Of a stretch of DNA of 64,000 nucleotides, positions 1-64,000 are shown one piece after another. Where the stretch lies: the NCBI GenBank assembly GCA_041661385.1, contig JBAZUP010000002.1, positions 78,670 to 142,669 on the forward strand, read 5' to 3'. The position numbers and the translations under genes are program-made. The first letter of the stretch is position 1, and each line of letters starts with the position of its first letter. Below the pieces are notes generated by a model. The model searched no databases. It saw only the letters and a list, made by a program, of their open reading frames with translations, and was not told where the DNA came from. The DNA comes from Patescibacteria group bacterium. Its GTDB lineage: Bacteria > Patescibacteriota > Patescibacteriia > Magasanikbacterales > GWA2-37-8.

Positions 1-1
1 A

Positions 2-583
2 ATTGTCAGTGAACTGATCTTCGGCAAGACCATTGTTTTTCCGACCGAAACTTCCTATGGTCTTGGGTGTGATGCTACCAATCAGACAGCCGTAAATAAA
101 ATTTATCTCATTAAAGGACGACCGGATAATAAACCTCTGCTCATTGTCGTGCCGAATATTGAAATGGCAAAAAAAATATTAGCATGGAATAAAATTATTG
201 ATAGGCTGGCAGAAAAATATTGGCCCGGCGCGCTCACGATAGTCGGGGAGGCGACTAAGACCGAAAGTTGGGCGACTAATCTTGCGCGCGGAGTGATTTC
301 CGAGGATAATACCGTCGCCGTTCGGGTTACGGCTGATCCGCTTCTAAAATCGATTACCGAAAAATTGGGCCGGCCGCTTGTTGCTACTTCGGCAAATTAT
401 TCTGCCGAAGGAGATAATTATCGGGCCGATGAAGTTATTGAAAATTTTAAAGATAAAGATGCGCGGCCGGATATAATTTTAAATAACGGCGAATTGCCAA
501 AAAATTTACCCAGCACTATTGTCCGGGTTTATAGCGATCGGTTTGTAGTAGTGCGACAGGGAGAAATTAAAATTTCCATATGA
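2..583 (+). CDS. tsaC: L-threonylcarbamoyladenylate synthase, TsaC/YrdC family (5'-partial, continues upstream of window)
   Basis: Reading frame is open from position 2 (IVSELIFGKTIVFPTETSYGLGCDATNQ...). YrdC-like motifs are present: KGRPDNKPLLIVV and ATSANYSAEG. The TGA stop overlaps the next ATG (ATGA). Confidence 0.8.
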   Translation: MVSELIFGKTIVFPTETSYGLGCDATNQTAVNKIYLIKGRPDNKPLLIVVPNIEMAKKILAWNKIIDRLAEKYWPGALTIVGEATKTESWATNLARGVISEDNTVAVRVTADPLLKSITEKLGRPLVATSANYSAEGDNYRADEVIENFKDKDARPDIILNNGELPKNLPSTIVRVYSDRFVVVRQGEIKISI

Positions 584-1722
584 ATCGACGAATCAGCCCA
601 AAATTATTAATATTGTTTCTTTCTCTAGCGACAATTTTTAGTTTTTTTATTATTGCAAAAGCCTGGCAGACCGCGAATGCGGAAATAGATTCAATGTTCT
701 ACCAAATTAGCGAAACACCTACCACAACTGAATTTGGCAGATTGCAAAAACCGGAGAAGCAAACGGTGAAAGGTGTTTACCTCACGGCTTATTCGGCCGG
801 CAGTTCGAAAAAAGTCGGAGAAATTATTGATCTTATAAATCGTACCGAGCTAAATGCGGTGGTGATTGATATTAAAGATTATAGCGGTCTGGTTTTGTTT
901 AATACTAAAAATGCTCTTGCAACTGATTTGCATTTGAAAGATAATCGTTATCCGGATTTAGCAAAGACAGTTAAGCGTTTTCATGATAATAATATTTATG
1001 TAATTGCGCGGCAAACTGTGTTTCAGGATCCGGTCCTTGCTGAAAAAAAACCCGCTTGGGCAATCAAAAAAGTTGGCGGTGGTCTTTGGCGCGATCGCAA
1101 AGGTCTTGCTTGGGTAGACCCAAGCAAAAAAGAAGTTTGGGATTATAATGTCGCGCTCGCAAAAGAAGTGATTGAATATGGGGTCGATGAAATAAATTTT
1201 GACTACATTCGGTTTCCCTCCGACGGCAATATGAAAACCACGGTTTATAGCAACACCAGTACCAAAAAATATAAGGTAATGGGAAATTTTTATAAATATT
1301 TAACAACCAAGCTTGCTGATGAACCGGCTTATCTTTCTTTTGATATGTTTGGATTTGTGATGGAGAAAAAAGGGGAGGACGATATGAATATTGGCCAGCG
1401 TATGGAAGATGCTTTGCCTTACGCGGATTATATTTGCCCGATGATGTACCCTTCTCATTATCCACCCGGTCATCTGAAGCTCGCGAACCCGGCGGCATTT
1501 CCAGCCTTGGTTTTGAACCACGGTCTTACGCTTGGGGCGCCGCGATTCGAAGGTAAAAAAGCCGAATTGCGCCCCTGGATTCAAGCGTTTGATATGGGGG
1601 CAATATATGATGGAGCTAAAATTCGCGCTCAAATCAATGAAGTGGAAAAATTTACTTCGGCCGGTTGGTTGCTCTGGAACGCTTCCAATCGTTATACCGC
1701 CGCCGGTCTGAAAGCAGAATAG
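580..1722 (+). CDS. secreted or membrane-anchored putative glycoside-hydrolase-like TIM-barrel protein (DUF4015/GHL-type)
   Basis: N-terminal hydrophobic segment, then VKGVYLTAYSAGS...LNAVVIDIKDYSG, typical of GH-like DUF4015 proteins. Family assignment is from memory, not searched. Confidence 0.45.
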   Translation: MNRRISPKLLILFLSLATIFSFFIIAKAWQTANAEIDSMFYQISETPTTTEFGRLQKPEKQTVKGVYLTAYSAGSSKKVGEIIDLINRTELNAVVIDIKDYSGLVLFNTKNALATDLHLKDNRYPDLAKTVKRFHDNNIYVIARQTVFQDPVLAEKKPAWAIKKVGGGLWRDRKGLAWVDPSKKEVWDYNVALAKEVIEYGVDEINFDYIRFPSDGNMKTTVYSNTSTKKYKVMGNFYKYLTTKLADEPAYLSFDMFGFVMEKKGEDDMNIGQRMEDALPYADYICPMMYPSHYPPGHLKLANPAAFPALVLNHGLTLGAPRFEGKKAELRPWIQAFDMGAIYDGAKIRAQINEVEKFTSAGWLLWNASNRYTAAGLKAE

Positions 1723-1723
1723 T

Positions 1724-2575
1724 ATGCCTTCTTTATATAGCCACGTCCACATTCAGCACCTCGCTACCAAATACGGTCTTCAACCCGGGCGCACCTATGG
1801 ACAGAATTTTTTGATTGATGAAGAAGTGATACGAAGAATTATCACACTTTCCAATGCTGACCGAACGGATACGATTGTTGAAATTGGTCCGGGGTTTGGC
1901 GTGCTCACGACCGCTCTTGCCGAAGTAACTGGCCGAGTGATTAGTTTTGAAATTGAAAAAAAGTTAAAACCTTATTGGGAAGATATTCAAACAAAATTTC
2001 CAAATATCGAAATTTTGTGGGGTAATGCTTTGAAAACATTTCCGGAAATAGCCAAGGGTCTGCCCGATCATTATAAGGTGGTAGCAAATTTGCCATATCA
2101 AATTACTTCGGCGGCGATTCGAATGTTTCTAGAAGTGCCGCATCCGCCGTCTAAACTTACTTTAATGGTTCAAAAAGAAGTCGGAGAAAGAATTTGCGCG
2201 GCTCCGGGGCAGATGTCGTTGCTTTCGGTGTCGGTACAGTATTATGCCGAACCGCATCTTGAACTTACTGTGCCAAGCAGCGCCTTTTGGCCGCCGCCAA
2301 AAGTTGATTCAGCGGTAGTTACCCTGCGCCGGCGCGAAGGGGTGCGATATTCACCGGAAGATGAACAGTTTTTTGCGGTAGTTAAGGCCGGTTTTGCAGC
2401 TCGGCGCAAACTTCTCATAAAAAACCTGTCTGGGTATGCCGGCAGTAAACACCGTAAAGAATTAATGGAAATTTTTGCTAAACTTAAGCTTCTTCCTACT
2501 GCTCGCGCTCAGGAATTATCGATGCCGACTTGGCGCGAGCTCGCAAAGGAAATAAATATTCTTCGTCAGAATTAA
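1724..2575 (+). CDS. rsmA: 16S rRNA (adenine1518/1519-N6)-dimethyltransferase RsmA/KsgA
   Basis: GQNFL motif, EIGPGFGVLT SAM-binding motif, NLPYQITS. Confidence 0.9.
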   Translation: MPSLYSHVHIQHLATKYGLQPGRTYGQNFLIDEEVIRRIITLSNADRTDTIVEIGPGFGVLTTALAEVTGRVISFEIEKKLKPYWEDIQTKFPNIEILWGNALKTFPEIAKGLPDHYKVVANLPYQITSAAIRMFLEVPHPPSKLTLMVQKEVGERICAAPGQMSLLSVSVQYYAEPHLELTVPSSAFWPPPKVDSAVVTLRRREGVRYSPEDEQFFAVVKAGFAARRKLLIKNLSGYAGSKHRKELMEIFAKLKLLPTARAQELSMPTWRELAKEINILRQN

Positions 2576-2640
2576 TTATCCACTTACGAGCGAAGGGGAT
2601 TTATGCTATACTAACAATCGTATTCTAGCATTTCGCGCTT

Positions 2641-3234
2641 ATGGCGGAAGTACAACCAGTAGCGCCGATTCCGAGGCTAAGCCGTGAGCAGAAAATGGGT
2701 TTTGTTTTCTTGCTCGTTTTTGCTGTCGTCGGATTGGTTTTAGGGATATTGCAAATACGAAATACTTTGTTTGCGCCGTTCGCTCTTTCCAATGTGGTTC
2801 CTGCTTCAGTAAAAGAAAATATAAATGATGTAGAAAAATTACGGTACCGGGATACCGACAACGATGGACTCACTGATTTTGACGAAACTTACAATTATGG
2901 TACTAGCCCATATTTATACGATTCATTTGGCTATGGATTAAGCGATAAAGACGTTATAGAAAAGGGTTTACCACGCTGCGCAAATGCCGGCAAGAATTGC
3001 GCAACCGAAGAAACGGTTATTACGGCGGCAAGCGCCTCGTCTAGCGCTCAGTCAATAATAGGTGAACAGCCAATAGATATAAAAAATATTATAAACGATC
3101 CAAAACAAATTCGGGAAATGCTTTTAAAAAATGGTATGACCAAAGATGTGCTCGATAAGGTAAATGATGCGGAGCTGCTCGTAATGATTCAAGAATTAAT
3201 GGCAAGTACAACCTTATCAACATCTACAAATTAA
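2641..3234 (+). CDS. hypothetical membrane-anchored protein with Asp-rich Ca-binding-like motif
   Basis: N-terminal TM (FVFLLVFAVVGLVLGIL). DTDNDGLTDFDE thrombospondin-type-3/dockerin-like motif. Ends 4 nt before the giant gene. Confidence 0.4.
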   Translation: MAEVQPVAPIPRLSREQKMGFVFLLVFAVVGLVLGILQIRNTLFAPFALSNVVPASVKENINDVEKLRYRDTDNDGLTDFDETYNYGTSPYLYDSFGYGLSDKDVIEKGLPRCANAGKNCATEETVITAASASSSAQSIIGEQPIDIKNIINDPKQIREMLLKNGMTKDVLDKVNDAELLVMIQELMASTTLSTSTN

Positions 3235-3237
3235 TTT

Positions 3238-6200
3238 ATGCGCGATAGGTTTAGAAAATTTTCAAAATTAACGCTAGTGTCGTTATTTTTATTTGTTTTA
3301 GTTTTTGGTGATTTAGTATTAATGAATAGAGTTAATGCGCAGCCGGATGGTTCGGTCGCGGATTTTGCGGCCTTAGATGCAGGAGGGGGTGTTCCGGTAA
3401 CAGATATTGGTGCGTCGGTTTCACGATTGATGTCGAGTATTAAAGCCTTAATTAAATCCGCCTTGATTAGCGGCGGTATTCGAGCGGCTTCATATGCGCT
3501 TCGAAAGGTTGCGTTTGATTCTGCGGTTTGGGTGGCATCTGGTGGCAAAGGTCAAAGTCCGCTTGCACATACTGGAGGATTTGGCGGTTATTTAAAAAAT
3601 GTGGGCGATGAGGCTGCCGGAACTTTTATTTCTGAAATGAGTAGTAAAGCGGGGGTAAACCTTTGTAAAGTGCCGGATATTAAAATTGATTTAGCCATTA
3701 AAGTCGGTCTTCGTACCAGATTTGGCGGCGGACCACCGGCCAAACCAGTCTGTACGCTCAGCCAATTTACAAAAAATTGGAGCAGTGGTGAAGCTTGGAG
3801 CAAATATTCCGATCCAAACAAGCTTGCAAAAAGTTTTAGTTCGAGTATTATCGCCAATGATAGTGATTTAGGTATTTACATCGCGGCCACGGAAAAAATA
3901 AATAATAAAATTATACAACAAAAAGAAGCGGCAACTTTAGATCGACAAGAAGGTGATGGTATTAAATCTCTAAATACCCTGATTGGAGATCAGATAAAAA
4001 CTCCCGCTGCTCTTGTAAAAAAAACAGTCGAAGGTCTTGATCCGGCAGAAACCCTTAAAAAAAATGAGGCCTTGTTAAACTCCGCTTTAGCAGGTGGTGA
4101 TGCCAAGGTTTTTCCGGCAGTATTAAGTATTTTTCTTAGTACTTTAGGCGGTACAATTCTTAATAATTTTCAAACAAAAGGTATTTTGCCAACCGGTATG
4201 TGTGCCGGGGGTATTGGCGGACCTGGTTGTAGTAATGGTTCCGGGTCTTATAATAACCCGCTCTTTAACGAAAGCGGGGAGGGTCTTACTTCACTTGGCC
4301 GGGCAGCGGCAAAAAGTTTTTTTAATTATTTAACAGCGGTTAAAATCAAGGAAGTCAATCGCTATGATTTGGCTTCACAGCTTAACAGCTGTCCGGATTC
4401 GCCGGGTATTTATAATTGCCGCGCGGGAGATGATTTAACAAATGCAATCGATCAAAAAATTACTATTGAAGACGCGATAAAACTGGGTATACTCGATGGC
4501 AACAAAAAATTAATTCCGGATGATGTTAAAACTCGTTCAATAAGCAATGATTTGAATTGTTATTTAAGCGCTTATTGTTTGAATAATGTAAAAGTTTTAA
4601 GACAGCTCAGAATTTTACCGCTAGGTTTTGAAATTGCGATTTCACGTTCTAATCCTAATGATTTATCCACGCTAAAAAGCGTGGTTGATGCGTTTAACGA
4701 TAAAAATTCCTCTTTTTATCATCTTATTGATCCGCGCTGGGTGATAAAAGCTCCCGAAGCAAAGTGTAATGCGTTGGTAAATAGCGCCAGTTTGCTTGGA
4801 GCAGATCTGCCAGCTCGTCTTCAAGATTGTGTTGATTTGCAAACCTGTGTCGGTTACGACAACAACGGTAATTGTATCGATTATGGATATTGTACTCGTG
4901 AACAAAATACATGGAAATTTCCCGCCGATAAATGTTCGGAGCAATTTGCGACTTGCGCGGTATTCCAAAATTCAAAAGGAAATTCTGTAGGTTATATCAA
5001 ACGCACCCTCGACAGCGCTTACTGCACCCAAAGTAATGATGGCTGTACCGCTTATAGTCTTTCAAGAAATTCACTCAATCAGTGGGTCGCTCCGCAATTT
5101 CCAGCGACAGCCAGCGCGAACGCCGGAATATTTTTAAACTCTAAAGCTGAAACAGATTGTTCGGCGAATTCGGCCGGGTGTTCAATTTTTAAAATTGCTT
5201 CCGCGAATTCCAATGATTATTTGAATATTAAAAAAGCACCAGATTATTTAGGGTGTTACGATAGTAACCCTGCAACTCCAGCCATAGACTGGCCGCAAAC
5301 AGCTATTGATCTCGGCCGGCTTTCCACCAATTCAGAATGTAATAATTATGCAAAAGCTTGTACAGCCGATGAAGCCAGTTGTAATTGGTATACTCCGAAA
5401 AATGGCGGTATCAAATTGCCGGGCCGATTTGTTCCGGCCGTTGTTACGACTTCTTCCGTAATTTGGAATGATCAATGTGACGCCCGTTGCGAGGGGTATA
5501 ATGTTTACCGCGAAATGCCAAGTAATTATTCCAATGGTCAGGATCTTGCTTATATAATTCCTTCTTCCGGCAAAACTTGTGTTGCGGAAGACGAGGGTTG
5601 CTCTAGCTTTACGAATCTGAGCACTGCTGTCGGCGGGGTAGAAAATACCGAATATTATTCTTATCTCCGGCCTTGTATTACCATGTCCGAAGCGACCAGC
5701 ACAGTCGCAAAGACCTTTATTACTTATGAAGGTTCCAAAGAAAATGGTTTTCAACTTCATACTTATTTAATGTTGTTTAACCAAGGCACAACGGACGTTC
5801 CACAAAACGGACCAGCTGGCTCGCCAAAATATTTTTATAAAGATCCGGCCGAACTTGCCTCGTTAAATAATGAATGTACCGAGCAAAGATATAAAGACGG
5901 TGTCGCATCGCTTGATTGTCGCCAGTTCAATGACAAAGACGGCAATATTTATTACCGAATGATTTCGCATACGATACCCGCGAATGAAAAATGTACCGGT
6001 TATCGTTTGAACGACCCGGAATTTTATGTTGATGCAACGATTGTAACGCCCGATGCCTGTCAAACTCGACTGGGTAATTGGACCAATTCTGGCGGTGCGA
6101 ATGTTTGTGAAATGTGTGTTCAAAATGGTGAATACCGTAATGGCGCCTGTATCTATTCTGGAATACCAACCGGCGTTCAAAATCCGGCCGGTGTCAGTCG

Positions 6201-9200
6201 CTCTTGTGGCGCTTCGGCAGATACTTGTCGCGCCTACAAAGGCAATGCCGGAAATAATATTCAAACCGTCTTTAGTGAAAATTTTGAAACCGCGAGTTCT
6301 AGCGACGGTTGGGTTGGTGGTGGATTCAGAGCGTTAGTTTCTACCCGCGTGGGTGAATATTCATTTGAACATGATGGCGGCGGTGCGTTTAGTAAGTCTC
6401 TCACTTTGGAACCTGGCAAGAGCTACGATCTTACCTTCTGGGCTTCGGCCGCGAGCATGGCCAATGTGACAGTGTCTTTGAATAATGGCACTGCGAATAC
6501 CATGGGTGTAGTAAGTGTCTCCGGTGTTTGGAGGCAATATCACCTTGGCACTATTGAATTAAAAGGTGCTAATCCGTCTGTGCAATTAACCTTTAATCAC
6601 GCGGCGGGCGATTCGATATATCTAGATAATATTAAATTGGTAAAAGTTGCCAGTTATTTATACTTGGTAAAAAATTCTCTTAGCGTTGATCCGGTTTGCG
6701 ACAGTATTCCAAATGATAATTTACCTGGAGAGGCGCTCGGCTGTTCGGCTTATTCCGATCCGCAAGGTCGCTCCTTCTACCTTACCAACTTTAGTTTCCT
6801 TTGCCGTGAAGACGCGATTGGCTGTACCGCTCTCTTTGATACCTTTAATACTGAAAGCACTTTACCAGAGGCGTATCACGTTTGGATTCCGGGAGCCGCC
6901 AGCACCACTGTCAACGGGTCAATTCCTGCTCCATATTCCTGTAAGATCGGCGATGGTCAGAATGGTTGTTATGTAGATATTAAGGGATATAGTTTGAGTA
7001 CAATTCGGGCGGCACTTAATGGTAGTGTTGTTGCTTCAACTGTTTATATCCCCGGCGACACTCCAAGCTCAAGTCCGGTATATCTGGTCGCAAATAAAGC
7101 CGCTTCTTGTAATGAGGTTGATCTTGGTTGTTCACTTGCCGGCAAGCAGGTGTTTGGTTCAAATGGATGGCAGTTTATGACCACCACCATAAAAAATGTT
7201 CCTGCGTCTTATGCCGATACGCTTTGTGAGAGTCAGGCAACCGGTTGTAGCGCTTTCTCCGAAGGTGATTCCATTTCATATTTTAAGGATCCGTCCGTAG
7301 CAGGACAAACCTTATGTGCTTATCAAACCGATGTGCCGGTCGCAAATGGCACTTCGGGTACGAAACGGCAAAATGGCTGGTTCTTGAAAACCCGAGTGGG
7401 AATTTGCAGTAATAGTTCGAGTTTAACTTGCCACGAGAATACAGCGGCCAGTGACTGTGGTGTGGGTACCGCGGTTTGTACCCAATTAACCTACGATCCA
7501 TGCTATCCGGCCGAGCCGCAAACCACTATTGGTTATGATTTATTATCCTTTGGAACTACCGGTTATCAAAATATTGTTGGCGAGTGTCCGTCCGATCAAA
7601 ATAAATGTACTGAAATTATTGATCATGCCGGCAATTCAAGTAACAGAAAAAATTATTTAATATTTGACGACAAACTTACTTCGGGTGACTGTGCCGGGCA
7701 AGTAAGTCAAAAGCTGGGGTGCGCTCTTTTTGATCAAACGGATAATCCGATAAAATTATGGCACACCACCAGCACCTATGCGTTTAGCGAAACAGTCGAA
7801 AATGTTTTGGTTTCGCCATCTTCAACTTCAAACAACGATGCAAATTTAATTTTGAAAGTAGTCCCAGATCGTTCTTGCGGAGAATGGCTCTCGTGCGGCA
7901 GTTCATATTCAGTTTACGATGATCAAACCGGTAAATATCGAAATGTTTGCAATCGTATCCAACGCTGTAATGGCTCCACTTGCAGTGGCGTAAATGCTAC
8001 TTATGCTAATTCTATTTTAAACTCAGATATTTATACAGCACGAACCACCACTTGGGCTGGTATGGATTATGCCGGTTATTCGCTCTTGGGTTTTTATCCG
8101 GTCGAAAGATTTGACCAGGTAAACATGGTAACCTCGACCGACAACCCCGATTGGCGCTTGGTAAAGAAAGTTCCGTGCGGCGTTATTAGCGGAGTCAGTA
8201 ACTGTACTACCGGTAGTGTAAATATTTATAGCTGTGGCGAACCGAGCGGATATGTCGATGGTTTACCATGTGGCACTGAATCAGTACCGGGTGTATGTAT
8301 GAATCACATTTGTGTTCAGCCTCCAACCGGTGTAGACACTGCTATCACTCAGCAAGAACTTGCCGATATTTCGCCAAGTCACAGTTGCCGAGCTTATCCC
8401 GAATCCGATTCGCCATTCCCACGCACTCAAAAAATTATAAACGGCGGAGCATTTAGTGGTGTCCATATTTGTAGTGAAGAAAATCCAAATGGCTGCGAAT
8501 GTAATTATCGCAAAGTTTCTTATGGCGATTCAATTATAAAATATTGGAATTATTCCGGAAATGATTCAGTCGATTCAAAAATCGGCAATTTAAACGGTAA
8601 CGATCCGGTTGGTATTTGTTTGGGCGGTACGGGAGAGGGTAATAGCTGTTCAACCGATAGCCAATGCCCCGAGGGAGCTTGTCAGTTTAAATCGGGCACA
8701 GTGCGAAAACTTTTGGGTTGGAAAGGTTTTTGTTTAGAAAAAGATACTAGCAGAGTTTTGAATGCTGACCCGGCCGTAAACCCATGTCTCACTTGGTTCC
8801 CGGTAGAATCGCTGGTCGGTGCAGCCGATATATATAATCAGCATACCGAGGCGGGCACAGATTGGCACGCGACTCCTCACAATGGCGGATATTATTGTCT
8901 TAGTTCCTCCGGAACTTCCACAACCAGAACCGCCAGAATCGCATTTTCACCGTCTGGTCTTTTTGCACAGGATCCTCGTCAAGATCAGTGTGGCAACAGA
9001 GGTGCGTTTGGATTAGCTGATTGCAAAACTGAAAATTGTGGGAATGGTTGTAACTATCAATATACTAGGGAAATATTTTCCAGAAATATTATTGATATAC
9101 CAAGTCAAACTGAAATACTTGAAAATAATACGAGTAGAGCTTATGTAGCAGCTACTGATTTAGTTGGAATTAAAAAAGAAGATATTGGCGTTATAAAAAT

Positions 9201-11142
9201 TAGCACACTTACCGGTACAGGTGGGGCATATAATATTCCGGTTGGAAGTAATTTTTATCTTAATCCAAATGATTTACCAAATGGTACGCCCCAAACTTAT
9301 TATCATCTGGTAAATAATTTCGGTGAAATGTCGGCTGTAGTGGGTGGTTTTTATCGTGGCAATCCTAATGATTTATTATTATTTTATAGCAGCTCAGATC
9401 AGATTCCAGCAGTAAGTAATAATATCGGTCTAGATGTTAATACTGGGTTATTTAATTATTATTTTAGAGAAGCAAACGTTTATGATTTCCCTGGTTTAGT
9501 TGGCAATTTATTTTCCACAACTCCATCGTTTAAAGCGGGTACTATACAAGTCGATGATATTTGGGATGCGAATATAAGTAATACTTATGTAATTGCCGCA
9601 CCTGCTACTCAGATTCCTGATCCCTATTCTGACCCCATGAACCCCACATATATAGATGTTCCAGCGACAGTTAATACGGGTTTTTGTCCAACCGATTTAA
9701 TTATAAATGGTAGCCACGGTCATTACGATGCGCCATATACATGGCACGCAATTCGTTTTAGGTTTGATCCATACACTCATCAATTAGTTAATGTATACAC
9801 TGCATTTTGTGGGCCCGTTAGAGGGGCAGATGATGTTGTATATCAAATATCTTTCCAAACTCGCGAATGGTGTACTGATTTGGCGAACGATCAAATTGAT
9901 TTAGCGCGATCGAGCGGCCAGCGCGCTATTGCTTGGACCGATCGACTCTTTAGCCTACCAAAGAGTCCGCCATTTTCTGTGCCCGATCTCGGATTTACTT
10001 ACGATACTATTAATCCCGCGTTTGGCAGTATTTCTCCGGTGTTAAATCCGCCTCTAAATCAACCGGTATCTCTCAGTCCCGCTCCGTCGATTGATTGTTC
10101 AAGTTACAATTCAAATACCAGTAACTGCAGTTCGTTTGCGCAACCTCTTATCAACAATTCCCATACTGGATCGGCTTACAGCAGAAATTCCACTTTTCCA
10201 AATGATGTGCCTTATTGTGTTCGAGGTCCTTGTCTAATTCGGAATCCGTTTACTAACGCTTGTATGGCTTATTTTATAGACTGTTCATTGGCACGGCCGC
10301 CAGCAGCCGGTGGAAACAATTATTTGCTTACGGTATTTGCCGCTCATAATAATATTCTAAGTTATCGAACTTCTACCGCTTCTTATGTAAATAATGCTGT
10401 GTCGACAATGCCATTAAATATTACTCAATCCGGAGATTATATTACTGGTGTTCAGCCCAAACCGCCCGAAATTCACCCACTCGGTCGGAGTGTGTCTGGT
10501 ACCGGAAGTAATGCCGGAGTTTATTATGAGGAATTGCCGGCGCTGGGTTTTTCAGTGAACAATTCGAGTACCGGACAAGTGGTGTCCGCTCTTGGCAATG
10601 GGTATAATTTTTCCTTGGATTTCTTCATGTTTGCCGACAAAAATCAAATGCCGATTCGCTCGGTCACGATTGATTGGGGAGATGGGTATGCTCCTGTTCC
10701 GAATGCCGGATCTTTCCGCAATCAGCGTGGTGTTACTTCTACCGCTCCGTTAAAATTGCAGTGTCAGCCTCGGGCGAGCGCCATTGATTTCGGTCATATT
10801 CTTGATCAAACTTGCGACAACGCATATTTCCACGCCGAAAATATTTATTCCTGTGCTGGTTCGGCCGGCAATGTCTGTGCTGGGTTGAATGACAGTAATT
10901 GCTATGTCCCTGCGAATGATGCTCGAAATTTATGTCCTACTGCTTACCAAGCATCCGGTTGTTGTTTCTTCAAACCAAAGGTTAGAATTATAGATAATTG
11001 GGGGTGGTGCAATGGAAGTTGTATTGCAGGAAATGGTGGTTGTTATGATGCCTCGGTGAGTGGTGGAATTAATCAATGTAAAGAAGATCCGCGTTCTTGG
11101 ACAACATTTGGTGGTACAGTTGTTGTACCTAGCAGTAATTAA
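3238..11142 (+). CDS. giant (2634 aa) Cys-rich secreted/surface protein with CBM4/9-like beta-sandwich segment
   Basis: Uninterrupted 7.9-kb ORF. N-terminal signal/TM (LTLVSLFLFVLVFG). Very many paired cysteines. Segment near nt 6270-6640 (WVGGGFRALVS...SYDLTFWASAA...IYLDNIKLVKV) resembles carbohydrate-binding modules. Intrinsic terminator follows directly. Confidence 0.7.
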   Translation: MRDRFRKFSKLTLVSLFLFVLVFGDLVLMNRVNAQPDGSVADFAALDAGGGVPVTDIGASVSRLMSSIKALIKSALISGGIRAASYALRKVAFDSAVWVASGGKGQSPLAHTGGFGGYLKNVGDEAAGTFISEMSSKAGVNLCKVPDIKIDLAIKVGLRTRFGGGPPAKPVCTLSQFTKNWSSGEAWSKYSDPNKLAKSFSSSIIANDSDLGIYIAATEKINNKIIQQKEAATLDRQEGDGIKSLNTLIGDQIKTPAALVKKTVEGLDPAETLKKNEALLNSALAGGDAKVFPAVLSIFLSTLGGTILNNFQTKGILPTGMCAGGIGGPGCSNGSGSYNNPLFNESGEGLTSLGRAAAKSFFNYLTAVKIKEVNRYDLASQLNSCPDSPGIYNCRAGDDLTNAIDQKITIEDAIKLGILDGNKKLIPDDVKTRSISNDLNCYLSAYCLNNVKVLRQLRILPLGFEIAISRSNPNDLSTLKSVVDAFNDKNSSFYHLIDPRWVIKAPEAKCNALVNSASLLGADLPARLQDCVDLQTCVGYDNNGNCIDYGYCTREQNTWKFPADKCSEQFATCAVFQNSKGNSVGYIKRTLDSAYCTQSNDGCTAYSLSRNSLNQWVAPQFPATASANAGIFLNSKAETDCSANSAGCSIFKIASANSNDYLNIKKAPDYLGCYDSNPATPAIDWPQTAIDLGRLSTNSECNNYAKACTADEASCNWYTPKNGGIKLPGRFVPAVVTTSSVIWNDQCDARCEGYNVYREMPSNYSNGQDLAYIIPSSGKTCVAEDEGCSSFTNLSTAVGGVENTEYYSYLRPCITMSEATSTVAKTFITYEGSKENGFQLHTYLMLFNQGTTDVPQNGPAGSPKYFYKDPAELASLNNECTEQRYKDGVASLDCRQFNDKDGNIYYRMISHTIPANEKCTGYRLNDPEFYVDATIVTPDACQTRLGNWTNSGGANVCEMCVQNGEYRNGACIYSGIPTGVQNPAGVSRSCGASADTCRAYKGNAGNNIQTVFSENFETASSSDGWVGGGFRALVSTRVGEYSFEHDGGGAFSKSLTLEPGKSYDLTFWASAASMANVTVSLNNGTANTMGVVSVSGVWRQYHLGTIELKGANPSVQLTFNHAAGDSIYLDNIKLVKVASYLYLVKNSLSVDPVCDSIPNDNLPGEALGCSAYSDPQGRSFYLTNFSFLCREDAIGCTALFDTFNTESTLPEAYHVWIPGAASTTVNGSIPAPYSCKIGDGQNGCYVDIKGYSLSTIRAALNGSVVASTVYIPGDTPSSSPVYLVANKAASCNEVDLGCSLAGKQVFGSNGWQFMTTTIKNVPASYADTLCESQATGCSAFSEGDSISYFKDPSVAGQTLCAYQTDVPVANGTSGTKRQNGWFLKTRVGICSNSSSLTCHENTAASDCGVGTAVCTQLTYDPCYPAEPQTTIGYDLLSFGTTGYQNIVGECPSDQNKCTEIIDHAGNSSNRKNYLIFDDKLTSGDCAGQVSQKLGCALFDQTDNPIKLWHTTSTYAFSETVENVLVSPSSTSNNDANLILKVVPDRSCGEWLSCGSSYSVYDDQTGKYRNVCNRIQRCNGSTCSGVNATYANSILNSDIYTARTTTWAGMDYAGYSLLGFYPVERFDQVNMVTSTDNPDWRLVKKVPCGVISGVSNCTTGSVNIYSCGEPSGYVDGLPCGTESVPGVCMNHICVQPPTGVDTAITQQELADISPSHSCRAYPESDSPFPRTQKIINGGAFSGVHICSEENPNGCECNYRKVSYGDSIIKYWNYSGNDSVDSKIGNLNGNDPVGICLGGTGEGNSCSTDSQCPEGACQFKSGTVRKLLGWKGFCLEKDTSRVLNADPAVNPCLTWFPVESLVGAADIYNQHTEAGTDWHATPHNGGYYCLSSSGTSTTRTARIAFSPSGLFAQDPRQDQCGNRGAFGLADCKTENCGNGCNYQYTREIFSRNIIDIPSQTEILENNTSRAYVAATDLVGIKKEDIGVIKISTLTGTGGAYNIPVGSNFYLNPNDLPNGTPQTYYHLVNNFGEMSAVVGGFYRGNPNDLLLFYSSSDQIPAVSNNIGLDVNTGLFNYYFREANVYDFPGLVGNLFSTTPSFKAGTIQVDDIWDANISNTYVIAAPATQIPDPYSDPMNPTYIDVPATVNTGFCPTDLIINGSHGHYDAPYTWHAIRFRFDPYTHQLVNVYTAFCGPVRGADDVVYQISFQTREWCTDLANDQIDLARSSGQRAIAWTDRLFSLPKSPPFSVPDLGFTYDTINPAFGSISPVLNPPLNQPVSLSPAPSIDCSSYNSNTSNCSSFAQPLINNSHTGSAYSRNSTFPNDVPYCVRGPCLIRNPFTNACMAYFIDCSLARPPAAGGNNYLLTVFAAHNNILSYRTSTASYVNNAVSTMPLNITQSGDYITGVQPKPPEIHPLGRSVSGTGSNAGVYYEELPALGFSVNNSSTGQVVSALGNGYNFSLDFFMFADKNQMPIRSVTIDWGDGYAPVPNAGSFRNQRGVTSTAPLKLQCQPRASAIDFGHILDQTCDNAYFHAENIYSCAGSAGNVCAGLNDSNCYVPANDARNLCPTAYQASGCCFFKPKVRIIDNWGWCNGSCIAGNGGCYDASVSGGINQCKEDPRSWTTFGGTVVVPSSN

Positions 11143-11152
11143 TTATAATAAC

Positions 11153-11180
11153 AAAAAACCCCGATTCAATCGGGGTTTTT
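11153..11180 (+). terminator. rho-independent terminator of giant gene
   Basis: aaaaaccccgattcaatcggggttttttt: GC stem plus T-run. Confidence 0.7.
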
Positions 11181-11185
11181 TTATT

Positions 11186-11222
11186 ACCGACCTCCATTCC
11201 ATTGGATAGGAAAGAGGTCGGC
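11186..11222 (-). terminator. hairpin downstream of minus-strand GC-islet gene
   Basis: ccgacctc...gaggtcgg, an 8-bp stem directly after the stop of the 11243 gene. Confidence 0.4.
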
Positions 11223-11242
11223 GGTGATGAAGTTGGAGCGAA

Positions 11243-11980
11243 TTACTGGAAAACGCAGGTGTAGAGTCCGGTGAACGGATAGAACGCCTGGGTCATGGAG
11301 ATCAATTGGTTGGTCACCGGTGGGGATGTGTAAACGACCTGACTGGCAGGATCGCGAGCCAAGAGTGCGCCTTCAAGATCATTCATCTTGGCCATACACA
11401 CCCCATTGTTAACATACAGGGTGATGATGCCACCTTGTGGTCCGATTTGAGATGGGCAACCCTTCACCGCGCGGTTGTCGAGGTCACTGCGCCACTGGGC
11501 GCAGATATCGACCGGCGGGTCGTTGACCTTCAGGTTCACTGAGGCCGGGTTGCTGGAATTGCCAGCTTTGTCGGTCGAGATGGCCGTGAGGGGGAAGGAC
11601 CCAGGAGTCGTTGGGATCCACGAGCAAGTGACCGTGAAGCCGCCGTACAACCCGTACGTGACGTCGGTCGTCGTGCAGACGATCGTGTTGTTCACCTTGA
11701 AGTCAACGCGATCGATACCGCTCGTCGGAGCGCCGGGGTCGCTCACCGTGGCGGTGAGCGTGACCGTGGTGCCAACGACGATGTTGGTGTCGGCGGTCGG
11801 CGCCGTGATGACGACGGTGGGTGGGGTGATGTCGGGGTTCTGGACGCACTTGTTCTGGGTAGCGTCCCAGTGCTCGCCGGACGGGCAGGTCGGAGGGGTG
11901 TTCGTGTCTTCGCCGCCGCCACCGCAACCGACGATGAAAGCGACGATGACGACGGCGATGATGACGAAGAACTTCGTCAT
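11243..11980 (-). CDS. GC-rich islet: lipoprotein with Ig-like (Big-type) beta domain
   Basis: Start chosen at MTKFFVIIAVVIVAFIVGCGGGG, a lipobox (track ORF extends to 12079). T/V/P-rich beta-strand repeats (TPPTVVITAPTADTNIVVGTTVTLTATVSD). Region is visibly GC-rich against AT-rich flanks. The many overlapping ORFs on both strands are GC artefacts. Confidence 0.5.
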   Translation of the reverse strand: MTKFFVIIAVVIVAFIVGCGGGGEDTNTPPTCPSGEHWDATQNKCVQNPDITPPTVVITAPTADTNIVVGTTVTLTATVSDPGAPTSGIDRVDFKVNNTIVCTTTDVTYGLYGGFTVTCSWIPTTPGSFPLTAISTDKAGNSSNPASVNLKVNDPPVDICAQWRSDLDNRAVKGCPSQIGPQGGIITLYVNNGVCMAKMNDLEGALLARDPASQVVYTSPPVTNQLISMTQAFYPFTGLYTCVFQ

Positions 11981-12341
11981 CGAGGTGCGACGGATCGGCA
12001 GGGAATTGGTCATGGGCTTCTCCAGGTGCATGGGAATGGTGAGTGGCATCAACTTTGCGTCGAGGGTCTGTTGTTTCATGATGAAACTTCCTTCGGCCTC
12101 AAGGGCCCGTTGTGGCCCTTTGGGCCGTTAAACTTCTACAGACATTTTCAGAATTCTTTGAAGCTAAGGCAGAAATAGAAAATAATGGATTATTTACTAC
12201 CTATTTCCACCTTAGCTTTTCCAACTTCATAGTGGTTATTATTGGTCAAAAAATGACTAAAATAACACATTGTAAAGAGCAAAAGATGTAATAAATACAT
12301 CATTGTTTTTCAACCCAATTCTATCATAAGAAAAACATATA

Positions 12342-12370
12342 AGTATACACCAAAATAGGGGTTTTGTCAA
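12342..12370 (-). promoter_or_regulatory. sigma70-like promoter (TTGACA-N17-TATACT) pointing at the GC-islet lipoprotein gene
   Basis: Minus strand reads gtttacTTGACAaaacccctattttggtgTATACT. A near-identical module recurs at 27017-27045. Confidence 0.4.
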
Positions 12371-12395
12371 GTAAACGCCCTTATCCCCATTTTCG

Positions 12396-12424
12396 TTGTT
12401 GGCACTCATTTTTTATGCTATAAT
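12396..12424 (+). promoter_or_regulatory. candidate promoter of the T4SS-like operon (extended -10 TGcTATAAT)
   Basis: ttgttg-N17-tgcTATAAT about 40 nt upstream of the 12461 start, in a 330-bp AT-rich intergenic region. Confidence 0.3.
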
Positions 12425-12460
12425 AAGAGCACGTTTGAAGATTTAATTCTCATTGTTTCC

Positions 12461-15400
12461 ATGACGATAGAAAATATCGTAAAAAAGCTTGTTTCATGGA
12501 AAAAAATAACGCGAAATCAAAAAGCGATTTTTTTGTCGACTTTATTTTTATTTATATTTGGATTATTTTTTGCTGTTCTTCCCGCCTCAGCCCAAACGAA
12601 TACATTTGTCGGTAACAGTTTTTTTGACGCGCTTCTTATCAGCATGTCTCGGGTCATGATGGTAGTAGCACAAACCTGTTTACAGCTGCTCATGTTTGTT
12701 TTAACTTTCATTATTCAAATTGCCGCCTACAATAACTACTTAGATTCCACTGCCGTAAACACCGGTTGGATTTTAATCAGAGATCTTACCAATATGGTTT
12801 TTGTGGTGGCTTTGCTCGCCATTGCTTTCGGCACGATTCTTGGTATCGAACACTACGAATGGAAGCATATGTTGTTCAAGTTGGTTTCTGCCGCAATTTT
12901 AGTAAATTTCAGCCGCATCATCTGTGGCATTCTCATTGATATTTCTCAAGTAGTGATGATGACATTTTTAAATGGTATCGCTGCCACGATGGGCGGTAAT
13001 CTTATTCGCACTTTTAGTTTGGAAAAAATTCAAAGTTTTAGGCCTGGTGTCTCGGGCGCTCTCATTGACCCAGCCACCGTATTTATTACCGCCATGGCGG
13101 CGGTGTTTATTTCGGTCACGATATTGGTTGTCATGGGTATCATGCTCGGCATGCTTGTTGGGCGTATGATAGTGCTTTGGGTACTCATTGTACTTTCTCC
13201 AGTCGCTTTTGTGCTCGGGGTTTTACATCAGACCGAACACTATGCTTCAGAGTGGTGGGGTGAATTTGGTAAAAATGTTATAACCGGCCCGGTTTTAATA
13301 TTTTTTATTTGGCTTACTTTGGTTACGGTCGGAAGTGGAGTTATGGACCAAGAAATGAATAATGCTACCACTGGCGTTCCAAAACCAGAAACTATCAATG
13401 TCGGTATTGCTGATGTCTTATCCGGTGGTAAATTAGTAAATTTTGCTATTGCGATTGGCATGCTTTTGGTTGGTTTGCGGGTTACTCAGCATCTCGGTGG
13501 TATTGGCGCCGAATGGACCGGCAAAGCGGTAAGTATTGGTAAGAAAGCCGCAATGGCGGTGAGCGGTGTCGCACTCGCGCGTGATATGGCAAAATCTGCC
13601 GGTGGAGCGGTTCGGGATTATGGTCAACAAAGTTACAAAAATCTTGTTTCTGCACCGAAGGCGTTGGCTTCAATGGGTTTATCAAAAATAAAAATGACAC
13701 GGGATAATATTGCACAAGGCTTTGAAAAAGGTGGTAAAAAAATGATTGAATTAAAAAGTTTAAGAGATCGAAAGATTATTTCTGAGAAAGAATATCAGGC
13801 GCGTGTTAAGGGTGATGAAGTTGCATTAGGTCAAGTATATAATGAGAAAGCATTTTCACAATCTCGCGAAGAAGGCGATAAATATCGCGCTCAATTGGAA
13901 GCTGAAAATAAATTACTAAAACCGGCCGACCGACTTTCAAAGTCTCAAATTGCTCTCAAGGTTATGCAAAGGCAACAAGAAGTAATTGCTAATGTTCAAA
14001 GAGAAAAAGAAAAAGCATTAGCGGACAGTCCAAAAAAAGGTGGAGTATTTCAGTCTACAGCGGCAGGTCGCGTGGCTGGGAGTGTTTTGGGTTCGATTTT
14101 TCAATCTCAGTCCAGGGCGACTTCAAGAGCTGAAAATTGGGCACAGGCCGCTGAAAGCCTGAAAGTACGAGCTGGAAACGAAGAAAGTACAAGTGCTACG
14201 TTGGGTGGTCAGGTTAAGTTGAAACAAGGTGTACTTGAACACGCCTCCGTAGAAAGAGGTAAGGCTAAATCGCAACAGAAAAAAGATGAAGAAGCCCAGG
14301 CACTTATTGCAACGGAAGACGAAACATTCCATGAGTTAGAAGAAGGTGCAAGAAAGGCGAAGGCTGCTGGAACTGTGGCGCAAGCCTATGTTTCTGGTCA
14401 TGAGGCGTTAGCTCAACAAAAAGCTGATCAGAAAGCTGGTGTATACCGGGCTAAAACAAAACAAGAAATAGAAGAAGGCCTCGCGCGAGCTAGAGATAAT
14501 AGTGGCGTTGCCTTAGAAAGAGAAAAACTTATTTCCGAACCATTGATGGTCCGCGGTAATAAAATAGATTATATTGATCATACTCCGGAAAGTTTAAAAC
14601 TAGCCGAGAGTCATATTGATTCATTGGTCAGTGATGAGGGTGAGCGTGAAAAATTAAAGCAAAAAGCCGAAGCAATGCATATGGAGGCTTCCAGAAAGAG
14701 AGAAGAGGCAATCGGAGTACAGCGTAAAGAAGCGGTTGCTGCCCAAGAAACTGCTGCCGGTGCAAAAGCAAAAGAACAATTAGCGAAAGAAGGTGATTAT
14801 AGATTGAGAGAGCAAAGAATCACCGGCTTTACTGCAGAAATGAATCAGATTCAGGACAAGCTTACCGCAGAACGGCAAAATGAATTATTAACTTCAATTA
14901 GAAATTTATTAGAATCAGAAGTTGGCCTGACTAGGCAACAACAAATTGCTTCTTTTCAGGCGGGCAATAAAATGCAAGAAGATAGAACTGGGGGCATAAA
15001 AGAGCGTGAGGCTTTAGCAGCAAGGAGAGAATTGATGGCTTCGGCGGATAGTCGCCGGGAATTAAGGGAGACAGAACAACAAAAAGCACAAAATAAGCAA
15101 CAAGAAGAAAGATTGAGTGGAATAGGTGAAAGAGAAGCTGGGCGTGCAAAACGAGATTTGTTAGCAACTACTGGAGGACAAAATGAGCAGGCGAAAATTT
15201 ATCGCACAAGAGGACAAGAGGAGCTCGATAAAAGCTTGGCGGAAGATCCGCAAATAATGATGCAAGCGAGAGAAAAAGCTGCCATTTATAGACGTAATGG
15301 GGATCCCCTAAGGGCAGAAGCGACACTTAAATCAGCTTCAGCTCAAGTTGATAAAAAATATTCGGAATTATTTTCTGGCCTAACTTATGATGACCGAATG

Positions 15401-16231
15401 GCACAAGAAAAAATTCTATTAAGAAGGATTGCTGTAGAATCGGCGCCGGGAGGTGATCGGCGTAGGCTTGAAACTGCACAAGCAATGCGAGCTGCTTTAA
15501 CGCGATTAAATACAGCATCAGATGCTTCTTCGGCTCGAGACGGACGACAGGCCGCTGCGAGTGAATTGGGGGTTACCCAGATAGACGATACAAATAGTTT
15601 TATGGTTGAATTACAGCGGCTTACTGGTAATAGGAGTAATAATATAAATATTTTAAAAGCCGCTTTTGAAGCGAGGTTTAGAGGTGACCGGGTACAAAAA
15701 CAAGCGGCGTTAAGAGGATTATTTGAAGCTTACAAAAAAGCGGCTGAACGGGGAGATGAAACAGCGTTAGGCTTTATTAAAAAAGATTTAGTTGGTGCAT
15801 CAGGAAGTGAGACACTTAATTTTGAATGGGCAGCTGATCAAACGGACGCTAACAAATATGCCACGACGTATGGTACTTTTTTTGCGGAAAGAGCAAAGGG
15901 GCAAGTTGATACGATTGCTCCGATGTCTGGAAAAACTAAACAATCTGCGAGTGGTGAATGGGTAATGAATGGACAGACTACACAAGGACGTAAATCAATT
16001 GTCGCTTTTCATAAAGGAAAAGATGGAAGAGAGATGTCACAAAAAGATATGACTCCAGTTTACGCTTCTTGGAATAGTGCAGAAGTGAATGGGGCAAATG
16101 TTGCAGAGTATGTTCAAACAATGCAGGAGATAAAAAATGCCATGCCAGATGATGGATGGAGAAAATTCGAAGAAAATGTGAAAGATCTTAAAGCAAAAAT
16201 GGCCGCTTTTGGAGGTACCTGGCCACCGTAG
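12461..16231 (+). CDS. VirB6/TrbL-like polytopic membrane protein with long C-terminal charged coiled-coil extension (1256 aa)
   Basis: About 340 aa of multiple TM helices, then about 850 aa of E/K/R/A/Q-rich predicted coiled coil. It is the first gene of a cluster containing VirB4. Extended VirB6 proteins are known in Gram-positive and Rickettsiales T4SS. Confidence 0.5.
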   Translation: MTIENIVKKLVSWKKITRNQKAIFLSTLFLFIFGLFFAVLPASAQTNTFVGNSFFDALLISMSRVMMVVAQTCLQLLMFVLTFIIQIAAYNNYLDSTAVNTGWILIRDLTNMVFVVALLAIAFGTILGIEHYEWKHMLFKLVSAAILVNFSRIICGILIDISQVVMMTFLNGIAATMGGNLIRTFSLEKIQSFRPGVSGALIDPATVFITAMAAVFISVTILVVMGIMLGMLVGRMIVLWVLIVLSPVAFVLGVLHQTEHYASEWWGEFGKNVITGPVLIFFIWLTLVTVGSGVMDQEMNNATTGVPKPETINVGIADVLSGGKLVNFAIAIGMLLVGLRVTQHLGGIGAEWTGKAVSIGKKAAMAVSGVALARDMAKSAGGAVRDYGQQSYKNLVSAPKALASMGLSKIKMTRDNIAQGFEKGGKKMIELKSLRDRKIISEKEYQARVKGDEVALGQVYNEKAFSQSREEGDKYRAQLEAENKLLKPADRLSKSQIALKVMQRQQEVIANVQREKEKALADSPKKGGVFQSTAAGRVAGSVLGSIFQSQSRATSRAENWAQAAESLKVRAGNEESTSATLGGQVKLKQGVLEHASVERGKAKSQQKKDEEAQALIATEDETFHELEEGARKAKAAGTVAQAYVSGHEALAQQKADQKAGVYRAKTKQEIEEGLARARDNSGVALEREKLISEPLMVRGNKIDYIDHTPESLKLAESHIDSLVSDEGEREKLKQKAEAMHMEASRKREEAIGVQRKEAVAAQETAAGAKAKEQLAKEGDYRLREQRITGFTAEMNQIQDKLTAERQNELLTSIRNLLESEVGLTRQQQIASFQAGNKMQEDRTGGIKEREALAARRELMASADSRRELRETEQQKAQNKQQEERLSGIGEREAGRAKRDLLATTGGQNEQAKIYRTRGQEELDKSLAEDPQIMMQAREKAAIYRRNGDPLRAEATLKSASAQVDKKYSELFSGLTYDDRMAQEKILLRRIAVESAPGGDRRRLETAQAMRAALTRLNTASDASSARDGRQAAASELGVTQIDDTNSFMVELQRLTGNRSNNINILKAAFEARFRGDRVQKQAALRGLFEAYKKAAERGDETALGFIKKDLVGASGSETLNFEWAADQTDANKYATTYGTFFAERAKGQVDTIAPMSGKTKQSASGEWVMNGQTTQGRKSIVAFHKGKDGREMSQKDMTPVYASWNSAEVNGANVAEYVQTMQEIKNAMPDDGWRKFEENVKDLKAKMAAFGGTWPP

Positions 16232-17510
16232 AAATATAAATATGACTTTAAACCTAAAAGATAGTCAGCAGCTAGAATCAAAGCTAGTAGAAAATTCACA
16301 AACACCACAAGGGCGTGAGAATGTTTGGGTTTTTTTGCATTCTTATTTTCTTAATGCAACACCAGACGACGACAAAAAAGTTCGACTGACTTTATTTCGT
16401 TGGTATACAGACTTGACCTGGAAAAGAATAAATTTACTTTCAAATGAAGATTTTGTAAATGTCGCTTTTGGTCGACAAGTACCACTCGCTTTACTTCTCG
16501 GGTTTGATATTCAAAAAATTCTTTTTGATTATTTAAATTTTCGATGCCCAGAAAAGGAAGACATGGTGGATGTTTATGCAAAAACAAAAAATGCTTTTAT
16601 GAATTCTGAGGCTTTTCTTGGTTCGTTGGACGGAATTGAATATGGCGTAAAAGATATTATACCGGATATAAAAAAATATAATTTAGAAAGCCTGTCTACT
16701 TTAGAAAAAGCGACTATTACAGAAAAATTAACAAAAATATTGTTTCCCAAGAAAGATGAATTATTTAATCAATATATATTTACCGAGCCAACTCAGGTTG
16801 TTGATTGGTTTATCGGGTTGGTAAATTTTTTCATGGGTGTAAAAGCTGAGGATATTAAATTGATAGTGGACGGTTATAATAGAGAAGAGGATGAAGAAAT
16901 TATTAAAATATCCGAAAATAATAAAAAAATTGCACAAAAAGAGACAGAAAATAAACCATTCGAATTAAAACAATCGGAATCGATGAAAAATGTTATTCCG
17001 GTTATAAAACCCGAAGAGCCAAAAAAGCCGGAAATAAAAATTGAGGCTAAAAAAGAGATAAAACCCGAAGCGAAAAAAGAAATTAAACCTGAAATTAAAC
17101 CAACTGAAATTAAGGCCGGCGCAAAAACGCCGGAGAAAACTGATGACTCTATGTTTTTCTCAAAAAAATCAACTTCGCCAAAGAAACAAGAAGGTGAAGT
17201 AAATCACAATGTCGATGAAAACCTAAATGCTCCGAAGGCCCTGACACGTTCGCCAATTTTATCTGGTCATAAAAAGCCAGAAACGACGACGGGGGTAACC
17301 AATCGAAGATTGTCTTATAAGGAAATAAGAAAGCAATTAGAAAGCCGATTTGCAAAGGACTCGTATGGGCATTTCTTGAATGTGACAGATGTGCTGAACG
17401 AGTTGCAAAAAATTTCTGTTACGCAAGAAGATCCGCACATAAAAGATTTGTATTATTTTAATGAACAAGCTGGAGGATTTGAGTGGAATGAAAATTTACT
17501 CAAAGATTAA
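16209..17510 (+). CDS. hypothetical protein with KPE/KKEIKPE tandem repeats
   Basis: Real start is probably ATG at 16239 (MTLNLKD). Lys-Pro-Glu repeats (EIKPEAKKEIKPEIKPTEIK), no TM. Sits between the VirB6-like gene and the Pro-rich gene. Confidence 0.45.
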   Translation: MEVPGHRRNINMTLNLKDSQQLESKLVENSQTPQGRENVWVFLHSYFLNATPDDDKKVRLTLFRWYTDLTWKRINLLSNEDFVNVAFGRQVPLALLLGFDIQKILFDYLNFRCPEKEDMVDVYAKTKNAFMNSEAFLGSLDGIEYGVKDIIPDIKKYNLESLSTLEKATITEKLTKILFPKKDELFNQYIFTEPTQVVDWFIGLVNFFMGVKAEDIKLIVDGYNREEDEEIIKISENNKKIAQKETENKPFELKQSESMKNVIPVIKPEEPKKPEIKIEAKKEIKPEAKKEIKPEIKPTEIKAGAKTPEKTDDSMFFSKKSTSPKKQEGEVNHNVDENLNAPKALTRSPILSGHKKPETTTGVTNRRLSYKEIRKQLESRFAKDSYGHFLNVTDVLNELQKISVTQEDPHIKDLYYFNEQAGGFEWNENLLKD

Positions 17511-17512
17511 TT

Positions 17513-18964
17513 ATGTCTGATCAAGACGAAATAAAAATTTTAGTAAAGAAATCTGACGGCAGTTTTATACACATGCCGATTTCGGAAGTTCAAAAACACA
17601 ATCGGCTGACACCGACTGCGTCTTCCGCCGAGCCTGTTTTATCAAAACCGGCGGCTTTTAATCCCGCTGCGCCATTTGCTTCTGTACAGCCGGTTGCACC
17701 TGCTGCACCTCAAAAGCCAGCTGCGCCAGTTGCCCCTCAAAAACCAATTGAAAAACCGGTTGAAAAGAAACCGGAAACAATGCCAGTTGTAAAACCGGTA
17801 GAAAAAAATGAAGCATCGAAACCTAAATTTAATCCAAAAGAAAATGCCAGATTAGAAAAAGAAATTCCGGCGGTAATCAAAGCGGCGCCGGTAGTAAAAA
17901 ATACGCCACCGGTTGCAAGTGCGCCAATAAAAAATATTTCGGCGGCAGTACCACCCATTCCGGTTACGCCACCCCAATCGAAACCAGTGGTACCAAAAAT
18001 CGAACCGGTTAATTTGTCAGTAGTATCTGAAAAGAATGATATGGGTTCGCTGCTGGATGAAAAATTACCGAATGAAAATAAACTCACTCCGCTTACCAGT
18101 GAATCAAGAGATAAGCAAGTTGATGAGATAATTAAAAGTATTGGTTTTAAAATACCTCCTGGAAATAATAGTAGAGTAAAAACAATCATTCAATTATTTT
18201 TAAAAGAAGTTCGAGGCAAGGAAGAAACAATGGAAATTTTACGCCGGCCCGAAATTGATGGGGGAGTTGGTTTGTCCGATGAACAAGTAAATGAAGTTTT
18301 AGAAAAATGCAGTAAAACTACGGTATCAGCTGCCGGCAGTTTTTCCGTGCCATCGTTAAAAACTGTGCCGAAAATAACCGTGCCGATGCCAAATAAACTA
18401 GCAGCGATTCAAATAACAAGAATTACGAATTCGCAAGTAAGCACAAATGACAATAAGCGCTTAGAAGCAGAGTTGCCGGCTGTGGTAATAAAAACAGCAG
18501 CCCCAAAACTGCCGCCAAAACCAATTGCGACTGGAGATGCTAGAAAAATTTTAGAAGAACAAATAACTAAAAATACAATGTCGGAATTACCTGGTAATTT
18601 TACGATTAATTCCGATCGAAATAAAACGACCATGTCGGATGTAAAATCGGCTCCGGCTCAAATGGGACCGATTGAGGAAATTCGTTATTTTAGTTTGGTA
18701 GATTTTCGTAGGTTGTCCGGAGATCCGACCGAGGCTGCCAATCGGTTGAAACAAAAGTTTTTAAATCTTCACGAGGAATCAGTAGTTTTTTATTTTGAGG
18801 GGCTCGACGCCTGGAAAATTTCGCCGCTTTATCACGATTATATAAATTTGGTAAGTGAGGCGATAAAAAAACGCCAGACGCTGGCGCAAGTTGCAGTAGA
18901 TAAATCCAGAATACAAGTTTCGGAAATAAGCGCGCTTATTAAAATGGAAAAAGAATTAGGCTAG
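17513..18964 (+). CDS. hypothetical Pro/Ala/Lys-rich repeat protein
   Basis: PAAPQKPAAPVAPQKPIEKPVEKKPETMPVVKPVEK low-complexity repeats. Start is 3 nt after the preceding gene. Confidence 0.5.
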   Translation: MSDQDEIKILVKKSDGSFIHMPISEVQKHNRLTPTASSAEPVLSKPAAFNPAAPFASVQPVAPAAPQKPAAPVAPQKPIEKPVEKKPETMPVVKPVEKNEASKPKFNPKENARLEKEIPAVIKAAPVVKNTPPVASAPIKNISAAVPPIPVTPPQSKPVVPKIEPVNLSVVSEKNDMGSLLDEKLPNENKLTPLTSESRDKQVDEIIKSIGFKIPPGNNSRVKTIIQLFLKEVRGKEETMEILRRPEIDGGVGLSDEQVNEVLEKCSKTTVSAAGSFSVPSLKTVPKITVPMPNKLAAIQITRITNSQVSTNDNKRLEAELPAVVIKTAAPKLPPKPIATGDARKILEEQITKNTMSELPGNFTINSDRNKTTMSDVKSAPAQMGPIEEIRYFSLVDFRRLSGDPTEAANRLKQKFLNLHEESVVFYFEGLDAWKISPLYHDYINLVSEAIKKRQTLAQVAVDKSRIQVSEISALIKMEKELG

Positions 18965-18965
18965 T

Positions 18966-19406
18966 ATGCAACAATTTACCGTACCACAATTTATTGATGT
19001 TGAAGATAAAATTTTTGGTCCTGTTACAGCCCGTCAATTTAGTATTATGATTGGGGCGGTTGGTCCGATATTTTTAGCTTATAAACTCGCAGATTTTGCT
19101 TTATTTGTATTTATCGCGATTTTAATCGGCGGCACGGCAGCGATGTTTGCTTTTGTGCGCATAAATGGACAGGCTTTTCATTATTTTGTTTTAAATATTT
19201 TACAAACCTTACGTCGTCCAAGTCGTCGTCTTTGGTATAAAAGTTATACGAACGCTTCTTTGCAGGATTTTTTAAATTATGAAAAGCAAAATGTAAAAGA
19301 TAAATTGGATGCGGAAGATAATAAAATTGAAAAAAAAGTTATTTCCAATACGCGCATCAGAGATTTGTCGCTATTAGTGAATACCGGCGGGTATTTTAAA
19401 GTTTAA
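18966..19406 (+). CDS. small 2-TM membrane protein, VirB3/PrgI-like candidate
   Basis: 146 aa with two hydrophobic helices (IMIGAVGPIFLAYKL, ALFVFIAILIGGTAAMFAFV). Position just upstream of VirB4 matches prgI/virB3 in Gram-positive-type T4SS. Confidence 0.4.
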   Translation: MQQFTVPQFIDVEDKIFGPVTARQFSIMIGAVGPIFLAYKLADFALFVFIAILIGGTAAMFAFVRINGQAFHYFVLNILQTLRRPSRRLWYKSYTNASLQDFLNYEKQNVKDKLDAEDNKIEKKVISNTRIRDLSLLVNTGGYFKV

Positions 19407-19415
19407 TTTAAAAAC

Positions 19416-20102
19416 ATGAAAAGCAAAACCGAAGAAAAAAAGAAGAAAAGCATGGTTACGACCCAAAACCATTTGCTTATTTCTGAAATTAAACAGGACA
19501 CTGTAATAATGAAAGACGGTACTCTTCGCGCTGTTATTATGGTTTCGAGTATTAATTTTGCGTTAAAAAATGACGACGAACAAAATGCGATTATTCAGTC
19601 TTATGTCGGTTTTTTAAATTCACTCGACCATCCCTTGCAGGTCGTAATTCAATCTCGCAAATTACAAATCAAACCATATATCGACCGCCTAATTCAGCAG
19701 GAGCGCAATCAGACAAATGATTTATTGCGCACCCAAACCGCCGATTATCGGTCGTTCGTACTTGAGCTTGTAAAGCTTGGTGAAATTATGAACAAGCAAT
19801 TTTATGTGGTAGTTCCTTATGATCCGATTTCAAATAAAACAAAAAGTTACTGGAGTCGCGTGAAGGAAGTTATAAATCCTACGGCGGCGATTTCTTTAAA
19901 AGGTAAAAAATTTGATGAGCGCAAGAAAGATCTCGACAGCCGGGTACACCTTGTTGAAAGCGGTCTAACCAGCATTGGCTTACAAATTGCGAGGTTAAAT
20001 ACCCAATCGCTCATTGAACTATATTACTCAACTTATAATACTGACATTGCTTTGGTTCAGGAACTTGCCCCAATTGAGCAATTGCAGGTAGAAACAGAAT
20101 AA
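19416..20102 (+). CDS. VirB4/TraC N-terminal domain-like protein (first part of a split VirB4)
   Basis: LLISEIKQDTVIMKDGTLRAVIMVSSINFALKNDDEQNAIIQSYVGFLNS resembles the N-terminal region of VirB4/TrbE. It is in the same frame as the next ORF, separated by one TAA at 20100-20102. Confidence 0.5.
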   Translation: MKSKTEEKKKKSMVTTQNHLLISEIKQDTVIMKDGTLRAVIMVSSINFALKNDDEQNAIIQSYVGFLNSLDHPLQVVIQSRKLQIKPYIDRLIQQERNQTNDLLRTQTADYRSFVLELVKLGEIMNKQFYVVVPYDPISNKTKSYWSRVKEVINPTAAISLKGKKFDERKKDLDSRVHLVESGLTSIGLQIARLNTQSLIELYYSTYNTDIALVQELAPIEQLQVETE

Positions 20103-20105
20103 AAT

Positions 20106-22004
20106 TTGAGGTATAATGTAACAACTATGGCATTTAAGCCCACTAATCAAACAATTGAATCAAAGACCTCCGAGTCATTACTTGATAAGCAAAAAAATGT
20201 AATGAAAGATCGGGCCGAATCTGAGTTAGTAACGCTTGAGGAAGAGCGTATTTTTCGCGAGGGTGTAGTTTCGATTCGAGATCTTATTGCTCCGGCGGCA
20301 TTTAATGTTGAATCTAATTTTTTACAAATTGGTACCGCTTTTGCGCGAACAATTTTTGTCGCTTCTTATCCACGGTATATTTCTATTGGTTGGAGTTCGC
20401 CGATTATTAATCTTTCGGTAACCATGGATATCGCGATGTTTTTTTATCCGGTTAAATCTGAAATAATTTTAAAACAGCTTCGAAATAAAGTCGGTGCGCT
20501 CGAAGCGCAGATAACCTCGGATTCGGAAAAAGGCGCGCCTCGCGATCCGATTCGTGAAACCGCTCTTCGAGATATTGAAAAACTTCGTGATGATCTTACT
20601 CAAGGAATTGAACATTTTTTTCAGTTTGCTTTTTATGTCACTATTTATTCAGAATCCAAAGAAAAACTCGATACCGTATCGGCGGATGTCGAAAGCATTT
20701 TGGGCGCAAAATTAATCGGTACAAGAAAAGTATTGTTTCAATCTGAACAGGGTTTCAATTCGACCCTTCCGATTGGCGTGGATGAAATTATGGTTTCATT
20801 CAACATGAATTCAAGTCCGATTGCCGCTTCTTTTCCGTTTATTTCCGCCGAGCTTACTTCGGACAGCGGTATTCTTTATGGAATAAATCGCCATAACAAC
20901 AGTTTAATCTTGTTCGACAGATTTTCGCTTCAGAATGCCAACATGGCGGTATTTGCTACTTCCGGTGCTGGTAAAAGTTATTGCGTAAAACTGGAAATTT
21001 TGCGTACCCTCATGATGGGAGTAGATGTCATTGTTATTGATCCGGAAATGGAATATAAACATCTTAGTGATGCAGTCGGCGGTACCTACATAAATATTTC
21101 ACTTTCTTCGGAAAGTAAAATTAACCCATTTGATTTACCTCGGCCGGTCGGCCAGTCGATATCCGTCGAAGATGTTATTCGTGGCGCTGTCATTACCACC
21201 AAGGGCCTTTTGCGTATTATTTTTGGCGGTTTAAGCACTGCTCAGGACTCATTAATTGATCGGGCGCTCATTGAAACCTATGCCAAAAAAGATATTACCG
21301 CTGATTCTGATCTGGCCACCGTTCAGCCGCCGATTATGCAAGATTTGCTGGAAATTTTGGAAGGTTTAGAAGGCTCCGAGGAATTGGTGATGAAGCTGAA
21401 AAAGTTTACGGAAGGTACTTTTAGCGGTCTCTTTAATTCACCGACCAATGTCGATATAAAAAATCAACTGGTGATATTCAGCGTGCGAGATTTGGAAGAC
21501 GAACTTCGCCCGATTGCTATTTATACAATTATCAATTATATTTGGAACGTCGTTCGTTCTGAAACAAAAAAACGTATCTTGGTTATTGATGAGGCTTGGT
21601 GGCTTATGCAGCACGAAGATAGCGCCAGATTTATTTTTGCCCTGGTTAAGCGCTGCCGTAAGTATTATTTGGGAGTAACCACTATTACGCAGGATGTAAA
21701 TGATTTCTTGAAATCTCAATATGGACAGGCGATTGTCACGAACACTGCTTTGCAGATGCTTATGAAACAATCTCCGTCGGCGATTGATCTGATTCAAAAA
21801 GTATTTATGCTTACGGATAGTGAAAAATATCTTTTGCTAGAAAGCGGTGTTGGTGAGGGAATATTTTTTGCCGGTTTCAAACACGCGGCGATTAAAGTCG
21901 TTGCATCTTATACAGAAGACCAGATCGTTACAACTAATCCGGAACAACTGCTTCAGATTGAAAGAGCTAAAAAAGAATTTCAAGATCAACTTAAAAAAGA
22001 ATAA
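20106..22004 (+). CDS. virB4: VirB4/TrsE-family type IV secretion ATPase (ATPase domain)
   Basis: Walker A VFATSGAGKSYCVK, Walker B ILVIDEAWWLM, and VirB4-like C-terminal motifs. First ATG is at 20127; the track start at 20106 is TTG. Confidence 0.8.
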   Translation: MRYNVTTMAFKPTNQTIESKTSESLLDKQKNVMKDRAESELVTLEEERIFREGVVSIRDLIAPAAFNVESNFLQIGTAFARTIFVASYPRYISIGWSSPIINLSVTMDIAMFFYPVKSEIILKQLRNKVGALEAQITSDSEKGAPRDPIRETALRDIEKLRDDLTQGIEHFFQFAFYVTIYSESKEKLDTVSADVESILGAKLIGTRKVLFQSEQGFNSTLPIGVDEIMVSFNMNSSPIAASFPFISAELTSDSGILYGINRHNNSLILFDRFSLQNANMAVFATSGAGKSYCVKLEILRTLMMGVDVIVIDPEMEYKHLSDAVGGTYINISLSSESKINPFDLPRPVGQSISVEDVIRGAVITTKGLLRIIFGGLSTAQDSLIDRALIETYAKKDITADSDLATVQPPIMQDLLEILEGLEGSEELVMKLKKFTEGTFSGLFNSPTNVDIKNQLVIFSVRDLEDELRPIAIYTIINYIWNVVRSETKKRILVIDEAWWLMQHEDSARFIFALVKRCRKYYLGVTTITQDVNDFLKSQYGQAIVTNTALQMLMKQSPSAIDLIQKVFMLTDSEKYLLLESGVGEGIFFAGFKHAAIKVVASYTEDQIVTTNPEQLLQIERAKKEFQDQLKKE

Positions 22005-22010
22005 AAATAT

Positions 22011-22601
22011 ATGCCATTAAGAACACGAATTTTTATAATGATTGGTGCCGGGGTATTTGTTATCGGGGTAATAAGTATTTTTATAATTTTTAAGTTTGGC
22101 AAAAAGCCGGTCACAACTCCGCCGGTTCAGGAACAGGTAACCATTAATCAAACAAATGATCAGGTTAATGTAAAAGTTGGCACCGAACCGACTGTCGTGC
22201 CAAAGAATGTAAAGATAACCCCTCCGACTGCAATTCAGCAGGAAGATATTACGGTAAAAAATATCGCTCGAGTTTATATTGAAAGATATCATACCTATTC
22301 TAGCGAAAATAATTTTCAAAATATTCGTGATATTGAATCAATTGTCACTGCAGCCTATTGGAAAAAAATCAGCGCGCCAATGGTCGCAAAAATAGCGCCT
22401 CCGGCTAGTTTTGTTTCTTTAACAACCGAGGTGCTTAGCATATTATCAGTTGATGTAAAAAGCATCAGCGCATCGGTGGCGTTAAACACCCGTCAAACTG
22501 CTATCGCAAACGGACAAACTACTGTTAGCTTTAAAGAATATACCGTGACGCTTGTTAAGTCTGGTGGTAGCTGGCTGGTAAGTGGAGAGACTGCAAAATA
22601 G
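22011..22601 (+). CDS. bitopic membrane protein, VirB8-like (NTF2-fold) candidate
   Basis: N-terminal TM (IFIMIGAGVFVIGVISIFIIF). C-terminal about 120 aa has an NTF2-like character ending SGGSWLVSGE. Directly follows VirB4. Confidence 0.35.
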   Translation: MPLRTRIFIMIGAGVFVIGVISIFIIFKFGKKPVTTPPVQEQVTINQTNDQVNVKVGTEPTVVPKNVKITPPTAIQQEDITVKNIARVYIERYHTYSSENNFQNIRDIESIVTAAYWKKISAPMVAKIAPPASFVSLTTEVLSILSVDVKSISASVALNTRQTAIANGQTTVSFKEYTVTLVKSGGSWLVSGETAK

Positions 22602-22603
22602 TT

Positions 22604-23236
22604 ATGGTTACGGGGGAAGTAAAAGAAAAAATAAAGGATTTTTTGTTTCCGTATTTTTGCGCAGGCTGTAATAAAGAAGGGGAATGGTGGTGCAAAAACT
22701 GTCGCAAAACTGAAGTAGCACCTTCTATTATAAAGGCCGAAGCTGGGCTAGAAGCTGTTTCGGTTCTTTTTAATTATGATGAACATTCGGCAATTGGTTA
22801 TCTTATTAAACAGTTCAAATACAATTATGTTAAGGATATTTCGGAATTATGGAGAGCTGTTATAGTAGAAGCTAATTTATATTTTGAAAATAATACCATG
22901 CTTATTCCGGTTCCGCTTTTTTGGCGTCGAGAGCGAGAAAGAGGGTATAATCAGGCAAATATTTTAGCTCAAATATTGGCGGAGGTTTCCAAAAAAGAGC
23001 CGGTTCTGCATGCTCTAACTAGAGTTCGGCCGACCTTGCAACAAGCAAAACTTAATCGCGCTGAGCGGCAAATAAATGTTTTAAATGCTTTTGAGTGGCG
23101 GGCAAGCTATGTTCCAGAGCGGGTTGTCTTGGTGGACGACGTTTATACCACCGGAGCGACCATGAAAGAGTGCGCAAGCGTATTAAAACAGGCGGGGGTA
23201 AAGAAAGTCTCTGGTTTTGTATTGGCGCATGGATAG
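22604..23236 (+). CDS. comFC: competence protein ComFC (phosphoribosyltransferase-type)
   Basis: N-terminal Cys cluster (CAGCNKEGEWWCKNCR), PRTase motif VLVDDVYTTGATM. Confidence 0.75.
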   Translation: MVTGEVKEKIKDFLFPYFCAGCNKEGEWWCKNCRKTEVAPSIIKAEAGLEAVSVLFNYDEHSAIGYLIKQFKYNYVKDISELWRAVIVEANLYFENNTMLIPVPLFWRRERERGYNQANILAQILAEVSKKEPVLHALTRVRPTLQQAKLNRAERQINVLNAFEWRASYVPERVVLVDDVYTTGATMKECASVLKQAGVKKVSGFVLAHG

Positions 23237-23296
23237 GTGTAATATTGACTTGCTCAATTGAAAATGCTATTATGTAAGGGTTATTTTATTGAAAAA

Positions 23297-23368
23297 GCCG
23301 CGGTAGCTCAGTGGTAGAGCGAAGGCCTGAAGAGCCTTGCGTCGTGGGTTCGATCCCCACCTGCGGCA
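23297..23368 (+). tRNA. tRNA-Phe (GAA)
   Basis: Hand-folded cloverleaf: acceptor gccgcgg/ctgcggc, anticodon loop ctGAAga, T-arm gtggg-ttcgatc-cccac. No encoded CCA. Confidence 0.85.
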
Positions 23369-23471
23369 CGCTGTCCACCCCGACCCCCGACTTAAGACAC
23401 CTTCGGTTTCTTACGTCGCTTCGCTCCTATCTTTCCACTGCGGGGTGTCCAGATTTGCCTCAGGCAAATAA

Positions 23472-23545
23472 CGGGCTATGGCTCAATTGGCTAGAGCGTC
23501 TGGTTTGGGACCAGAAGGTTGTGAGTTCAAGTCTCACTAGCCCGA
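23472..23545 (+). tRNA. tRNA-Pro (TGG)
   Basis: Acceptor cgggcta/tagcccg, anticodon stem tctgg/ccaga with loop ttTGGga, T-arm gtgag-ttcaagt-ctcac. Confidence 0.85.
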
Positions 23546-23550
23546 CACGT

Positions 23551-23585
23551 AAAAGACCAGTCATTAGGACTGGTCTTTTTTATTT
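23551..23585 (+). terminator. terminator after the tRNA pair
   Basis: aagaccagtc-atta-ggactggtctt followed by a T-run. Confidence 0.7.
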
Positions 23586-23734
23586 TTATTCAACAAAAAA
23601 TATTACGGTTTTTTGTGATACTTCAAAAAATAATCGCTTCTTTTTTTTACCAAAGTAATTTGATAAAAATAAGAAGGGTTGGGAACGGCGCATGAGAAAG
23701 CGCCGTTCCCATAGATCACACCCTTTCATTGCCT

Positions 23735-24097
23735 TTAGCCACGCCGACGTGATGACGTTCGACTCCATCCGCGGAACAGGATGCCAGCTCCCAGCACGAA
23801 GCCGAAGTTGTACCATCCTCCATTGTTGTGGACTTCGTAGAAGCTGACTGTGTCGTAGAAGAGCGAGATGATGAACGTGATCCCACAGATCAAACCATGC
23901 CAGAGACCAAGCCAGAACCCGGCGATGTTGCCGTCGGACGAGGCGGTGTGGGTTGCCGGATTGGGACCGGCAGCACAACCGCTCATCTGGAATAGGGTGA
24001 TGACCAGTAGAACAGGGGCGTACTTCTTGAGGTTCTTCACGGGCTTTCTCCTTGGGGTCCAAAAGACCCACGCAAGTGATTTTTGTAGACAGGACAT
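23735..24097 (-). CDS. GC-rich islet: small lipoprotein/membrane protein (about 100-120 aa)
   Basis: Lipobox-like LFQMSGCAAG and a TM segment (GLICGITFIISLF). GC-rich block 23690-24110. An 11-bp perfect hairpin (gggaacggcgc...gcgccgttccc, 23679-23708) lies just past the stop. The overlapping 179-aa Arg-rich ORF is an alternate-frame artefact. Confidence 0.4.
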   Translation of the reverse strand: MSCLQKSLAWVFWTPRRKPVKNLKKYAPVLLVITLFQMSGCAAGPNPATHTASSDGNIAGFWLGLWHGLICGITFIISLFYDTVSFYEVHNNGGWYNFGFVLGAGILFRGWSRTSSRRRG

Positions 24098-24376
24098 TTG
24101 AAACTATGATATATCTCAATTTCAAATATCCCGTCCACCTAGGTGTGATAAATTGTAAGATACAAGCTTACTAGCAGAATATACGGCTAAAATTAGTCAT
24201 AAATTACAGCTAATAAACAGTAAAGCATATCACAAAAGACGACTTTTGTCAAGATTGTTGGCAAAATAAGTTCCAACTTCATTCCACTAGTTCAGCACAT
24301 TAAAACCCGCCATTATTGGCGTGTTTTGTTATTTTGTAAAATGTATTTATTGTGATATACTAGCAAAAAAGAACCT

Positions 24377-24811
24377 ATGTTTGGAGAAAAAATACCTACT
24401 GATAAAGAACAGCTTGAAGCTGGGCGAATTTTTGTTTCCCCTTTACCGATTGAAGAAGGACCTGAGTGGAATAGCGCAGAAATTGAAGGTAAATTATCTG
24501 TAGATGTGCTTGAGACCGAAACCGATTTGGTTGTTATTGCTACCATGGCCGGCACCAGGCCGGAGGATATTTTTTTGCATTTACACAACGATTTTCTTAC
24601 TATTCGAGGCAGTCGGTCCCCAAATTTGAATGAACCGGTTCACTTTTTTTATGAAGAATGCTATTGGGGAAAATTTTCAAGAACAATCGTTTTGCCGGTA
24701 GATGTAAATGGCGATATAGCAAAATCTGAATATCGTAATGGTGTACTTACCATTCGTTTGCCAAAAGCCAGCGCAAGGCAAAGTATTCCAATTTTAGTAA
24801 TTGAAGATTAG
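24377..24811 (+). CDS. Hsp20/alpha-crystallin small heat-shock protein
   Basis: ACD motifs: FLTIRGSRS...YGKFSRTIVLP...GVLTIRLPKA. Confidence 0.85.
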   Translation: MFGEKIPTDKEQLEAGRIFVSPLPIEEGPEWNSAEIEGKLSVDVLETETDLVVIATMAGTRPEDIFLHLHNDFLTIRGSRSPNLNEPVHFFYEECYWGKFSRTIVLPVDVNGDIAKSEYRNGVLTIRLPKASARQSIPILVIED

Positions 24812-26714
24812 TGTGAAAATAAAACTTCCGGCGTCGATAGGTCGACTCGGTAAAAATAAGTTGATTTTTGTTTTGCCGGCATGCATTATAATGCTTGGCG
24901 CTATTATTGTCGGCGGTGTTTGGTATTATATAAATTCTTATCAAGATCGGGTTTATCCGGGAGTAAAAATTGGCCAGTATGATTTGGGCGGCTTAACCAA
25001 AAAAGAAGTCAAAAATTTTATTGAAAATATTAATAACCGATTTGCCAACGAAGGAATAGAAATAATTATCGATAGTGAGGTCGGACCAAATGTAAAAATC
25101 AACACGGTGGCGAGCGGGGAGAGCGCTTTTGAAATGTTCCGTATCGATAGTGACGCCGTCAGTATTGCCGCGCTCAGGGCCGGTCGGCGAGGTGAAAATA
25201 CCAATGCTTACTTTGACCCCCTATATTTGCGTTTTTTCCCGTCGGAGCTTATTGTGCCGGTAGTTGCGAATGATGATATCTTAAAGTCGGAACTTTCAAT
25301 TGCTCTTTCATCTTATGAAGATAAGGTTCGCAATGCGACCGTTAGTAATGTCCAGCTAAATGGCGCGGCAAACATAATTGAAGAAAAGAGCGGACGAACT
25401 TTTGATTATGATTTAGCTGTGGCAAGTATTAGGAATAATGTTTCACATATTTCATTTCAGCCGATAGTTTTAAAAAGAAGTTTTTTTTCGCCGACGGTTA
25501 CTAAGCCGATGATTGAAGCAATTTTACCGGATTTGGGAGCGATTTTAAAATTTGGACCGCTCATTATAACTGACCCAACTTCATCTACTCCAGAGCGAGA
25601 GTGGGTTATTACCGAAAGAGAACTTGCGGGACTCGTTGGAGTAAGAGCAACCGACGATGGCCGGGCGGTTTTTTCGTTAAATAAAGATGAGCTTGAAAAA
25701 TATTTAAAAAATGTCATTGCTCCTGAAGTAGAGGTGCCGGCTAAGAATGCGAAATTTACCGTTGAAAATAATAAGGTTATTGAATTTCAAAACAGTTCTG
25801 ATGGTAAAGTGGTTGATCTTGATGCGACATATCTTGGGCTTAATAATTTGTTTGAGGTTCGAAATTCATTAATTTTACATAATACCAATGCCGATCGAAC
25901 GCCGCTGGTTTTAAAGACGTTATTACCGGATGTTCGTATTGCGAACAGTAATGAAATGGGAATTGTCGAGCTGATTGGCAGCGGTACTTCAACTTTTAGA
26001 GATAGTCATACTAGGCGCATTCAAAATATTGCCCACGCTGTAGAACGATTAAATGGTACATTAATAAAACCTGGAGAAGAGTTTTCTGCTACCAAAGCCG
26101 CCGGTCCGTTTACTTTAGAAAATGGTTATTTACCTGAGTCGGTAATAAAAGGTAGAACACTGAAAGATGAAGTAGGGGGTGGCATGTGTCAGATTGGAAC
26201 AACGCTTTTCCGCATGGCAATGCAAAGCGGACTTCCTATTACCGAACGGCATAATCATTCGCTTGTAGTAAGTTATTATCTTGATCCGGTAAATGGTAAT
26301 CCGGGAACGGATGCCACCTTGTATGAACCGATTTTGGATCTGAAATTTTTAAATGAAACTGGAAATCATTTACTTTTACTTACGGATATTGATTATAAAA
26401 AACAATTGTTAACTTTTTCATTGTGGGGAACAAATGATGGCCGTAGTGGATGGTTTTCGCGCCCTAAAGTTAGCCGTTGGATTCCGGCACCGGCTGAGAC
26501 GGAATATATTGTTGCAAGTGTCAATTCAAATGGTAAACCGATTACCGGTGAATCGTGCCAGGTCGCTTTTCGCGGTGCGGTTGCAAGTTTTACTTATACA
26601 CGTATTACACCGGAAGGCGAAAAAATTGAGCGTGTTTTTGATAGTTATTATCGGCCACTTCCAAGAATTTGTACGATTCCACCGAGCAGCACTCCCGCCG
26701 TCGTCACTCCATAA
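24801..26714 (+). CDS. VanW-family protein with N-terminal TM anchor
   Basis: GGGMCQIGTTLFRMAMQSGLPITERHNHS matches the VanW core. N-terminal TM segment. Probable GTG start. Confidence 0.6.
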   Translation: MKISVKIKLPASIGRLGKNKLIFVLPACIIMLGAIIVGGVWYYINSYQDRVYPGVKIGQYDLGGLTKKEVKNFIENINNRFANEGIEIIIDSEVGPNVKINTVASGESAFEMFRIDSDAVSIAALRAGRRGENTNAYFDPLYLRFFPSELIVPVVANDDILKSELSIALSSYEDKVRNATVSNVQLNGAANIIEEKSGRTFDYDLAVASIRNNVSHISFQPIVLKRSFFSPTVTKPMIEAILPDLGAILKFGPLIITDPTSSTPEREWVITERELAGLVGVRATDDGRAVFSLNKDELEKYLKNVIAPEVEVPAKNAKFTVENNKVIEFQNSSDGKVVDLDATYLGLNNLFEVRNSLILHNTNADRTPLVLKTLLPDVRIANSNEMGIVELIGSGTSTFRDSHTRRIQNIAHAVERLNGTLIKPGEEFSATKAAGPFTLENGYLPESVIKGRTLKDEVGGGMCQIGTTLFRMAMQSGLPITERHNHSLVVSYYLDPVNGNPGTDATLYEPILDLKFLNETGNHLLLLTDIDYKKQLLTFSLWGTNDGRSGWFSRPKVSRWIPAPAETEYIVASVNSNGKPITGESCQVAFRGAVASFTYTRITPEGEKIERVFDSYYRPLPRICTIPPSSTPAVVTP

Positions 26715-26741
26715 AAAAATCTCCCACGTACCAATAAGTAC
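26713..26741. terminator. bidirectional hairpin terminator
   Basis: ctcccacgtac-caataa-gtacgtgggag flanked by an A-run and a T-run. Confidence 0.6.
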
Positions 26742-27016
26742 GTGGGAGTTTTATATTTGTGGGGGTTACCCCCCTAAACCGCACCCAAGAAGATGTATTG
26801 CAGGTAAGGATGAGCCGGAGCCGACCATTCCAACAACACATCTCCATGCTTGTCGTGGATACGGGAACCTGATGAAAAATTTTTTCGGCAGATTCCCTAA
26901 TCCAGTTCAGAGCTTTTCCGGAGTATAGAGTGTCTTGGTTGTCACCATTTCGCGCCGCGATAATTATCTGGAAGGCGCTGTTTCTGGTGTGCGTTCTAGG
27001 GTCACTAGAACTGTTA

Positions 27017-27045
27017 AGGATACCATATATAGGATGGGTTGTCAA
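27017..27045 (-). promoter_or_regulatory. second copy of the TTGACA-N17-TATcCT promoter module (minus strand)
   Basis: Minus strand reads gtttacTTGACAacccatcctatatatggTATCCT, nearly identical in architecture to 12342-12370. It points into the 26745-27010 region. Confidence 0.35.
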
Positions 27046-27090
27046 GTAAACAACTGTGGATAGCCTGTTTTTGGCTAAAACAAAAGGAAA

Positions 27091-27115
27091 ACCTCCGCTT
27101 GGGCGGAGGTTTTTG
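27091..27115. terminator. bidirectional terminator downstream of clpP
   Basis: aacctccgc-ttgg-gcggaggtt with A/T runs on both sides. Confidence 0.6.
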
Positions 27116-27131
27116 AAGGAAAGAAGGGTGT

Positions 27132-27743
27132 TTATTTAATTATTACCTTATCAATTAAACCGTATTTTAGTGCTTCAGTTGCAGTTTGGAAATAGTCACG
27201 ATCAGTGTCTTTTTCAATGGTTTTAAGGTCTTTACCGGTGCTTTCCGATAGAATCTTGTTAAGCCGGTCTTTTATTCTGAGAATTCTTTCAGCGCGGATT
27301 TTGATATCACTGGCTTGGCCTTCCATTCCGCCCATTACTTGGTGAATCATTATTTCTGAGTTTGGTAGGGCAAAACGCTTGCCTTTTTCTCCGGCCGCGA
27401 GTAGCACGGCTGCCATACTAGCCGCAAGACCAACGCAGATTGTACTGACTGCCGGTTTAATGAATTTAATGGTATCAAAGATAGCTAGGCCAGCGGTGAC
27501 TGAACCACCTGGAGAATTGATGTAAAGCTTAATATCTTTTTCCTCACTTTGATTTGCAAGGAATAACATTTGCGCGATTACGACATTGGCAACTCCGTCA
27601 TCAATTTCACTTCCGAGGAAAATTATCCGATCTTGGAGAAGACGAGAATAGATATCGTAGGCGCGTTCACCAAAGTTGGTTTTTTCGATTACGGTTGGGA
27701 TTAAGTATTGTGAGGTAGATTTAATATTATTTTGTTTTGACAT
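27132..27743 (-). CDS. clpP: ATP-dependent Clp protease proteolytic subunit
   Basis: [17 protein letters not shown] and the catalytic Ser/His/Asp context typical of ClpP. Confidence 0.9.
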
Positions 27744-27768
27744 AATATTTTATTAAGTCTTTACCTTA

Positions 27769-28290
27769 TCATAAGGTTGAAGAAGTTTCAATAACAGTTG
27801 TCTTTGGCAAAGATTCACGAATTTTGGCTAGGTCTTGTTCGGAATATTTGTTGCCGCTAATTATAAACTTCTTTAAATTTTTAAGATTGCCAATTTCATA
27901 AGGCATGCCGGTAATGTAATTATTCGAAACATCGAGTATTTCAAGGTTGGCGAGCTGGCCTACTTCTGCCGGAATGCCGGTAAGAAGATTGTTGCTCATA
28001 TTTAACACCTTAAGGCTGGTCATTTTACCGACCTGAGACGGAATAGCTCCGGTCAGTTTATTGTTAGAAATATTTAATTCAATAGCCCGACTATTTTCGA
28101 ATATTTCTACGGGAATAGTTTTAAGATTCTGGCCACTCAGATTTATTGTATTTAAATAAGTCTGGATTGCCGGTGGCTTTTGTCCGATATTTGAATTGTC
28201 TGGCACTCTAAATATAGTGGAACGCGGGGCGCACCCAACTCCCAAAATAATTAATGTTGAAGCTGCTGATAAGATCAATTTATTACGCAT
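27769..28290 (-). CDS. leucine-rich-repeat lipoprotein
   Basis: Start chosen at MRNKLILSAASTLIILGVGCAP (lipobox), 4 nt after the upstream gene stop. Tandem LxxLxLxxNxL repeats (LTGAIPSQVGKMTSLKVLNMSNNLLTGIP...). The track ORF extends to 28461. Confidence 0.6.
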   Translation of the reverse strand: MRNKLILSAASTLIILGVGCAPRSTIFRVPDNSNIGQKPPAIQTYLNTINLSGQNLKTIPVEIFENSRAIELNISNNKLTGAIPSQVGKMTSLKVLNMSNNLLTGIPAEVGQLANLEILDVSNNYITGMPYEIGNLKNLKKFIISGNKYSEQDLAKIRESLPKTTVIETSSTL

Positions 28291-28294
28291 AAAA

Positions 28295-29260
28295 TTATTC
28301 TTTAAATTTAATAGTTTCCGGTGCAAATTCCGGGACGAAGGAATTAATAATGTTTTTTTCAATTGTTTCAAGACAAAAACTTTTTCCATTCGGTAAAATA
28401 TGAGTGCGGTCAATGACGCCGTCTTGTTCGGCTTTGGTTCTAAATAAGCGCGGCGGTTCACCCATGGCTTCGAGAGCGAGGCGAAAACTGCCCCAGTGAA
28501 TAGGAATGCAGTGATCGCTTTTCAAATCGGCAAATGCCTGATGTGCTTCAAGCGGGTTCATGTGGTGCGATGTCATCATCATTGGCTTATAAGCACCTAC
28601 CGGCAAAAGCGCGATATCGATTTTGTGTTTATCACCAATGTCTTTAAAATATTCGCCATAAGCAGTATCTCCGCCAAAAAATATCGCGTGATTATTTCGT
28701 TCTAATACATAGCAGTTATAACCTCGATCCGCTTTTTCCCAAGGAAATCTCTTTCCCCAATGTTTTGCTTGATAGGCAAAAACATTTAAGTCCGATTCAA
28801 GATTATTTTTATTCCAGTCGAGTTCGATAATTTTTTGGAAAGACATTTTTTCCACCAGATCGCGGCAAGCGCGGGGGACAATAAGTGTTTTTGTTTTGCT
28901 GGCGAGTCGGCGTAGCGAGCGCTTATCAAAATGATCAAGGTGAGCGTGGGAAATAATAACATAATCTAGCTCTGGCAATTCTTCGACTTTATATCCATGC
29001 ATTACGCGACGTTTGGGTACCGGCAAGCCACGCATGAGAAGCGGATCAGTAAGAATAATGGTGCCAAAAAAATTAATCAGAACGGTGGCATGTCCAACCA
29101 TCCAAACTCGTATTTCGTCTGGATTAATTACAATTGGTTCGCTGGGAAGAAGTTGGATGCGCCGAAAAAAATCTAGAGTGGTTCGGATTAACATAATTAG
29201 GCCAAAAGTCGTGATTAATGCGCCTTTGGTCAATTTATAACGTTTTTTTGTTGTTTCCAT
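28295..29260 (-). CDS. metallo-beta-lactamase-fold hydrolase
   Basis: HAHLDH-type motif (VIISHAHLDHFD) and downstream His/Asp ligands. N-terminal TM. Confidence 0.6.
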   Translation of the reverse strand: METTKKRYKLTKGALITTFGLIMLIRTTLDFFRRIQLLPSEPIVINPDEIRVWMVGHATVLINFFGTIILTDPLLMRGLPVPKRRVMHGYKVEELPELDYVIISHAHLDHFDKRSLRRLASKTKTLIVPRACRDLVEKMSFQKIIELDWNKNNLESDLNVFAYQAKHWGKRFPWEKADRGYNCYVLERNNHAIFFGGDTAYGEYFKDIGDKHKIDIALLPVGAYKPMMMTSHHMNPLEAHQAFADLKSDHCIPIHWGSFRLALEAMGEPPRLFRTKAEQDGVIDRTHILPNGKSFCLETIEKNIINSFVPEFAPETIKFKE

Positions 29261-29431
29261 GTATTACAGGTTATTGATGATACTATTATACAATACGTTT
29301 GGGAGTATGGAAAGGGTGCTAAACTGCTAAAATTATGCCTTATTTAAGCTCAAAATCAAGCTTTTTTTAATTAGCTATTTGAAGTTTTGGGCTGGTAGTA
29401 AAATTGTGCCACTAACGAGAGATTTTTATCG

Positions 29432-30166
29432 TTAGTTGAAAAGCTTCATAAACCAACCGAATAGACTGAAGGTGTTTTCGTGTAGAGAGACGAAGGTGTT
29501 GAGTTTTACTTCTTCGGCTTTCAGATTATCTATTTCGGCGATGGTGGAAGTGCTTGGGGTGGAGGTAGGCAGGCTGGCAAGTAGGCGGTTTAATTTATCG
29601 ATTCTATTTTCGGTTTTTGCTATTTCACTACGAATTTCACCAACATTTTTATAGTCAGTACCGATGAAGAAAGTTTTTATTTTGCTTCGGCTTTCAATTT
29701 CTTCGATTGCGGTAGAGACTTTATCTTTCGATTCATCCAGTTCTTTCGCCACCTCTCGAACTTGTTCACCGATGCCGCCTTTGTTATTGTCCGCTATATT
29801 CAAAAGATTTTGAACAAAAGCGGATACAGAACTACGGTGTTCTTCCGCTCGGCTATTATCTTCATTGTCTTCTCTGTTTTCAGAAGAAGTTTGGTTTTGG
29901 GTGGTGGTTCGATTGTCGTCATTTTCATCGTCATTATTATCTTCAATATCTTCTTTATCTCGTCTCGAATTAGAGCTTGTTGAATCGTCGTTGTCGTCAT
30001 TTCGACGTTCAGTTGAGGTAAGACCGTTAGCGGTGATACTTATCTCCTCATCGCTCGTATCGCGAGTTTCATCATTGTTTTCGCGAGCGTAGATGCCAAT
30101 ACTCGGCAAAGCCAGCAAGGCGACAGTGCTAAATATGGCTAAATTCTTAAGTTTATTTGTTTTCAT
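29432..30166 (-). CDS. secreted acidic (D/E/N-rich) coiled-coil protein
   Basis: Signal peptide (MKTNKLKNLAIFSTVALLALPSIGIYA). Low-complexity acidic central region. Confidence 0.5.
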   Translation of the reverse strand: MKTNKLKNLAIFSTVALLALPSIGIYARENNDETRDTSDEEISITANGLTSTERRNDDNDDSTSSNSRRDKEDIEDNNDDENDDNRTTTQNQTSSENREDNEDNSRAEEHRSSVSAFVQNLLNIADNNKGGIGEQVREVAKELDESKDKVSTAIEEIESRSKIKTFFIGTDYKNVGEIRSEIAKTENRIDKLNRLLASLPTSTPSTSTIAEIDNLKAEEVKLNTFVSLHENTFSLFGWFMKLFN

Positions 30167-30337
30167 ATTTGTTTATTTTGTGAATAAATATTCTCTTGAT
30201 GCGCAAGAGTCATATCTATTTTGTAACATTAAATTAAATAAAAATCAAGGTTATTTAGAAGGGTGTGAACCGGAAAAAAATTGTAAAAAAACAGGAATCG
30301 TGCCCTGTTTTTTAATAATTTTGACAATTTGTTATTT

Positions 30338-30514
30338 TTATAGAGCGTCGGTTTTGGGCCGGCTGCGCTTTTCCATTTTCTTGGAAAAAGATTTTTTGCC
30401 GATTACTTTTTTTAACCCAAAATGCTCCGCGGGTTTAACCGGAACGGAATCGACTTCAAATTTTTCCGGCTCCTTTTTTTTAATTTCGTCTAATTGTTTT
30501 TTATACCATTTCAT
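30338..30514 (-). CDS. small basic protein (58 aa), hypothetical
   Basis: Hand-translated minus-strand ORF MKWYKKQLDEIKKKEPEKFEVDSVPVKPAEHFGLKKVIGKKSFSKKMEKRSRPKTDAL. Below the ORF-track length cut-off. Confidence 0.3.
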   Translation of the reverse strand: MKWYKKQLDEIKKKEPEKFEVDSVPVKPAEHFGLKKVIGKKSFSKKMEKRSRPKTDAL

Positions 30515-30663
30515 AAAGTATCTTTATCTATAATATGTAGTATAGAGGATATTTAAAAAAATGCAAATTTAGACAATCGTTTTTTGATGTGTTAGACTGC
30601 AAACAACTGATCGGGGATAAGAAGATATTTCAAACCTAACACCCAATCAGCGAAAGGAAGCAC

Positions 30664-30858
30664 GTGAACGACGGCGACCCGAAGTCAGCAGCACTCGGTG
30701 ACCTCCGAAGAGCGGTATTCAGCGGGTCTCCGCACGATATCGAGATGCAGACGGATCGGTGCCGTGAATACGGTGCTACTCGTGAAGAAGTGGACAGCAT
30801 CGTGAACAACAGTCATCCCGCCCGGTATCGGCGGTTCACCACCATGCGTGGTTCGTAG
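30664..30858 (+). CDS. GC-rich islet: small hypothetical protein (GTG start)
   Basis: SD gaaaggaag 4 nt upstream of the GTG. GC-rich block. 9-bp perfect hairpin atcccccgg...ccgggggat right after the stop (30869-30901). Confidence 0.35.
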   Translation: MNDGDPKSAALGDLRRAVFSGSPHDIEMQTDRCREYGATREEVDSIVNNSHPARYRRFTTMRGS

Positions 30859-31027
30859 GAGAAGAAATATCCCCCGGCGTGCAATTGCGCGTCCGGGGGA
30901 TCATTATTTATTCCTTCTTTGTATTATCAGGCTATTGACACTTTAAAAAAATTACAAACAAAATCGGTCGAATTCTTCATTGTTGAAGCAGTTTTATCGG
31001 AGTACAATTAAATAGTAGCTTAATTAA

Positions 31028-31780
31028 ATGAAATCAATTTCTTTATTCAGTATTAAGGCAAAAATTGAACCGTTTTATTCCACGGTTTTGGGTTTGCTAT
31101 TGATTGTAACGACCGTAGTTTTAATAGTTCTTATTGGAAATACTTTGGACCATGTTGGTTTTATAGTTGCTTTCGATAAATTTATCTATGAACAAATTAA
31201 TCTCGGTGCCCATCCGGGGTGGTTGAATAAATTGGTTGCGCCGTTTAATTTTAATTTTATTCCTCAGCTTGGAACATTGATTCCAAATTTTTTATACTTT
31301 GTTTTTGCCTTAGGTTTTTTGGATATTTTATTGTTTAATAGAAAAGATTTTGGCTATGCGCTGCTCGCAATAGTATTTGCGTTTTTGGTAGATTATTATT
31401 TATTTAAAATCACGAACAGCTACGTGTTTCGCGACCGGCCGTTCATACATTTATTAAATACTGTTCCGGACGGTTCAAAGGCAATTTGGACTCATTGGCC
31501 GACTTATCCTTCCGGTCACGTGCGAGACATGGCGCTTTATTCAATAGTGTTAAGCGGTTTTGGAAAATATTTAAAGTGGCCGTTTGTAATAGTTACTTTG
31601 TGGGTCGGTTACACTCGAATATATTTGGGCGCGCATTATCCAACGGATGTTTTGGCTGGTTTATTGCTAGGCTATTTTATCGGTTACGGTATTTTGATAA
31701 TTATAAAATCTTGGCAAAAGCTTATCCGTGATAGAAAAATTAGGCGCAATATAAAATATTTTGGAGCGGAAGATAATTAA
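31028..31780 (+). CDS. PAP2-family membrane phosphatase
   Basis: PSGH and SRIYLGAHYPTDV-type PAP2 signature (YPSGHVRD...YTRIYLGAHYPTDV). Confidence 0.7.
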   Translation: MKSISLFSIKAKIEPFYSTVLGLLLIVTTVVLIVLIGNTLDHVGFIVAFDKFIYEQINLGAHPGWLNKLVAPFNFNFIPQLGTLIPNFLYFVFALGFLDILLFNRKDFGYALLAIVFAFLVDYYLFKITNSYVFRDRPFIHLLNTVPDGSKAIWTHWPTYPSGHVRDMALYSIVLSGFGKYLKWPFVIVTLWVGYTRIYLGAHYPTDVLAGLLLGYFIGYGILIIIKSWQKLIRDRKIRRNIKYFGAEDN

Positions 31781-31789
31781 TACATTAAA

Positions 31790-32779
31790 ATGAGAAAATA
31801 TCTAAAATATTTTTTTGCCTTTGTCGCTTTGGTTTTAGCGGTGGTATTTTTGTATTTCGTGTTACGAACATTTTCTTGGCAGGAAGCTTATGGTTCAATA
31901 AAAATATTGAACTTTGGCACTATCGCGATTTTTGTCGGATGTGTTTTAGCGGTTGGCGTCATAAAGGCGTATCGTTTTTATATTATTTTAAAATCGGTTG
32001 GTTTAAAAACTAGTTTATGGAAAACCATAATAGTTTTTATTTCTAGTCAGGCTTTTACTCCGCTACCGGGCGGAGAGGTAGTTCGGATTATTCTTTTTAA
32101 AAATAAATTACATTTAGAAACAACCCGGGTAATTGCGCCGGTTTATCTGCAGGCTTTTTTTGAATTGTGGACTGCCACGGTGTTGGCACTTCTTACGATT
32201 TTATTTATTAAAACAAGTTTTGGAATTTGGTTTGGGATTGGGCTTTCCTTAATGTTGATAGTAATATCGGTATTTATTTTAATTCCCGGTAAGTTGCAGA
32301 ATTTGCTTTTGTTTTTAAAAAGTAAGGGTTTGAAGTATTTTTGGGTAAATAAGCTTGTCGAAATTTTAAAGGTTAACGAAGAATTTATATCAAAGACGAG
32401 TGGTAGCGTGCGCTGGCGATTGTGGAGCATCGTAATTGGGCTTGGCCTCGCAAGTCATATAACGGGCGGGTTCCTTGTTTGGTATATTGCAAAAGTGCAG
32501 GGTGTTAATATAACAATCGTGCAGAGTATTTTCACCGCTGTCGCGGCGGTACTCATACAAATTATTCTGTCGTTTATTCCCGGCGGGCTTGGTGTTACTG
32601 AGGGCGGACTAATTGGCATCTTAACGACTTTTGGTATTCCTTGGAATAAATCCGTAATTATTACTTTGCTTTATCGGATTTTAACCTTACCAGTTTTAAT
32701 TATAATTTCACTTCTGTTTTTATTATTTCTGTATATTCCAAATCTTTATAGAAAAAAACCGGTTCTAATCCAAAGTTAA
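31790..32779 (+). CDS. flippase-like / lysylphosphatidylglycerol-synthase-TM-region (UPF0104) membrane protein
   Basis: Polytopic membrane protein. N-terminal region resembles UPF0104 (ISSQAFTPLPGGEVVRIILF). Confidence 0.55.
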   Translation: MRKYLKYFFAFVALVLAVVFLYFVLRTFSWQEAYGSIKILNFGTIAIFVGCVLAVGVIKAYRFYIILKSVGLKTSLWKTIIVFISSQAFTPLPGGEVVRIILFKNKLHLETTRVIAPVYLQAFFELWTATVLALLTILFIKTSFGIWFGIGLSLMLIVISVFILIPGKLQNLLLFLKSKGLKYFWVNKLVEILKVNEEFISKTSGSVRWRLWSIVIGLGLASHITGGFLVWYIAKVQGVNITIVQSIFTAVAAVLIQIILSFIPGGLGVTEGGLIGILTTFGIPWNKSVIITLLYRILTLPVLIIISLLFLLFLYIPNLYRKKPVLIQS

Positions 32780-32787
32780 TTTGTAAT

Positions 32788-33519
32788 ATGTTTAGACTTT
32801 CCAAGCGTTATCATATTAATCCATTATTACTAGCGATATTTTTTATCTGTCTATTATTTTTTGCTTCGGTTGTTTTTGGATATTTGGTTGAGAAGGTAAA
32901 ATTATTTGAATACTTTGATCGAAGTATTTATGAATTTTTTCAGTTCACTTGGCATCCGGCTTGGGTTAGTTCGATTATTGTTCCTTTTAATTTTAATTTT
33001 ATTCCAATCGGCGGAGCGCAGTTTTTAAGTTTTTTGGTGGTAATAATTATTATCTCGCTTGGGTATATTGCCTATTTTAGGCGAAAGGATTTTTCATGGG
33101 CCGTTTTCGCTTGCGCCTTGGCAGGTCTTTTTGATGCGCTTCTCGTTTTAACGATTCCATTTGTAATTTTTAGACAGCGTCCATTTTTATCTTTGCCAAA
33201 TTCAGTTAGTCAGGTTGCTTCAAGTATTTGGCAGGTCTTTCCTTCATATCCTTCTGGGCACACTCGTGACACCGCGCTTTTTTTAACGGTCTTAGCGGCT
33301 TTTTTGCCAAAAAAAATACGGGTGCCGTTCATTATATTTGTATTTTTTATCGCCTTTAGCCGGGTGTTTGTTGGCGCGCATTATCCAACCGATGTCATTG
33401 CGGCAATTTTTATCGGGTTTTTAATGGGGGAGATAGTGTTAAGTATCGTTGAAGAAGTAAAATTGATAATTGAAAATAAAAGAAAACTACGATCGAAAAC
33501 GCCGAGTTCGTCATCTTAA
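32788..33519 (+). CDS. PAP2-family membrane phosphatase (paralog of 31028..31780)
   Basis: YPSGHTRD...FSRVFVGAHYPTDV. Overall architecture parallels the first PAP2 gene. Confidence 0.7.
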   Translation: MFRLSKRYHINPLLLAIFFICLLFFASVVFGYLVEKVKLFEYFDRSIYEFFQFTWHPAWVSSIIVPFNFNFIPIGGAQFLSFLVVIIIISLGYIAYFRRKDFSWAVFACALAGLFDALLVLTIPFVIFRQRPFLSLPNSVSQVASSIWQVFPSYPSGHTRDTALFLTVLAAFLPKKIRVPFIIFVFFIAFSRVFVGAHYPTDVIAAIFIGFLMGEIVLSIVEEVKLIIENKRKLRSKTPSSSS

Positions 33520-33544
33520 ATTTGGAAGTAAACTTTTTTAAAAT

Positions 33545-34549
33545 ATGGCAAAAATAAAATTAATATACAATCCGCATGCCGGATCAAAAAAACATATTTT
33601 TGCCAGAACAAATTTTCTGTTGCTGCAGGATATTTATGCTTTGTTGTACAAATATGAAATAGATTTTGATACTTCGCCGATTTTAAAAGAGGGAGATGCT
33701 AGGCGACTTGCAAGAGAAGCGGCGAGTGATGGTTATGAATATGTAATAGTCGCGGGCGGTGATGGAACAGTGGGTGAGGCGGCGACTGGCCTCGTTGGGA
33801 GTAATACCGCGCTTGCCATTCTTCCGCTTGGAACATATATGAATGTTGCAAAGATGTTGTCCATTCCTTTAAATTTGGAAAGTGCAGTAATGGTTATAAA
33901 AATGGGAAATATCCGATCGATTGATGTGGGGGAGGTAATATCGTTAAAAGAAGAGCAGGTTGACGGTAAAGCGGCACGTGAGGCCAATTATTTTTTGGAA
34001 AGTGTCGGCATCGGAATTGAAGCCGATTTTCAAAATTTTTTATTAACTTATAAAAAAAATCGGTGGCATTCAATTGTCGAATTGGTCAAAGGCATGAAAT
34101 CGTTTTATAACGCTCCGCTCAGTATTGAATTAGATAACGATCGAATTATTGAATCAAAAGCTCAGTTGATTATGATATCAAACGGACCTTTTATGGGGGC
34201 GAATCTTTCGGTTGCGCCAACTTCAAAATTAAATGATCACGTATTGAAGGTGACAATATACAAAATGACAAATAAAAAATTACTTTGGCATATTTTTAAA
34301 CTTAAAATGACTAAACAGGGTTCGTATTTACGCTCTCATAACTTAAACCCAGCCATTCAAACTTATACATCAACTTTTGTAAATATTAAGTCTAAAAAAA
34401 CAAGACCAGTTGACGCGGATGCGAGGATTTATGGCGAAACTCCGATTTCGGTAAAGGTAAGACCGGGCGCGCTGAAAGTAATTGTTGGTTTCGCGGGTTC
34501 AAAAAAAGATTCAGCTCTTCTTGAAAAGAATGTCTATATAAAAGCCTGA
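33545..34549 (+). CDS. diacylglycerol-kinase-family lipid kinase (DAGK_cat)
   Basis: VIVAGGDGTVGE motif and the rest of the YegS/DagK-like catalytic domain. Confidence 0.7.
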   Translation: MAKIKLIYNPHAGSKKHIFARTNFLLLQDIYALLYKYEIDFDTSPILKEGDARRLAREAASDGYEYVIVAGGDGTVGEAATGLVGSNTALAILPLGTYMNVAKMLSIPLNLESAVMVIKMGNIRSIDVGEVISLKEEQVDGKAAREANYFLESVGIGIEADFQNFLLTYKKNRWHSIVELVKGMKSFYNAPLSIELDNDRIIESKAQLIMISNGPFMGANLSVAPTSKLNDHVLKVTIYKMTNKKLLWHIFKLKMTKQGSYLRSHNLNPAIQTYTSTFVNIKSKKTRPVDADARIYGETPISVKVRPGALKVIVGFAGSKKDSALLEKNVYIKA

Positions 34550-34597
34550 TAGTTGCATCAGGCTTTTTGGAAGAAATCTAAATTTATAAACAAATTT

Positions 34598-35287
34598 TTA
34601 TTCTTCGACGATGGTAACGCTTTTAACTTGAGTCGGAGTAACGGGTGAAGACATTTCACCGGAGGGGCTGGGTTTTACCGGGCTGTTTGCGATTGTGTCG
34701 ACTATATCCATTCCTTTGGTCACGTGGCCGAAAATTGTATAGTTTTTTGGTAATGGCACGTCGGCGTGCATAATAAAGAATTGGCTGCCGTTGGTGTTTG
34801 GTCCGGCGTTTGCCATGGCAACTGTGCCGCGATCATATTCACCGGTAAACGGCTCGTCATTAAATTTATAACCCGGACCGCCGGTGCCGTTACCTTTCGG
34901 ATCACCGCCTTGAATCATAAAATCTTTTATTATCCGGTGGAAGATGGTGTTGTCGTAAAAGTTTTTACGTGACAAGTCAACAAAATTTTTGACCGTGTTT
35001 GGCGTTTGTCCAAAATTCAAAGCGATTTCAATATCGCCGGCTGAGGTATGTAAGGTGGCGCGATAATGTTTGGTGGAGTTAAATTCCATAGGTTTATTAG
35101 AGGTTGGATTAGAAAGTTTATTAGAGGTAGTTTGAAAGGAAACAGTGTTATTTTTTGGAGCTGGTGTCTGCGCTTGCGTGGTAATTTCGTTTGCTTCTCT
35201 AGCGACTGGCGGCGAGTAACCACAACCAGAGGCAAAAATTAGCACAGAGAGCAAAGCAAGATTTAAATATTTGTTTTTGTTAATCAT
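34598..35287 (-). CDS. cyclophilin-type peptidyl-prolyl cis-trans isomerase, lipoprotein
   Basis: [14 protein letters not shown]...[19 protein letters not shown]. Lipobox FASGCG. Confidence 0.85.
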
Positions 35288-35365
35288 ATTTTTTTATAAA
35301 CTTAGTTTGTTAAGTTTAGCATAGTTAATAACTTCGTAAAACCCCCTGAGCAGTTAAAATGGCTA

Positions 35366-36250
35366 TTATTTTTCCGGTGTAAAAATTTCTCCGGGGAATT
35401 TGGAAGATATTTCTACCGAATAGTCTGCAAACATTATTAGGTATTCAAATTCGTAGTCGGATTTAAATTTGCTGCTAGGAAGAAAAAATAAACAAGTGGC
35501 AAGCGCGTCGGCAATGGCCGTGTCTTTGGCTACTACCCAGATTGCCAAAATATCTTGCGGTGAAGTTAGCTTTCGCGGATCAATAATGTGGTTGAAATTT
35601 GCCCAAGCGCGACGATTACCCGCAGAACCACAAATACTATTATTCAACAATTCGGCAACGCCGATAACCTGACCTGAATTTTGCGGGTGTTCTAGCCCGA
35701 CGCGAAGTTTTTTTCCTTGATTATTTTTATAAAAAATATCTCCGCCGGCGTTAATACAAAAAGATTCAAAACCATGCTTTTCAAAAATTTTGGAAATTAT
35801 AGTTACCAAGTAGCCCTTGCCGGCGGCGCCAAAATCTAACAGGGCCGGTTTTTTTATTATTATTGTCGGCAACGTGAGTTCTATTACTTCATCCCAGCTC
35901 GGAGGGGTGGAAAGCTTTTGGGTTGTAAATGAGTAGGCCGCATCATAACCGGCATCAGCCAGCACTTGGCCGATGAGCGGTGTAAAAGCGCCTTGGGTAA
36001 GAATATAAAGGTGGTGATAAAGATTTAAGAGCGGGCCGGCGTCTTCGGGCAAGGTGTATGTGCCGGCTTTTTTAGACATCTCTGTCACTAGGGATTCGGA
36101 ACGAAAGCGTGAATAATTATTTTCAAATTTTTCAATTCGTTCACGAATTTCAATAAGCAAATCCGCCTCATTTAAAAGAGGCGGATTGTGTTCAATATCA
36201 ATTTGCCAGTGCGTTCCAATCGCTTCAAATTTTAAAGTCGCATTTGGCAT
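35366..36250 (-). CDS. apbE: FAD:protein FMN transferase (ApbE family)
   Basis: FEAIGTHWQIDI N-terminus and DFGAAGKGYLV motif resemble ApbE. Assignment is from memory. Confidence 0.55.
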   Translation of the reverse strand: MPNATLKFEAIGTHWQIDIEHNPPLLNEADLLIEIRERIEKFENNYSRFRSESLVTEMSKKAGTYTLPEDAGPLLNLYHHLYILTQGAFTPLIGQVLADAGYDAAYSFTTQKLSTPPSWDEVIELTLPTIIIKKPALLDFGAAGKGYLVTIISKIFEKHGFESFCINAGGDIFYKNNQGKKLRVGLEHPQNSGQVIGVAELLNNSICGSAGNRRAWANFNHIIDPRKLTSPQDILAIWVVAKDTAIADALATCLFFLPSSKFKSDYEFEYLIMFADYSVEISSKFPGEIFTPEK

Positions 36251-36281
36251 ATCGTAATCTTTTGAGAGTCTTGGCCGATAT

Positions 36282-36752
36282 TTATTTAGCTTGCAATTTT
36301 ATTTTTGCAATCGCATCATTAAAGGCATTTGTGGTTAAAGAAGATCCGGAAATTACCGAAAGATTAAGGTTGTTAATATTTTGTCCGATTACCTGTGTTT
36401 TGTAATTGGAGGCAAACATATTTTGCCAGACCTGTGAAACTTTATTTGTGGCTTTGGGTTGAATAGAAGTATCGGTGATGATGTTATTTTTTAACGTAAC
36501 ACTCACGCCAACGTCTTCTGTAAGGGCCTTCTCATCAGGTATATTGTAAGTCGTTGTTATATTATAGGTGCCGTCTTTATAAGTTCCTGGTGAATTGACC
36601 TCGCTCAATTGGGTATTAGTTTGAGTAGGGGTGGTGTTTGCGCCGATGTCAGTGGTGGTTGAATTACAACCTGCGCCAGTTACAACTAGTGCCATTGCAA
36701 CTATTGTAAAAAGGACCGCTAAATTAGGTAAGTTATGATTTTGTTTTCTCAT
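36282..36752 (-). CDS. hypothetical lipoprotein
   Basis: Signal plus lipobox (LVVTGAGCNS). T/N-rich. Confidence 0.45.
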   Translation of the reverse strand: MRKQNHNLPNLAVLFTIVAMALVVTGAGCNSTTTDIGANTTPTQTNTQLSEVNSPGTYKDGTYNITTTYNIPDEKALTEDVGVSVTLKNNIITDTSIQPKATNKVSQVWQNMFASNYKTQVIGQNINNLNLSVISGSSLTTNAFNDAIAKIKLQAK

Positions 36753-37117
36753 ATGAATGAATAAATATTAGATAATTTAGTTATTTTTATAATAATACTG
36801 TTAAAAAGTATTAGTAAATTATTATAGCAAAAATTATTATCGCTGTCATTTTCGCTGATATCCTTACTATACGTATTTGGCACCCAAAAGGTTTCAAGGC
36901 AAAAAAGCCGTTATTCCTGTTTGAGCTATTCACAATCAATTTACCTTGACAACCCTAAGGATTGTGGATATAATTAGGCACATGAAATTGAACTGCGCAA
37001 ACAATTTGAATAATAACAATAATAATACCTAGCGCAGGTATAGTTTTTCATGAAGCTATACCCGCTACTAAGCGGGTTTTTAAATAGCACAAGACTTATA
37101 GTTGGTAAGCAGTATAT

Positions 37118-37192
37118 TCCGGGATAGTTGAGTGGTACAACGCCACGCTGTTAACGTGGATATCCTAGGTTCGAATCCTAGTCCCGGAGCCA
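37118..37192 (+). tRNA. tRNA-Asn (GTT), CCA encoded
   Basis: Acceptor tccggga/tcccgga, anticodon stem ccacg/cgtgg with loop ctGTTaa, T-arm ctagg-ttcgaat-cctag. Its 3' end overlaps the recombinase stop region. Confidence 0.85.
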
Positions 37193-38677
37193 AGTAGGAT
37201 AAAGGGTTTTTTCGGCGAAAATACGCCAGCCCCTTTTGGCCAAGAATTCAAATTTTTTGCCTTTCACCGTAAAGTTCGAGCCGACATTTTTTAGAAAGGT
37301 ACGAATTTCATTGAGATCGCCTGCACGGGCGATTTTTTTGGCTTCACAACTGGATAAAATAAATTCCCTCATCGGTTCGAGCCAATTAGCGCCCTTGTTA
37401 TTAATTTCTTTCAATTTGCCTTCAGCTACCATTTTTTGATTCAGCAGTTTTTCTTTCTTTGTCAAATAATCGGCTTTATCTATTGTGCTGTCAAGATGCG
37501 AATCGAGCAATTTATCCATTTTTCCCTTTATTGCCGTTATTTGGCCTTCTAAGGCAACTACAAGGGCGCTGGATGCTTGTTTATTTGATTCCGCATCATT
37601 ATCTAGTTTAGCAAGCATCTGCTCGCCCAGGTCATCAGGTAAAGAAACTTTTTGCAAAACCTCTTTCAGCTGTTCGGCCAGCGCTTCTTCACGAATATAT
37701 TTTTCCTCGCATGTTCCTATTTTCTTGGTACAGCGATAGTACACATGACCCTTTTGTCTTTCAGCCGTTATATAGCAACCACACGAACCACATTTCATCA
37801 AACTGCAAAAAATATATTCGTGTTTCTTAATTTTGTGGGGCCGACCACGGTTTTGCATTATTGTTTGCACTTCGTCAAAAAGTTTCTTGGTAATCATTGG
37901 CTCGTGTTTTCCCTCGTGCAATTCGCCGTTGTATTTAAACACGCCAGAGTAAAAAGGATTTTTGAGAATTGATTGAAGTACGCTTACTGATAGTTTACTA
38001 TTGCTTTGGGTGCGTAGTCCTAAATCATTAAATTTTTCCGCAAGGACTTTTAAAGGATATTCACCAGTCGCGTACAATTCAAAAATCCTTTTTACAAGTT
38101 TATGCTTTGTCTTATCAATAAACATGGTGTGGTTTTTGAGATCATTCAAATACCCAAACGGCGCGCGGCCAGGGCATTCACCTCGGCGCAATTTTTGGCG
38201 CAAACCCCGTTTTACATTCTCGGAAAGATTATCAATGAAATATTTACTCTGGCCGAAAGCAATATTAAGCATAAACTTGCCTTGGGGCGTGTTTTCGAAC
38301 CAAAAAGTCGGAAATTTGAGGGAATTTATTTTTCCGGTGTCCACCAGGTAAATTATTTGTCCGCCGTCGATTGGATTACGAGCCAAACGATCAGGATGCC
38401 AAGCCAAAATGCCGTCGGCCTTTCCGCTATTGATAATTCGTAACATTTCACCGAACACAGTTCGGCCAGGCTGTTTGGCAGTTTTTGCCTCGCAAAGCGA
38501 GGTGACGATTTCAAGTTTTTCCTTTACGGCAAATTCTTTTAACTCGGCCAGTTGTGCGTCAATCGATAATACTTGTCGCTCTTCCTCGTCGGTCGATTTA
38601 CGAGCGTACAAAATGTATTTGGCCATACGATTATCAATTATATTTAGAAAAGTTTGTTTTTGGCGTCGTGCGACCAC
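37178..38677 (-). CDS. large serine recombinase (resolvase catalytic domain + recombinase domain + zinc ribbon + coiled coil)
   Basis: YARKSTDEEERQ...SIDAQ resolvase-type catalytic N-terminus (likely true start MAKYILYARKST, about 38626). CGSCG...C zinc ribbon. C-terminal coiled coil. Confidence 0.85.
   Translation of the reverse strand: MVARRQKQTFLNIIDNRMAKYILYARKSTDEEERQVLSIDAQLAELKEFAVKEKLEIVTSLCEAKTAKQPGRTVFGEMLRIINSGKADGILAWHPDRLARNPIDGGQIIYLVDTGKINSLKFPTFWFENTPQGKFMLNIAFGQSKYFIDNLSENVKRGLRQKLRRGECPGRAPFGYLNDLKNHTMFIDKTKHKLVKRIFELYATGEYPLKVLAEKFNDLGLRTQSNSKLSVSVLQSILKNPFYSGVFKYNGELHEGKHEPMITKKLFDEVQTIMQNRGRPHKIKKHEYIFCSLMKCGSCGCYITAERQKGHVYYRCTKKIGTCEEKYIREEALAEQLKEVLQKVSLPDDLGEQMLAKLDNDAESNKQASSALVVALEGQITAIKGKMDKLLDSHLDSTIDKADYLTKKEKLLNQKMVAEGKLKEINNKGANWLEPMREFILSSCEAKKIARAGDLNEIRTFLKNVGSNFTVKGKKFEFLAKRGWRIFAEKTLYPTWLRD
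37187..37263. repeat. IR-A left copy (77 bp). It includes the tRNA-Asn 3' end and the recombinase 3' end.
   Basis: Reverse complement matches 38681-38757 (gagccaagtaggataaagggttttttcggcgaaaatacgccagccccttttggccaagaattcaaattttttgcctt). Confidence 0.8.
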
Positions 38678-38680
38678 GAC

Positions 38681-38757
38681 AAGGCAAAAAATTTGAATTC
38701 TTGGCCAAAAGGGGCTGGCGTATTTTCGCCGAAAAAACCCTTTATCCTACTTGGCTC
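38681..38757. repeat. IR-A right copy (inverted), just upstream of the recombinase start
   Basis: Reverse complement of 37187-37263. Explains the shared peptide KKFEFLAKRGWRIFAEKTLYPTWL in two track ORFs. Confidence 0.8.
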
Positions 38758-38853
38758 GGAATGTACGAAAGAATACGAACGGAATTTACGGAATAGGGCG
38801 AGCGGAAGGAGGGGTTTGGGGAGGAATTCCGCCCGCCCACTGGCGCGCTTTTT
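38754..38853. repeat. IR-B left copy (100 bp)
   Basis: Reverse complement matches 44089-44188 with one mismatch (gctcggaatgtacgaaagaatacgaacggaatttacggaatagggcgagcggaaggaggggtttggggaggaattccgcccgcccac...). Confidence 0.8.
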
Positions 38854-38992
38854 AAAAACTGCCAAACAGCCTGAAAAAATGTCGGCTCAAACTTTACGGT
38901 GGCCAAAAGCAAACTTTTCTTTTCTCTGCGCTTGCCCCACCCGCCCGTTGCGCGCGCAGCGGGGTAGGAACTCCCTTTATAAATACTGAATA

Positions 38993-41242
38993 CTACACGT
39001 CAAATATAATATTCTCCTGCGCTTTGGCGTAAATATCAAGTCTATTTTTTAAATCGATTCTATTGACCAACCAACCCTGTAATTCGCACTGGTGGATAAA
39101 ATCATTAATTCTATTAATACCATATATTTCTTTTAGGGTTACCACGAGGCCAAACTTAATACCATCTCCATCTCTCGTGCCAAGTCTTTCTTTTGTTTTA
39201 ACACTTATCCCCCACATGCTATTATCATATGCTTTCCTAGGTAATAATTTTTCGCCAAATGTTTCCTGTATGTGTTTAGTATTGTCCCACTTGCGAAAAA
39301 ATTTTCTTGCGTCACCCTCATACATATAATGTGACTCGCCGTCGTCAACGCTTTGAGTGTTTCTGTTTATTGTCTTAATACCTTTTGTGTGAACCCTTCC
39401 AAGATACACATCCAGTTCGGTATTGGTATAATCTACTCCTTGGTTTATCGAACATTTGGGAAAATAACAGAGTGTAGCTTTTGCTACAAAGGGATATTTT
39501 TTATCATCAATAGGAACAGGAAGTTTGTAGTTGTATGTGTCATACATCTCTGAAACACCATTGATAATAAACCTTATCTCGTCATCGGGTGATTTAATTA
39601 TATCTTCTATGCGTTTCGGTACTATTCCATGGCCAATTAGTGCTGCAAGTCTTTGGTCGCACGCTTTATTACTCCATCCGGAAGCAGAATCCACAATTAA
39701 GGCTTTGGCTGTCTCTCTACTAAGACCCAAGACCTCGATTAGATATGCAACTTTTCTAGTTATCCAAGGTGCCGCAAAAGAAGTTCCCGTGCGAAGACCT
39801 TCACCGTTTGGTTCGCAAACTCGAATAAAATCTTCAGTAATCATATCACCCCCATAGCTACAGACATCTGGCTTGTTAAAAAATGACAAAACCAGCCCTT
39901 TTCTAGAATAAGAGGCGGGTGTATTTGTGCTGTTTACAGAATTGACCACTATCGAGTTTATGGAATCTGCTGGAGCGCCTATTCTTCTTTCGGTCTTAGG
40001 GTCTCTATTGTTGGTTCCCGCGATAATAAAAATTATATCTTTTTCGTATTGAATTTTGTCGAGTATGGCAGCTTCTGGCGATATTGAATTCAGGTTAATT
40101 TCGTTATCTGATCCCAAAGACAAGTTCCACACTTTAATGTCAGGGTTTGCTTCAACAATTTCTTCTATTAATTTCATAATTGTGAAGGCGCTGTACTGAC
40201 CCTTGGCTGCAACGCCAAAGTGCCGTACCTTAAACCTACCACAACCATCGTCGAGATCGGGGTTAATAACCGGTCCGTCCACAATAATAGAACTTATTGC
40301 CGTTCCGTGTTCATAGTCCTTTTGATCAAGTGGAATTTCATCATCGATCATTTTTTTGAATTTAACCCACTCAGAAAAATAAACCCTCGTATCAAACATG
40401 GTATCAATAACACCTATAGTTGGTTCATTATTTGGAGAATCAATAATATGACTATTTTTCTGGACCGTCTCGCTCAAAACATCATCATAACTTAATTTGG
40501 ATATATCCTCCGTTGCCATCGCTATAAGGTAAGGGGCTTTTTCCGTTAGGATTGTGATTTGAGGTGGCCTTAAGAGCATGGTGGTGTCACTGATCACTCT
40601 TTCTTCGGGGACATCAATGCCAATTTTTTGTAAAATTGTAATTGCATCAGCACTAGTTTTATAAATAGTTATAATTGATTGATTCTTTGTATTGATTCTG
40701 TTATCTGGAATTCCGAACCCTTCTACATAGTGCGAATCCGCAATAATATTGCAAAACGTTGATCGAGTAAGTCCATACTTATTAAATTCTATACCAAAAC
40801 TTCCAAGCTTTTCGAGCCCGTCAGCATCAATACTTCCTTTGAACTCGATGTTAAGTAATATGATACTTTTACTTAATTTTTCGATTGTATCATCAATTAT
40901 ATCGCCATGAACAAAATGAGTAATGATGTGTTTTTTTTCTCGGTCGCTGTCTGAGAATCTTGCGCCAACAACTGTGCTATTTGCGTGCATTTGACCTTTA
41001 GAAAAAAAGCCACTGATTCTATTACTTTTCGCCACAACGGTCGTGTACCTAACATCAATAAGGGCCCCACCAAGAACCTTCTCTTTTTTCCAATATTCTC
41101 CAAGTTGTTCCAGCCCCACTGACAGCGTCGTCAAATATTTAGATGTTACAGGAGGTGCGTTTTTTGGAATATTGCGAAATCCCGGCCTGTTTTTACTTGG
41201 CCGCTGCTGAAAGGAACCTTTTAACTGAAGTAGGTCATTCAT
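38993..41242 (-). CDS. S8-family subtilisin-like serine protease with N- and C-terminal extra domains (IetS-like)
   Basis: Catalytic triad contexts: IGVIDTMFD (Asp), HGTAISSII (His), GTSFAAPWITR (Ser). 749 aa, no signal peptide. Follows the AAA ATPase with a 3-nt gap. Confidence 0.8.
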   Translation of the reverse strand: MNDLLQLKGSFQQRPSKNRPGFRNIPKNAPPVTSKYLTTLSVGLEQLGEYWKKEKVLGGALIDVRYTTVVAKSNRISGFFSKGQMHANSTVVGARFSDSDREKKHIITHFVHGDIIDDTIEKLSKSIILLNIEFKGSIDADGLEKLGSFGIEFNKYGLTRSTFCNIIADSHYVEGFGIPDNRINTKNQSIITIYKTSADAITILQKIGIDVPEERVISDTTMLLRPPQITILTEKAPYLIAMATEDISKLSYDDVLSETVQKNSHIIDSPNNEPTIGVIDTMFDTRVYFSEWVKFKKMIDDEIPLDQKDYEHGTAISSIIVDGPVINPDLDDGCGRFKVRHFGVAAKGQYSAFTIMKLIEEIVEANPDIKVWNLSLGSDNEINLNSISPEAAILDKIQYEKDIIFIIAGTNNRDPKTERRIGAPADSINSIVVNSVNSTNTPASYSRKGLVLSFFNKPDVCSYGGDMITEDFIRVCEPNGEGLRTGTSFAAPWITRKVAYLIEVLGLSRETAKALIVDSASGWSNKACDQRLAALIGHGIVPKRIEDIIKSPDDEIRFIINGVSEMYDTYNYKLPVPIDDKKYPFVAKATLCYFPKCSINQGVDYTNTELDVYLGRVHTKGIKTINRNTQSVDDGESHYMYEGDARKFFRKWDNTKHIQETFGEKLLPRKAYDNSMWGISVKTKERLGTRDGDGIKFGLVVTLKEIYGINRINDFIHQCELQGWLVNRIDLKNRLDIYAKAQENIIFDV

Positions 41243-41245
41243 AAA

Positions 41246-42283
41246 CTACCCCCTAAGATCTCGTGATATCTGACTTTTTGATATTCCTGTGAGCATCTCC
41301 ATATCCCTAACAGAGAAGCCCTCCCTTTGTAAGTATTTTAAATCCGTTTTCTTATTCTTTGAATCGATAGATTCGTACAATTTTTTTAGATAGTCGAACT
41401 CATTGTTTGGATCACTAAATGCGAGCGAGGTTTTTATAATATTTTTTAGCTCACCGGGGTATGGCATTTCATCCATTAATGAAATAATTTTTTTAAACAA
41501 TCGCATATTGCGACCTGCAAATTTAAACTTTACTAAAAAATCATTAAGTATTGATTCAGCAACTTCAATTAAGTCGTTTCGACTGTATCTATTGAAGTTA
41601 ATGGTGGAATCGAATCTTCTGACTAATGCTTTATCAAATTTAATATAAAGGTTAGTCGTGGCAATAAGGATGGTACTAGCACTTAGACTGTCTAAACCCT
41701 TTAGCACCGACGATGTTACACGTCCCATTTCCCGTAAGTCGTTGGAATTTATCCTATCAAGAGCAATTGCATCTATTTCGTCAAAAAGTACGATCATCTT
41801 TTCTGGGTGGGGAAGTTCTTTTAGCTCTTTAAAGATAGTAACAATATTTTTTGATGTTTGACCAAGTTTGCTATCAATAACATTTTCAAAATCAACTGCA
41901 AACAACTCCCGCTCAAGTATTCTAGCTACTTGCTTGGCGGTCTCAGTCTTTCCTGTCCCAGGCTCGCCCTCAAACAAAAACTTATTTATTCCCGCGTTAT
42001 GACCTATTGAATTAATAATCCCTAAAATATCATTCTTGATTGGGGTGGGAAGTGGAAGAGCGCCTCCTGACAGACTTATTTTGGTCAAAAAAGGAAAATT
42101 TTGTTCGTTGTCTTGTGGTACGAATGTATTCGTGCCGGATAATAGCGCCATTATATATTCAGCAAGCTGCTGGTCGCCGTTTGCGTCAAAATATCGAGCT
42201 ATACTATAAGCTTCATTTCTAAAAGCCCCATCGTTTTTTTCTGCGTGATATTTTATTAAATTTAATATATTTTTTTTTCGCAT
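41246..42283 (-). CDS. AAA+ ATPase (IetA-like)
   Basis: Walker A GEPGTGKT, Walker B IVLFDEID, second region of homology ALVRRFD. Confidence 0.8.
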   Translation of the reverse strand: MRKKNILNLIKYHAEKNDGAFRNEAYSIARYFDANGDQQLAEYIMALLSGTNTFVPQDNEQNFPFLTKISLSGGALPLPTPIKNDILGIINSIGHNAGINKFLFEGEPGTGKTETAKQVARILERELFAVDFENVIDSKLGQTSKNIVTIFKELKELPHPEKMIVLFDEIDAIALDRINSNDLREMGRVTSSVLKGLDSLSASTILIATTNLYIKFDKALVRRFDSTINFNRYSRNDLIEVAESILNDFLVKFKFAGRNMRLFKKIISLMDEMPYPGELKNIIKTSLAFSDPNNEFDYLKKLYESIDSKNKKTDLKYLQREGFSVRDMEMLTGISKSQISRDLRG

Positions 42284-42536
42284 ATTTTCCTTTTATTTTT
42301 ATTCTAACACACCAGGGACGCATTTACAAGAAAATGGGACACAAACATAAAATCGACTACATTTCGCGAATAAGATAGGGCTTTTGACTTATTGTTTATT
42401 TCGGCGTATAATTATGCGACCACATTTTGGAGAAAGCGGTTTGTTAAGCAAAATATTGTTAATAAACCGAGTTTCCTAAAAAGAAACTCCTTTGTGCAAT
42501 GATGCATGAAGCCGAAACGAAGAAAGGGAAACACCA

Positions 42537-43475
42537 ATGCACCGTTCACTGTTGTTTGTTGTTCTCTTCATCACGGCCGTCGCAGTCGGCTGTGGTCGGC
42601 AGGGTTCGCCGGATGTGGCACAGGACCTTGGTGGCGCAAGCGCCTTCAAGGCTGTGCAGAATCTCAACCCCGGCCTCACCATCTACAAGGCATCCGGAGG
42701 CGAGCTCCGCGGAAGCTATCGCGCCAACAACAGCGCGATCCACTTCCAAGCCTTGCGCGGAGAGAATCTTGTGCTCGGCGTCAACACGGTCGATCCGGAT
42801 GCTCCCGCCTACGCCGTTTCCGTCCGGATCATCGACCAGGAAGGAAACCCTGTTGCGATCGCCATCGGCGATAGCGATGAAAGGATTTCCGCCTGGCAGG
42901 AGAAAGTGGAGGGACTCGGCACGGGTTCCAACCCCGACCTCAGTGAAACCTTCGTGCTCGCGCAGGAGGCCACAGATGTCCTGTCCCAGACCGTGACGAG
43001 CGGATTCGACGAGGAGATCAAGACCTTGAAGCGACGCAGCTTCACAGCTGCACCCGTCGCAAACGCACCCGGCCAGTCGAGCAAGATGCAGGCGCTTTCC
43101 TCGACGTGGAGGTACTGGCTCCGGATGTTCCGGAAGGATGCCAACTTCAACGGCAACTTCGCCGATCACTCCGCCGTCATCGTGAATGTGACCAAGCCAG
43201 ACGGAACGATCCTGAACTACGTCACCTGCAACCACGGTACCTGCGCGGACGATCCGTCCATGCAGTTCCGGTGTCAGAACACGGTCTACCCGGCAAGCCA
43301 GCGTCCGTTCGCGATCTTGCCGTGCGATTCGGTTTCTTCCTATGGCTTCTTCTCGGGCCAACACGTCTGCAACGATGATACTCTGGTGCAAGTCAACATG
43401 GTCGTGTACGGCAATAGCAGTCTCACGACCTGCACCGACTCGTCGTTGCGCCTCTGGGCACCTTCTTGCAGCTAG
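42537..43475 (+). CDS. GC-rich islet: secreted lipoprotein (312 aa)
   Basis: Lipobox LFITAVAVGCG, SD gaaagggaaa upstream. GC-rich block 42480-43545. 15-bp perfect hairpin gatgtcggcgctcgc...gcgagcgccgacatc after the stop. The minus-strand 310-aa Arg-rich ORF is an antisense artefact. Confidence 0.55.
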   Translation: MHRSLLFVVLFITAVAVGCGRQGSPDVAQDLGGASAFKAVQNLNPGLTIYKASGGELRGSYRANNSAIHFQALRGENLVLGVNTVDPDAPAYAVSVRIIDQEGNPVAIAIGDSDERISAWQEKVEGLGTGSNPDLSETFVLAQEATDVLSQTVTSGFDEEIKTLKRRSFTAAPVANAPGQSSKMQALSSTWRYWLRMFRKDANFNGNFADHSAVIVNVTKPDGTILNYVTCNHGTCADDPSMQFRCQNTVYPASQRPFAILPCDSVSSYGFFSGQHVCNDDTLVQVNMVVYGNSSLTTCTDSSLRLWAPSCS

Positions 43476-43609
43476 CAAGTCGGCCTAACCAGTAGGCGAT
43501 CACAAAGGATGTCGGCGCTCGCTCCTCGCGAGCGCCGACATCGCAACTTTTACACATATTTGTTATAATACCCACATATTTATAATAATACTTATTTATA
43601 ATAATACTT

Positions 43610-44047
43610 ATGAAAAATATTATATTATCTCCAGTGCCCTTTAAAAAAATAATTACTATTTTTTTTGCTGGCTTAGTTGGTGCCTTGATATTTGGCTTAC
43701 TATTTGGTTTGGTCGGTTTATTGTTTGCCAACAATCTCGGGTTTAAGGTCGCTATTGGTTCAGAAGAATTAACTATGGGAGCAAGCGCGATATTTTACTG
43801 TCTTCTTAGTACGCCTTTTGGCGCAATGTTTGGTGTTTGGATTGCCTCTAAGATGGCAGGTTATAAATCTAATTATTTGTATTATTTTTTAACGACTTTA
43901 TTTTTAGTTGTTATTGGTCTATTTTTTAGAGACTATTTTAATTTGTTTGCATTTGTGGCATATGCCGCTGTCTGTTCAATTACCCTAACAGCTGTAATTA
44001 ATTATTTTGCTAAAATTAAATCGCAAAATGTATCTACTCAGAAGTAA
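43610..44047 (+). CDS. small polytopic membrane protein
   Basis: Four hydrophobic helices, AT-rich native composition. Lies inside the IR-B-bounded segment. Confidence 0.5.
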   Translation: MKNIILSPVPFKKIITIFFAGLVGALIFGLLFGLVGLLFANNLGFKVAIGSEELTMGASAIFYCLLSTPFGAMFGVWIASKMAGYKSNYLYYFLTTLFLVVIGLFFRDYFNLFAFVAYAAVCSITLTAVINYFAKIKSQNVSTQK

Positions 44048-44088
44048 TAATTTTGTAAGTCTAGTTAAAGGAAAAACTTGAAATCGTC

Positions 44089-44188
44089 AAAAAGCGCGCC
44101 GGTGGGCGGGCGGAATTCCTCCCCAAACCCCTCCTTCCGCTCGCCCTATTCCGTAAATTCCGTTCGTATTCTTTCGTACATTCCGAGC
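44089..44188. repeat. IR-B right copy (inverted)
   Basis: Reverse complement of 38754-38853. Confidence 0.8.
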
Positions 44189-44214
44189 AAATACAAAAAA
44201 GCACCCTAAAATGG

Positions 44215-44357
44215 GTGTTTTTTTGTATTTTGTTTTGCGTCTGGATTCGAACGGAAGATGGTAATAAACGAAGTTTCTTACTTGCCGAGGAAAGTCCACG
44301 AAAACCCGAAGGTTGTCGTGAGAGAGAACGAAGTGAGCGCATTCGAATAGCCAAGCG
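44215..44357 (+). repeat. tRNA-3'-adjacent structured element, copy C (next to the tRNA-Asn 3'-end repeat)
   Basis: Inverted T-loop copy ctggattcgaacgg (44241-44254). Core cttgccgaggaaagtccacgaaaacccgaaggttgtcgtgagagagaacgaagtgagcg (44281-44339) is about 95% identical to 60165-60232. Followed by cctagtcccggagc. Confidence 0.6.
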
Positions 44358-44371
44358 CCTAGTCCCGGAGC
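44358..44371 (+). repeat. direct repeat of the tRNA-Asn 3' end (putative attR core)
   Basis: cctagtcccggagc is identical to 37177-37190. A degenerate third copy tctagtcctggggc sits near 44685. A hairpin terminator follows at 44372-44404. Confidence 0.6.
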
Positions 44372-44759
44372 ATAATAAATAAGCACACCATAATGGTGTG
44401 CTTATTTATTATGATTCAAAGGTTGGATTCGTTTTATTTTATAATATTGCTATAATTAACGTATAATGAAAGTCAAATTATGAAAAAATACCATAGACGA
44501 ATACTATATTCTATTTTCGCAATAGTATTTGGTGTGTTTATGTTTATATATGGTGGGTACGATGACAGTCCGGGTGGGCAAGGATTGGGGCTATTACTAA
44601 TTATTATTGGTATTGTTGGATTAGTAAAAAACAAAAAAATATCTTCGTAAAGCTAGTAAAATGAGCACGTTTGAATAGTGAAGCGTCTAGTCCTGGGGCT
44701 AATAAAAATATTGACAAAGTGCTAATTTAGTGCTATTTATAAGACAAGGAGGCAAAATC

Positions 44760-44960
44760 ATGGATTTTTCCTGGGAAACCAAATCATCGCCGGTCATTTT
44801 GCTGGCGGTAGCAATTCTCGGACCTGTAATCTTGTTAGGGTTCGTGATCATCGGACCAATTCATCTGGTTCTTCGCATGTTCGGGAGGCGCGGTTTCTAC
44901 ACCTTGAAGAACGGAGTAACCCATACCTGGTCCCTCGAGGGCGCCCTCGAACCGCGATGA
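44760..44960 (+). CDS. GC-rich islet: small membrane protein (66 aa)
   Basis: SD aaggagg 8 nt upstream of ATG 44760. One TM segment (PVILLAVAILGPVILLGFVIIGPI). Palindromic hairpin gagctcg...cgagctc after the stop. Confidence 0.4.
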   Translation: MDFSWETKSSPVILLAVAILGPVILLGFVIIGPIHLVLRMFGRRGFYTLKNGVTHTWSLEGALEPR

Positions 44961-45079
44961 AGTTTCTCCATTTGAGCTCGTTTCGACCATCGTGTCGGAG
45001 CGAGCTCTTCTATTAATAATTACCTTTCTTAATTACAATGAGGTATAATTATTTAAACTAAATTTAAATTATAATTTAT

Positions 45080-45451
45080 ATGGAAATTACAATTTTTTTA
45101 GCAAAATTTTGGGGGAGCCTTTTTATGATCCTAGGCGTCATGTCTATTGGTGCAAAATTGTTGGGAAGAATTATAGAGTATACAGAAGAAAGAGCTGTTA
45201 CTGTATCGACGGGTTATATTACTTTTTTGTTGGGACTTGCTACCGTTGTCGCTCATAATGTTTGGGTGATGGACTCGCGGGTTGCTATTACAATTTTGGG
45301 CTGGGTTACTTTATTCAAAGGAATTGAAAAAATTGGATTTCCTGATCGTGTTAATAAAAAAGCCCAAATTTTTAAGGGGAATCAAATGCTCTGGGGTGGA
45401 GTTATATTCCTAATTGGCGTTTTCTTTTTCTGGATGAGTTTTAGCTATTAA
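45080..45451 (+). CDS. hypothetical membrane protein (4 TM)
   Basis: Hydrophobic helices throughout. AT-rich native composition. Confidence 0.5.
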   Translation: MEITIFLAKFWGSLFMILGVMSIGAKLLGRIIEYTEERAVTVSTGYITFLLGLATVVAHNVWVMDSRVAITILGWVTLFKGIEKIGFPDRVNKKAQIFKGNQMLWGGVIFLIGVFFFWMSFSY

Positions 45452-45470
45452 TTTTTTAAGCATATTTATT

Positions 45471-45860
45471 ATGGAAAAAACCGCCAGAAAACTTGCTATA
45501 TTGAATATCGTGATAATTTTAATTCTGACCGTGCTAGAATTTCCTGCTCCGATTGGTTTTGAAGTTCGTCCTCAGAATAACGTGTCGATTTATTGGCTGA
45601 TATCTTTTCTCACAATTTTGCTTTCAGAAATAACTGCTATTTTTCTTCTTTTTAAAAGAAAAATTTTGGGAGCAAGATTGGCAATCTTGGCTGGGGTATT
45701 AAATATTTTTCAAATCATTGCTGACCAGGCTCATTTAATGCAGCCAGAAATAGCCCCGCTCGGATATCTTATACTCGAGGATTCTGTGGGGGTTTTTTCG
45801 ATTATATTAATATTTCTCTCGCTAAGAATTTTAAAACCAAACAAGCTTGAATCTGTATAA
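45471..45860 (+). CDS. hypothetical membrane protein
   Basis: Three or four hydrophobic helices. Confidence 0.5.
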   Translation: MEKTARKLAILNIVIILILTVLEFPAPIGFEVRPQNNVSIYWLISFLTILLSEITAIFLLFKRKILGARLAILAGVLNIFQIIADQAHLMQPEIAPLGYLILEDSVGVFSIILIFLSLRILKPNKLESV

Positions 45861-45948
45861 GGATGTAAAATAACAAAAAGCAACTTAATATGGAGTTGTT
45901 TTTTTTCGGTCAGTATTGTAAACTTCTAATGTTTTAATACTATATTAT

Positions 45949-46299
45949 ATGAGTGAACACGGTGGCGGACATGGTGGTGGGCATGCCGCTGAACACGGTG
46001 GCGGACATGAAAAAAAAGCCAAAGCGCATGGTGGTGGCGGACATGGTGGTGGGGGAGGAGCTGAAAGGAAAGAGCTTGCAATTATAGCGGGTCTAACTAT
46101 AGCGGGACCGGAATACGCGAGTAGTATTTTTAAATCTATGGGTTCTGCCTTTGACGTTGCTACTATCTTTCCAGCCAAACACGCTCTAGGAATTGCGGCA
46201 GGGTCAGCATCGGGAGTAGATTCAATTTCTACCGGTGGCATTATTACCGTGGGTCTCATTCTTTGGGATGCGTTTGGCGACGTATTATCGGCTATTTAG
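45949..46299 (+). CDS. His/Gly-repeat protein (HGGGHGGGH N-terminus) with hydrophobic C-terminal half
   Basis: MSEHGGGHGGGHAAEHGGGHEKKAKAHGGGGHGGGGG, then a G/A/I-rich segment. The minus-strand ORF 45945..46259 is its antisense artefact. Confidence 0.5.
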   Translation: MSEHGGGHGGGHAAEHGGGHEKKAKAHGGGGHGGGGGAERKELAIIAGLTIAGPEYASSIFKSMGSAFDVATIFPAKHALGIAAGSASGVDSISTGGIITVGLILWDAFGDVLSAI

Positions 46300-46302
46300 A
46301 AT

Positions 46303-46530
46303 ATGCAAAAAACTTTGAAAGAAAAATTTGTTGAACTGGTGAATAATAAATTTTCGGAGGAAGCATGTTTTAATTTTTTTGGTAATCTGAATGAAAATGA
46401 AATAAAATTAATGCTGGAAAATTTGTCCAAAGAAAACCCTTCATTAAATGCAGAGCAGAGGAATTTTTTACAAACCTATTTAGAAAAACTGCTTGAGAAA
46501 ATTGAGGAAATAAAAAAACAAACCCAATGA
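46303..46530 (+). CDS. small hypothetical helical protein
   Basis: 75-aa ORF, 3 nt after the previous stop. Charged helical sequence. Confidence 0.4.
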   Translation: MQKTLKEKFVELVNNKFSEEACFNFFGNLNENEIKLMLENLSKENPSLNAEQRNFLQTYLEKLLEKIEEIKKQTQ

Positions 46531-46544
46531 GGTTTGTTTAATTT

Positions 46545-47498
46545 TTAAGCGGTAAGAATTTTGCCCAGCACTTCTTCTAACGTGCCGTCGACTGTAAAGC
46601 CAGCGGCTTTTTTATGTCCACCGCCATTAAATTTTTTGGCGATGGCCGATACATCAACATCATTTTTTGTGGTGCGCAGGCTGCCTTTTATTTTTCCATC
46701 GGCGGTTTCGCTAAGGAGCAGAGTAATTGAAGTATTTTCTAAATTATTCAGGAAGTTGGAAATGCCTTCATATTCGCTTTCCGAAACACCCAGTTCTTTG
46801 ATATCGGCTTGAGTCACATATGTATGAGTAAGATTAAGCCGTTCATCTTTGGTCAGGCGGCTAAAAGCTTTACCCCAGAGCCGTAGTGAACCGATGGATT
46901 TATTTTTTAGGGTGTTTGAAGTTATTAAATTAAAGTTGCCTCCCGCTAAAATGAGTTCACCGCCGGCACGCAAGGCGTCACCTGTGGTCGCGGCGTTGGT
47001 GAAGTTGCTCGTGTCGGTTGAAAGACCGGTTAGAAGACTGGTCGCCATTTTTTGAGAAATGCGAATGCTGTTATGCCGAAAAAAGCGAAATAATATTTCG
47101 GTGGTCGAGGCGGCGGTTGGAATTACCAGATTAATGTCGCCGTAATTTTCATTGGAGGCGTGATGATCAATATTAATAATGGTGGCGCGATGTCCTTTTA
47201 CAAGTTCGGCGATGCCGGAATATCGCAAGTCGCCGGAGTCGAGCGTAACAATAGTATCAATGCTTGGGTCCTTAAAAATTGCCGGGTCAGAATAGATCGG
47301 AGCGGAATGATGTACGAAACTAAGTTTTGGATTGGGCGGAGTAACGCAAAAAATTTGTGCCTCGCGGCCAAGACTTCGCGCATATTCATGAAAGGCCGCC
47401 GCCGAACCAATGGCATCGCCGTCGGGATTTTGGTGGGGCACAATCAGGATTTTATGAGCTTTTTGAATGTGTTTATGAATTACCGTTGCTGCATGCAT
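46545..47498 (-). CDS. nrnA: DHH-family phosphoesterase, NrnA-like (oligoribonuclease/pAp phosphatase)
   Basis: DHH motif INIDHHASN. N-terminal HQNPDGDAIGS. DHHA1 GGGHKKAAG. Confidence 0.75.
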   Translation of the reverse strand: MHAATVIHKHIQKAHKILIVPHQNPDGDAIGSAAAFHEYARSLGREAQIFCVTPPNPKLSFVHHSAPIYSDPAIFKDPSIDTIVTLDSGDLRYSGIAELVKGHRATIINIDHHASNENYGDINLVIPTAASTTEILFRFFRHNSIRISQKMATSLLTGLSTDTSNFTNAATTGDALRAGGELILAGGNFNLITSNTLKNKSIGSLRLWGKAFSRLTKDERLNLTHTYVTQADIKELGVSESEYEGISNFLNNLENTSITLLLSETADGKIKGSLRTTKNDVDVSAIAKKFNGGGHKKAAGFTVDGTLEEVLGKILTA

Positions 47499-47670
47499 AT
47501 CAATAAAACGACTGTTTTTTGGCTTTAATTAGTTAAAAGTAATTAGAGATTATAGCTCTCTTGTCGCAATTTGTCAAGGTGCGGGGCAGGAATTAATTTG
47601 TTGTTACTAAATTATTAAGATTTATTTAATATAAAAAAACTCCGAGGTGACCCGGAGTTGAAATTGATAT

Positions 47671-48327
47671 TTAAAACAAGGTATTTATTGTTGGTGCCGA
47701 GGGTTTTGATTTTTTTCCAATGAGTTTGGAAGGGGGAGTGTTGGGGTGGGCTGTTAAGTATTTTTTAATTAAATTGTATCCAATAATGTAACCAGTAAAT
47801 CTAGGAATATTTCTTTTTTTTGAGCCATGAAACCACTCGTCATAATCGTATTGGCGAGAAAAAAAATGTTTTTTCGCTTTTTTAACTAATATATTTAGTG
47901 AATTTCCTTTGGAGTAGCGATAGTGAGGTTGTGGCTGATTGCCAGTTACCTCTGTTTCAAAATGGATTGCTAGACCTTCGTCAATCATGTCTTCAATTAA
48001 ATTCTTTGGATAACCAATTTTTTGGTTTCTTGCCGAGTGGAAAAGTTCGTGTGCTAAGGTTTTTGCTAGCTCAGAGCGAAGATTTTTCTTAAAATATTTA
48101 TGAGTAACATTTAATGCGATGTTTATTTTATGCTGATGTTCAGATTGACCGCTTATTATTCCAAAAGAAATATTTCCAGGGCTATGCATTAAAATAATAT
48201 CGATATTAGTAATCGGTATTAGTTTGGAGATTTTTTTAATTATTTCAGCCGCTGTTTTTTTTATTGCTTGTGCCTGACTTGTTAATGCTGGATTTCCATC
48301 CAGGATGTGAATTTTTACATTTTTCAT
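47671..48327 (-). CDS. putative zinc metallopeptidase (HExxH motif, DUF2268-like)
   Basis: AHELFHSARNQ...EGLAIHFE. Family guess only. Confidence 0.4.
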   Translation of the reverse strand: MKNVKIHILDGNPALTSQAQAIKKTAAEIIKKISKLIPITNIDIILMHSPGNISFGIISGQSEHQHKINIALNVTHKYFKKNLRSELAKTLAHELFHSARNQKIGYPKNLIEDMIDEGLAIHFETEVTGNQPQPHYRYSKGNSLNILVKKAKKHFFSRQYDYDEWFHGSKKRNIPRFTGYIIGYNLIKKYLTAHPNTPPSKLIGKKSKPSAPTINTLF

Positions 48328-48414
48328 ATTAAATATTATGCGGTCGGTAGGTGCGACTACCGACCGGTTTGTCCACTTTTGATCTCACTCGCACGTAATG
48401 TTGGCCGCGGTTGC

Positions 48415-48579
48415 TTAGAATATGCGGAAAACGTTCTTGCGCTCCCTGTTGCGATTGGAGTTCGTCTTCTTGCCCATGTCGATCCAGGACGAGTTCTTCT
48501 TCGCCGAGTTGCTCGGCTTCTTCTCGTGCTTGTCGCGATTCTTCTTGTAGTTGCCGGTGTTTTGGTTCCCGTGCGCCAT
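48415..48579 (-). CDS. GC-rich islet: small basic protein (54 aa)
   Basis: Hand-translated MAHGNQNTGNYKKNRDKHEKKPSNSAKKNSSWIDMGKKTNSNRNRERKNVFRIF. Perfect SD aaggagg 7 nt upstream. Hairpin cggtcggtag...ccgaccg downstream at 48341-48368. Below the ORF-track cut-off. Confidence 0.4.
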   Translation of the reverse strand: MAHGNQNTGNYKKNRDKHEKKPSNSAKKNSSWIDMGKKTNSNRNRERKNVFRIF

Positions 48580-48735
48580 TACAACCTCCTTGTTAATCCG
48601 TCAATTATTTGACGGAGTTACTGTAACGTTAGCAAAAAATGATCAAAAGGTCAATTATCGCATGAGTCACTTTTCATAAAGAAAAGGTCGTGATATAATA
48701 ATTTCGTGCAATTTTTGAATTGATGTAGTGGAAAC

Positions 48736-51700
48736 ATGTATCTTAAGCGTTTAGAAATACAGGGTTTTAAATCTTTCGCTAATAAAACCACCTTAGACTT
48801 TTTGCCTCCCAAAGATGGCGTTTTTAGTTTGACATCGATTGTCGGACCAAACGGCTCCGGCAAATCAAACGTGACTGACGCAATTCGCTGGGTAATGGGG
48901 GAGACAAGTATGAAAAATGTCCGCGCTAAAAAAAGCGAGGATGTTATTTTTAATGGTTCAGAAAATAAAGGTGCGATGGGGTCGGCGGAAGTTTCCATGA
49001 CGCTCGATAATAAAGATAATGATTTTAATGACGAAGTGCTGCAAAATTATCCGGAAATCACAATTACGAGACGTTTGTATCGAACCGGTGAAAGTGAATA
49101 TTTGGTGAATAATATGCCGTCTCGGCTTATTGATATTCATTTGCTGCTTGCACGCGCCCGCTTCGCTCAGCATGCCTACAGTATCGTTGGTCAAGGCATG
49201 ATTGACCGGCTACTCACGGTTACACCGGCGGAACGCAAAGATTTTTTTGATGAAGCCTGCGGAATTAAAGAACAACAAATTAAACAACATCAGGCGCAGC
49301 TGAAACTAGTTCGCACTGAAGAAAATATTAAACAAGCCGAGACTTTGCTTGCGGAAGTTGAGCCGCGTTTGAATCTGCTCCGCCGGCAAGTTCGTAAATT
49401 GGAAAAACGACAAGAAGTAGAACAAGAGTTGACGGCCGCGCAGGAAAGATATTACTCGATTTTGTTTAGCCGCAGTAAAAAAGAAATGGATGAAGTAAAA
49501 TTAAAACTTCAAACTTTGAATACCTCATATCGCGCCGGATTTTCCGATTTGGAAAAAACCCAAGGCGAACTCGCCGAACTCGCGCGCGGTTCTTCACGTC
49601 AGCAAGTTTTTGAATCTTTGCAAAATAAATATCAGGAAGTGGTAAAAGAAAAAAATGAGCTGGAAAGGCAACTCGTTATTTTGGAAGGTCAAATGCAGAC
49701 CAAATATAGCGAAGCTGGCGCGCACAATGTGGGCTGGATAGAAAATAAGGTTAGTGAACTGTCTTTGAATATTTCCGGAGTAAAAGGGAGGCTGGAAGAG
49801 GCGAGAGCTGAGGCGGATCGCAATGCAAAAATGGCCAGTGAACAAAAAAAGCAGCTTGAAAATATTAGCATTGAACAAACTCAGCAACGGCTTAAAATTT
49901 CCCGGTTGCAGACCCAGCTTCTTAGTAATCAATCGGAACAAAGTTATCGCGATATCGTCGGTCTTACAGCAGTAAAAGCAGTTCTTGAAAATCGTAAGAA
50001 ATTTGGCAAGGTGCACGGTCTCGTTGCTGAACTCGCCGAAGTAGACGAGGAATATAGGCTCGCCCTCGAAGTTGCGAGTGGCGCTCATTTATCTTCGATT
50101 GTGGTAGAAGATGAAATAGTCGCGAGAGAAGCGATAAATTTTTTGCGTGAAAATAAATATGGCGTGGCTACTTTTTTGCCCCACACCAGAGTTCGCGCCC
50201 GCCAAAGCTATACTGAAACCGAAAGCTTGCTTCGCGAAGAAGGGGTGCTTGGCAAAGCGATAAATCTTATCCGATTTGATTCGAAGTTTGATAATATTTT
50301 TTCAATGATCCTCGGCGATACGATTGTTGTTAAAAATCTCCGCGTGGCAGAGCGACTTGGTATTGGCCGCGCGCGCATGGTCACGCTCGATGGCGATTTG
50401 GTTGAGCAGCGCGGTATTATGCGTGGTGGTTATCGAAATCGGCGCGGTAATATAACTTTTTCCGCTAAACTGACTCTTAGTAATGATGAACAGATGCAGG
50501 AAATGCAATCTGCTCTTACCCTTGAAACAAATAATTTAGTCGAACTCGAAAGAAAAATGGAAAGCACTAAATCAAAAATGGTGGATTTTTCTATTTTGGA
50601 ACGTTCTTCAACTGAAAAAGTTCGAATGATTGAAAGTGAACTGACTAATGATGAAAAAGAAGTGGCGACTTTAAAACGAGAACTATCATTATTCCAAAGC
50701 GGTCCTGAAGAGTACAGCCAGCACCTGAAGGGCATGGCGGAAGAAAAAGAAAAAGTTTTGAAAAAAATTCTTGCTGCTGACAAAATTGTAGTCGCGGCGA
50801 GCGGTGATATTGAAAAGTTTAATCGTGAGGAAGAAGAAAAGAAGCAGCGAGTATTTGCATTGCAAGGGCAGATGCAAAAGGAGCAGGAAAAAGTAAATCA
50901 AATCTTAAATGAACGTAATGACCTGAGCGTGCAAATGGCCAAACTGGAAACTCACCTGGAAGATTTATCTCAAGAAGTGATGAACGAAATGAAAGTATCG
51001 CTTGAATCAGTGGTAAGCCGCGTGCCGACCCCGGTTGCAGACGCGGCGCAATTGGATGTTTTGGCCGGTGATATTCAAAAATTAAAATACCAACTCAGTT
51101 TAATTGGCGGAATTGATGAAGAGGTAGTAAAGGAATATGGAGAAACCAAAGAAAGATATGAATTTTTGGATGGCCAACTTACCGATCTGCGCTCCGCAAT
51201 GGAAGACCTCCAAACGATGATTGAAGAACTTGATGCGCTCATGAAAAAGAAACGAGCGGTTGCGTTTAAAAAAATTCGGCATGATTTTGATCGATATTTT
51301 CAGATTTTATTTGGTGGCGGTAAAGCCAATTTAGAAGAAATATATGGTGAACCGCCGGTAGAAATCGAAGAAGTGATTGGTGCGGAGGTAAGTGGTGTCG
51401 CGCTTGTGCAGCAGAATGAAGCGGCTGAAGAAGAAAAAGAAGTTAAGAAAAAGAAAAATGAAAAAGTTTTAACCGGTATTGAAGTAATGGCTAATCCGCC
51501 CGGAAAAAAAGTTCGTTATCTTAGTATGCTTTCTGGTGGTGAAAGAACCCTTACTTCCATTGCACTTATTTGCGCGATTTTGTTCAACAATCCTTCGCCG
51601 TTTGTGGTGCTCGACGAAGTTGAAGCGGCGCTTGATGAAGCTAACACGCTTCGCTTTGTAAAAATCATGTCTGAACTTTCTCATCATTCACAATTTATCA

Positions 51701-51822
51701 TTGTTACGCACAATCGTGTTACGATGCATGCGGCAGATGCTTTGTACGGCGTGGTTATGGGCACAGATGGTGTTTCGAAGCTGCTTAGCGTTAAAATTGA
51801 AGATGTTGCCAAAATTGATTAG
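48736..51822 (+). CDS. smc: chromosome segregation protein SMC
   Basis: N-terminal Walker A GPNGSGKSN, long coiled coils, hinge, C-terminal LSGGE signature and Walker B VLDEVEAALD. Confidence 0.9.
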   Translation: MYLKRLEIQGFKSFANKTTLDFLPPKDGVFSLTSIVGPNGSGKSNVTDAIRWVMGETSMKNVRAKKSEDVIFNGSENKGAMGSAEVSMTLDNKDNDFNDEVLQNYPEITITRRLYRTGESEYLVNNMPSRLIDIHLLLARARFAQHAYSIVGQGMIDRLLTVTPAERKDFFDEACGIKEQQIKQHQAQLKLVRTEENIKQAETLLAEVEPRLNLLRRQVRKLEKRQEVEQELTAAQERYYSILFSRSKKEMDEVKLKLQTLNTSYRAGFSDLEKTQGELAELARGSSRQQVFESLQNKYQEVVKEKNELERQLVILEGQMQTKYSEAGAHNVGWIENKVSELSLNISGVKGRLEEARAEADRNAKMASEQKKQLENISIEQTQQRLKISRLQTQLLSNQSEQSYRDIVGLTAVKAVLENRKKFGKVHGLVAELAEVDEEYRLALEVASGAHLSSIVVEDEIVAREAINFLRENKYGVATFLPHTRVRARQSYTETESLLREEGVLGKAINLIRFDSKFDNIFSMILGDTIVVKNLRVAERLGIGRARMVTLDGDLVEQRGIMRGGYRNRRGNITFSAKLTLSNDEQMQEMQSALTLETNNLVELERKMESTKSKMVDFSILERSSTEKVRMIESELTNDEKEVATLKRELSLFQSGPEEYSQHLKGMAEEKEKVLKKILAADKIVVAASGDIEKFNREEEEKKQRVFALQGQMQKEQEKVNQILNERNDLSVQMAKLETHLEDLSQEVMNEMKVSLESVVSRVPTPVADAAQLDVLAGDIQKLKYQLSLIGGIDEEVVKEYGETKERYEFLDGQLTDLRSAMEDLQTMIEELDALMKKKRAVAFKKIRHDFDRYFQILFGGGKANLEEIYGEPPVEIEEVIGAEVSGVALVQQNEAAEEEKEVKKKKNEKVLTGIEVMANPPGKKVRYLSMLSGGERTLTSIALICAILFNNPSPFVVLDEVEAALDEANTLRFVKIMSELSHHSQFIIVTHNRVTMHAADALYGVVMGTDGVSKLLSVKIEDVAKID

Positions 51823-52012
51823 TTATAATTATTAAAGACCGAATAACCCAGGTTTTGCGGGCGTTGGGTTGACAAAAGGTCTTTTTTTTGTTATTTTAAG
51901 TTATTAATTTTCGATATTGATTTGGGAATATTGTTCCCAAATCAATGTCCGAAAATGGACAGATGTAATTGTTCTTTTTATCGCTGTCTAACTCTAACCA
52001 AGGAGTAGCGCC

Positions 52013-52342
52013 ATGACCACAACCAAAAATCATCGCGTCCTTATTGTTGCAAGCTTGACCGATGGAGACCCCACTCCCGAGCAGCTGAAAGACGCCGTGT
52101 TCTTCGACAGAAAAGTCTCTTTTTTCTATACCATGCCGAGCGAGGCCGCGGCCGAGTTCCACATGCTTCCGGAGGGGACTATCGAAGTTAGGTTGTACAA
52201 GGCAATGCAGACCAAGCCGGGTGCTTTTTTGCTCCGGGGTGTGTACTATCACCCCGACGGCCAGAAGCCCCTCACCGTGGACGGGATGTATTATACGAAT
52301 CCGGTCTCCGGCTTCCTCGATCTCGGAAAAACCTTTGTCTAA
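52013..52342 (+). CDS. GC-rich islet: small protein, paralog 1 of 3 in tandem
   Basis: SD aaggag upstream. Shares VSFFYTMPSEAAAEF / DGMYYTNP with the next ORF (VVFTYTTDSEAARAL / NGTYYPV). Confidence 0.4.
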   Translation: MTTTKNHRVLIVASLTDGDPTPEQLKDAVFFDRKVSFFYTMPSEAAAEFHMLPEGTIEVRLYKAMQTKPGAFLLRGVYYHPDGQKPLTVDGMYYTNPVSGFLDLGKTFV

Positions 52343-52359
52343 TTATTTGGAGAACAGAA

Positions 52360-52662
52360 ATGAACAAACTTTTTCTTCTCCATGTCGTTAAGGGGATAAA
52401 CCCGTCTGTGGATCATTTGCTGAACAAAACGGAAAGGGTGGTTTTCACCTATACGACTGATTCTGAGGCGGCAAGAGCGCTCAAGATTCCTGATCATGGT
52501 CAAATGTTTTTCAATTTGACCTGTTGCATTCTTAGCTCCGCCCTAATCAACGTCTTCGTTGTAAAGGGCAAAAGCATCGATGACCGACTTCTAATGAACG
52601 GGACTTATTACCCGGTCAAAGAGGTTGGCAAACTGGCTGTTTGCATGAACGTGCCGAAATAA
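52360..52662 (+). CDS. GC-rich islet: small protein, paralog 2
   Basis: SD ggaga upstream. See paralog 1. Confidence 0.4.
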   Translation: MNKLFLLHVVKGINPSVDHLLNKTERVVFTYTTDSEAARALKIPDHGQMFFNLTCCILSSALINVFVVKGKSIDDRLLMNGTYYPVKEVGKLAVCMNVPK

Positions 52663-52685
52663 ACATTTCAGCATTGGGAGACTCC

Positions 52686-52982
52686 ATGTCGCATTCGAGA
52701 AAAATCCACATTCTTGACCTTACCACGGAAGTGGATGCAGAGAAGGCATTTGCTTCTTTGTTCAAGGGAATACCGATGGAAATCGGCTTCAAAACCGACA
52801 AAAAAACTGCCCAAGCAATTGGGATCGAGGTTCGTGGCAATCTCAATGTTTCCTGGTGCCACATTACCAGAATGGCGGAGATGTTTGTTTTCGAAGGAGC
52901 GTGCTCGCGCGGATTCAGCGTGCGCTGCTGGTATTGCCCAGATCGGTCCATCCGCCGCATTGAGCTCAAGGAAAAGAGTTAG
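52686..52982 (+). CDS. GC-rich islet: small protein, possible paralog 3
   Basis: Start chosen at MSHSRKIHILD with SD gggag (track ORF begins 52641). Similar size, weaker similarity. Hairpin ctgccga...tcggcag after the stop. Confidence 0.35.
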   Translation: MSHSRKIHILDLTTEVDAEKAFASLFKGIPMEIGFKTDKKTAQAIGIEVRGNLNVSWCHITRMAEMFVFEGACSRGFSVRCWYCPDRSIRRIELKEKS

Positions 52983-53138
52983 ATTGTTGTAAACAGGCCT
53001 GCCGACCTGAACTTCGGCAGCAGTATATTGGAGTATAAATATTGACAAACTCCCGGGTTTATACTATAGTAATGCTGCTCTCGCCCTAAATGGGGTCAAA
53101 AAAAGTCACAGTTTTATCTAAACTGAAAATAATACATT

Positions 53139-53513
53139 ATGTTAACCATTCGCTTACAACGCGTTGGAAAAAAGAAAATTGCCACTTATCGTTTGGTCAT
53201 TTCTGAAAAAGCCCGCGACACCCAAGACCGATATTTGGAATTACTTGGTACTTACAACCCTCACGCAAAAGAAAATCAATTTTTGCCAATTGCTGAAAGA
53301 ATTACTTATTGGATTAGCAAGGGTGCAGAAACTTCCCCAACTGTTCACAATCTTTTGGTAAAAGCCGGCATCTTGAAAGAAAAGAAAGTTAAAGCTGTTT
53401 ACCTTTCAAAGAAACGCCACGCCAAGATTGCTGAAAAAGCCGCTTCAAAGAAAGCCGCTGACGATAAGAAAGCCGCAGTCGCCGCAGCACCAGCTCCGGA
53501 AGTTGCAGCCTAA
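53139..53513 (+). CDS. rpsP: 30S ribosomal protein S16 (bS16) with Ala/Lys-rich C-terminal tail
   Basis: MLTIRLQRVGKKKIATYRLVISEKARDTQDRYLELLGTYNPH. Confidence 0.9.
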   Translation: MLTIRLQRVGKKKIATYRLVISEKARDTQDRYLELLGTYNPHAKENQFLPIAERITYWISKGAETSPTVHNLLVKAGILKEKKVKAVYLSKKRHAKIAEKAASKKAADDKKAAVAAAPAPEVAA

Positions 53514-53570
53514 GCATAAAAAGAATATACTACCCTGCACTGAAATAGTGCAGGGTTTTTTTTAAAATTT

Positions 53571-54557
53571 ATGGATAATTTATCATTTTTAGAACGGCCT
53601 AAATTAAACGGCGAAATTTCAATTGTTGGCATTCCGCTTGATTTGGGAAAAGATTCGGTCGGCACGGACAAAGGGCCGGCGGCTTTGCGCAAAGAGGGTG
53701 TTTCTTCCATGCTCGAAGAAATCGGTTACAAGGTGGAAGATGTCGGTGATATTTCTTGCCCGGATCAGACTATGGCCGAGGTTGGAAATACAAAAGCAAA
53801 ATATTTAGATGCAATAGTTACCGTTTCTGAAAATATCGCCAAAGTTGTCGCTGAAAAAATTAAGAGCGGTAAAAAGATTTTGGCAATTGGCGGAGATAAT
53901 ACAATTTCGATAGGAACACTTTCTGGTGCGGGGGAGGCGTTTAAAGACGATTTAGGAGTAATTTGGATTGATGCGCACGCTGATATTAATACCGATGAGA
54001 CCAGTCTTTCCGGAAATGTGCACGGCATGCCAATTTCCGCCGCGCTTGGCCTAGGAAATAAATCTCTAGTTGGTATTCGTTCGGCCGGCCGAAAACTTAA
54101 GCCGGAAAATTTAGTTTATGTAGGTCTGAAAGATTTAGATCAGGCGGAAGTGGATATTATTAGAGAACAAAAAATTGCGAGCGTTACCATGCTGGAAATT
54201 GCCGAGCAGGGGTTAGCTCCAGCTTTTGAAAAAATAAAAAAATTATCGCAAAAAGTTTCTAAAGTATGGGTCTGTCTCGACATTGATTCAATGGATGAAG
54301 AGTGCGCGCCCGGTACGCCCATGGCGACGAGGGGCGGTTTGAATTATCGTGAAAGTCTTAACCTTGCTAAATACATCGGAAAAGTTTGTAATGTGGCCGG
54401 TGTTGATGTATCGGAGCTTGCGCCGGATCTTGATTCAGAAAACAAGACTTCGCGTTTAGTTGTTGAACTGATTGCTAATTATTTTGGCGGTCAATACTCC
54501 TGGTATACCCGTTATATGAATGAAGAACAGAAGAAACAGGCAAAAAGACGGGGTTGA
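53571..54557 (+). CDS. arginase/agmatinase/formiminoglutamase-family hydrolase
   Basis: Mn-binding motifs GGDNTISIG, IWIDAHADINT, SLDIDSMDEECAP-like DxDxxDP context. Confidence 0.7.
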   Translation: MDNLSFLERPKLNGEISIVGIPLDLGKDSVGTDKGPAALRKEGVSSMLEEIGYKVEDVGDISCPDQTMAEVGNTKAKYLDAIVTVSENIAKVVAEKIKSGKKILAIGGDNTISIGTLSGAGEAFKDDLGVIWIDAHADINTDETSLSGNVHGMPISAALGLGNKSLVGIRSAGRKLKPENLVYVGLKDLDQAEVDIIREQKIASVTMLEIAEQGLAPAFEKIKKLSQKVSKVWVCLDIDSMDEECAPGTPMATRGGLNYRESLNLAKYIGKVCNVAGVDVSELAPDLDSENKTSRLVVELIANYFGGQYSWYTRYMNEEQKKQAKRRG

Positions 54558-54661
54558 CTTTTCACCCTATTTATGGTATAATGTATTCATTGAAAAGCAG
54601 TACTGGTAGGTCCTGAGTTAATCAGGATTCTGCACTACGTCGACAGGCTGCACTTATAGAA

Positions 54662-55018
54662 ATGTTAAGAATTGACAATATGGAAATGGATCAAAAGTTT
54701 GTTGAAGATGTCGTTCGCGCCATCACCAACAACCCAAGCGATGTCAAAACCAACAGAACCATCGACGAGCGCGGTGTTCTCATCACCTTAGATGTGAATC
54801 CAGCCGACATGGGTTATGTTATTGGTCGCCAGGGTCAGACTGCCAGATCTATCCGCACTCTCCTCAAAATCGTTGGAGCCAAGAATAACGCTCGCGTTAA
54901 CTTGAAAATCAACGAACCAGTAGGTGGTCGCGGACCAGCTCCAAGAATGGACTCACAAATGGGTTCAATGGACTCACAGCCAATCGATACCAGCGCTGTA
55001 GACAATCTGGAAATCTAA
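54662..55018 (+). CDS. KH-domain RNA-binding protein (KhpA/UPF0109-like)
   Basis: GYVIGRQGQTARSIRTLL KH core. Sits in the conserved rpsP - KH - (rimM) - trmD neighbourhood. Confidence 0.7.
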   Translation: MLRIDNMEMDQKFVEDVVRAITNNPSDVKTNRTIDERGVLITLDVNPADMGYVIGRQGQTARSIRTLLKIVGAKNNARVNLKINEPVGGRGPAPRMDSQMGSMDSQPIDTSAVDNLEI

Positions 55019-55162
55019 AGATAAAAAATCTTCAAACCACTCCGAGTAATCGGGGTGGTTTTTTGTTAAAAAAATACGGTGCACAATTGGATACTTCTTT
55101 TTTTTATTTTATGCTATATTAGTCTCAGCGTTTCCATAAACCTCCACCCATGAGGGTTCGGA

Positions 55163-55417
55163 ATGGCACTCAAGCCTCATCACAGAAAGCAGCGTGAGCG
55201 CATTCTCGCGGACGTACTTCTTCGGGAGGCCGAGGCAGAATTGCCGCTTGGCCACAAGGTTCACATGTTCCGGCCGAAGCCGGAATTCCTGATGATTCAA
55301 GGAGACACACTCGAGGAGTGGAGGAAGGCTGTGCACCCGTACTATGCACAACTCATCGCCGACGCAGTGCGGGAACTCGCAGCCATGAGGAGTGCCGGCA
55401 TCATGCTGGCCAGTTAG
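55163..55417 (+). CDS. GC-rich islet: small hypothetical protein (84 aa) occupying the position where rimM is expected
   Basis: GC-rich block 55130-55480. 12-bp perfect hairpin gggcgtcccgac-tttt-agtcgggacgccc after the stop. Confidence 0.35.
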   Translation: MALKPHHRKQRERILADVLLREAEAELPLGHKVHMFRPKPEFLMIQGDTLEEWRKAVHPYYAQLIADAVRELAAMRSAGIMLAS

Positions 55418-55446
55418 CCGTTTCACGGCCATTCGTTCTTTTCCAC

Positions 55447-55478
55447 CAGGGCGTCCCGACTTTTAGTCGGGACGCCCT
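55447..55478 (+). terminator. perfect 12-bp hairpin after the islet gene
   Basis: gggcgtcccgacttttagtcgggacgccc. Confidence 0.5.
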
Positions 55479-55539
55479 AATCATTATATTAAGTTGTTTT
55501 TTAGTATTTTTCATGTTAGGATAGGCACATAATTTATAT

Positions 55540-56217
55540 ATGAAATTTGAAATCATAACCATTTTTCCAAAATTCTTTGAGAGCTTTAAAACCGAGGCTT
55601 TGATTTCGCGCGCAGAAAAAAAGAAGCTGGTTGAAATTAATACTCATTATCTTCGGGATTTTGCAGATGATAAACGCGGCACTGTGGACGATCGTCCTTA
55701 TGGCGGGGGAGCGGGAATGGTTTTAATGTTTGAACCGATTTATAAAGCGATTAAAAAAATAAAAAAAGCCAAAAAAACCAAAATAATTGTTTTTAATCCA
55801 AAAGGTAAAAAGTTTACGCAAGAAATGGCCCGTGACTGGGCAAAGCTTGATCAGTTAATAATGGTTTGCGGGCGCTACGAAGGAATTGATGAACGAGTTA
55901 TGGCTGAGGTCGCTGATGAAGAAATTTCTATTGGTGATTATGTTTTGTTCGGCGGTGAAGTGCCGGCGATGGTGGTGATGGAAGCAATTACCAGGCTTCT
56001 TCCGGGAGCGATTGGCAAACAAGAATCATTAAATGACGAATCTTTTAAAAGTGTAAAAGGCATTGAAGGGGAACAGCTTACAAAATATTTGGAATATCCG
56101 CACTATACTCGACCGGAAGTAATCAAATTCGGCAAGAAAAAATTAGCGGTGCCCGAGGTTTTGCTGTCTGGTGATCATAAAAAAATTGAAGAATGGCGCA
56201 AAGGAAAAAGTAAATAA
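55540..56217 (+). CDS. trmD: tRNA (guanine37-N1)-methyltransferase
   Basis: MKFEIITIFP...RPYGGGAGMVL...GRYEGIDERV. Confidence 0.9.
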   Translation: MKFEIITIFPKFFESFKTEALISRAEKKKLVEINTHYLRDFADDKRGTVDDRPYGGGAGMVLMFEPIYKAIKKIKKAKKTKIIVFNPKGKKFTQEMARDWAKLDQLIMVCGRYEGIDERVMAEVADEEISIGDYVLFGGEVPAMVVMEAITRLLPGAIGKQESLNDESFKSVKGIEGEQLTKYLEYPHYTRPEVIKFGKKKLAVPEVLLSGDHKKIEEWRKGKSK

Positions 56218-56224
56218 TAAAAAT

Positions 56225-56806
56225 ATGTCTAAACTAAAACCAATCGCAAATTTTCTTTTTGAAGTTGGAATGTTAAATCGCACGCCCCGTAGCGGTTTTC
56301 AGTTTCTCGGTAGTGGTGACCAGAGCGTTGCGGAGCACACCAATCGAACCATGTATATTAGTTATGTGCTTGGCAAACTCGACGGCACAGTTAATATTGA
56401 AAAGATGTTAATTGAAGCAATGTTTCACGATTTGGGTGAGGCGCGGGTTTCGGATCTTAATCATATCCATCAAAAATATACGGAACGCTTTCAAGCCGAT
56501 GCAGTAAAAGATGTGGCGGCTGGTTTGCCGTTTGGGGCCGAAATGGTGCAGTCTTATACTGAACACGAAGAACGCAAAACCCCGGAATCAAAATTGGTAA
56601 AAGATGCTGATACTTTGGAATGGATTATTTCTTTGAAGGAACAAGCCGACATCGGAAATGAACGGGCAAATTTTTGGATTGAGAGTGCCAAGGAACGGTT
56701 ACATTCAGAAATCGCCAAAGAACTTTGTGAAGAAATATTGAAGACGGATTCGAACGAATGGTGGGGTGGACAGGCCGGCGGGGAGGCGTGGAAAAACAAA
56801 ACCTAA
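56225..56806 (+). CDS. HD-domain hydrolase (YfbR-like 5'-deoxynucleotidase family)
   Basis: HD motif AEHT...HDLGE. Start chosen at MSKLKPI (track ORF from 56171 would overlap trmD). Confidence 0.7.
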   Translation: MSKLKPIANFLFEVGMLNRTPRSGFQFLGSGDQSVAEHTNRTMYISYVLGKLDGTVNIEKMLIEAMFHDLGEARVSDLNHIHQKYTERFQADAVKDVAAGLPFGAEMVQSYTEHEERKTPESKLVKDADTLEWIISLKEQADIGNERANFWIESAKERLHSEIAKELCEEILKTDSNEWWGGQAGGEAWKNKT

Positions 56807-57299
56807 ATAGGCTAGCTTATCCACAATCTATGCCCTTGACAGGGTGCTTCAAATAAGCTAAAATGGTGTAACGTAAATTTAGACCCTAACCCGGTCGCCC
56901 CTATAAAAATTAATAGACTTCCTCTAAGTCCTACCGACAGTATCTAACGGTAACGAAACTGGAGAGAAAAAAGAGTAACTCATTTATTGGTTCCTCTTTT
57001 TTCTTTCTACGAAGCAGTTCGAAAAAAAACGAACCGGCCCGCCGTAAAAAGAATGAACTTTGACAATACAAATGTGACAAAAACCATTAACAGTTAAACG
57101 TTGGTTTAATTGTTATAATAATCGTCTATTATAATCTTTGAAATATTCTTCTTCGGCTTCGGCCGGAAGTAATTTCAAGATCCAACAAATCCAAAATAAT
57201 TAACCTCGTTCATTGAACGAGTTTCAATTCTCTTATGATAAGTTGAACAAGGAGCGAGGCCTGCGCAAGCGGACTTGAACACCGTTCTACATACTTATC

Positions 57300-58862
<1,563 letters not shown>

Positions 58863-59000
58863 GGAGATACTCAGTCGAAAGACTGTGATTATCCATAGTC
58901 GAATCCCGATATATAGTGAAACTTCGGTTTCTCTATGGGATGAGTAGACGAAAGGTTTTTGTCACTTTGTATTGTGAAAACAATAACACTGACTAAAAAG

Positions 59001-59030
59001 CTATCCTTCGGGATAGTTTTTTAGTTATGA
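59001..59030 (+). terminator. hairpin (UUCG loop) about 140 nt after the 16S 3' end
   Basis: aaaaagctatcc-ttcg-ggatagttttttag. Confidence 0.5.
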
Positions 59031-59069
59031 AAATGGAATTTAAAATTTGTTTTATTAAGATGTTGATTC

Positions 59070-59098
59070 TTGACTTTTCGGTCGTTTTGGGGTATGTT
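59070..59098 (+). promoter_or_regulatory. sigma70-like promoter TTGACT-N17-TATGTT for the 59132 gene
   Basis: ttgacttttcggtcgttttggggtatgtt. SD aaagga precedes the ATG. Confidence 0.35.
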
Positions 59099-59131
59099 GA
59101 AAATGCCCAAGCGGGCCGAAAGGAATGACAC

Positions 59132-59455
59132 ATGCAATTACTGCTAATAGTCATTTACATTCTGGCCCAGATTTTGGGAAACGGTGGAAGCGCTCAAAAA
59201 AGCGCTCCGGCCTCTGCGCCCATAAAGGCACAGCTCAACTACGCAATTCTCAGGTCTGATTGCAAGGCAATCCCCGTCGATGCTGCCGGTAGGCAGTTCA
59301 TGGAGATTAATCTTCAAGAATTAGACCCGGAGACGGACGAAAGCAAATCAAAACAATCGTGCAAAATTGGCGCGAACACATCAATCATTAACCCCGTAAA
59401 GGCGGTGTGGATCAAAAAAAAGGAGGTACCGCGACCGGTAGTTCATTATATTTAG
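59132..59455 (+). CDS. small secreted/TM protein (107 aa) between 16S and tRNA-Val, islet-like
   Basis: N-terminal hydrophobic segment (LLLIVIYILAQILG). 15-bp perfect palindrome ggaaggtggcgcgcta-g-ttagcgcgccaccttcc after the stop (59465-59500). Confidence 0.4.
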   Translation: MQLLLIVIYILAQILGNGGSAQKSAPASAPIKAQLNYAILRSDCKAIPVDAAGRQFMEINLQELDPETDESKSKQSCKIGANTSIINPVKAVWIKKKEVPRPVVHYI

Positions 59456-59581
59456 GAGGACCTGGAAGGTGGCGCGCTAGTTAGCGCGCCACCTTCCACA
59501 CAATACACAATACCCGGTGTATTTTTGTTTGGCTTTAGCTTGACTTTTTGACAACTTTTGTATATAATTTTCAGTACTTAT

Positions 59582-59658
59582 GGGCAATTAGCTCAGTTGG
59601 TTAGAGCGTTACATTGACATTGTAAAGGTCAGAGGTTCAACTCCTCTATTGCCCACCA
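59582..59658 (+). tRNA. tRNA-Val (GAC), CCA encoded
   Basis: Acceptor gggcaat/attgccc, anticodon stem ttaca/tgtaa with loop ttGACat, T-arm agagg-ttcaact-cctct. Confidence 0.85.
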
Positions 59659-59773
59659 GAGTTGAACAAGGGTTGGAAAGGGAAGTATTCCCTTTCTTGT
59701 TGAGGAAGAGTATTGAGAAACCCGAAGGTTTCTCAAAGAGCGTAAGCGAGTTCAACTCCTCTATTGCCCACCA
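59659..59773 (+). repeat. tRNA-3'-adjacent structured element, copy A (after tRNA-Val)
   Basis: Begins gagttgaac, the reverse complement of the tRNA T-loop gttcaactc. Hairpins gaaaggga-agta-ttccctttc and gagaaacc-cgaa-ggtttctc. Ends with a 24-bp direct repeat of the tRNA 3' end, gttcaactcctctattgcccacca (59750-59773 = 59635-59658). Confidence 0.6.
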
Positions 59774-59787
59774 AACTATGAAGTCAT

Positions 59788-60003
59788 ATGGAAAATGAAT
59801 CAAGTTTAGAAATTAAGAAATTGAATGAGTTGGCAGATAAGCTAGAAGAGCTAAATGGTGGTAAAGAGATTCCTGGTGCTTTAGGAGTATTTGTGAAATT
59901 GCTGAGGGTAGGAAAACGCGAAGAAGCCGTCTCAAGAGTAAAAAATGAATTGTTCGACAAATTGACCGATGAAGAAAGAAAAATAATTGGCGATTATTTA
60001 TAG
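59788..60003 (+). CDS. small hypothetical helical protein (71 aa)
   Basis: ORF between tRNA-Val and tRNA-Ile. Charged helical sequence. Confidence 0.35.
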   Translation: MENESSLEIKKLNELADKLEELNGGKEIPGALGVFVKLLRVGKREEAVSRVKNELFDKLTDEERKIIGDYL

Positions 60004-60011
60004 TAAATAGC

Positions 60012-60085
60012 GGGCGTGTAGCTCAGATGGTTAGAGCGCGTCACTGATAATGACGAGGTCCCCGGTTCGATTCCAGGCACGCCCA
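60012..60085 (+). tRNA. tRNA-Ile (GAT)
   Basis: Acceptor gggcgtg/cacgccc, anticodon loop ctGATaa, T-arm cccgg-ttcgatt-ccagg... No encoded CCA. Confidence 0.85.
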
Positions 60086-60250
60086 CATAAATAAAAATTC
60101 CCAACAGGGGATTTTTTATTTATGTTAGCCTGTGAATCGAACGGGAAAGGGAGAAAACGGGAGTTTTCTCTTGCCGAGGAAAGTCCACGAAAACCCGAAG
60201 GTTTTCGTGAGAGCGAACGAAGTGAGCGAGTGAGATTCCGCACGCCCACA
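60086..60250 (+). repeat. tRNA-3'-adjacent structured element, copy B (after tRNA-Ile)
   Basis: Terminator-like hairpin. Inverted T-loop copy cctgtgaatcgaacggg. Hairpin gagaaaac-ggga-gttttctc. Core cttgccgaggaaagtccacgaaaacccgaaggttttcgtgagagcgaacgaagtgagcg. Partial direct copy of the tRNA-Ile 3' end, gattccgcacgcccaca. Confidence 0.6.
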
Positions 60251-60258
60251 TATAAAGA

Positions 60259-60834
60259 TTAGAATCGAAAACCGGACAAGATTATGCCAAAATTTTTCAA
60301 AAATAATATTGTTGTAATAGCTGAAATACAAATTAGAAAAATGAATGATGAAATTTTGTATAATTTTTTTTCTTGTGGAAAGTAATTCGTTATTTTTGCA
60401 ACGTATAATATTAGTAGGGGCGGCAGTATCAAATTATACATTATGCCTGCCATGTATCCAGCCATATCACCATCTTTTGATAGGTCAACAAATAAATCCG
60501 TGATAAAATTACCAGTTAAATAACCGTAATGGGAGTAGTTAACTACTTGAAATCTTGCATATAATATCGAAAAAAGTCCATGAATTATTGCTAGGATGCT
60601 CCAGGTGATAGTGGTTTTATTAACCCATGATTTATGGGTAATATATCCGTAACCGATGGCAGTAAGAGTGATAGAAAATAATATTCTTATTCCTGTAATA
60701 ACGAAAAATGAGTCTACAATATTTATTAAAAAAAAGATATTTGATAGTATTCCTATAATTCCTATAATTTCAAGTATAACTCCCACAAGAAGATTTGTTT
60801 TTGGTGGTGGGTTAAGTTGTGTTGTTGTTTCCAT
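60259..60834 (-). CDS. hypothetical polytopic membrane protein
   Basis: Five or six hydrophobic helices. AT-rich. Confidence 0.5.
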   Translation of the reverse strand: METTTQLNPPPKTNLLVGVILEIIGIIGILSNIFFLINIVDSFFVITGIRILFSITLTAIGYGYITHKSWVNKTTITWSILAIIHGLFSILYARFQVVNYSHYGYLTGNFITDLFVDLSKDGDMAGYMAGIMYNLILPPLLILYVAKITNYFPQEKKLYKISSFIFLICISAITTILFLKNFGIILSGFRF

Positions 60835-60927
60835 ATTTATTATATTTATGTAAAGATATTTGAATAAAGTATACCTTTATATCAATATATTGTCACGAAT
60901 GACAAAAGGTGCTAACATGGCGAGGTT

Positions 60928-62268
60928 ATGCAAGTAAAAATCGAAAAACTCGTATTTGGCGGGCAGGGCCTGGCACGGAGTGATGGCCAGGTGATTTTTG
61001 TTTGGGGCGGACTTCCGGGAGAAGAAGTAGAAATAAAAGTTTTGAAGAAAAAGAAAAACTTTGTCGAGGGGGTAGTGATAAATGTTTTATCCGCTTCGCC
61101 CGACCGCGTTAAGCCCGCTGAGGAGCATTTTTTGTCTTGCTCACCCTGGCAAACTATTGGTTTTGAAAAAGAGAACGAATGGAAAAAAACTATCGCCGAA
61201 GAAACTTACAGCCGCCTCGCGGGAATAAAAGATTTAAATTTGGAAATAGTTTCTGGTACAGAAGAATACGGTTACCGAAACAAAATGGAATATAATTTTA
61301 CCGCGGGTAAAAATGGCGGAGTATCGCTCGCTTTTCATCACCGTGGTACTCACGATTTATACGAGGTAGAAAAATGCGTGCTTGCGGACAAAAAAATTCA
61401 GGAGTCAAGTGCGCAAATTGTGAATATCTTGAATACCAACCAAGTACCGCTAAATGTGCTAAAGAGTTTGATTGTAAGAAGCGACAAAAAGGGGGTAGCG
61501 GCGGTTTTGTTTGTTACAAATCGGGAGTTTTTAAATATTTACCCAGAGCTTTCTACTATTGATGACCTTGTCGGCTGGCAAGTGTATTTTTCAAATCCGT
61601 TTTCTCCCGCTTCAGTCCCAACTGAATTGATTGGGCAGAACGGTAAGACCGAATTGGATTATATTTTAAATGGTGTAAAACTTAGTTGTGGTCTGCTTAG
61701 TTTTTTTCAGATTAACCCTTCAATTTTTGAAGAAACCCTAAAAGACATTGGACAACACTTGTCCAGTGGGCCTGCCCGCAATGCTACGCATAGCGTTGCC
61801 CGCCGGCATGCCTTTGGCAAAGCCAATGGCGGCCAGGCAGGCGGGCGAGTTGTGGATTATTATTCGGGGGTAGGGGCAATTGGTTTAGCCTTGCATGATA
61901 AGTATAAAGAAGCCGTTTTGATTGAAGAAAATAGAGAAGCGGCTGAATTTGCGGAAATGAATATTAAGAAAAATGGTTTTAAAAATGTTAAAGTTGTTAA
62001 CTCTTTATCGGAAACGGCAAAAGCAGAAATCGGGGAGGATGATATTGTAATTTTGGATCCGCCTCGCACCGGACTTCACAAAGATTTTACAAAGGAATTA
62101 ATAAATAGCCGTCCGAAGAAAATAATATATCTGTCTTGCGGGTTAGACACACACGCTAGGGATATTTCGGTTTTATCTCTTATCTACAAACCAGTCTTCT
62201 GGAAACTTTATAATTTTTTTCCTCACACTCCGCATATTGAAGGATTGTGCGTACTTGAGCGTAAATAA
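60928..62268 (+). CDS. TRAM-domain class I SAM-dependent RNA (uracil-5)-methyltransferase, RlmD/TrmA family, with in-frame GC-rich insertion
   Basis: N-terminal TRAM (KLVFGGQGLARSDGQVIFVWGGLPGEEVEI). FFQIN and VVDYYSGVGAIGLAL SAM motif. About 20 extra residues (LSSGPARNATHSVARRHAFGKANGGQAGGR) between them, encoded by a GC-rich palindrome-containing stretch at 61765-61850. Confidence 0.8.
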   Translation: MQVKIEKLVFGGQGLARSDGQVIFVWGGLPGEEVEIKVLKKKKNFVEGVVINVLSASPDRVKPAEEHFLSCSPWQTIGFEKENEWKKTIAEETYSRLAGIKDLNLEIVSGTEEYGYRNKMEYNFTAGKNGGVSLAFHHRGTHDLYEVEKCVLADKKIQESSAQIVNILNTNQVPLNVLKSLIVRSDKKGVAAVLFVTNREFLNIYPELSTIDDLVGWQVYFSNPFSPASVPTELIGQNGKTELDYILNGVKLSCGLLSFFQINPSIFEETLKDIGQHLSSGPARNATHSVARRHAFGKANGGQAGGRVVDYYSGVGAIGLALHDKYKEAVLIEENREAAEFAEMNIKKNGFKNVKVVNSLSETAKAEIGEDDIVILDPPRTGLHKDFTKELINSRPKKIIYLSCGLDTHARDISVLSLIYKPVFWKLYNFFPHTPHIEGLCVLERK

Positions 62269-62347
62269 CCCACCTTGCTTTACAAGCTTCTATAACCATG
62301 AGATAGTAATATAATCTCATTTTTGTTTATTCCTATTTTTTTATTAT

Positions 62348-62875
62348 ATGCGTAAGCATAATTTAGTCGGTTTATTGGGGGTGGCCGCAGCCACAATTAT
62401 TTTGGGCGCTGGGTGTAGTTCGGCGCCTGGTTATCAGGATAATGCGGCAATTAATCCAGTCGGGGATGGGTATAAAAATCAACCGATTGCGTCTAGTCCA
62501 ACGCCGTCGCCAGCCGCGAACAACCCGCAAACACCCGCAAGTCAAAAGCTTTCCGATCAACCTTATGCGCAATATGCGTATCTGATTTCTAGTCCAACAC
62601 TTAGTGCTGATGCGAAACTGGCTTTGACTGGATTTCAAATGACCAAGAAAGCAAATGCGGACGGTTCGATACAATTTACTTTAAAGGCGCTTAAAACAGA
62701 ATACCGCGACCAAGTTTACACCTTGCAACCCGGACAGCAGCTATATTTCATCGAAAAATTCTTACAGGATGATGACCAAGAAGCCAATGAAGATAAGAAT
62801 ATAAAAGATGATTTGGCTGTGATTGTCGACAAAGATGGTAATGTTGTAGGGGAGCCGGCAAGCTTCAGTAAATAA
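62348..62875 (+). CDS. hypothetical lipoprotein
   Basis: Signal plus lipobox LGAGCSS. Terminator aaaaccacccaaacgggtggtttttt follows. Confidence 0.5.
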   Translation: MRKHNLVGLLGVAAATIILGAGCSSAPGYQDNAAINPVGDGYKNQPIASSPTPSPAANNPQTPASQKLSDQPYAQYAYLISSPTLSADAKLALTGFQMTKKANADGSIQFTLKALKTEYRDQVYTLQPGQQLYFIEKFLQDDDQEANEDKNIKDDLAVIVDKDGNVVGEPASFSK

Positions 62876-62925
62876 GTAATTATTAAAAAACCACCCAAAC
62901 GGGTGGTTTTTTGTTAGCAATATTT

Positions 62926-64000
62926 TTAACCCAAACTCTTGCGAAGTAATGCCGCTTCTTTAATCAGCTCCGCGACTGGTTCTTTTTTTTGAACGCGAGC
63001 GTAAATTTCTTCCGAAAGGATTTGGTGCTGTTTTTCTTCAAAAGTATTAGGCCCCAGTTCAGTGCCCAAATATTCCTCGATTGCTTCTACATCTTGCCGA
63101 ATTCCTTCCCAAGCCGGAGACTGCAAAGCCAAATCTTTCAAAACATTTTTGTTTAAATAATGTCCGGCGCGTTTAAGATCAGCTTTAATATTGATGTAAT
63201 ATTTTTCCACCAATTTGAGATTTTCTTTTTGAGCTAATCCAATTTCGCGAAGGCCGCGACCAGTACCGATAAGTTCGGGAGGTACGCCGATAGAATAAAG
63301 CGCGCCAGTGAAACCGATTGCGCGTGGGAGGCGGACTTTGCCGACTCCGCGGGAATAACCAAACAGGCCGATATGCTGAACGCGTTCGCGGCGTTTTGGT
63401 AAAAGTTTTGCGACATCATTTACAAGGCCGGCAATTCCTTCCACGGCTTCACGGTAATAATTTTCAAAAATACCGCAAAATTTTTCCAATTGTTTTTCTT
63501 CTTCGTCTGACACCTTCATTGGTTCGCCTTTGGGAAGTTCTGTTTCTAGTTTTTTGATAGCTTCAATAACCATTTCTTTCGGATAATCATAACGGAAAGC
63601 GCTTTGGAGTAGGGCGGTTCGGACGCCTTTGTATTCGTTGATAAAAAGTTCCGGCGCATCGGGCCTGAGGCCGCCGCGGAAAGGGAGCGAAGCAGAACCG
63701 ATAATTGGATACATTTTAATTCCTAATTCTTTTTCCAGTTTTGCGTAACGGGACAAGGCGATTTTAATCGCAAGTACAGTCGGTACAGTTCCCGAATTGA
63801 GCGCCGGGTCCGAGCGGGCCATGTAAGGGCGTACGTAGGGAGGAAGTTTATTAAATTTTGCTTTGTGAAGATCTAGATATTTTCGGAGTATGCCATCGGA
63901 ATTAATAATCGTGCCAACTTGTTCAAAAAGAGGAATTACTTCAAGGTGATGAAAAGCACTGGTGCCAAGCTTATATAAACGATGTTTAAGCTGAGTTAAC
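62926..64000 (-). CDS. archaeal-type phosphoenolpyruvate carboxylase (PepcA)-like protein, 5'-partial (continues past window end)
   Basis: Frame stays open upstream of the track Met to position 64000 (...LKHRLYKLGTSAFHHLEVIPLFEQVGTIINSDGILRKYLDLHKAKFNKLPPYVRPYMARSDPALN...). Family call is from memory. Confidence 0.4.
   Translation of the reverse strand, partial: LTQLKHRLYKLGTSAFHHLEVIPLFEQVGTIINSDGILRKYLDLHKAKFNKLPPYVRPYMARSDPALNSGTVPTVLAIKIALSRYAKLEKELGIKMYPIIGSASLPFRGGLRPDAPELFINEYKGVRTALLQSAFRYDYPKEMVIEAIKKLETELPKGEPMKVSDEEEKQLEKFCGIFENYYREAVEGIAGLVNDVAKLLPKRRERVQHIGLFGYSRGVGKVRLPRAIGFTGALYSIGVPPELIGTGRGLREIGLAQKENLKLVEKYYINIKADLKRAGHYLNKNVLKDLALQSPAWEGIRQDVEAIEEYLGTELGPNTFEEKQHQILSEEIYARVQKKEPVAELIKEAALLRKSLG

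Follow-up and report, generated by a model that had tools for sequence, protein, structure and literature searches.

Two open reading frames separated by an in-frame TAA

Does a stop codon between two VirB4-like open reading frames of a Patescibacteria bacterium break the motor of its T4SS, or is it simply the end of a gene? The question arises in the 64,000-nt stretch of DNA analysed here (the window), where an earlier note had seen a VirB4 broken by a single TAA in its reading frame and had offered a nonsense mutation, a sequencing or assembly error, stop-codon readthrough or a genuine two-piece VirB4 as explanations. We consider it very probable that the locus holds a conserved two-gene VirB4 of a chromosomal T4SS in a relative of Candidatus Magasanikbacteria within the Patescibacteria (CPR), in which a TrsD-like gene ends at its own TAA and the ATPase gene starts at ATG 20127 (Table 1).

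The first ORF opens with an ATG, encodes 228 aa and closes with the TAA at 20100–20102. The next open frame extends from 20103 to a TAA at 22002–22004; its first possible start is TTG 20106, which would give 632 aa, and its first ATG lies at 20127, eight codons (24 nt) from the TAA. A check of the coordinates given earlier found them correct, and the ORFs 19416..20102 and 20106..22004 do share a frame. Where two sense codons had been counted between the TAA and the second ORF, there is one, AAT (20103–20105). TAA is the commonest normal stop in the window. An altered genetic code was considered and rejected, as each of TAA, TAG and TGA terminates long ORFs here.

Table 1. Features of the VirB4 locus and its surroundings (positions in the window).
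Feature	Position	Strand	Basis or remark
KsgA/RsmA gene	1724-2575		in the same window as VirB4, as PMC12102498 reports for virB4 neighbourhoods
1256-aa protein, ~8 N-terminal hydrophobic segments	12461..16231	+	hydropathy scan
PrgI-family (VirB3-like) small membrane protein, 146 aa	18966..19406	+	PF12666 PrgI, E 2.9e-9, 37.8 bits, cutoff 27
TrsD-like gene, 228 aa	19416..20102	+	free-standing homolog of VirB4 N-terminal part; "TraC-like" (PF26593) in precomputed tables
Spacer, 24 nt	20103..20126	+	contains TATAAT 20112-20117; no convincing Shine-Dalgarno sequence
VirB4-type conjugal-transfer/T4SS ATPase, 625 aa (MAFKPT...)	20127..22004	+	NCBIfam and Pfam matches
Walker A GAGKS, residue 280	20964..20978	+	found in ATPase translation; intact
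Walker B region VIDEAW, residue 486	21582..21599	+	found in ATPase translation; intact
196-aa protein, one N-terminal transmembrane segment, directly 3' of VirB4	22011..22601	+	hydropathy scan

Two products that together correspond to one VirB4

The 625-aa ATPase matched the NCBIfam profile conju_CD1110 (NF045971) with 351.3 bits, above the cutoff of 325, over profile positions 172–728 of 752, and the Pfam families P-loop_TraG, AAA_10 and DUF87. No single polypeptide of the locus spans the whole CD1110 profile including its N-terminal region, since positions 8–96 are matched by the separate 228-aa protein. The best 120 homologs of the ATPase (79–100% identity) are all stand-alone proteins of 590–643 aa, and one database protein (P0271) is 100% identical to it, with the same 625 aa.

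The 228-aa protein aligned with positions 92–253 of the 894 in the NCBIfam profile VirB4_plasma (E 3.5e-9), in agreement with its earlier description as VirB4 N-domain-like. Its match to NCBIfam TrsD/TraD (NF041427; E 1.1e-7, 31.9 bits) lies far below the curated cutoff of 200 bits, and we read the protein as a remote TrsD homolog outside this narrow curated subfamily. Its size and position are those of TrsD/TraD, a stand-alone protein of ~200–230 aa encoded between the VirB3-like gene and virB4. A Pfam scan returned no match even at E ≤ 10, the copy used apparently lacking the PF26593 model, which precomputed tables assign to 120/120 of the best homologs and to the identical gene copy on a second contig (L091, see below). 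TrsD is not known to have an assigned function in any system.

We recovered 6293 homologs of the 228-aa protein, of which the best 120 (63–93% identity) are all stand-alone proteins of 215–245 aa. An exhaustive profile-free search extended this to the best 150 representatives of 50%-identity clusters, with lengths of 124–478 aa and an ATPase-like tail in 0/150. Residues M1 and K2 hardly vary across the alignment of the family. Comparison of the window with four orthologs gave a pN of 0.14–0.20 against a pS of 0.75–0.86, the latter saturated. These values amount to strong purifying selection on the gene and do not fit a decaying fragment.

Structure prediction with AlphaFold gave a medium-confidence model of the 228-aa protein (pLDDT 66). 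In a Foldseek comparison with the PDB, TrwK/VirB4 chains from the T4SS of R388 fill the top 13 places; since these matches are individually weak (E 0.018–0.2, TM 0.28–0.35), we take them as supporting evidence only. A PDB sequence search with the profile of this N-protein family gave no match at E ≤ 1.

When the two products were concatenated, they aligned with VirB4_plasma in one colinear stretch, residues 4–825 matching profile positions 92–889 of 894 with 311 bits. Likewise, residues 26–799 covered positions 19–725 of the 792 in TIGR00929 in a single stretch, and the pair scored 365 bits against conju_CD1110. The single colinear alignment therefore indicates that the two products together correspond to one VirB4.

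The split is conserved among relatives

For a comparison of the junction, we fetched 7 genome and 80 metagenome loci. About 83 orthologous loci were compared (7 genome and ~76 metagenome loci, with N-proteins 60–81% identical), or 68 distinct junctions when duplicates are removed. Each of these ~83 loci has a stop codon that closes the first gene at the homologous position. The codon used is TAA in 67 cases, TAG in 13 and TGA in 5, counts that include the window and a distant, fused Rubrobacter locus (L010). The spacers that follow range from 1 to 314 nt, most of them 1–13 nt, and are conserved neither in length nor in sequence; 3' of them, an ATG opens the ATPase gene in the ~83 loci, and the N-terminus that it begins is conserved as M[A/P]F[K/R]P (MAFKP in the window). 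A fused form was found in none of the 120 closest homologs of either half. The possibility, raised earlier, that orthologs carry two separate genes is thus what we observed: every ortholog examined is split, and none encodes a fused protein of ~860 aa.

The frame of the ATPase gene relative to the first gene is not conserved: it is 0 in 25/85 loci, +1 in 39/85 and +2 in 21/85, or 18/68, 34/68 and 16/68, respectively, in the duplicate-free recount. Two adjacent genes are expected to share a frame by chance in one case out of three. Because all three relative frames occur among the orthologs, with frame 0 in about 26–29% of loci, the in-frame relation in the window is as expected by chance, and on this comparison we regard it as a coincidence.

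One contig, L091 (ENA ERZ27249449, k141_1461118, 55.7 kb), is identical to the window over 17127–22614, TAA and spacer included, and differs from it further downstream. It belongs to a separately deposited assembly, although reads may be shared with the assembly of the window.

Alternative readings of the stop codon and of the ATPase start

A recent nonsense mutation would have truncated a fused VirB4 of ~860 aa and left the T4SS motor as a pseudogene, a reading suggested by the common frame and by the mere 24 nt from the stop to the next ATG. We consider it extremely improbable, because such a mutation would not account for a stop whose position is shared by all of the ~83 orthologous loci, with identities as low as 60%, and which is written in three different codons and followed by variable spacers in all three frames; nor does it agree with the lack of fused forms among the closest homologs, with the intact Walker A and Walker B motifs or with a pN/pS far below 1 in the 228-aa gene. 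That the TAA was created by a sequencing or assembly error has nothing in its favour beyond the in-frame arrangement. This option retains a negligible probability, as L091 is base-identical to the window across 17127–22614 and different elsewhere (its reads possibly shared, as noted above), and the stop is present in all orthologs too. Programmed readthrough of the TAA at 20100, which would yield some fused VirB4 beside the two separate products, is physically allowed by the frame here and in about a quarter of the relatives. It is nevertheless very unlikely: 71–74% of orthologous junctions are out of frame, the ATPase has a conserved ATG and N-terminus of its own, and TAA is the stop that genes of the window use most often. 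The context after the stop, which had been proposed as a check on readthrough, likewise gave no support, as neither the in-frame relation nor the length and sequence of the spacer is conserved among orthologs. The junction of a readthrough product would read ...QVETE-x-NLRYNVTTMAFKP....

Taken together, the three stop codons, the spacers of 1–314 nt and the three frames among orthologs leave nonsense mutation, sequencing error and programmed readthrough effectively excluded. The same comparison bears on the start of the ATPase. TTG 20106 is the earliest possible start of the open frame, and some database homologs of the ATPase are 631 aa long, close to the 632 aa that it would give. We nevertheless assign this start only a very slim chance, since in the ~83 orthologs the counterpart of 20127 is always an ATG followed by the rest of M[A/P]F[K/R]P, the sequence 5' of this ATG shows no conservation and in many cases is out of frame or just 1 nt long, and the 100%-identical database entry has 625 aa. 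A protein begun at TTG 20106 would have the N-terminus M-RYNVTTMAFKP. Because the ortholog ATG and the conserved N-terminus sit at the homologous position, the sequence comparison places the true start at ATG 20127 rather than at TTG 20106. The two-piece option of the earlier note is therefore retained as two genuine genes with the second starting at ATG 20127, while its suggestion of TTG 20106 does not fit the N-termini of the orthologs.

Expression of the ATPase gene and assembly of the motor

The 16S rRNA has the usual CCUCC tail, and no recognisable Shine-Dalgarno sequence was seen in the genes of the cluster; a GAGG occurs in the spacer 15 nt from ATG 20127. Since the genes of the cluster lack such sequences and the ortholog spacers are mostly 1–13 nt long, translational coupling is the most likely way in which the ATPase is initiated. 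The hexamer TATAAT of the spacer lies nine nt 5' of ATG 20127 and forms part of a promoter-like match (TAGAAA-17-TATAAT, 20089..20117, 10/12) in a promoter scan. Such matches were not significantly enriched in the region, with 16 found against 9.9 ± 3.6 expected, and a weak internal promoter for the ATPase at this hexamer is possible. Hexamers similar to TATAAT were also seen in the closest relatives (L001–L003).

The comparisons show that the split is conserved, that both genes are under selection and that the pair is colinear with one VirB4. Beyond this, we propose that the TrsD-like protein and the ATPase probably assemble non-covalently, the former standing in for the N-terminal subdomain of VirB4. 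In R388 structures, this subdomain reportedly sits at the membrane with VirB3, the counterpart of which would here be the adjacent PrgI-like protein. Synthesis of the ATPase probably depends on translational coupling, on re-initiation past the upstream stop or on a weak internal promoter. A more elaborate scheme, which we consider unlikely, would make the TrsD-like protein a dissociable subunit for docking or regulation whose amount differs from that of the ATPase. The ATPase would then be expressed partly from TATAAT 20112–20117 on a nearly leaderless mRNA, and a readthrough fusion might occasionally arise in the roughly one-quarter of lineages where the genes are in frame.

On the preferred reading of two conserved genes, the TAA at 20100–20102 is where a small conserved gene normally stops. 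In Patescibacteria, this gene is always separate and 5' of the VirB4 ATPase gene, so the secretion motor is intact and the arrangement an ordinary one. The headline of an interrupted VirB4 does not hold against a stop found at the same position in every ortholog examined. Similarly, the split does not decide whether the system is functional, as had been argued, because it is the normal conserved state and a TrsD homologue is among the genes listed as essential in a cultured relative, Ca. Southlakia epibionticum, in a Tn-seq study as relayed by Quinonero-Coronel et al. (2025, Microb Genom, PMC12102498). The main consequence is for annotation: labels such as pseudogene, frameshifted or "interrupted" are wrong for the T4SS motor of this genome, and its two ORFs should be entered as a TrsD-like/VirB4-N-terminal protein and, from ATG 20127, a VirB4 ATPase.

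Patescibacteria are ultra-small bacteria, and in Ca. Southlakia the T4SS is said to be essential for epibiotic growth, which makes the T4SS of this group biologically interesting.

Genomic neighbourhood

The PrgI-like gene lies directly 5' of the TrsD-like gene, giving the order PrgI (146 aa), 228 aa, ATPase; in the hydropathy scan, its product shows one long hydrophobic stretch at residues 31–68. The gene for the 1256-aa protein stands in a same-strand, tightly packed row with the cluster, and the hydropathy of its product suggests a candidate VirB6-like polytopic membrane component. The 196-aa gene, conserved on L091 (near-identical to the window), possibly encodes a VirB8-like component. 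Large neighbours of 2634, 1256, 433, 483 and 196 aa received no NCBIfam or Pfam assignment, and the ORFs scanned from 580 to 26,714 included neither a relaxase nor VirD4 that we could see. The window also holds a 16S rRNA gene, tRNAs and housekeeping genes, which therefore indicates a chromosome. VirB4, the TrsD-like gene and PrgI are thus clustered on a chromosome, as in the T4SS of Patescibacteria (monoderm, MPF_FATA-like), the VirB6-like member being a candidate only.

Comparison with known systems

The profiles of full-length VirB4 proteins (the CD1110 family, the Mbov_0397 family and TrwK of R388) are colinear with the concatenated window products; unlike in these proteins, the N-terminal 170–250 profile positions are here on a separate polypeptide. 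The distant relative on the Rubrobacter plasmid (L010) is fused, with 1344 aa. The same split into N-protein and ATPase occurs on Bacillota megaplasmids of Pontibacillus and Geobacillus (pGspE55-1), where the two genes overlap. The gene 5' of the N-protein is of the PrgI family in pGspE55-1, as in the window, and an unannotated small hypothetical protein in Pontibacillus.

In pSK41 of S. aureus, the small membrane protein TrsC (135 aa), TrsD (227 aa, annotated as TrsD/TraD family) and the VirB4-type ATPase TrsE (672 aa) follow each other in the order and with the sizes seen in the window, TrsC filling the slot of the PrgI-like gene, while the TrsD and TrsE genes are 14 nt apart and in different frames. 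The split point is equivalent, as the window ATPase aligns from residue 52 to TrsE from residue 36 onward (E 3e-46). An hhalign comparison of the N-protein family with pSK41 TrsD gave E 2.6e-5 and a probability of 75%, with 29% identity over 119 columns. Homology of the window pair to TrsD–TrsE of pGO1/pSK41 (MPF_FATA subclass) is only remote. Being a conjugative plasmid, pSK41 carries a relaxase and a coupling protein, whereas the system of the window lies on a chromosome and no relaxase was seen near it.

The split VirB4 arrangement is already known, both from Gram-positive systems of the pGO1/pSK41 type and from Patescibacteria, for which it has been published (PMC12102498). That study describes TrsD as remotely homologous to the VirB4 N-terminus and found it more often than any other T4SS component in Patescibacteria: 2,272 homologues were counted, 1,664 of them VirB4-associated. 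It also reports KsgA genes near virB4. The name TrsD is absent from the main text of Guglielmini et al. 2014 (PMC4027160). With the chromosomal T4SS of Patescibacteria (VirB4 with TrsD, PrgI/VirB3 and VirB6; PMC12102498), the window shares lineage (the homologs of its two proteins are labelled Ca. Magasanikbacteria or Patescibacteria), gene adjacency and chromosomal site. Our analysis adds the junction itself (frame, spacer and start codon), which PMC12102498 does not treat; nothing material otherwise distinguishes the window from the systems described there, and it represents one more instance of them.

Sequence elements at the trsD-virB4 junction

In the window and its closest relatives (orthologous loci L001, L002 and L003), the ATG of the virB4 ATPase gene is preceded at 8–11 nt by the hexamer TATAAT or TACAAT, which in L003 follows a TG, giving it the look of an extended -10 element. 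This hexamer could represent an internal promoter yielding a nearly leaderless virB4 mRNA. Among the orthologous loci compared, it is missing from most of the more distant trsD-virB4 junctions. Several loci with long spacers between the two genes (76–314 nt) share a TTCACTCATTTCGAAT-like motif directly 5' of the virB4 ATG, which may serve in regulation or in the initiation of translation.

Of the distant representatives of the TrsD-like family, each standing for a 50%-identity cluster, roughly a third are 290–478 aa long and bear N- or C-terminal extensions (P0169, P0178, P0210, P0225, P0253), none of them ATPase-like.

Features of the T4SS cluster and its surroundings (window coordinates unless a locus is named)
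Feature	Position	Context	Remarks
2634-aa ORF	3238–11142	Upstream of T4SS genes, same strand	N-terminal hydrophobic segment
1256-aa ORF	12461–16231	Upstream of T4SS genes, same strand	~8 N-terminal hydrophobic segments
433-aa and 483-aa ORFs	16209–18964	Within the cluster	In no known family
Hexamer region	20089–20126; L001 4688–4708; L003 4655–4670; L002 near 1800–1824	Upstream of ATPase ATG	
TTCACTCATTTCGAAT-like motif	The 16–25 nt immediately upstream of virB4 ATG	L038, L057, L064, L051, L086	
ComF-family phosphoribosyltransferase-like competence protein, with tRNA-Phe and tRNA-Pro after it	22604–23546	Directly downstream of T4SS genes	ComF-like protein: TIGR00201, E 5e-33, below cutoff
16S rRNA gene	57300–58860		Complete
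tRNA-Val(GAC)	59582	After 16S rRNA gene	
tRNA-Ile(GAT)	60012	After tRNA-Val(GAC)	

Genes surrounding the junction

Searches of Pfam and NCBIfam with the two very large upstream ORFs returned no match; the product of the 1256-aa ORF is possibly an extended VirB6-like protein. The 433-aa and 483-aa ORFs both contain long low-complexity stretches rich in Pro, Lys and Ala (e.g., KPEIK repeats and PAAPVAPQKP), and both are kept in L091, a near-identical contig of a separately deposited assembly (ENA ERZ27249449).

On the downstream side, the ComF-like gene is followed by tRNA-Phe and tRNA-Pro. Comparison of L091 with the window over 22615–23600 revealed three SNPs at 22615–22636 and a loss of register from 23548, right after the tRNA-Pro gene, with an apparent indel of ~200 nt. 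This divergence is strain-level variation adjoining the tRNA 3' end.

Further along, tRNA-Ile(GAT) is followed by protein-coding ORFs, and the 3.9 kb left before the window ends at 64000 gave no match to 23S rRNA; the rRNA genes appear not to be linked to one another.

Follow-up and report, generated by a model that had tools for sequence, protein, structure and literature searches.

A tRNA-Asn-integrated element of Patescibacteria with separate long inverted repeats around a serine recombinase gene and around its cargo

Introduction

The 3′ end of a tRNA-Asn(GTT) gene in a Patescibacteria group bacterium (contig JBAZUP010000002.1, positions 78 670–142 669, a 64 000-nt stretch hereafter called the window) adjoins a serine recombinase gene, two pairs of long inverted repeats and four further genes, which raises the question of what kind of element lies here, whether its parts belong together and where it ends. 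The original prediction, made from the sequence alone, was that this is not a standard phage-type tRNA island, and this was borne out. The locus is a genuine integrated mobile element, and we think it probable, if well short of certain, that it comprises two modules, is run by a large serine recombinase (LSR) and belongs to a large CPR/Patescibacteria family. The family, in which long inverted repeats enclose a recombinase gene and, separately, a swappable cargo and meet at a recombination site, is apparently undescribed; no description of it was found in the literature searched.

Organization of the locus

The order of parts is tRNA, core, ‘a’ arm, recombinase, inverted ‘a’ arm, core, X arm, cargo, inverted X arm, core and terminator (Table 1). 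The LSR gene (module G) is bracketed by near-perfect inverted ‘a’ arms and the cargo (module C) by near-perfect inverted X arms. Both long pairs, which had first been noticed in the sequence alone, were recovered by BLASTn (37187–37263 and 38681–38757: 77 nt, 100 % complementary, E value 3.6e-35; 38751–38853 and 44089–44191: 103 nt at 98 %, or 100 nt at 99 %, E value 2.7e-46). All repeats originally noted were confirmed at their coordinates and lie far above chance, as was the observation that the left ‘a’ copy, one of the perfect pair around the recombinase gene, holds the tRNA end and the last 25 recombinase codons. The second pair was also correctly described as abutting the first and enclosing four genes (S8 protease, AAA ATPase, GC-rich lipoprotein and membrane protein), but it is not unrelated to the first, as had been supposed: both pairs meet at a shared core, GAGC, and the ‘a’ and X repeats are two arms of one attachment-type site.

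Table 1. Features of the integrated element and its flanks (positions in the window)
Feature	Position	Strand	Evidence or occurrence
tRNA-Asn(GTT)	37118..37192	+	ARAGORN, Rfam, geometry
Large serine recombinase, 482 aa from ATG at 38626 (probable start)	37178..38626	-	Pfam PF00239, PF07508, PF13408
Core GAGC of S1 (tRNA, core, ‘a’ arm)	37187..37190	+	4 nt common to S1–S4
‘a’ arm, left copy; putative P′ half-site and last 25 recombinase codons (antisense)	37187..37263	+	77-nt repeat
Gene piece Bq, contains GCTCGAAC; exact reverse complement at 38874–38901	37265..37292	-	kept in 85 loci, median identity 100 %
Terminator-like hairpin and T-run, tRNA-sense strand, antisense inside recombinase ORF	37313..37343	+	terminator scan
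Gene piece U; exact reverse complement at 38854–38873	38467..38486	-	70 loci, median identity 100 %
Hairpin pal2 in ORF, codons about 42–47, exactly between V and U	38487..38502	-	covariation
Gene piece V; exact reverse complement at 44066–44089	38503..38526	-	65 loci, median identity 100 %
5′-UTR piece F; exact reverse complement at 38902–38920	38646..38664	-	72 loci
16-nt palindrome pal1, gtcgtgcgaccacgac, between F and inverted ‘a’ arm	38665..38680	.	direct reading, this locus
‘a’ arm, right (inverted) copy	38681..38757	+	inverted repeat
X arm, proximal copy; outer end putative P half-site	38751..38853	+	inverted repeat, motif spacing
Core of S2 (X, core, a; inverted), between recombinase and cargo modules	38754..38757	-	intact attP-like site
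Mosaic of U, Bq and F: three exact abutting gene-piece copies, proximal cargo-module end	38854..38920	+	
IetS (S8 protease)	38993..41242	-	PADLOC IetS E = 4.6e-63; Pfam Peptidase_S8
IetA (AAA ATPase)	41246..42283	-	PADLOC IetA E = 2.4e-42
Lipoprotein gene, about 60 % GC, no family match	42537..43475	+	
Small membrane protein, no family match	43610..44047	+	
V copy, distal cargo-module end, abuts X arm	44066..44089	+	
X arm, distal copy; T-loop-like GTTCGT at 44162–44167	44089..44191	+	inverted repeat
Core of S3 (X, core, terminator)	44185..44188	+	geometry, homology end, terminator
Strong terminator ‘t’	44189..44230	+	terminator scan
Older relic: ~120-nt motif and 14-nt tRNA-Asn 3′-end copy (site S4)	44220..44371	+	repeats, paralogue
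Native-looking terminator hairpin after S4 (inverted repeat I7)	44371..44413	+	

A length of 77 nt is a common assembler k-mer size (the SPAdes default), and contigs of relatives often break at the repeats, so that a mis-joined graph path might be suspected. Nevertheless, the same layout occurs in more than 100 independently assembled recombinase relatives (52–81 % aa identity, nearly all Patescibacteria), with arms of 42–159 nt from many projects and assemblers, including one complete genome (L048), and also in loci with imperfect arms. The only assemblies found above 81 % aa identity, two further ones of the same species, share the arrangement and have the same bases as the window throughout this region. 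An assembly artefact is therefore effectively refuted and retains a negligible probability.

The 499-aa recombinase ORF (37178–38677, minus strand) runs into the tRNA gene, its stop codon (37178–37180) overlapping the tRNA end as first described; translation probably begins at the ATG at 38626, for a product of 482 aa with the N-terminal sequence MAKYILYARKST. Pfam searches, a check proposed with the original prediction, found Resolvase, Recombinase and Zn_ribbon_recom domains, which bears out the claim of a serine recombinase-driven element at tRNA-Asn. The closest solved structure is the A118/LI integrase (E value about 4e-8), and the best identity to phage and plasmid LSRs in the collections searched is below 31 %. 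The antisense hairpin at 37313–37343 probably replaces the displaced terminator of the tRNA; close relatives keep an equivalent antisense hairpin in the LSR 3′ region, with varying stem sequences. Our promoter and terminator scan of the locus detected no strong promoter between the cargo and the recombinase gene, and the conserved backbone yielded no recombination directionality factor.

Attachment-site geometry

The core GAGC is common to four sites, S1 to S4. Family-wide, the ‘a’ and X pairs abut at a 4–8-nt core equal to the last bases of the tRNA gene, with TGGTGG common to loci at Leu (L041) and Ala (L067) tRNAs and TGGTGC to loci at Leu (L047) and Gly (L063) tRNAs. Judged from the geometry, the T-loop (GTTCGA, 37169–37174) and 3′ end of tRNA-Asn may form the B half-site of an attachment site. 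The proximal X arm carries a T-loop-like ACGAAC at 38775–38780, its distance from the core exceeding that of the tRNA T-loop by 5 nt; this displacement is exact in 73 of 84 loci, and 71 of 98 fall into the strict (B, P) class. The outward shift matches the published rule for serine integrases, in which the zinc-ribbon motif moves by 5 bp between attP and attB (PMC3783163). Consensus across loci gave no clear mirror-image T-loop motif in the P′ and B′ half-sites, and the att assignment therefore rests on one half per site.

We propose that the zinc-ribbon domain of the LSR reads the universal tRNA T-loop sequence, which would make the tRNA 3′ end the B half-site of attB. The outer 30 nt or so of the X arm, with its T-loop mimic displaced 5 bp outward, would be the P half-site of attP, and the start of the ‘a’ arm, coding the C-terminal tail of the LSR itself, would be P′. 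On these assignments, S1 (37187) would be attL, S3 (44185–44188) attR and S2 (38754–38757) a complete inverted attP copy kept inside the integrated element. The S1-type logic also holds in relatives L041 and L023, and the second clade (L023) follows the same three-site logic. The crossover probably falls within GAGC, at GA[GC]CA; the final two tRNA-Asn bases (CA) come from the element. Since only the T-loop and a short core would be read, the family could use many tRNAs; a convergent tRNA abuts the 3′ end of the recombinase gene in 26 of 36 loci scanned, representing at least 13 tRNA species. Recombination of an internal attP with attL or attR is not expected of a canonical LSR, and the standard model therefore does not account for the function of S2.

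Copies of recombinase-gene pieces

Short inverted copies (20–35 nt) of pieces of the recombinase gene, overlooked in the original prediction, abut the repeats without spacers at the cargo ends. All four are exact reverse complements here (Table 1). In relatives, the short pieces have median within-locus identities of 98–100 %, and 44 loci hold the full set of F, U, V, X, a and b. The hairpin pal2 shows 95 % Watson–Crick pairing over 47 distinct sequences, compared with 8–31 % in shifted registers, with at least two pair types at four of its seven pairs; it is missing in the clade that lacks the mosaic. Most likely, the U, Bq, F and V copies and the ORF hairpin are additional cis-acting DNA sites for synapsis. 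The recombinase genes hin and gin contain a cis-acting enhancer near the 5′ end of their coding sequence, and V–pal2–U (nt 88–159) may occupy an analogous position.

Alternatively, the pieces could act in RNA: a leader read through from the cargo (rcF, rcBq, rcU, rcAq) would pair with the 5′ UTR, coding region and 3′ end of the recombinase mRNA, the ORF hairpin would form the junction between the V and U pairings, and the recombinase would be silenced. The exact complementarity of pieces that abut without spacers is in keeping with this, as are the reach of F, which in several loci spans the 5′ UTR as far as −3, the compensatory changes of pal2, typical of a single-stranded fold, and the cargo–recombinase interval without a strong promoter; on paper, the piece sets and the small hairpin would even give a perfect four-way junction. 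However, the piece order implies pairings mutually pseudoknotted over helices of 20–100 bp, and mismatches between copies show no excess of G–U-compatible sense-strand changes and include many transversions and indels. Furthermore, the pieces of one relative (L091) stand in direct orientation and are still 100 % identical, the X and ‘a’ arms show serine-integrase attachment-site geometry, and the second clade has long arms with neither mosaic nor hairpin. RNA-level control is therefore unlikely, and we retain the reading of the pieces as DNA sites.

The distal end

The original prediction had the element end at 44358–44371, where 14 nt of the tRNA 3′ end (CCTAGTCCCGGAGC, 37177–37190) recur. 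The repeat exists, with a degenerate third copy at 44686–44699, but it is probably not the far boundary of the recombinase element, which we place at the S3 core, the site whose motif spacing fits a serine integrase. Related elements are homologous as far as the outer edge of the distal X arm and no further, and the terminator ‘t’, probably the former terminator of the tRNA on the B′ side, sits directly after the S3 core. The repeat at 44358 is part of an older relic of ~170 nt; 44220–44339 is 83 % identical to 60112–60228 after tRNA-Ile, a match missed at first reading, within a paralogue spanning 60112–60250.

An ordinary tRNA island bounded by the 14-nt repeat, with the inverted repeats as incidental duplications or remnants of a decayed inverted second copy, would fit the real repeat and the native-looking terminator that follows it, as well as the tandem and degenerate element copies at tRNA sites in relatives. 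The succession U–Bq–F…V also keeps the cyclic order of the gene, as expected of a heavily deleted second copy. Remnants, however, would not hold their boundaries and 99–100 % within-locus identity in over 100 loci despite gene differences of up to 48 %. Of 25 loci, only 7 have a tRNA 3′-end direct repeat of at least 10 nt upstream, and in only about three does one stand in the expected place immediately past the distal X arm. In the S4 flank the T-loop-like motif is found at +9 instead of +5, and the same relic stands alone at tRNA-Ile. We accordingly give an ordinary island very little credence and keep S3 as the probable end.

Variation among relatives

GTDB genomes contain more than 532 members of the family and JGI metagenomes more than 558 (both lower bounds), nearly all Patescibacteria. 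The ‘a’ arm was found in 132 related loci (42–159 nt) and the X arm in 61, each with a median within-locus identity of 99.1 %; arms are about 99–100 % identical within a locus and only 78–96 % between related loci, and arm positions are also conserved across more than 100 loci. Close relatives of the recombinase carry non-homologous cargo between their X arms, the divergence in content beginning 20–70 nt inside the pieces, and the X arms and mosaic co-vary with the recombinase and not with the cargo. In the cargo, 92 ORFs form 76 clusters; cargo is usually a single gene (median about 1 kb) and often a defence function (restriction–modification, Mrr, GmrSD or NucS-like nucleases). The present locus has a putative IetAS anti-phage system as cargo, formed by neighbouring genes for an AAA ATPase similar to IetA and an S8 protease similar to IetS. 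Given this shared evolution of X arms and recombinase, we found no evidence for the proposal that the cargo is an independently mobilised, inverted-repeat-bounded unit. A search for circular contigs returned no circular form of the element, and no empty site emerged from the assemblies compared.

The idea of invertible, modular parts found support in two relatives. In L091 the cargo module is inverted, and its X arms are only 86 % identical, which excludes assembly ambiguity; in L125 the recombinase module is inverted, a flip that could be the choice of an assembler because the arms are 99 % identical. The flipped orientation occurs in about one in 50–100 loci. One orientation is thus strongly dominant, a bias that fits rare or strongly selected inversion and not free flip-flop. 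More speculatively, the element could resemble a circle of two unique segments and two inverted attP-bearing repeats, integrated via one copy, and the modules might invert through homologous recombination between the arms or through LSR action on the inverted sites. In its usual orientation, module G would set the LSR convergent with the tRNA behind the antisense-embedded terminator and so keep it silent, and a flip of module G would put it directly downstream of the tRNA promoter.

Four relatives (L018, L044, L078 and L121) have a second P-type arm in the expected place of the tRNA, which shows that a real element can string together more modules than our model holds. In these loci and L125, the recombinase module has a different P-type arm on either side or adjoins further segments bounded by inverted repeats, as would arise if each module were a circle with a palindromic site (arm, core, inverted arm), serially inserted at a tRNA-proximal site into integron-like arrays; S2 would then be the hybrid junction of two cassettes and not a retained attP. 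The mostly single-gene cargo of about 1 kb agrees with such insertion, as does the fact that each module holds intact the junction that is ‘opened’ in the other (V.U in the gene, Bq.F in the cargo). Against it, the X arms and mosaic follow the recombinase gene and not the cargo, free circles were not seen and a perfect palindrome of 200 bp would be unstable. We judge serial insertion quite improbable and favour S2 as a retained attP copy.

Comparison with known systems

Phage-type LSRs (Listeria A118/LI, phiC31, Bxb1 and SPbeta SprA) have the same resolvase, recombinase and zinc-ribbon domains and show, as one half-site pair does here, the characteristic 5-bp displacement that distinguishes the zinc-ribbon motif of attP from that of attB. 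In contrast to these, the present family targets the 3′ end and T-loop of many tRNAs and not one gene, the ORF crosses the crossover site, gene and cargo are each framed by inverted repeats of 75–160 nt, a complete inverted attP appears to remain in the integrated element and the conserved backbone shows no directionality factor.

Hin-type DNA-invertase switches (Hin, Gin, Cin and PinQ) likewise place a serine recombinase gene within an inverted-repeat-bounded segment, but they use small invertases, 26-bp sites and a Fis-dependent enhancer, whereas here an LSR acts with arms of 75–160 nt in an element that is also integrative. Tycheposons of Prochlorococcus and other tRNA cargo islands are similarly small, cargo-carrying integrative elements at tRNA genes of streamlined genomes, with tandem and degenerate copies at one tRNA and often adaptive or defensive cargo. 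Tycheposons rely mostly on tyrosine recombinases and have partial-tRNA direct repeats at their borders, whereas a direct tRNA repeat is the exception here; in the text describing them, ‘inverted repeat’ occurs in the reference list only and a self-copy mosaic is absent (bioRxiv 10.1101/2020.12.28.424599).

The yeast 2-micron plasmid (Flp/FRT) also consists of two unique segments split by long inverted repeats that hold the recombinase target, with the recombinase encoded in one segment and isomers differing by segment orientation. Flp is, however, a tyrosine recombinase of an autonomously replicating plasmid whose flip serves copy-number amplification, while the present element is chromosomal, and neither replication genes nor a free circle were found. 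Integrons, too, set mostly single-gene, diverse cassettes (median about 1 kb) beside a site-specific recombinase gene and have a structure-conserved, sequence-variable hairpin. They differ in using a tyrosine recombinase and in giving each cassette a single-stranded attC hairpin; in the present family, a recombinase usually has a single cargo segment, whose flanks co-evolve with the recombinase, and the hairpin lies inside the recombinase ORF.

Recombinase gene and repeat architecture

As originally predicted, the gene that overlaps the 3′ end of tRNA-Asn encodes a genuine large serine recombinase (LSR), since Resolvase, Recombinase and Zn_ribbon_recom domains are all present. The Resolvase domain with its serine nucleophile (PF00239, residues 5–150, E = 1.8e-19) is followed C-terminally by a Recombinase domain (PF07508, E = 1.7e-16) and a zinc ribbon (PF13408/Zn_ribbon_recom, E = 5.7e-08). 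Counted from the ATG at 38626, the protein is 482 aa long, begins with MAKYILYARKST and carries a YARKST motif close to its N-terminus. Among solved structures, the A118/LI integrase comes closest (C-terminal domain match, E ~4e-8), and identity to every phage or plasmid LSR in the collections searched was <31 %. No second copy of the recombinase was found in the 64-kb window, the viral contigs searched returned just two truncated matches, and the full-length recombinase is not recorded from any other assembly.

The repeats reported in the original prediction were recovered in place by a repeat finder and blastn (see the table of features). The 'a' arms belong to the recombinase module and the X arms to the cargo module, and the overlap of the two long pairs, GCTC/GAGC, is a core common to four sites (S1–S4). 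Pieces of the recombinase gene and its 5′ UTR (U, Bq, F and V, collectively the mosaic), which had been overlooked, are copied at the ends of the cargo module and adjoin the long repeats without spacers. A 16-nt hairpin (38487–38502) sits between V and U inside the recombinase gene, while a 16-nt palindrome (38665–38680) lies between F and the inverted 'a' arm.

Features of the element at tRNA-Asn (window coordinates)
Feature	Position	Second copy or source	Description	Basis
tRNA-Asn(GTT)	37118-37192		+ strand	ARAGORN
Recombinase ORF	37178-38677		minus strand; end inside tRNA-Asn	
'a'-arm inverted repeat	37187-37263	38681-38757	77 nt, perfect	repeat finder and blastn, E = 3.6e-35
X-arm inverted repeat	38751-38853	44089-44191	103 nt, 98 %	repeat finder and blastn, E = 2.7e-46
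Direct repeat of tRNA-Asn 3′ end	37177-37190	44358-44371	14 nt	repeat finder
U copy	38854-38873	38467-38486 (in gene)	exact inverted copy	
Bq copy	38874-38901	37265-37292 (in gene)	exact inverted copy	
F copy	38902-38920	38646-38664 (5′ UTR)	exact inverted copy	
V copy	44066-44089	38503-38526 (in gene)	exact inverted copy	
S1	37187		tRNA, GAGC, 'a'	
S2	38754-38757		X, GAGC, 'a' (inverted)	
S3	44185-44188		X, GAGC, terminator (44189-44230)	
S4	44368-44371		relic, GAGC, native flank	

Conservation of the layout

Relatives of the recombinase number at least 532 in GTDB species representatives and at least 558 in JGI metagenomes; among the matches listed, nearly all are from Patescibacteria, the best having 81 % aa identity. 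Self-comparison of 160 loci recovered this layout, with its features at matching positions relative to the recombinase gene (see the table of layout features). The complete feature set was present in 44 loci; most of the remainder are truncated where their contigs stop, and such breaks are concentrated at these repeats. Within loci the arms are ~99 % identical, whereas arm identity between related loci is just 78–96 %, pointing to concerted evolution of the copies within each element.

Layout features among related loci
Feature	Loci	Length	Median within-locus identity
'a' arms	132	42-159 nt	99.1 %
X arms	61	median 100 nt	99.1 %
U	70	median 20 nt	100 %
V	65	median 28 nt	100 %
Bq	85	median 27 nt	100 %
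F	72	median 26 nt	98.3 %

A second clade lacks both the mosaic and the hairpin in the recombinase ORF and keeps the two abutting repeat pairs and the three-site logic; in one of its members (L023), the X arms reach 330 nt at 100 % identity and the 'a' arms 183 nt. An assembly artefact was considered, 77 being a common SPAdes k value, and is excluded because the layout recurs across loci from different assemblers and with arms of differing length, and the second clade shows the same logic. Exact-protein look-ups returned just two other assemblies of the same species, with an arrangement identical to that of the window. A search for closer relatives with an empty site or a variant arrangement returned, among the matches listed, none above 81 % (GTDB) or 71 % (JGI) aa identity.

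Predicted attachment sites and tRNA targeting

A convergent tRNA abuts or overlaps the 3′ end of the recombinase gene in 26/36 loci scanned, the tRNA species being Trp, Gln, Ser, Leu, Asn, Gly, Met, Ile, Arg, Lys, Tyr, Ala and Thr. Recombinase genes with 85–88 % nucleotide identity occupy different tRNAs with an identical terminal hexamer: TGGTGG is common to L041 (Leu) and L067 (Ala), and TGGTGC to L047 (Leu) and L063 (Gly). When S1 and S2 were aligned at their divergence point, the distance to it was 12 nt for the tRNA T-loop (TCGAAC) and 17 nt for a conserved X-arm motif (NCGAAC). The T-loop-like motif of the X arm is thus offset from that of the tRNA by exactly +5 nt in 73/84 loci, and a stricter classification returned the (B, P) combination in 71/98. 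In the window, GTTCGA (37169) lies 18 nt from GAGC, while GTTCGT (44162) and its inverted copy ACGAAC (38775–38780) lie 23 nt from it.

In attB of serine integrases, the zinc-ribbon motif lies 5 bp nearer the centre than in attP (PMC3783163). Because the +5 offset fits this published rule, we assign the tRNA 3′ end as the putative B half-site, the outer X end as P and the start of the 'a' arm as P′, making S1 a predicted attL, S3 a predicted attR and S2 a predicted attP, complete and inverted; the shift was found for the B/P halves only, the B′/P′ halves having no clear motif. The only sequence common to all four sites is GAGC, and symmetry arguments place the probable crossover centre at GA[GC]CA. 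Recombination between S1 and S3 would excise the element and leave an empty-site junction in which ...GTCCCGGAGC is joined to AAATACAAAAAAGC. Taken across loci, the motif spacing suggests a pan-tRNA targeting rule that operates through the T-loop.

No recombination directionality factor was found in the conserved backbone, which comprises the distal X arm and the stretch from −315 to the end of the gene and has no room for another ORF. The cargo ORFs form 76 unrelated clusters, and a host-encoded or unrecognized factor is possible.

The probable far boundary and a likely older relic

The original prediction had taken the 14-nt tRNA repeat at 44358 as the far boundary of the element, which is probably not the case: a tRNA repeat of at least 10 nt lies upstream in just 7/25 loci, in ~3 just past the distal X arm. 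Related elements are homologous only as far as the outer boundary of the distal X arm, and the flank of S4 carries its T-loop-like motif at +9, not +5. In addition, the unit at 44189–44371, made up of a terminator, a ~120-nt motif and the tRNA 3′ copy, is matched at 83 % identity by a paralogue that stands alone after tRNA-Ile. Because the same unit occurs there by itself, the 14-nt repeat most likely marks an older relic and not the end of the recombinase element. Were the boundary at the 14-nt repeat instead, excision would give a junction of ...GGAGC with ATAATAAATAAGC.

The relic unit (~150–170 nt) occurs twice in the window, at 44189–44371 (past S3 at tRNA-Asn) and 60087–60250 (past tRNA-Ile), and each copy terminates in the 3′ bases of its own adjacent tRNA despite the 83 % mutual identity. 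Within its motif are a hairpin, CACGAAAACC-CGAA-GGTTKTCGTG, and the string GAGGAAAGTCC. The relic had no Rfam match, its ~120-nt motif had no blastn match in the related loci, and screening of the mosaic, X arms and relic for known RNA families yielded sub-threshold noise only. It could be a scar left by excision or a small element that targets tRNA ends. A degenerate third copy of the tRNA-Asn 3′ end (TCTAGTCCTGGGGC) is present at 44686–44699, preceded by sequence resembling that before 44358, and a small membrane ORF lies between the two copies (44414–44710 region); this stretch resembles the remains of a still earlier insertion at tRNA-Asn. The tRNA-Ile itself follows a 16S rRNA gene (57300–58860) and tRNA-Val, with no 23S rRNA detected in the remaining 3.9 kb up to 64000.

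Mosaic pieces and the ORF hairpin

Read in gene sense, the recombinase module runs F-g0-V-hairpin-U-g2-Bq (g0 and g2 being the gene stretches between pieces) and the cargo module U-Bq/F-cargo-V, in the same cyclic order. The relationship is reciprocal, as U and V, which flank the X arms on their inner side, are fused inside the gene, and Bq and F, which do so for the 'a' arms, are fused inside the cargo module. Watson–Crick pairing of the ORF hairpin reaches 95 % in register among 47 distinct sequences, vs 8–31 % out of register, and compensatory changes were found at 4/7 pairs, with coordinated amino-acid changes (LC, FQ, FH, FT). This pattern, together with the absence of the hairpin from the clade without the mosaic, shows selection on the hairpin at the nucleic-acid level.

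The pieces could possibly act through antisense RNA, a role we do not favour. Mismatches between copies show no G–U bias, and the pairings would be mutually pseudoknotted; moreover, one locus (L091) holds its pieces at 100 % identity in direct orientation though its long arms have decayed. We instead regard the mosaic pieces and hairpin as probable additional cis-acting DNA sites. LSR recombination between the V-pal2-U site in the gene and the X inner ends was considered and rejected, as the putative central bases mismatch. The coding regions of hin and gin contain an enhancer, to which the ORF hairpin and mosaic can be compared by analogy only.

A more ambitious reading, which we put forward as doubtful, is that these loci form a mobile-element class of their own, hitherto undescribed, whose LSR has extra cis-acting sites within its own gene (the hairpin-flanked V/U and the Bq/F ends), mirrored at the cargo ends beside an internal inverted attP. 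Such an arrangement would provide a capacity not known from any serine integrase system, for example factor-independent control of excision vs integration by flipping of the recombinase module, or integron-like exchange of single-gene cargo, combined with near-universal tRNA targeting by T-loop mimicry.

Module orientation and its possible effect on recombinase expression

Among ~50–100 related loci, we identified one flipped cargo module and one flipped recombinase module. The former (L091) reads Xd-U-Bq-F-cargo-V-Xp, all direct, and cannot be an assembler choice because its X arms are just 86 % identical. In the latter (L125), a tRNA-Leu lies upstream of and co-directional with the gene; this flip is possibly an assembler choice, given that the arms are 99 % identical. 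Circular contigs were not found among 167 loci, and no replication gene was recognized in the window cargo or in 10 scanned cargo ORFs from relatives.

A terminator-like hairpin followed by a T-run lies inside the recombinase ORF on the tRNA-sense strand (37313–37343), and equivalent antisense terminator hairpins with varying stems are present in relatives. In the usual orientation, with the recombinase convergent with the tRNA, tRNA read-through would stop at this hairpin. In a flipped module, the gene would lie directly behind the tRNA, with just the 'a' arm and the small palindrome between them, so that flipping would give a rare stochastic ON state of the recombinase, which in turn would explain why one orientation dominates the assemblies. 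Upstream of tRNA-Asn by ~145 nt, we also detected a perfect TTGACA-17-TATAAT promoter-like site (36946–36974, + strand), with a terminator-like hairpin (37060–37077) between it and the tRNA.

Cargo and modularity

The window cargo includes an IetA/IetS defence pair (PADLOC models PDLC02196 and PDLC02197, E = 2.4e-42 and 4.6e-63), whose genes lie on the same strand 3 nt apart, in the adjacency of an IetAS system. The rest of the cargo consists of a lipoprotein gene and a membrane protein. The lipoprotein gene (42537–43475) has ~60 % GC, against ~38 % for the genome, and matched no Pfam or PADLOC model; two further assemblies (L083, L084) carry it as well, so it is genuine foreign cargo and not a chimera.

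Between close relatives, the segment separating the X arms is non-homologous; it has a median length of 1041 nt (range 580–4999), and that of the window is the largest at 5235 nt. In total, 92 cargo ORFs gave the 76 clusters, with domains including a LexA-like S24 peptidase fused to an Eco57I-type methylase, GmrSD with HNH, EcoRI methylase, Mrr, a NucS-like nuclease, CfrBI endonuclease, T5orf172, a radical-SAM enzyme and an FAD oxidoreductase. At four loci (L018, L044, L078 and L121), the 3′ arm of the gene adjoins not a tRNA but a second arm of P type (T-loop mimic, +5), which suggests that chains of more than two modules may exist. Beyond its second P-type arm, L078 has additional small segments bounded by inverted repeats.

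Comparison with known systems

The conceptually nearest elements are tycheposons, Hin-type switches, the 2-micron layout and integrons, each of which matches one feature and fails others. A phage-type tRNA genomic island needs a tyrosine integrase, whereas the sole recombinase here is a serine recombinase, in line with the original view that this is not a standard island of that type. Hin/Gin switches use a small serine invertase with a C-terminal helix-turn-helix and ~26-bp sites, unlike the 482-aa LSR and the 77- and 103-nt arms described here. Integrons rely on an IntI tyrosine integrase with attI and attC-bounded cassettes; here the enzyme is a serine recombinase, and no repeated attC-like hairpins flank the window cargo. 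Finally, a 2-micron-like flip-flop replicon is an autonomous circle with its own replication functions, and neither circular contigs, among 167 loci, nor recognized replication genes, in the window cargo and 10 cargo ORFs from relatives, were found here. A limited full-text literature search, which is not proof of novelty, returned no description of this architecture.

We rate the element as an integrative element of the serine-integrase kind, whose conserved architecture is mechanistically unexplained and which follows a putative pan-tRNA targeting rule. The standard serine-integrase model accounts neither for the inverted attP inside the element and the identity of the framing repeats within each element, nor for the self-copy mosaic and the covariation of the ORF hairpin. 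CPR/Patescibacteria have tiny genomes with few recognized mobile elements, and a family found in hundreds of species, mostly with single-gene and often anti-phage cargo at tRNAs, could be among their main routes of accessory-gene movement. If the T-loop reading and an attP mimic 5 bp farther out are correct, attP and attB would become predictable for hundreds of uncharacterized serine integrases, suggesting integrases with a natural landing pad in every genome, of relevance to genome engineering.

Breaks within the recombinase gene

In an independent assembly of this species made with MEGAHIT (ERZ27249449), the recombinase gene is broken precisely at the boundary between hairpin and U. The two contigs (L081, L083) end at 38486 and 38487 with a 2-nt overlap (CA) and no foreign sequence; these ends are inconsistent with U/rcU inversion heterogeneity or repeat insertion, and neither k-mer repeats nor simple inversion heterogeneity accounts for the break. 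Recombinase genes are also cut or interrupted after residue ~118–122 (between QGKF and MLNI) in two IMG/VR contigs (L085, 1–420; L086, 1–430) and in L071 (97–724). In both IMG/VR contigs, unrelated DNA of the viral-classed contig comes after the cut, and L086 carries a sense-oriented Bq/F junction immediately before the start codon.

Follow-up and report, generated by a model that had tools for sequence, protein, structure and literature searches.

A large serine recombinase gene flanked by inverted repeats at tRNA-Asn in a patescibacterial genome is probably part of a small integrative element with a spare attachment site

Main finding

An inverted repeat around a recombinase gene was analysed in a window of 64,000 nucleotides from a Patescibacteria group bacterium (contig JBAZUP010000002.1; coordinates are positions of this window). 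The repeat is probably one part of a small integrative element, which would have been inserted at the 3' end of a tRNA-Asn gene by the large serine recombinase (LSR) that it encodes. The integrative element extends from 37187 to 44188 (~7.0 kb) and has the inverted repeat at one end. Its layout, which is shown by more than 100 relatives in Patescibacteria, is apparently undescribed: a full-text literature search returned no description of this architecture, and a paper on horizontal gene transfer in Patescibacteria mentions neither recombinases nor tRNAs (PMC12455944).

Inverted repeat and recombinase gene

The arms of the repeat (37187-37263 and 38681-38757) comprise 77 nt each, are 100% complementary and are spaced by 1417 nt. 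In the window the 77-mer occurs in two places only, i.e. both arms (0 expected from shuffles, n = 100). The arms enclose a single long ORF (37178..38677, minus strand), in agreement with an earlier note on this DNA, according to which the repeats enclose only the recombinase ORF. The note had also remarked that two ORF peptides are identical through the repeat; indeed, GKKFEFLAKRGWRIFAEKTLYPTWL is common to the end of ORF 37178..38677 and to ORF 38554..38796 because of the repeat. GC skew flips its sign across 37-42 kb of the window.

The LSR gene is located on the minus strand at 37178..38626, with the real start ATG at 38626 and the stop codon within the tRNA. Its integrated form encodes 482 aa, of which the last two codons are read from the tRNA antisense strand. 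A resolvase-type catalytic domain covers residues 5-150 (PF00239, Resolvase, E = 1.8e-19), the N-terminus carries the motif YARKSTDEE, and the protein matches the resolvase-family structures 3g13 and 3guv. The C-terminal domains are PF07508 (Recombinase, 1.7e-16) and PF13408 (Zn_ribbon_recom, 5.7e-08), and the protein aligns to the C-terminal domain of the A118 integrase (4kis/6dnw, E = 4e-08). A coiled-coil motif, which large serine recombinases have as an insertion in the zinc ribbon, would be expected at residues about 330-420. With 482 aa and the domains of a large serine recombinase, it is not a small serine invertase (about 190 aa, C-terminal helix-turn-helix). Arm A' (37187..37263, plus strand) represents the P' arm of the att site, and its minus strand codes for LSR residues about 456-480. 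Arm A (38681..38757, minus strand), identified by repeat search, is the P' arm of a spare inverted attP upstream of the LSR.

Attachment sites and element boundaries

The integration target, tRNA-Asn(GTT), is located at 37118..37192 on the plus strand (ARAGORN; Rfam tRNA, 70.5 bits) and provides the B arm of attL. The left arm of the repeat overlaps it by the final 6 nt of the tRNA, GAGCCA (37187..37192, plus strand), which upon comparison of attL, spare attP and attR is the attL core common to the tRNA end and both arms. attL reads ...CCCG, GAGCCA, AGTAGG (tRNA 3' half, core, arm A), the spare attP reads ...ATTCC, GAGCCA, AGTAGG, and attR reads ...ATTCC, GAGCA, AATACA (PSI, core, displaced tRNA terminator). 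Judged from these aligned sites, the crossover must lie within GAGC. Long direct repeats do not flank the element; the common part of attP and attB is a short core, as is typical of serine integrases. No second, directly repeated copy of the tRNA 3' half, of the kind seen in tyrosine-integrase islands, was detected at the far end when up to 3 mismatches were allowed.

The P arm of the spare attP consists of a pseudo-tRNA segment (PSI) and a GC-rich hairpin (gc), copy 1 of which is located at 38758..38853 on the minus strand with GTTCG 24 nt from the core end. Together with arm A it forms a complete, intact and inverted attP (38681-38853, about 174 nt), 55 nt from the LSR start on the upstream side. 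Copy 2 of gc and PSI (44089..44183, plus strand) is the P arm of attR and is identical at 96/97 nt to the reverse complement of 38758-38853. It is followed by the attR core GAGCA (44184-44188) and the displaced intrinsic-terminator-like hairpin of tRNA-Asn (AAAAAAGCACCCTAAAATGGGTGTTTTTTTG), which constitute the right end of the element (44184..44227, plus strand). A pattern search for GTTCG...AGCCA overlooked attR because its core is GAGCA. One boundary is found at a tRNA 3' end with the integrase adjacent, and a second one at 44184-44188 with host sequence beyond; the repeat is thus no stand-alone unit and belongs to a tRNA-integrated element. Rejoining of the element ends yields an attP of the order gc-PSI, core, A. 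The circular form would thus hold two inverted attP copies, and therefore a recombinase arc and a cargo arc. For circular forms, viral contigs were searched and returned only two partial matches.

In tRNA-Asn, the T-loop GTTCG is located 19 nt from the end of CCA. In the window and its relatives, GTTCG is 23-24 nt away from the arm boundary in PSI, compared to 18-19 nt for real tRNAs. The outer recognition motif of P-type half-sites is more distant from the centre, by about 5 bp, than that of B-type half-sites, and the extra 5 nt between GTTCG and the core in PSI relative to the tRNA would fit this offset. From the spacing alone, we infer that GTTCG is a motif contacted by the recombinase. The LSR may thus recognise the T-loop-like GTTCG together with the acceptor end and CCA, which would explain the use of tRNAs with at least 26 anticodons by the family.

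By sequence reconstruction, attP lies within the 3' end of the LSR reading frame, and the excised form would therefore code for 492 aa with the conserved tail ...YERIRTEF.... The reconstructed junction is in frame in almost all loci and adds aromatic/aliphatic-x-x-(I/V)-R-T-x-F. Within the native tail, codon-position entropies across relatives are 0.96, 0.62 and 1.32. Native-tail proteins make up ~6% of the best 120 homologues; since tandem arrays (L044, L078, L115, L117, L164) also yield native tails, these are no proof of circles or flips.

The cargo comprises genes for an IetS-like S8 protease (38993-41242, minus strand; Pfam; PADLOC IetS, 4.6e-63) and an IetA-like AAA ATPase (41246-42283, minus strand; Pfam; PADLOC IetA, 2.4e-42), and by these matches is a predicted IetA/IetS defence pair. 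Two further cargo ORFs on the plus strand, one with a lipoprotein-like N-terminus (42537-43475) and one at 43610-44047, gave no family match. A conserved directionality-factor gene was not found in the cargo arcs of relatives, where single genes are otherwise unrelated; an XRE-type helix-turn-helix protein is encoded in the cargo arcs of 13 loci.

Relatives of the element

A protein search gave 7864 significant matches among 8000 candidates scored, and at least 532 and at least 558 loci, respectively, were confirmed in two DNA collections. The inverted repeat was present in the window geometry in 110 of 122 testable homologous loci, perfect or near-perfect and 41-159 nt long (median 94.5). As these loci stem from independent assemblies, the 77-nt repeat is not an assembly artefact; it is real. 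A convergent tRNA adjoins the 3' arm in 100 loci (14 amino acids, 26 anticodons), and the first 5-8 nt of the arm are in every case those of the target tRNA end. In 54 loci an inverted gc-PSI copy (mostly 98-100% identical) was found at the far end, followed by terminator-like sequence, and identity stops there 3-6 nt into the core. Element sizes range from 2.4 to 7.0 kb. The layout persists across LSR proteins that are 52-81% identical, and the arm sequences are lineage-specific. Arm A' is fast-evolving (entropy 1.20 at codon positions 1-2, 1.45 at position 3); arms A and A' differ at 0.9% of positions, with no strand bias. The long arms are probably kept identical by homologous recombination and gene conversion. 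The arrangement had been regarded earlier as something other than a passive scar, which is in line with a conserved, functional-looking layout and a recombinase placed between two inverted copies of a recombination site.

A second flank type, Y, was considered as proof of inversion (L129 versus L115), which was discarded since Y serves a different subfamily as its P arm; loci flanked by both PSI and Y, one on each side, are tandem arrays. The idea that Y might be a non-coding RNA of the host was dismissed as well, with no Rfam match.

Complementary segments and their possible role at the RNA level

Adjacent to copy 1 of PSI and gc, a mosaic was identified on the minus strand (38854..38920). 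It consists of three abutting pieces, D (38902-38920), C (38874-38901) and B (38854-38873), each of which corresponds, when reverse-complemented, to a different part of the LSR unit. All partner segments are on the minus strand. Segment D' (38646..38664) lies 20-38 nt upstream of the ATG and is complementary to D over 19 nt (95%; in 62/110 relatives). Segment C' (37265..37292; LSR codons about 446-455, KNVGSNFTV) is complementary to C over 28 nt (96%; 75/110), and segment B' (38467..38486; LSR nt 140-159) to B over 20 nt (100%; 54/110). At the far end, piece E (44066..44089, plus strand) equals LSR sense strand nt 101-124 and abuts gc copy 2. It forms an inverted repeat with segment E' (38503..38526), exact over 24 nt and found in 47/54 relatives. 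From reading of the sequence, E' and B' are separated by a putative small GC hairpin h (38487..38502, minus strand), and arm A and D' by a GC hairpin x (38665..38680, minus strand; GTCGTG-GTCG-CACGAC); at the position of x, relatives have a GC hairpin of other sequence. For the mosaic, gc, PSI and leader no match was obtained in Rfam 15, which reported only the tRNA within 36500-45000 (E <= 1) and only tRNAs in six related loci.

The pieces D, C, B and E co-vary with their partners in the LSR gene across 33-50 distinct sequence variants. Synonymous variation is lowered in E', B' and C', and third-codon-position entropy in C' is 0.66 versus 1.40 for the LSR gene. The folding z-score of the LSR unit is -13.4 for the sense and -12.1 for the antisense strand, compared to -0.9 for a cargo gene. 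Internal repeats number 0-7 per ORF (3-7 in most) versus about 0.05 by chance. An alignment-wide covariation scan of 105 non-redundant ORFs detected one universal helix, nt 737-752 with 972-987, which is sequence-conserved; other internal LSR repeats are lineage-specific and occur in 2-43% of sequences.

In the preferred reading, D-C-B and E would be under selection and most likely pair in read-through transcripts from either side, and this pairing would keep recombinase expression insulated. A fuller and compatible version, which we regard as rather less likely than not, is an insulator acting at the RNA level, for which the long repeat, D-C-B and E would mainly exist. Transcripts entering the recombinase unit from the cargo or from the tRNA side would fold back onto the recombinase sequence, the long perfect duplexes would be RNase III substrates and occlude the start region, and only a short dedicated transcript would be translatable. 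The choice of targets is consistent with this, D' being in the 5' leader, E' and B' in codons 34-53, and C' and A' within the final 35 codons, and so are the co-variation, the reduced synonymous variation and the folding z-scores given above. Antisense read-through is plausible because integration moves the tRNA terminator 7 kb away. However, the pairings are mutually pseudoknotted, the minimum-energy fold pairs A:A' only, and D-C-B and E are missing from a sister subfamily with longer arms. Simple antisense occlusion would also not need perfect abutment at the junctions. Furthermore, G:U mismatches, an excess of which would have indicated classical selection for RNA structure, were not in excess in the arms (32 sense-type versus 38 antisense-type) and thus lend no support to an RNA-pairing role of D-C-B and E; a requirement for pairing on both strands would explain the absence of this bias.

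Orientation of the recombinase arc

The earlier note had seen in the arrangement a possible self-inverting switch. This would mean that the LSR recombines its inverted sites appreciably and toggles its own gene as a regulated on/off state, which we regard as unlikely. In its favour, two full inverted sites flank only the recombinase, and upon in-silico flipping the LSR ends in ...WLGMYERIRTEFTE* (492 aa) instead of ...WLRD* (482 aa) and acquires another upstream context. The recombinase C-terminus thus changes as foreseen. The tRNA-Asn 3' end had been expected to be destroyed or rebuilt depending on orientation, so that the tRNA would be complete in one orientation only; here the prediction failed. 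GAGCCA is present in both arms, therefore the flip keeps tRNA-Asn complete, and the tRNA is whole both ways in silico. As judged from the reconstructed sequences, flipping would leave the tRNA undamaged and give the LSR its native tail back; the arc is a candidate switch.

Relatives in the opposite orientation do exist, as a switch would have it. In L119, the fully resolved flip, the order is tRNA-Leu, A, LSR, A', P arm and then cargo, and in two partial loci (L033, L125) the tRNA is on the upstream side of the LSR. Nevertheless, about 100 relatives are oriented as in the window and 3 are flipped, and flipping is therefore rare or strongly biased. If the attP copies are identical, a 100:3 bias is unexpected also for the integrative element preferred here, which then has to invoke something further, e.g. 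selection or a latch that works one way. Many relatives are located on 1.5-1.8-kb contigs or at contig ends, as inversion might cause, but repeats longer than the assembler k-mer break contigs without inversion. In the integrated state, moreover, attL would have to recombine with attP, a reaction outside the canonical rules that large serine recombinases are not known to carry out. The repeat is also far longer than the ~50 bp required by the enzyme, which points to homology-driven maintenance and not to site-specific action. As one end of a 7-kb element, the repeat is not a switch standing alone.

For the integrative element as preferred here, either attP copy may be usable, or the recombinase arc may flip. 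A flip would restore the native tail and place the LSR gene behind the tRNA. The orientation in the window would be the overwhelmingly preferred one and is probably 'off' or stable.

Less probable readings

Somewhat more doubtful than the switch is a nucleic-acid-guided element, in which base-pairing would take part in control or mechanics, and the tail swap and spare attP would be a directionality device replacing the directionality factor. In each repeat-bounded arc, the two flanks of the insertion point would be present a second time, joined and inverted, as D-C matches C'...D' and E'-hairpin-B' matches B...E. A ssDNA or RNA form could close the duplicated attP ends into four-way-junction-like structures, and the recombinase gene would be selected for extreme self-complementarity on both strands. 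This would be akin to intron guide sequences, guide pairing in IS200/IS605 and bridge RNAs of IS110.

It is improbable that the upstream attP copy and the mosaic are neutral relics, i.e. functionless remains of an old inverted duplication or self-insertion. In our reading, the reverse-complemented cargo arc is collinear with a circularly permuted, heavily deleted copy of the recombinase arc (B'-C'-D'-cargo-E'), and decayed copies occur, such as L003, in which arm identity is lost. Against this, the pieces are exactly complementary despite sequence divergence between lineages, E', B' and C' show constraint at synonymous sites, and the architecture is maintained at 52-81% protein identity.

We give very little credence to a 1571-bp insertion sequence that would end in inverted repeats of 77 bp, encode nothing but a serine transposase and have a tRNA as chance neighbour. 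The repeats do enclose a single recombinase gene, and some MAGs have several copies (three loci in CAZZBC01, two in JASEHZ01). Yet PSI-gc, D-C-B and E are conserved outside the repeats, the true second boundary is 5.4 kb off with the tRNA terminator beyond, and the target is always a tRNA 3' end with matching core. The reading was rejected, as the repeats are not the unit ends and the sites are not unrelated. An assembly or amplification artefact, e.g. a fold-back chimera of the kind that sometimes arises in metagenome assemblies, is hardly conceivable in view of 110 independent loci from varied assemblers and projects, including CP174360.1 ('chromosome, complete genome'), and of the lineage-specific arm sequences.

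Significance and comparison with known systems

Serine integrases are major genome-engineering tools, whose target and directionality are normally set by protein-DNA contacts and a separate directionality factor. The elements described here represent a very large natural family of serine-integrase elements that appears to read a universal tRNA feature plus an element-carried 5-8-nt core, which suggests easily retargetable integrases. Because the attachment site lies inside the integrase gene, integration would edit the enzyme, and the spare inverted copy could undo the tail edit, making it a candidate self-contained switch of directionality or expression. As gene-delivery cassettes of 2.4-7 kb, the elements carry one gene or a defence pair (IetAS, restriction-modification genes) in hosts, the Patescibacteria, whose gene-exchange routes are little understood. 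For the 'splint' segments with their co-variation, and for a self-complementarity as extreme as that of the integrase unit, no counterpart has been described in this enzyme class.

The LSR shares its domain order (resolvase catalytic, recombinase, zinc ribbon) with the serine integrases of A118/LI, Bxb1, phiC31 and TP901-1. As in phage serine integrases, the shared att core is short, attP adjoins the integrase gene, and the half-site motif would be offset by about 5 bp between element and host sides, provided that GTTCG is the contacted motif. In contrast to these, tRNA 3' ends are targeted here, with many different tRNAs among close enzymes, attP lies within the integrase reading frame, and a second intact inverted attP is present upstream of the gene. 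The elements are also small (2.4-7 kb), with one or few cargo genes and no evident directionality factor.

Location of attP in a coding sequence, so that integration alters the protein, is found in the integration-dependent switches of the mycobacteriophages BPs and Brujita. It is likewise found in 'suicidal' archaeal tyrosine integrases of the SSV1/pTN3 type, in which integration into a tRNA gene alters the protein (PMC5495485). Whereas tyrosine recombinases or a repressor gene are involved there, the serine integrase here loses only the last 10 or more residues, and the part that is lost is retained beside the gene as an inverted spare.

A recombinase gene between two inverted copies of its own site is shared with Salmonella Hin/hix and with Flp/FRT of the yeast 2-micron plasmid. 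In the latter, the repeats divide the circle into two invertible arcs, and the circular form here would have two such arcs as well. Unlike in Hin/hix and Flp/FRT, the enzyme is a large serine integrase, one chromosomal site is a hybrid attL, ~97% of relatives have one orientation, and no enhancer or amplification role is evident.

Sequences outside a gene that are complementary to its leader or 3' end are known from fold-back inhibition of the IS10/IS50 transposases and sib retroregulation of lambda int. In both, transcripts that include the complement are silenced or degraded, and inclusion is set by the integration state. Here, by contrast, five complementary segments are present (D, E, B, C, and A plus PSI plus gc), which adjoin each other and the duplicated attP with gaps of 0-3 nt, and both strands of the coding region show an unusual degree of self-complementarity.

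Inverted repeat and recombinase gene

The perfect 77-nt inverted repeat occupies 37187-37263 and 38681-38757, with 1417 nt between its arms (A and A'). Within the window the 77-mer was found at these two sites only (chance expectation none). The last 6 nt (GAGCCA) of tRNA-Asn(GTT) (37118-37192; Rfam 70.5 bits) are covered by the left arm. The sole real gene between the arms is located on the minus strand, from ATG at 38626 to a stop codon at 37178-37180, inside tRNA-Asn. This confirms the earlier note in that the repeat flanks the recombinase only; the peptide shared by two ORFs is likewise real (25 residues). The 482-aa product was classified as a large serine recombinase (LSR) because of its Resolvase, Recombinase and Zn_ribbon_recom domains and the alignment of its C-terminal half with the A118 serine integrase. 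The same protein has been recorded from a Patescibacteria MAG (P0001). Just upstream of tRNA-Asn (region 36946-37085), a promoter that matches the sigma-70 consensus perfectly (TTGACA, 17-nt spacer, TATAAT; 36946-36974) is followed by a terminator-like hairpin (37060-37077), which together would define a transcript of ~100 nt.

Homologous loci

160 homologous loci were collected, 80 of them from species-representative genomes and 80 from metagenomes (proteins 52-81% identical). An inverted repeat of the same geometry was present in 110 of the 122 loci with sufficient flanking DNA (41-159 nt, median 94.5), with one arm ~55-290 nt upstream of the ATG and the other over the final ORF codons. Arm sequences were locus-specific, with the two arms of a locus mismatched at just 0.9% of positions. 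The repeat characterizes the family and is not an accident, and its recurrence agrees with the earlier view that it is no passive scar. In 100 loci the 3' arm was adjoined by a convergent tRNA gene (14 amino acids, 26 anticodons). Over its initial 5-8 nt the arm always matched the end of this tRNA, e.g. GGAGCCA (Asn), CAGCCA (Gln), CCGCCA (Ser) and GCACCA (Leu, Gly, Lys, Arg, Ile, Met, Tyr). Directly past the 3' arm of L002, L026, L048 and L089, the sequence resembles the T arm and acceptor end of a tRNA (...GGTTCGAATCC...GAGCCA), with GGTTAC(A/G)C...GGACTATATCAT further upstream. ARAGORN made no tRNA call for this sequence, which may represent an unusual tRNA, for example one with an intron.

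Element boundaries and attachment sites

A conserved sequence just outside the upstream arm, the pseudo-tRNA P arm (PSI; 38758 onward, minus strand, AAATTCCGTTCGTATTCTTTCGTACATTCC followed by the core GAGCCA), contains the T-loop-like motif GTTCG; a GC-rich hairpin precedes PSI. Hairpin and PSI recur as a second, inverted copy at 44089-44183, in which 96 of 97 nt are unchanged. After this copy come GAGCA and AATACAAAAAAGCACCCTAAAATGGGTGTTTTTTTG, which resembles an intrinsic-terminator hairpin. Such hairpins are found after tRNA genes. Because the second copy is followed by the core and a tRNA-type terminator, the element spans 37187-44188 (7.0 kb). Its ends are attL (tRNA, core, A) and attR (PSI, core, terminator), with the crossover located within GAGC. 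GC skew was reversed over 37-42 kb of the window. In 54 relatives a far-end hairpin-PSI copy was found, usually with 98-100% identity; it stops 3-6 nt inside the core and gives element sizes of 2.4-7.0 kb (median 2.9 kb).

Rejoining attR and attL in silico yielded attP, composed of hairpin-PSI, GAGCCA and A. This exact sequence occurs at 38681-38853, directly upstream of the LSR gene, in inverted and intact form, and the second repeat arm is part of it. In the excised circle, the LSR gene would be flanked by two inverted attP copies of ~174 nt each. The distance from GTTCG to the arm boundary is 23-24 nt in PSI vs 18-19 nt in tRNAs. P-type and B-type half-sites of serine integrases differ by an offset of roughly 5 bp. 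The difference in spacing may represent this offset, with GTTCG as the putative motif contacted by the enzyme.

Beyond attR (44189-44700), two further motif copies of ~37 nt end like the tRNA-Asn 3' end (44338-44371 and 44664-44699, with the exact 13-mer CTAGTCCCGGAGC at 44359-44371), each followed by a hairpin or small ORF (44481-44651, 44761-44958). These copies look like a relic or miniature-cassette array from earlier integrations at tRNA-Asn.

Integrase tail and gene orientation

When the ORF was read across the reconstructed attP junction, the frame was kept in nearly all loci and a conserved tail was gained (e.g. WL-GMYERIRTEFTE, WC-SILELVRTHF..., WL-RILNEIRTFFKENP...). Tail entropy at codon positions 1, 2 and 3 was 0.96, 0.62 and 1.32, respectively, which is a coding signature. 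By its position in the sequence, attP is located within the integrase gene. Integration therefore swaps the tail for tRNA-antisense-encoded residues, RD* in the window and ...DSN... (T-loop) in others.

The earlier note had proposed a self-inverting switch, an interpretation only partly supported. An in-silico flip between the arms restored the 492-aa protein with the native tail, so the C-terminus is altered as claimed. The flip left tRNA-Asn intact, against the claim that inversion would rebuild or destroy its 3' end, and brought the ATG to a position 125 nt downstream of it. Both orientations are found in nature. The tRNA was fused to the upstream arm in three relatives: the fully resolved L119 (tRNA-Leu, A, LSR, A', P arm, flank, then cargo), and L033 and L125, which are truncated by contig ends. 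Flipped and standard orientations occurred at only about 3:100, and the arms are far longer than an att site, which speaks against a switch. Canonical serine integrases are not known to recombine attL with attP. Arm A' is fast-evolving (entropy 1.20 at codon positions 1-2) yet identical to its partner. Arm identity and occasional flips are both most simply explained by homologous recombination and gene conversion.

A native tail was present on about 6% of the best 120 homologous proteins, part of them from tandem arrays (L044, L078, L115, L117, L164). In these loci and L148, the 3' arm is followed by no tRNA and instead by 'Y' (AAAATAGGTTCGGATTTGGTAAAATAAAC), a P arm belonging to another subfamily, with a conserved GC-rich flank alongside. 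We interpret the six loci as tandem arrays. In this layout the P arm of a later element abuts the arm of an older one, which would give the integrase of the outer element a native-type tail again.

Complementary segments

Three abutting pieces (D-C-B mosaic) are located upstream of hairpin copy 1. Reverse complementarity links D (38902-38920) to the leader (38646-38664), C (38874-38901) to codons ~446-455 (37265-37292), and B (38854-38873) to LSR nt 140-159 (38467-38486). A further piece, E (44066-44089), directly adjoins hairpin copy 2; its match is LSR nt 101-124. Counting exact complements of at least 15 nt, D was present in 62, C in 75 and B in 54 of 110 testable relatives, as 50, 48 and 33 distinct sequences, respectively, with gaps of mostly 0-3 nt between pieces. 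E was found in 47 of 54 loci. Synonymous variation was lowered in the matching gene segments (E' 1.06, B' 1.16, C' 0.66 vs 1.40 overall).

Contiguous D-C pairs with both sequences that border the duplicated attP on the LSR-arc side, and E'-hairpin-B', contiguous in the gene, with both that border it on the cargo-arc side. From the coordinates, each set may form a four-way-junction-like structure with 0-1 unpaired nt. Twelve LSR ORFs contained 0-7 (most 3-7) perfect internal inverted repeats of at least 13 nt vs ~0.05 expected, and 7 of the 8 such repeats in the 64-kb window fall in the LSR unit. Predicted folding gave z = -13.4 (sense) and -12.1 (antisense) for the whole unit, -5 to -9 and -5 to -11 for ORF interiors alone, and -0.9 for a cargo gene as control. 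Mismatches showed no G:U bias, and in Rfam searches of 36500-45000 and six related loci only tRNAs matched. Since integration displaces the tRNA terminator by 7 kb, our preferred reading is that the pieces would insulate expression of the integrase against read-through, whichever strand it occurs on.

A sister subfamily (L018, L020, L023, L024, L026-L028, L042, L091, L093, L105 and others) has arms of 120-160 nt beginning 190-310 nt upstream of the ATG, and no D-C-B mosaic or E segment. L003, L005, L037 and L069 kept D, C and B with long arms diverged or interrupted (in L005 by a run of N) and are probably decaying or mis-scaffolded elements.

Cargo genes

The window element carries an IetA (AAA ATPase) and IetS (S8 protease) anti-phage defence pair (38993-42283; PADLOC E-values 2.4e-42 and 4.6e-63) and two further, unassigned ORFs. 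Small relatives carry one variable gene each; some contain XRE regulator or restriction-modification genes. Both strands of 42499-43478, a stretch of the cargo with higher G+C (0.46-0.47), contain long overlapping ORFs. Only 42537-43475 (+), with a lipoprotein-like signal and no family match, looks like a gene. A conserved XRE-type helix-turn-helix ORF (68-76 aa), a candidate regulator, is located divergently from the integrase on the cargo arc beside the mosaic in L004, L007, L008, L010, L012, L013 and seven more loci; the window element is without it.

Comparison with known systems

The broader result is that Patescibacteria harbour a widespread family of miniature integrative elements targeting tRNAs, whose architecture is unusual and conserved. 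A full-text literature search found no description combining a tRNA-3'-end-targeting serine-integrase family, duplicated inverted attP, integration tail swap and co-varying splint segments. Enzyme and att logic correspond to those of phage-type serine integrases. Mycobacteriophage integration-dependent switches have attP inside coding sequence. So do SSV-type tyrosine integrases (PMC5495485). The element described here shares this placement with both, and like Hin/hix and the 2-micron plasmid it has its recombinase between inverted sites.

Follow-up and report, generated by a model that had tools for sequence, protein, structure and literature searches.

A divergent IetA/IetS-type ATPase–protease module, probably active in defence and element stabilisation, carried by a ~7-kb serine-recombinase element at a tRNA-Asn gene

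The ietA–ietS gene pair and its products

Two consecutive genes, ietA and ietS, were found on the minus strand of the window, that is, the whole 64,000-nucleotide stretch of Patescibacteria DNA analysed here. They encode a 345-aa AAA+ ATPase and a 749-aa protease of the S8 family, in the sizes and the order given in the original prediction, and only 3 nt (TTT) separate the ietA stop codon TAG from the ATG of ietS. An AGGGGG Shine-Dalgarno-like string lies within the 3' end of ietA, ahead of ietS. A ~7-kb element with a large serine recombinase, inserted at the tRNA-Asn 3' end, carries the pair as cargo; its parts are listed together with both genes in Table 1.

Table 1 Position of the genes, junctions and repeats of the element in the window
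Feature	Position	Strand	Description	Basis
tRNA-Asn (GTT)	37118..37192	+	integration target	ARAGORN; Rfam 70.5 bits
attL-type junction	37177..37263	.	tRNA-Asn 3' end / GAGC / arm A (arm A = 37187-37263)	
large serine recombinase	37178..38677	-	499 aa from GTG, 482 aa from ATG at 38626	
internal inverted attP-type junction	38681..38853	.	A' (38681-38757) joined at GCTC to B (38751-38853)	
recombinase-gene-region mosaic	38854..38920	.	gapless; reverse complements of 38467-38486, 37265-37292 and 38646-38664	inverted repeats I7, I3, I8
ietS	38993..41242	-	749-aa cytoplasmic S8 protease, ATG start	ORF list
ietA	41246..42283	-	345-aa AAA+ ATPase, ATG start	ORF list
promoter-like site	42301..42329	-	TTGTAA-17-TAGAAT with TG, upstream of ietA, then AAGGA ribosome-binding site	consensus scan, consensus match only
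312-aa lipoprotein-like cargo gene	42537..43475	+	high GC (0.60); not part of IetAS	
145-aa multi-pass membrane protein cargo gene	43610..44047	+	partners 312-aa gene	
element right end	44066..44230	.	reverse-complement fragment of 38503-38526, then arm B' (44089-44191), attR-type junction, terminator hairpin X (44189-44230)	
direct copy of tRNA-Asn 3' end	44358..44371	+	14 nt, CCTAGTCCCGGAGC	

IetA belongs to the classic clade of AAA+ ATPases, and its nucleotide-binding motifs are intact. The three motifs ascribed to it earlier, GEPGTGKT, LFDEID and ALVRRFD, are all present in the translation, the Walker A, Walker B, sensor-1 and RRF motifs are conserved among 78 sequences, and a Pfam search returned the AAA family (E 5.7e-24). 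The AAA core (residues 100-280) is preceded by an N-terminal helical region (~1-95) and followed by a helix-turn-helix-like C-terminal tail (~315-345), for which the profile signal is weak (HTH_19, E 0.025).

IetS is a subtilase, soluble and cytoplasmic, whose Asp/His/Asn/Ser set is intact and which bears family-specific N- and C-terminal domains. The protein consists of an N-terminal domain (residues 1-~260), the subtilase domain (~270-540; Pfam Peptidase_S8, E 6.4e-31) and a beta-rich C-terminal domain (~545-749). The proposed Asp/His/Ser triad was recovered in the contexts VIDT, HGT and GTSFAAP, and the catalytic residues D280, H312, N411 and S488 are invariant among 108 homologues. No signal peptide, transmembrane segment or hydrophobic N-terminus was detected in IetS; since neither IetA nor IetS contains a hydrophobic segment (maximum KD19 1.1), the earlier description of the protease as cytoplasmic holds.

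Family membership, pairing and distribution

When both proteins were compared with profile collections, the top PADLOC matches were IetA (PDLC02196, E 2.4e-42, residues 4-343) and IetS (PDLC02197, E 4.6e-63), and the top NCBIfam matches were IteA (E 2.2e-33) and IteS, which agrees with the identity proposed for the pair from its architecture. The canonical profiles are PDLC02196/PDLC02197 in PADLOC, NF042959/NF042956 in NCBIfam and Gao_Iet in DefenseFinder. For IetA, the best non-IetA family in PADLOC was TRIP13 (E 3.5e-16), and CdvC followed in NCBIfam (E 1.6e-14); for IetS, the generic subtilase profile of PADLOC reached E 3.7e-6. The housekeeping families FtsH, CbbX, ClpA and Cdc48 scored much below the IetA/IteA match and far under their own cut-offs (NCBIfam: FtsH 33 vs 600 bits; CbbX 24.9 vs 459; ClpA 22.6 vs 993).

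Among related loci from many phyla, all 77 that were informative have an IetA homologue immediately upstream of IetS in the same orientation, at a spacing of -29 to +9 nt, and the two proteins co-diverge (r 0.85; Mantel 0/999). Within the 3.5-kb flanks of these 77 loci no conserved third gene was found beside the pair. Translation of the two genes is coupled; they always stand side by side, are inherited together and move horizontally.

Given that the AAA core of IetA, taken by itself, is similar to PDB entries for Cdc48/p97/AFG2 (E 1e-20 to 1e-15) and the core of IetS to ordinary subtilases, it might be argued that a housekeeping AAA+ ATPase of the FtsH, Cdc48 or CbbX type and an ordinary secreted subtilisin are neighbours by chance, with no dedicated system. 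The best profile matches of the two proteins are IetA and IetS, IetS carries no export or membrane signal, and the relatives, invariably adjacent and co-diverging, are patchily spread across phyla on plasmids, viral contigs and islands. In addition, the N-terminal domain is confined to IetS-like proteins of ~750 aa. The HMM matches reach E 1e-42 and 1e-63 and 77/77 related loci keep the pair, which puts the association far beyond chance; the accidental-neighbour explanation, to which we assign a negligible probability, is effectively refuted, and with it the housekeeping-ATPase alternative (FtsH, CbbX, ClpX-like) against which the original prediction had been set.

Both proteins score far under the NCBIfam equivalog cut-offs (IetA 115.9 vs 510 bits for IteA; IetS 147.8 vs 900 bits for IteS), and PDLC02197 gives about 211 bits for this IetS vs 937 bits for a canonical member. 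Judged from these profile scores, the pair is best classed as a member of the IetAS superfamily that is not an equivalog of the NCBIfam reference pair. BLASTP of IetS against an IteS named by PGAP gave E 3e-28 over residues 263-735 at ~25 % identity, and IetA is 33 % identical to the ATPase partner of that protein. Single-sequence HMM and BLAST searches with IetS reach only residues ~254-735, and the N-terminal domain is not detected by BLAST. Aligning the divergent clade with canonical IteS by hhalign gave a probability of 100 % (E 4e-43; 13-737 vs 21-760), and the invariant N-domain motif AKS(N/H)R is common to both. Within the divergent clade this domain forms about 380 clusters at 50 % identity, and PGAP names the members only "S8 family peptidase" or "AAA family ATPase". 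The pair therefore sits in a distinct IetAS clade, apparently one without a tested member.

Relatives of the pair occur in at least 586 species genomes from many phyla. The hosts of the clade include Patescibacteria, Bacillota, Campylobacterota and Actinomycetota as well as plasmids and viral contigs, the last represented by 9 IMG/VR contigs; a C. perfringens copy, 57 % identical, adjoins ParA/ParB on a plasmid of 56 kb. The pair is widespread among bacteria, Patescibacteria included: at least 14 among the 80 best genome loci belong to Patescibacteria or Saccharibacteria, and the earlier expectation that such a system would be notable in a CPR-like genome is not borne out. No literature linking ietAS with Patescibacteria was found among the matches listed. 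One Saccharibacteria genome (L014) carries an independent ~6.9-kb element at a tRNA-Gln gene with the same gene set as in the window, which bears out the mobility that had been proposed. One conserved IetAS clade moves, as a strict two-gene unit, among phyla, plasmids and viral contigs; the present pair gives a clear-cut case of an IetAS-type module from an ultra-small Patescibacteria genome and points to ~7-kb serine-recombinase mini-islands at tRNA genes as one of the carriers of such modules in CPR.

The mobile element, its repeats and its other cargo

At the left side of the element, the 3' end of the recombinase gene overlaps the 3' end of tRNA-Asn. The recombinase possesses the Pfam domains Resolvase (E 1.9e-19), Recombinase (E 1.7e-16) and Zn_ribbon_recom (E 5.9e-8), and its nearest NCBIfam families, XisF/CcrB, scored under cut-off. 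The cargo is bracketed by a 103-nt inverted repeat of 98 % identity formed by B and the right arm B'. The recombinase, the repeat and the tRNA gene of the predicted module were all present. A' is a 100 % reverse complement of arm A, and at the right end B' meets hairpin X at GAGC (44185). The left (tRNA/A) and right (B'/X) junctions are reciprocal to the internal B'/A junction around the GAGC core, and an internal inverted attP copy is unexpected for such elements. Five relatives (L085, L086, L012, L014 and L005) showed no inverted repeats comparable to those of the element. An empty target site was not found in metagenome contigs, either by an exact-pattern scan for the X hairpin or by a scan seeded with the protein of the flanking ApbE gene.

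Beyond the right end, the 14-nt copy of the tRNA-Asn 3' end marks either another candidate right boundary or what is left of an older att site; a longer motif around it occurs in 2 copies vs 0 expected. The string GAGGAAAGTCC at 44288, which had suggested an RNase P RNA, belongs to a 2-copy block trailing the tRNA, and the RNase P reading was rejected because Rfam was empty both at the gathering threshold and at E<=1.

Besides its main cargo IetAS, the only recognisable function of the element is its own recombinase. The 312-aa gene was considered as a third IetAS component because a 71 % homologue lies beside IetAS in L099/L100. Its homologues are found both with and without IetAS, and it was rejected as a component because two of them have no IetAS nearby and 0 of 80 genome loci carry the gene. 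As for the surroundings, the expected defence-island context was confirmed in part: the recombinase, the repeats and the tRNA gene are those of a mobile element, but the genes around it are housekeeping genes, so the locus is a single-system mini-island and not a defence island.

The unusual repeats raise the question of assembly. The mosaic could be an artefact of reads mixed from strain variants or from both the excised and the integrated state of the element, with the real element being a simple attL-recombinase-cargo-attR arrangement. Consistent with this, the ENA assembly (megahit) breaks inside the recombinase gene, where one contig (L088) ends at 38487 and another (L001) starts at 38486; six clustered SNPs lie at 38285-38309, the Logan contig ends inside both B arms, the full recombinase product, looked up in three forms, is called in no assembly on record, and two related elements (L014 and L086) are without such repeats. 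On the other hand, L001 runs at 100 % identity from the 5' end of the recombinase gene across A', B and the mosaic into ietS, the internal A'/B junction included; neither the recombinase ORF nor its Pfam domains are interrupted at the break, and a junction from recombinase to A' is not easily made by a de Bruijn artefact without supporting reads. We regard an artefact as possible but somewhat doubtful.

If the repeats are real, the excised circle would carry two inverted ~180-bp repeats containing attP (B'-GAGC-A) that split the recombinase segment from the IetAS segment, similar to the yeast 2-micron plasmid and more than a plain island. One copy may have been used for integration at tRNA-Asn and the other left intact inside, and the repeats could permit inversion of the recombinase or the cargo segment, or alternative orientations of integration. 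The antisense fragments of the recombinase gene, lying in a would-be read-through transcript of ietAS, could also throttle recombinase expression. We consider this two-repeat circle quite improbable; if true, it would represent an undescribed architecture of serine-integrase elements coupled to a toxin/defence module.

Proposed function and comparison with known systems

Taken as a whole, we consider it quite likely that the locus is a divergent two-gene IetA/IetS module, carried as cargo of the ~7-kb element, that serves in defence and in stabilisation of the element, the function being read from homologues. For this clade, abortive-infection defence and/or element addiction is what we infer. 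By analogy with the studied homologues, IetS would be the toxin, a protease that arrests growth, and IetA the antitoxin that restrains it in an ATP-dependent manner. Release would be brought about by a protein of the phage or by curing of the element, which ends the supply of IetA; IetS would then cleave cellular or phage targets, and the infected or cured cell would cease growth. With IetS released on infection or on curing, a single module could give abortive-infection defence and at the same time stabilise the element that carries it. We know of no phage of the host of the window.

Precedents for these steps exist in other members of the superfamily. The toxin IetS and antitoxin IetA stabilise pTiC58 and SGI1 (PMC5006074), protease activity is required for defence and an ietA mutant could not be constructed (PMC13069673), and B. 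cereus IetAS has an abortive-infection phenotype with SPbeta yosG as the trigger (10.1101/2022.08.27.505566). Toxicity of IetS and its neutralisation by IetA are known only for the pTiC58, SGI1 and ietHAS homologues (PMC5006074, PMC13069673). Because the mechanism of IetAS defence is still unknown (PMC13069673), the release of the protease is a model, and since the present pair belongs to a divergent clade and not to that of the tested B. cereus system, its anti-phage activity is a prediction from homology.

Addiction through post-segregational killing may instead be the primary role, stabilising the island, or plasmids in other hosts; phage defence in this clade would then be lacking or a side effect. 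The original description of IetAS was as the factor behind stability and incompatibility of pTiC58, and SgiAT, the homologue on SGI1, helps to maintain that island (PMC5006074). The ParA/ParB neighbourhood of the C. perfringens copy points the same way, as do the prominence of IetAS on an element with little other recognisable function and the finding that large serine recombinases form the largest neighbour family of the relatives (9 of 77 loci). However, in most of the 77 loci a recombinase is missing from the surrounding 3.5 kb, SgiAT expressed from its own promoter caused no post-segregational killing (PMC5006074), and homologues from two other clades confer phage protection (Gao 2020 as cited in PMC13069673; 10.1101/2022.08.27.505566). 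One role does not preclude the other. Addiction as the primary role has, in our judgement, a limited though real chance; we think that defence is probably the main selected role and addiction a built-in by-product. The present finding leaves knowledge of the IetAS system itself unchanged, and the divergent clade is a reasonable target for working out its mechanism.

Several known systems can be compared with the pair. The ietHAS system (Liu-DS4) consists of IetAS plus an SNF2 helicase and has the IetA and IetS core in common with the window pair, whereas the pairs of the divergent clade have no conserved counterpart of the helicase within the 3.5-kb flanks of the 77 loci. The best functional precedent in a Gram-positive background is the IetAS of B. 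cereus m1293, a member of the same superfamily; its IetA, compared at the N-terminus only, maps to another PADLOC model (PDLC04232). Agrobacterium pTiC58 IetAS and Salmonella SGI1 SgiAT are, like the present pair, combinations of a protease and an AAA ATPase; they reside on a plasmid or an integrative mobilisable island, the present pair on an integrative element. Proteins from Agrobacterium/Rhizobium plasmids show ~27-28 % similarity to this IetS over residues 373-718 only. The canonical IetAS (Gao et al. 2020; e.g. Dongshaea marina plasmid, WP_108653110) differs from the window pair in sequence, with only ~25 % identity in IetS, but has the same gene order and tight spacing, an AAA+ core of IetA at 33 % identity and the same three-part IetS architecture over the full length, including AKS(N/H)R, the triad and the C-terminal domain.

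Gene layout and family assignment of the ATPase–protease pair

An AAA+ ATPase gene followed 3 nt later by a gene for an S8 protease had been described in the original prediction, and both open reading frames were found as claimed in position, size and order, with TTT alone between the ietA stop codon TAG and the ietS ATG. An AGGGGG string lies within the 3′ end of ietA, and a promoter-like consensus match (TTGTAA-17-TAGAAT) and an AAGGA ribosome-binding site lie 5′ of this gene. Pfam detected AAA in the ATPase (E 5.7e-24) and Peptidase_S8 in the protease (E 6.4e-31). The top PADLOC families were four IetA models for the ATPase (best E 2.4e-42 over residues 4–343) and eight IetS models for the protease (best E 4.6e-63 over 254–735), and the top NCBIfam matches were IteA_antiphage and IteS_antiphage, which name the same pair. 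The housekeeping AAA+ families FtsH, CbbX, ClpA, Cdc48 and PAN all scored far below IteA in NCBIfam, and such an identity was rejected. Scores for both proteins were well under the NCBIfam equivalog cut-offs (IteA, 115.9 against 510; IteS, 147.8 against 900). Judged by sequence, the IetAS call is right.

The protease triad predicted to be intact proved so, with D280, H312, N411 and S488 invariant among 108 IetS homologues, in which the N- and C-terminal extensions are also conserved lengthwise. Walker A, Walker B, sensor-1 and the RRF arginine are conserved in 78 IetA sequences. The C-terminal 30 residues of IetA give a weak helix-turn-helix signal (Pfam HTH E 0.025–0.07); this helix-turn-helix-like tail (GFSVRDMEMLTGISKSQISRDLRG), partly conserved among the 78 homologues, may serve autoregulation or DNA binding. 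No hydrophobic segment was found in IetA or IetS, which marks both as soluble and cytoplasmic, as had been proposed for the protease.

Linkage and spread of the pair

A relative is encoded in at least 586 species-representative genomes, and the best 80 loci were examined. An IetA homologue lay directly upstream of ietS on the same strand in all 77 loci with room upstream (the other three, truncated, were left out of this count), at an intergenic distance of −29 to +9 nt; the expected co-occurrence thus holds across many phyla. The pairwise identities of IetA and IetS correlate (r 0.85, Mantel 0/999), indicating that the two genes travel as one unit. No conserved third gene was present beside the pair in the 77 loci, and the commonest neighbour was a large serine recombinase (9/77).

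The pair had been thought notable for a CPR genome, but it is not unusual there, since Patescibacteria (Shapirobacteria, Magasanikbacteria and many Saccharibacteria) account for at least 14 of the best 80 loci. The others include Bacillota, Actinomycetota, Campylobacterota, Bacteroidota, Fusobacteriota, Mycoplasmatota and Pseudomonadota. The window proteins are as similar to those of Janthinobacterium or Acidithrix (63–65 % identity) as to other CPR proteins, suggesting horizontal transfer. Plasmids carry copies too (that of C. perfringens adjoins ParAB), as do two uncultivated phage records and nine IMG/VR contigs; in eight of these nine contigs, IetA lies upstream.

The carrier element at tRNA-Asn

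Identical proteins are listed by NCBI under Patescibacteria group bacterium. On one side of the pair are tRNA-Asn and a large serine recombinase, and on the other are repeats of the tRNA 3′ end, with a GAGC core common to four sites. Recombination of a B′|A attP with a tRNA|X attB would be expected to leave sites 1 and 3 as its reciprocal products, giving an element of ~7.0 kb.

Coordinates of the pair, its carrier and other features of the window
Feature	Position	Strand	Description
ietA	41246–42283	−	ORF, 345 aa
IetA tail	41246–41340		residues ~315–345
ietS	38993–41242	−	ORF, 749 aa
Element	about 37187–44188		from sites 1 and 3
Site 1	37187		tRNA-Asn end / arm A
Site 2	~38754	−	internal; arm B′ / arm A
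Site 3	44185		arm B′ / hairpin X
Site 4	44368		tRNA-like end / hairpin Y
Direct repeat, 14 nt	44358–44371		alternative right boundary
Repeat/mosaic parts	38681–38920; 44066–44191		with 37187–37292 and 38467–38664
Recombinase fragments 1–3	38854–38920		reverse complement
Recombinase fragment 4	44066–44089		reverse complement
tRNA-trailing units	60087–60256; 44189–44371		after tRNA-Ile; right of IetAS element
Further tRNA-trailing unit	44372–44699		56-aa membrane ORF, decayed copy at end
Two-gene cassette	42537–44047		312-aa lipoprotein-like gene, 145-aa membrane protein
High-GC patch	11243–12079	−	278-aa lipoprotein-like protein
rRNA/tRNA genes	57300–60086		16S rRNA, then tRNA-Val and tRNA-Ile

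A terminator hairpin, a conserved ~100-nt block and a tRNA 3′-end copy also lie 3′ of tRNA-Ile at 60.1 kb, and this like unit supports hairpin X as the native sequence after tRNA-Asn. The tRNA-trailing units keep this order, each closing with a short repeat of the 3′ end of the tRNA that precedes it, and their block holds a 31-nt exact core, GCCGAGGAAAGTCCACGAAAACCCGAAGGTT, in 2 copies. No Rfam family was found for these units, which resemble either remnants or miniature elements sited at the 3′ ends of tRNA genes. No 23S gene lies within 4 kb after the 16S rRNA gene, so the rRNA operon appears unlinked.

A clean equivalent is present in a Saccharibacteria genome (L014, 4488–11467), with tRNA-Gln, a gene for a large serine recombinase, the ietA–ietS pair and a few small ORFs, and with a 20-nt direct repeat of the tRNA-Gln 3′ end in copies 6.9 kb apart; other relatives' loci also abut tRNA genes. 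The mobile, tRNA-adjoining integrase context of the original prediction stands, but its defence island does not: housekeeping genes (ApbE, PPIase, PAP2, DHH, SMC) flank the element, which is thus a single-system mini-island.

Site 2 reproduces an attP-type junction exactly, and its 103 + 77 nt flank (B + A′) matches the element's ends. It lies inside the element in inverted orientation, so that long, near-perfect inverted repeats enclose both the recombinase gene and, separately, the cargo. Adjoining it is a gapless run of three fragments of the recombinase gene region. This repeat architecture is the only truly odd feature of the locus and may be an assembly artefact. ENA contig L001, which starts at 38486, shows the same arrangement across the mosaic and on into ietS; the ENA assembly breaks at 38486/7, contig L088 ending (38487) exactly where L001 starts. 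L088 differs from the window by six SNPs within 25 nt (38285–38309) inside the recombinase gene; together with the break, this suggests that strains vary here or that the assembly graph is complex. A Logan contig ends within both B arms, and no database record of the full recombinase product was retrieved.

The lipoprotein-like gene of the cassette has a GC of 0.60 (background ~0.38), only 26 homologues and no Pfam match. Its 71 % homologue in L099/L100 (GC 0.58) adjoins an IetAS pair, and two other homologues have no adjoining IetAS. Long ORFs run on both strands of the cassette, and gene callers disagree on which are real. The protein of the second high-GC patch (up to 0.65) carries the lipobox FIVGCGGG and has no detectable relation to the 312-aa protein.

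Proposed function and comparison with named systems

In pTiC58 and SGI1, both of which the pair stabilises, IetS acts as a protease toxin with IetA as its ATPase antitoxin (PMC5006074). Protease activity is needed for defence and ietA cannot be inactivated, while the anti-phage mechanism is unknown (PMC13069673); in B. cereus, SPbeta YosG triggers a system of this kind, which works through abortive infection (10.1101/2022.08.27.505566). Its homology suggests that the window pair would work like these studied systems: IetA would restrain the cytoplasmic protease IetS, which would be set free by a phage protein or if the element were lost.

IetA of B. cereus m1293, a system that has been tested experimentally, fits yet another PADLOC model at its N-terminus, so no experimentally tested member was found in the window's clade. 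On one PADLOC IetS model, a Dongshaea plasmid protein named IteS by PGAP scores 937 bits, whereas the window IetS scores 212 and its 57 %-identical C. perfringens plasmid relative 196. BLASTP aligned the window IetS with Dongshaea IteS at 25 % identity over 263–735 and gave no match to the N-terminal 250 residues; for the two ATPases, identity in the AAA core is 33 %. When hhalign compared a profile of the window's clade, built from 108 sequences, with one of the canonical clade, built from 40, residues 13–737 aligned to 21–760 (probability 100 %, E 4e-43), including an invariant AKSNR/AKSHR motif. This near full-length match indicates that the protein has the IetS architecture throughout and belongs to a clade of its own, and sequence comparison places the pair as a member of an already known system, from a widespread clade.
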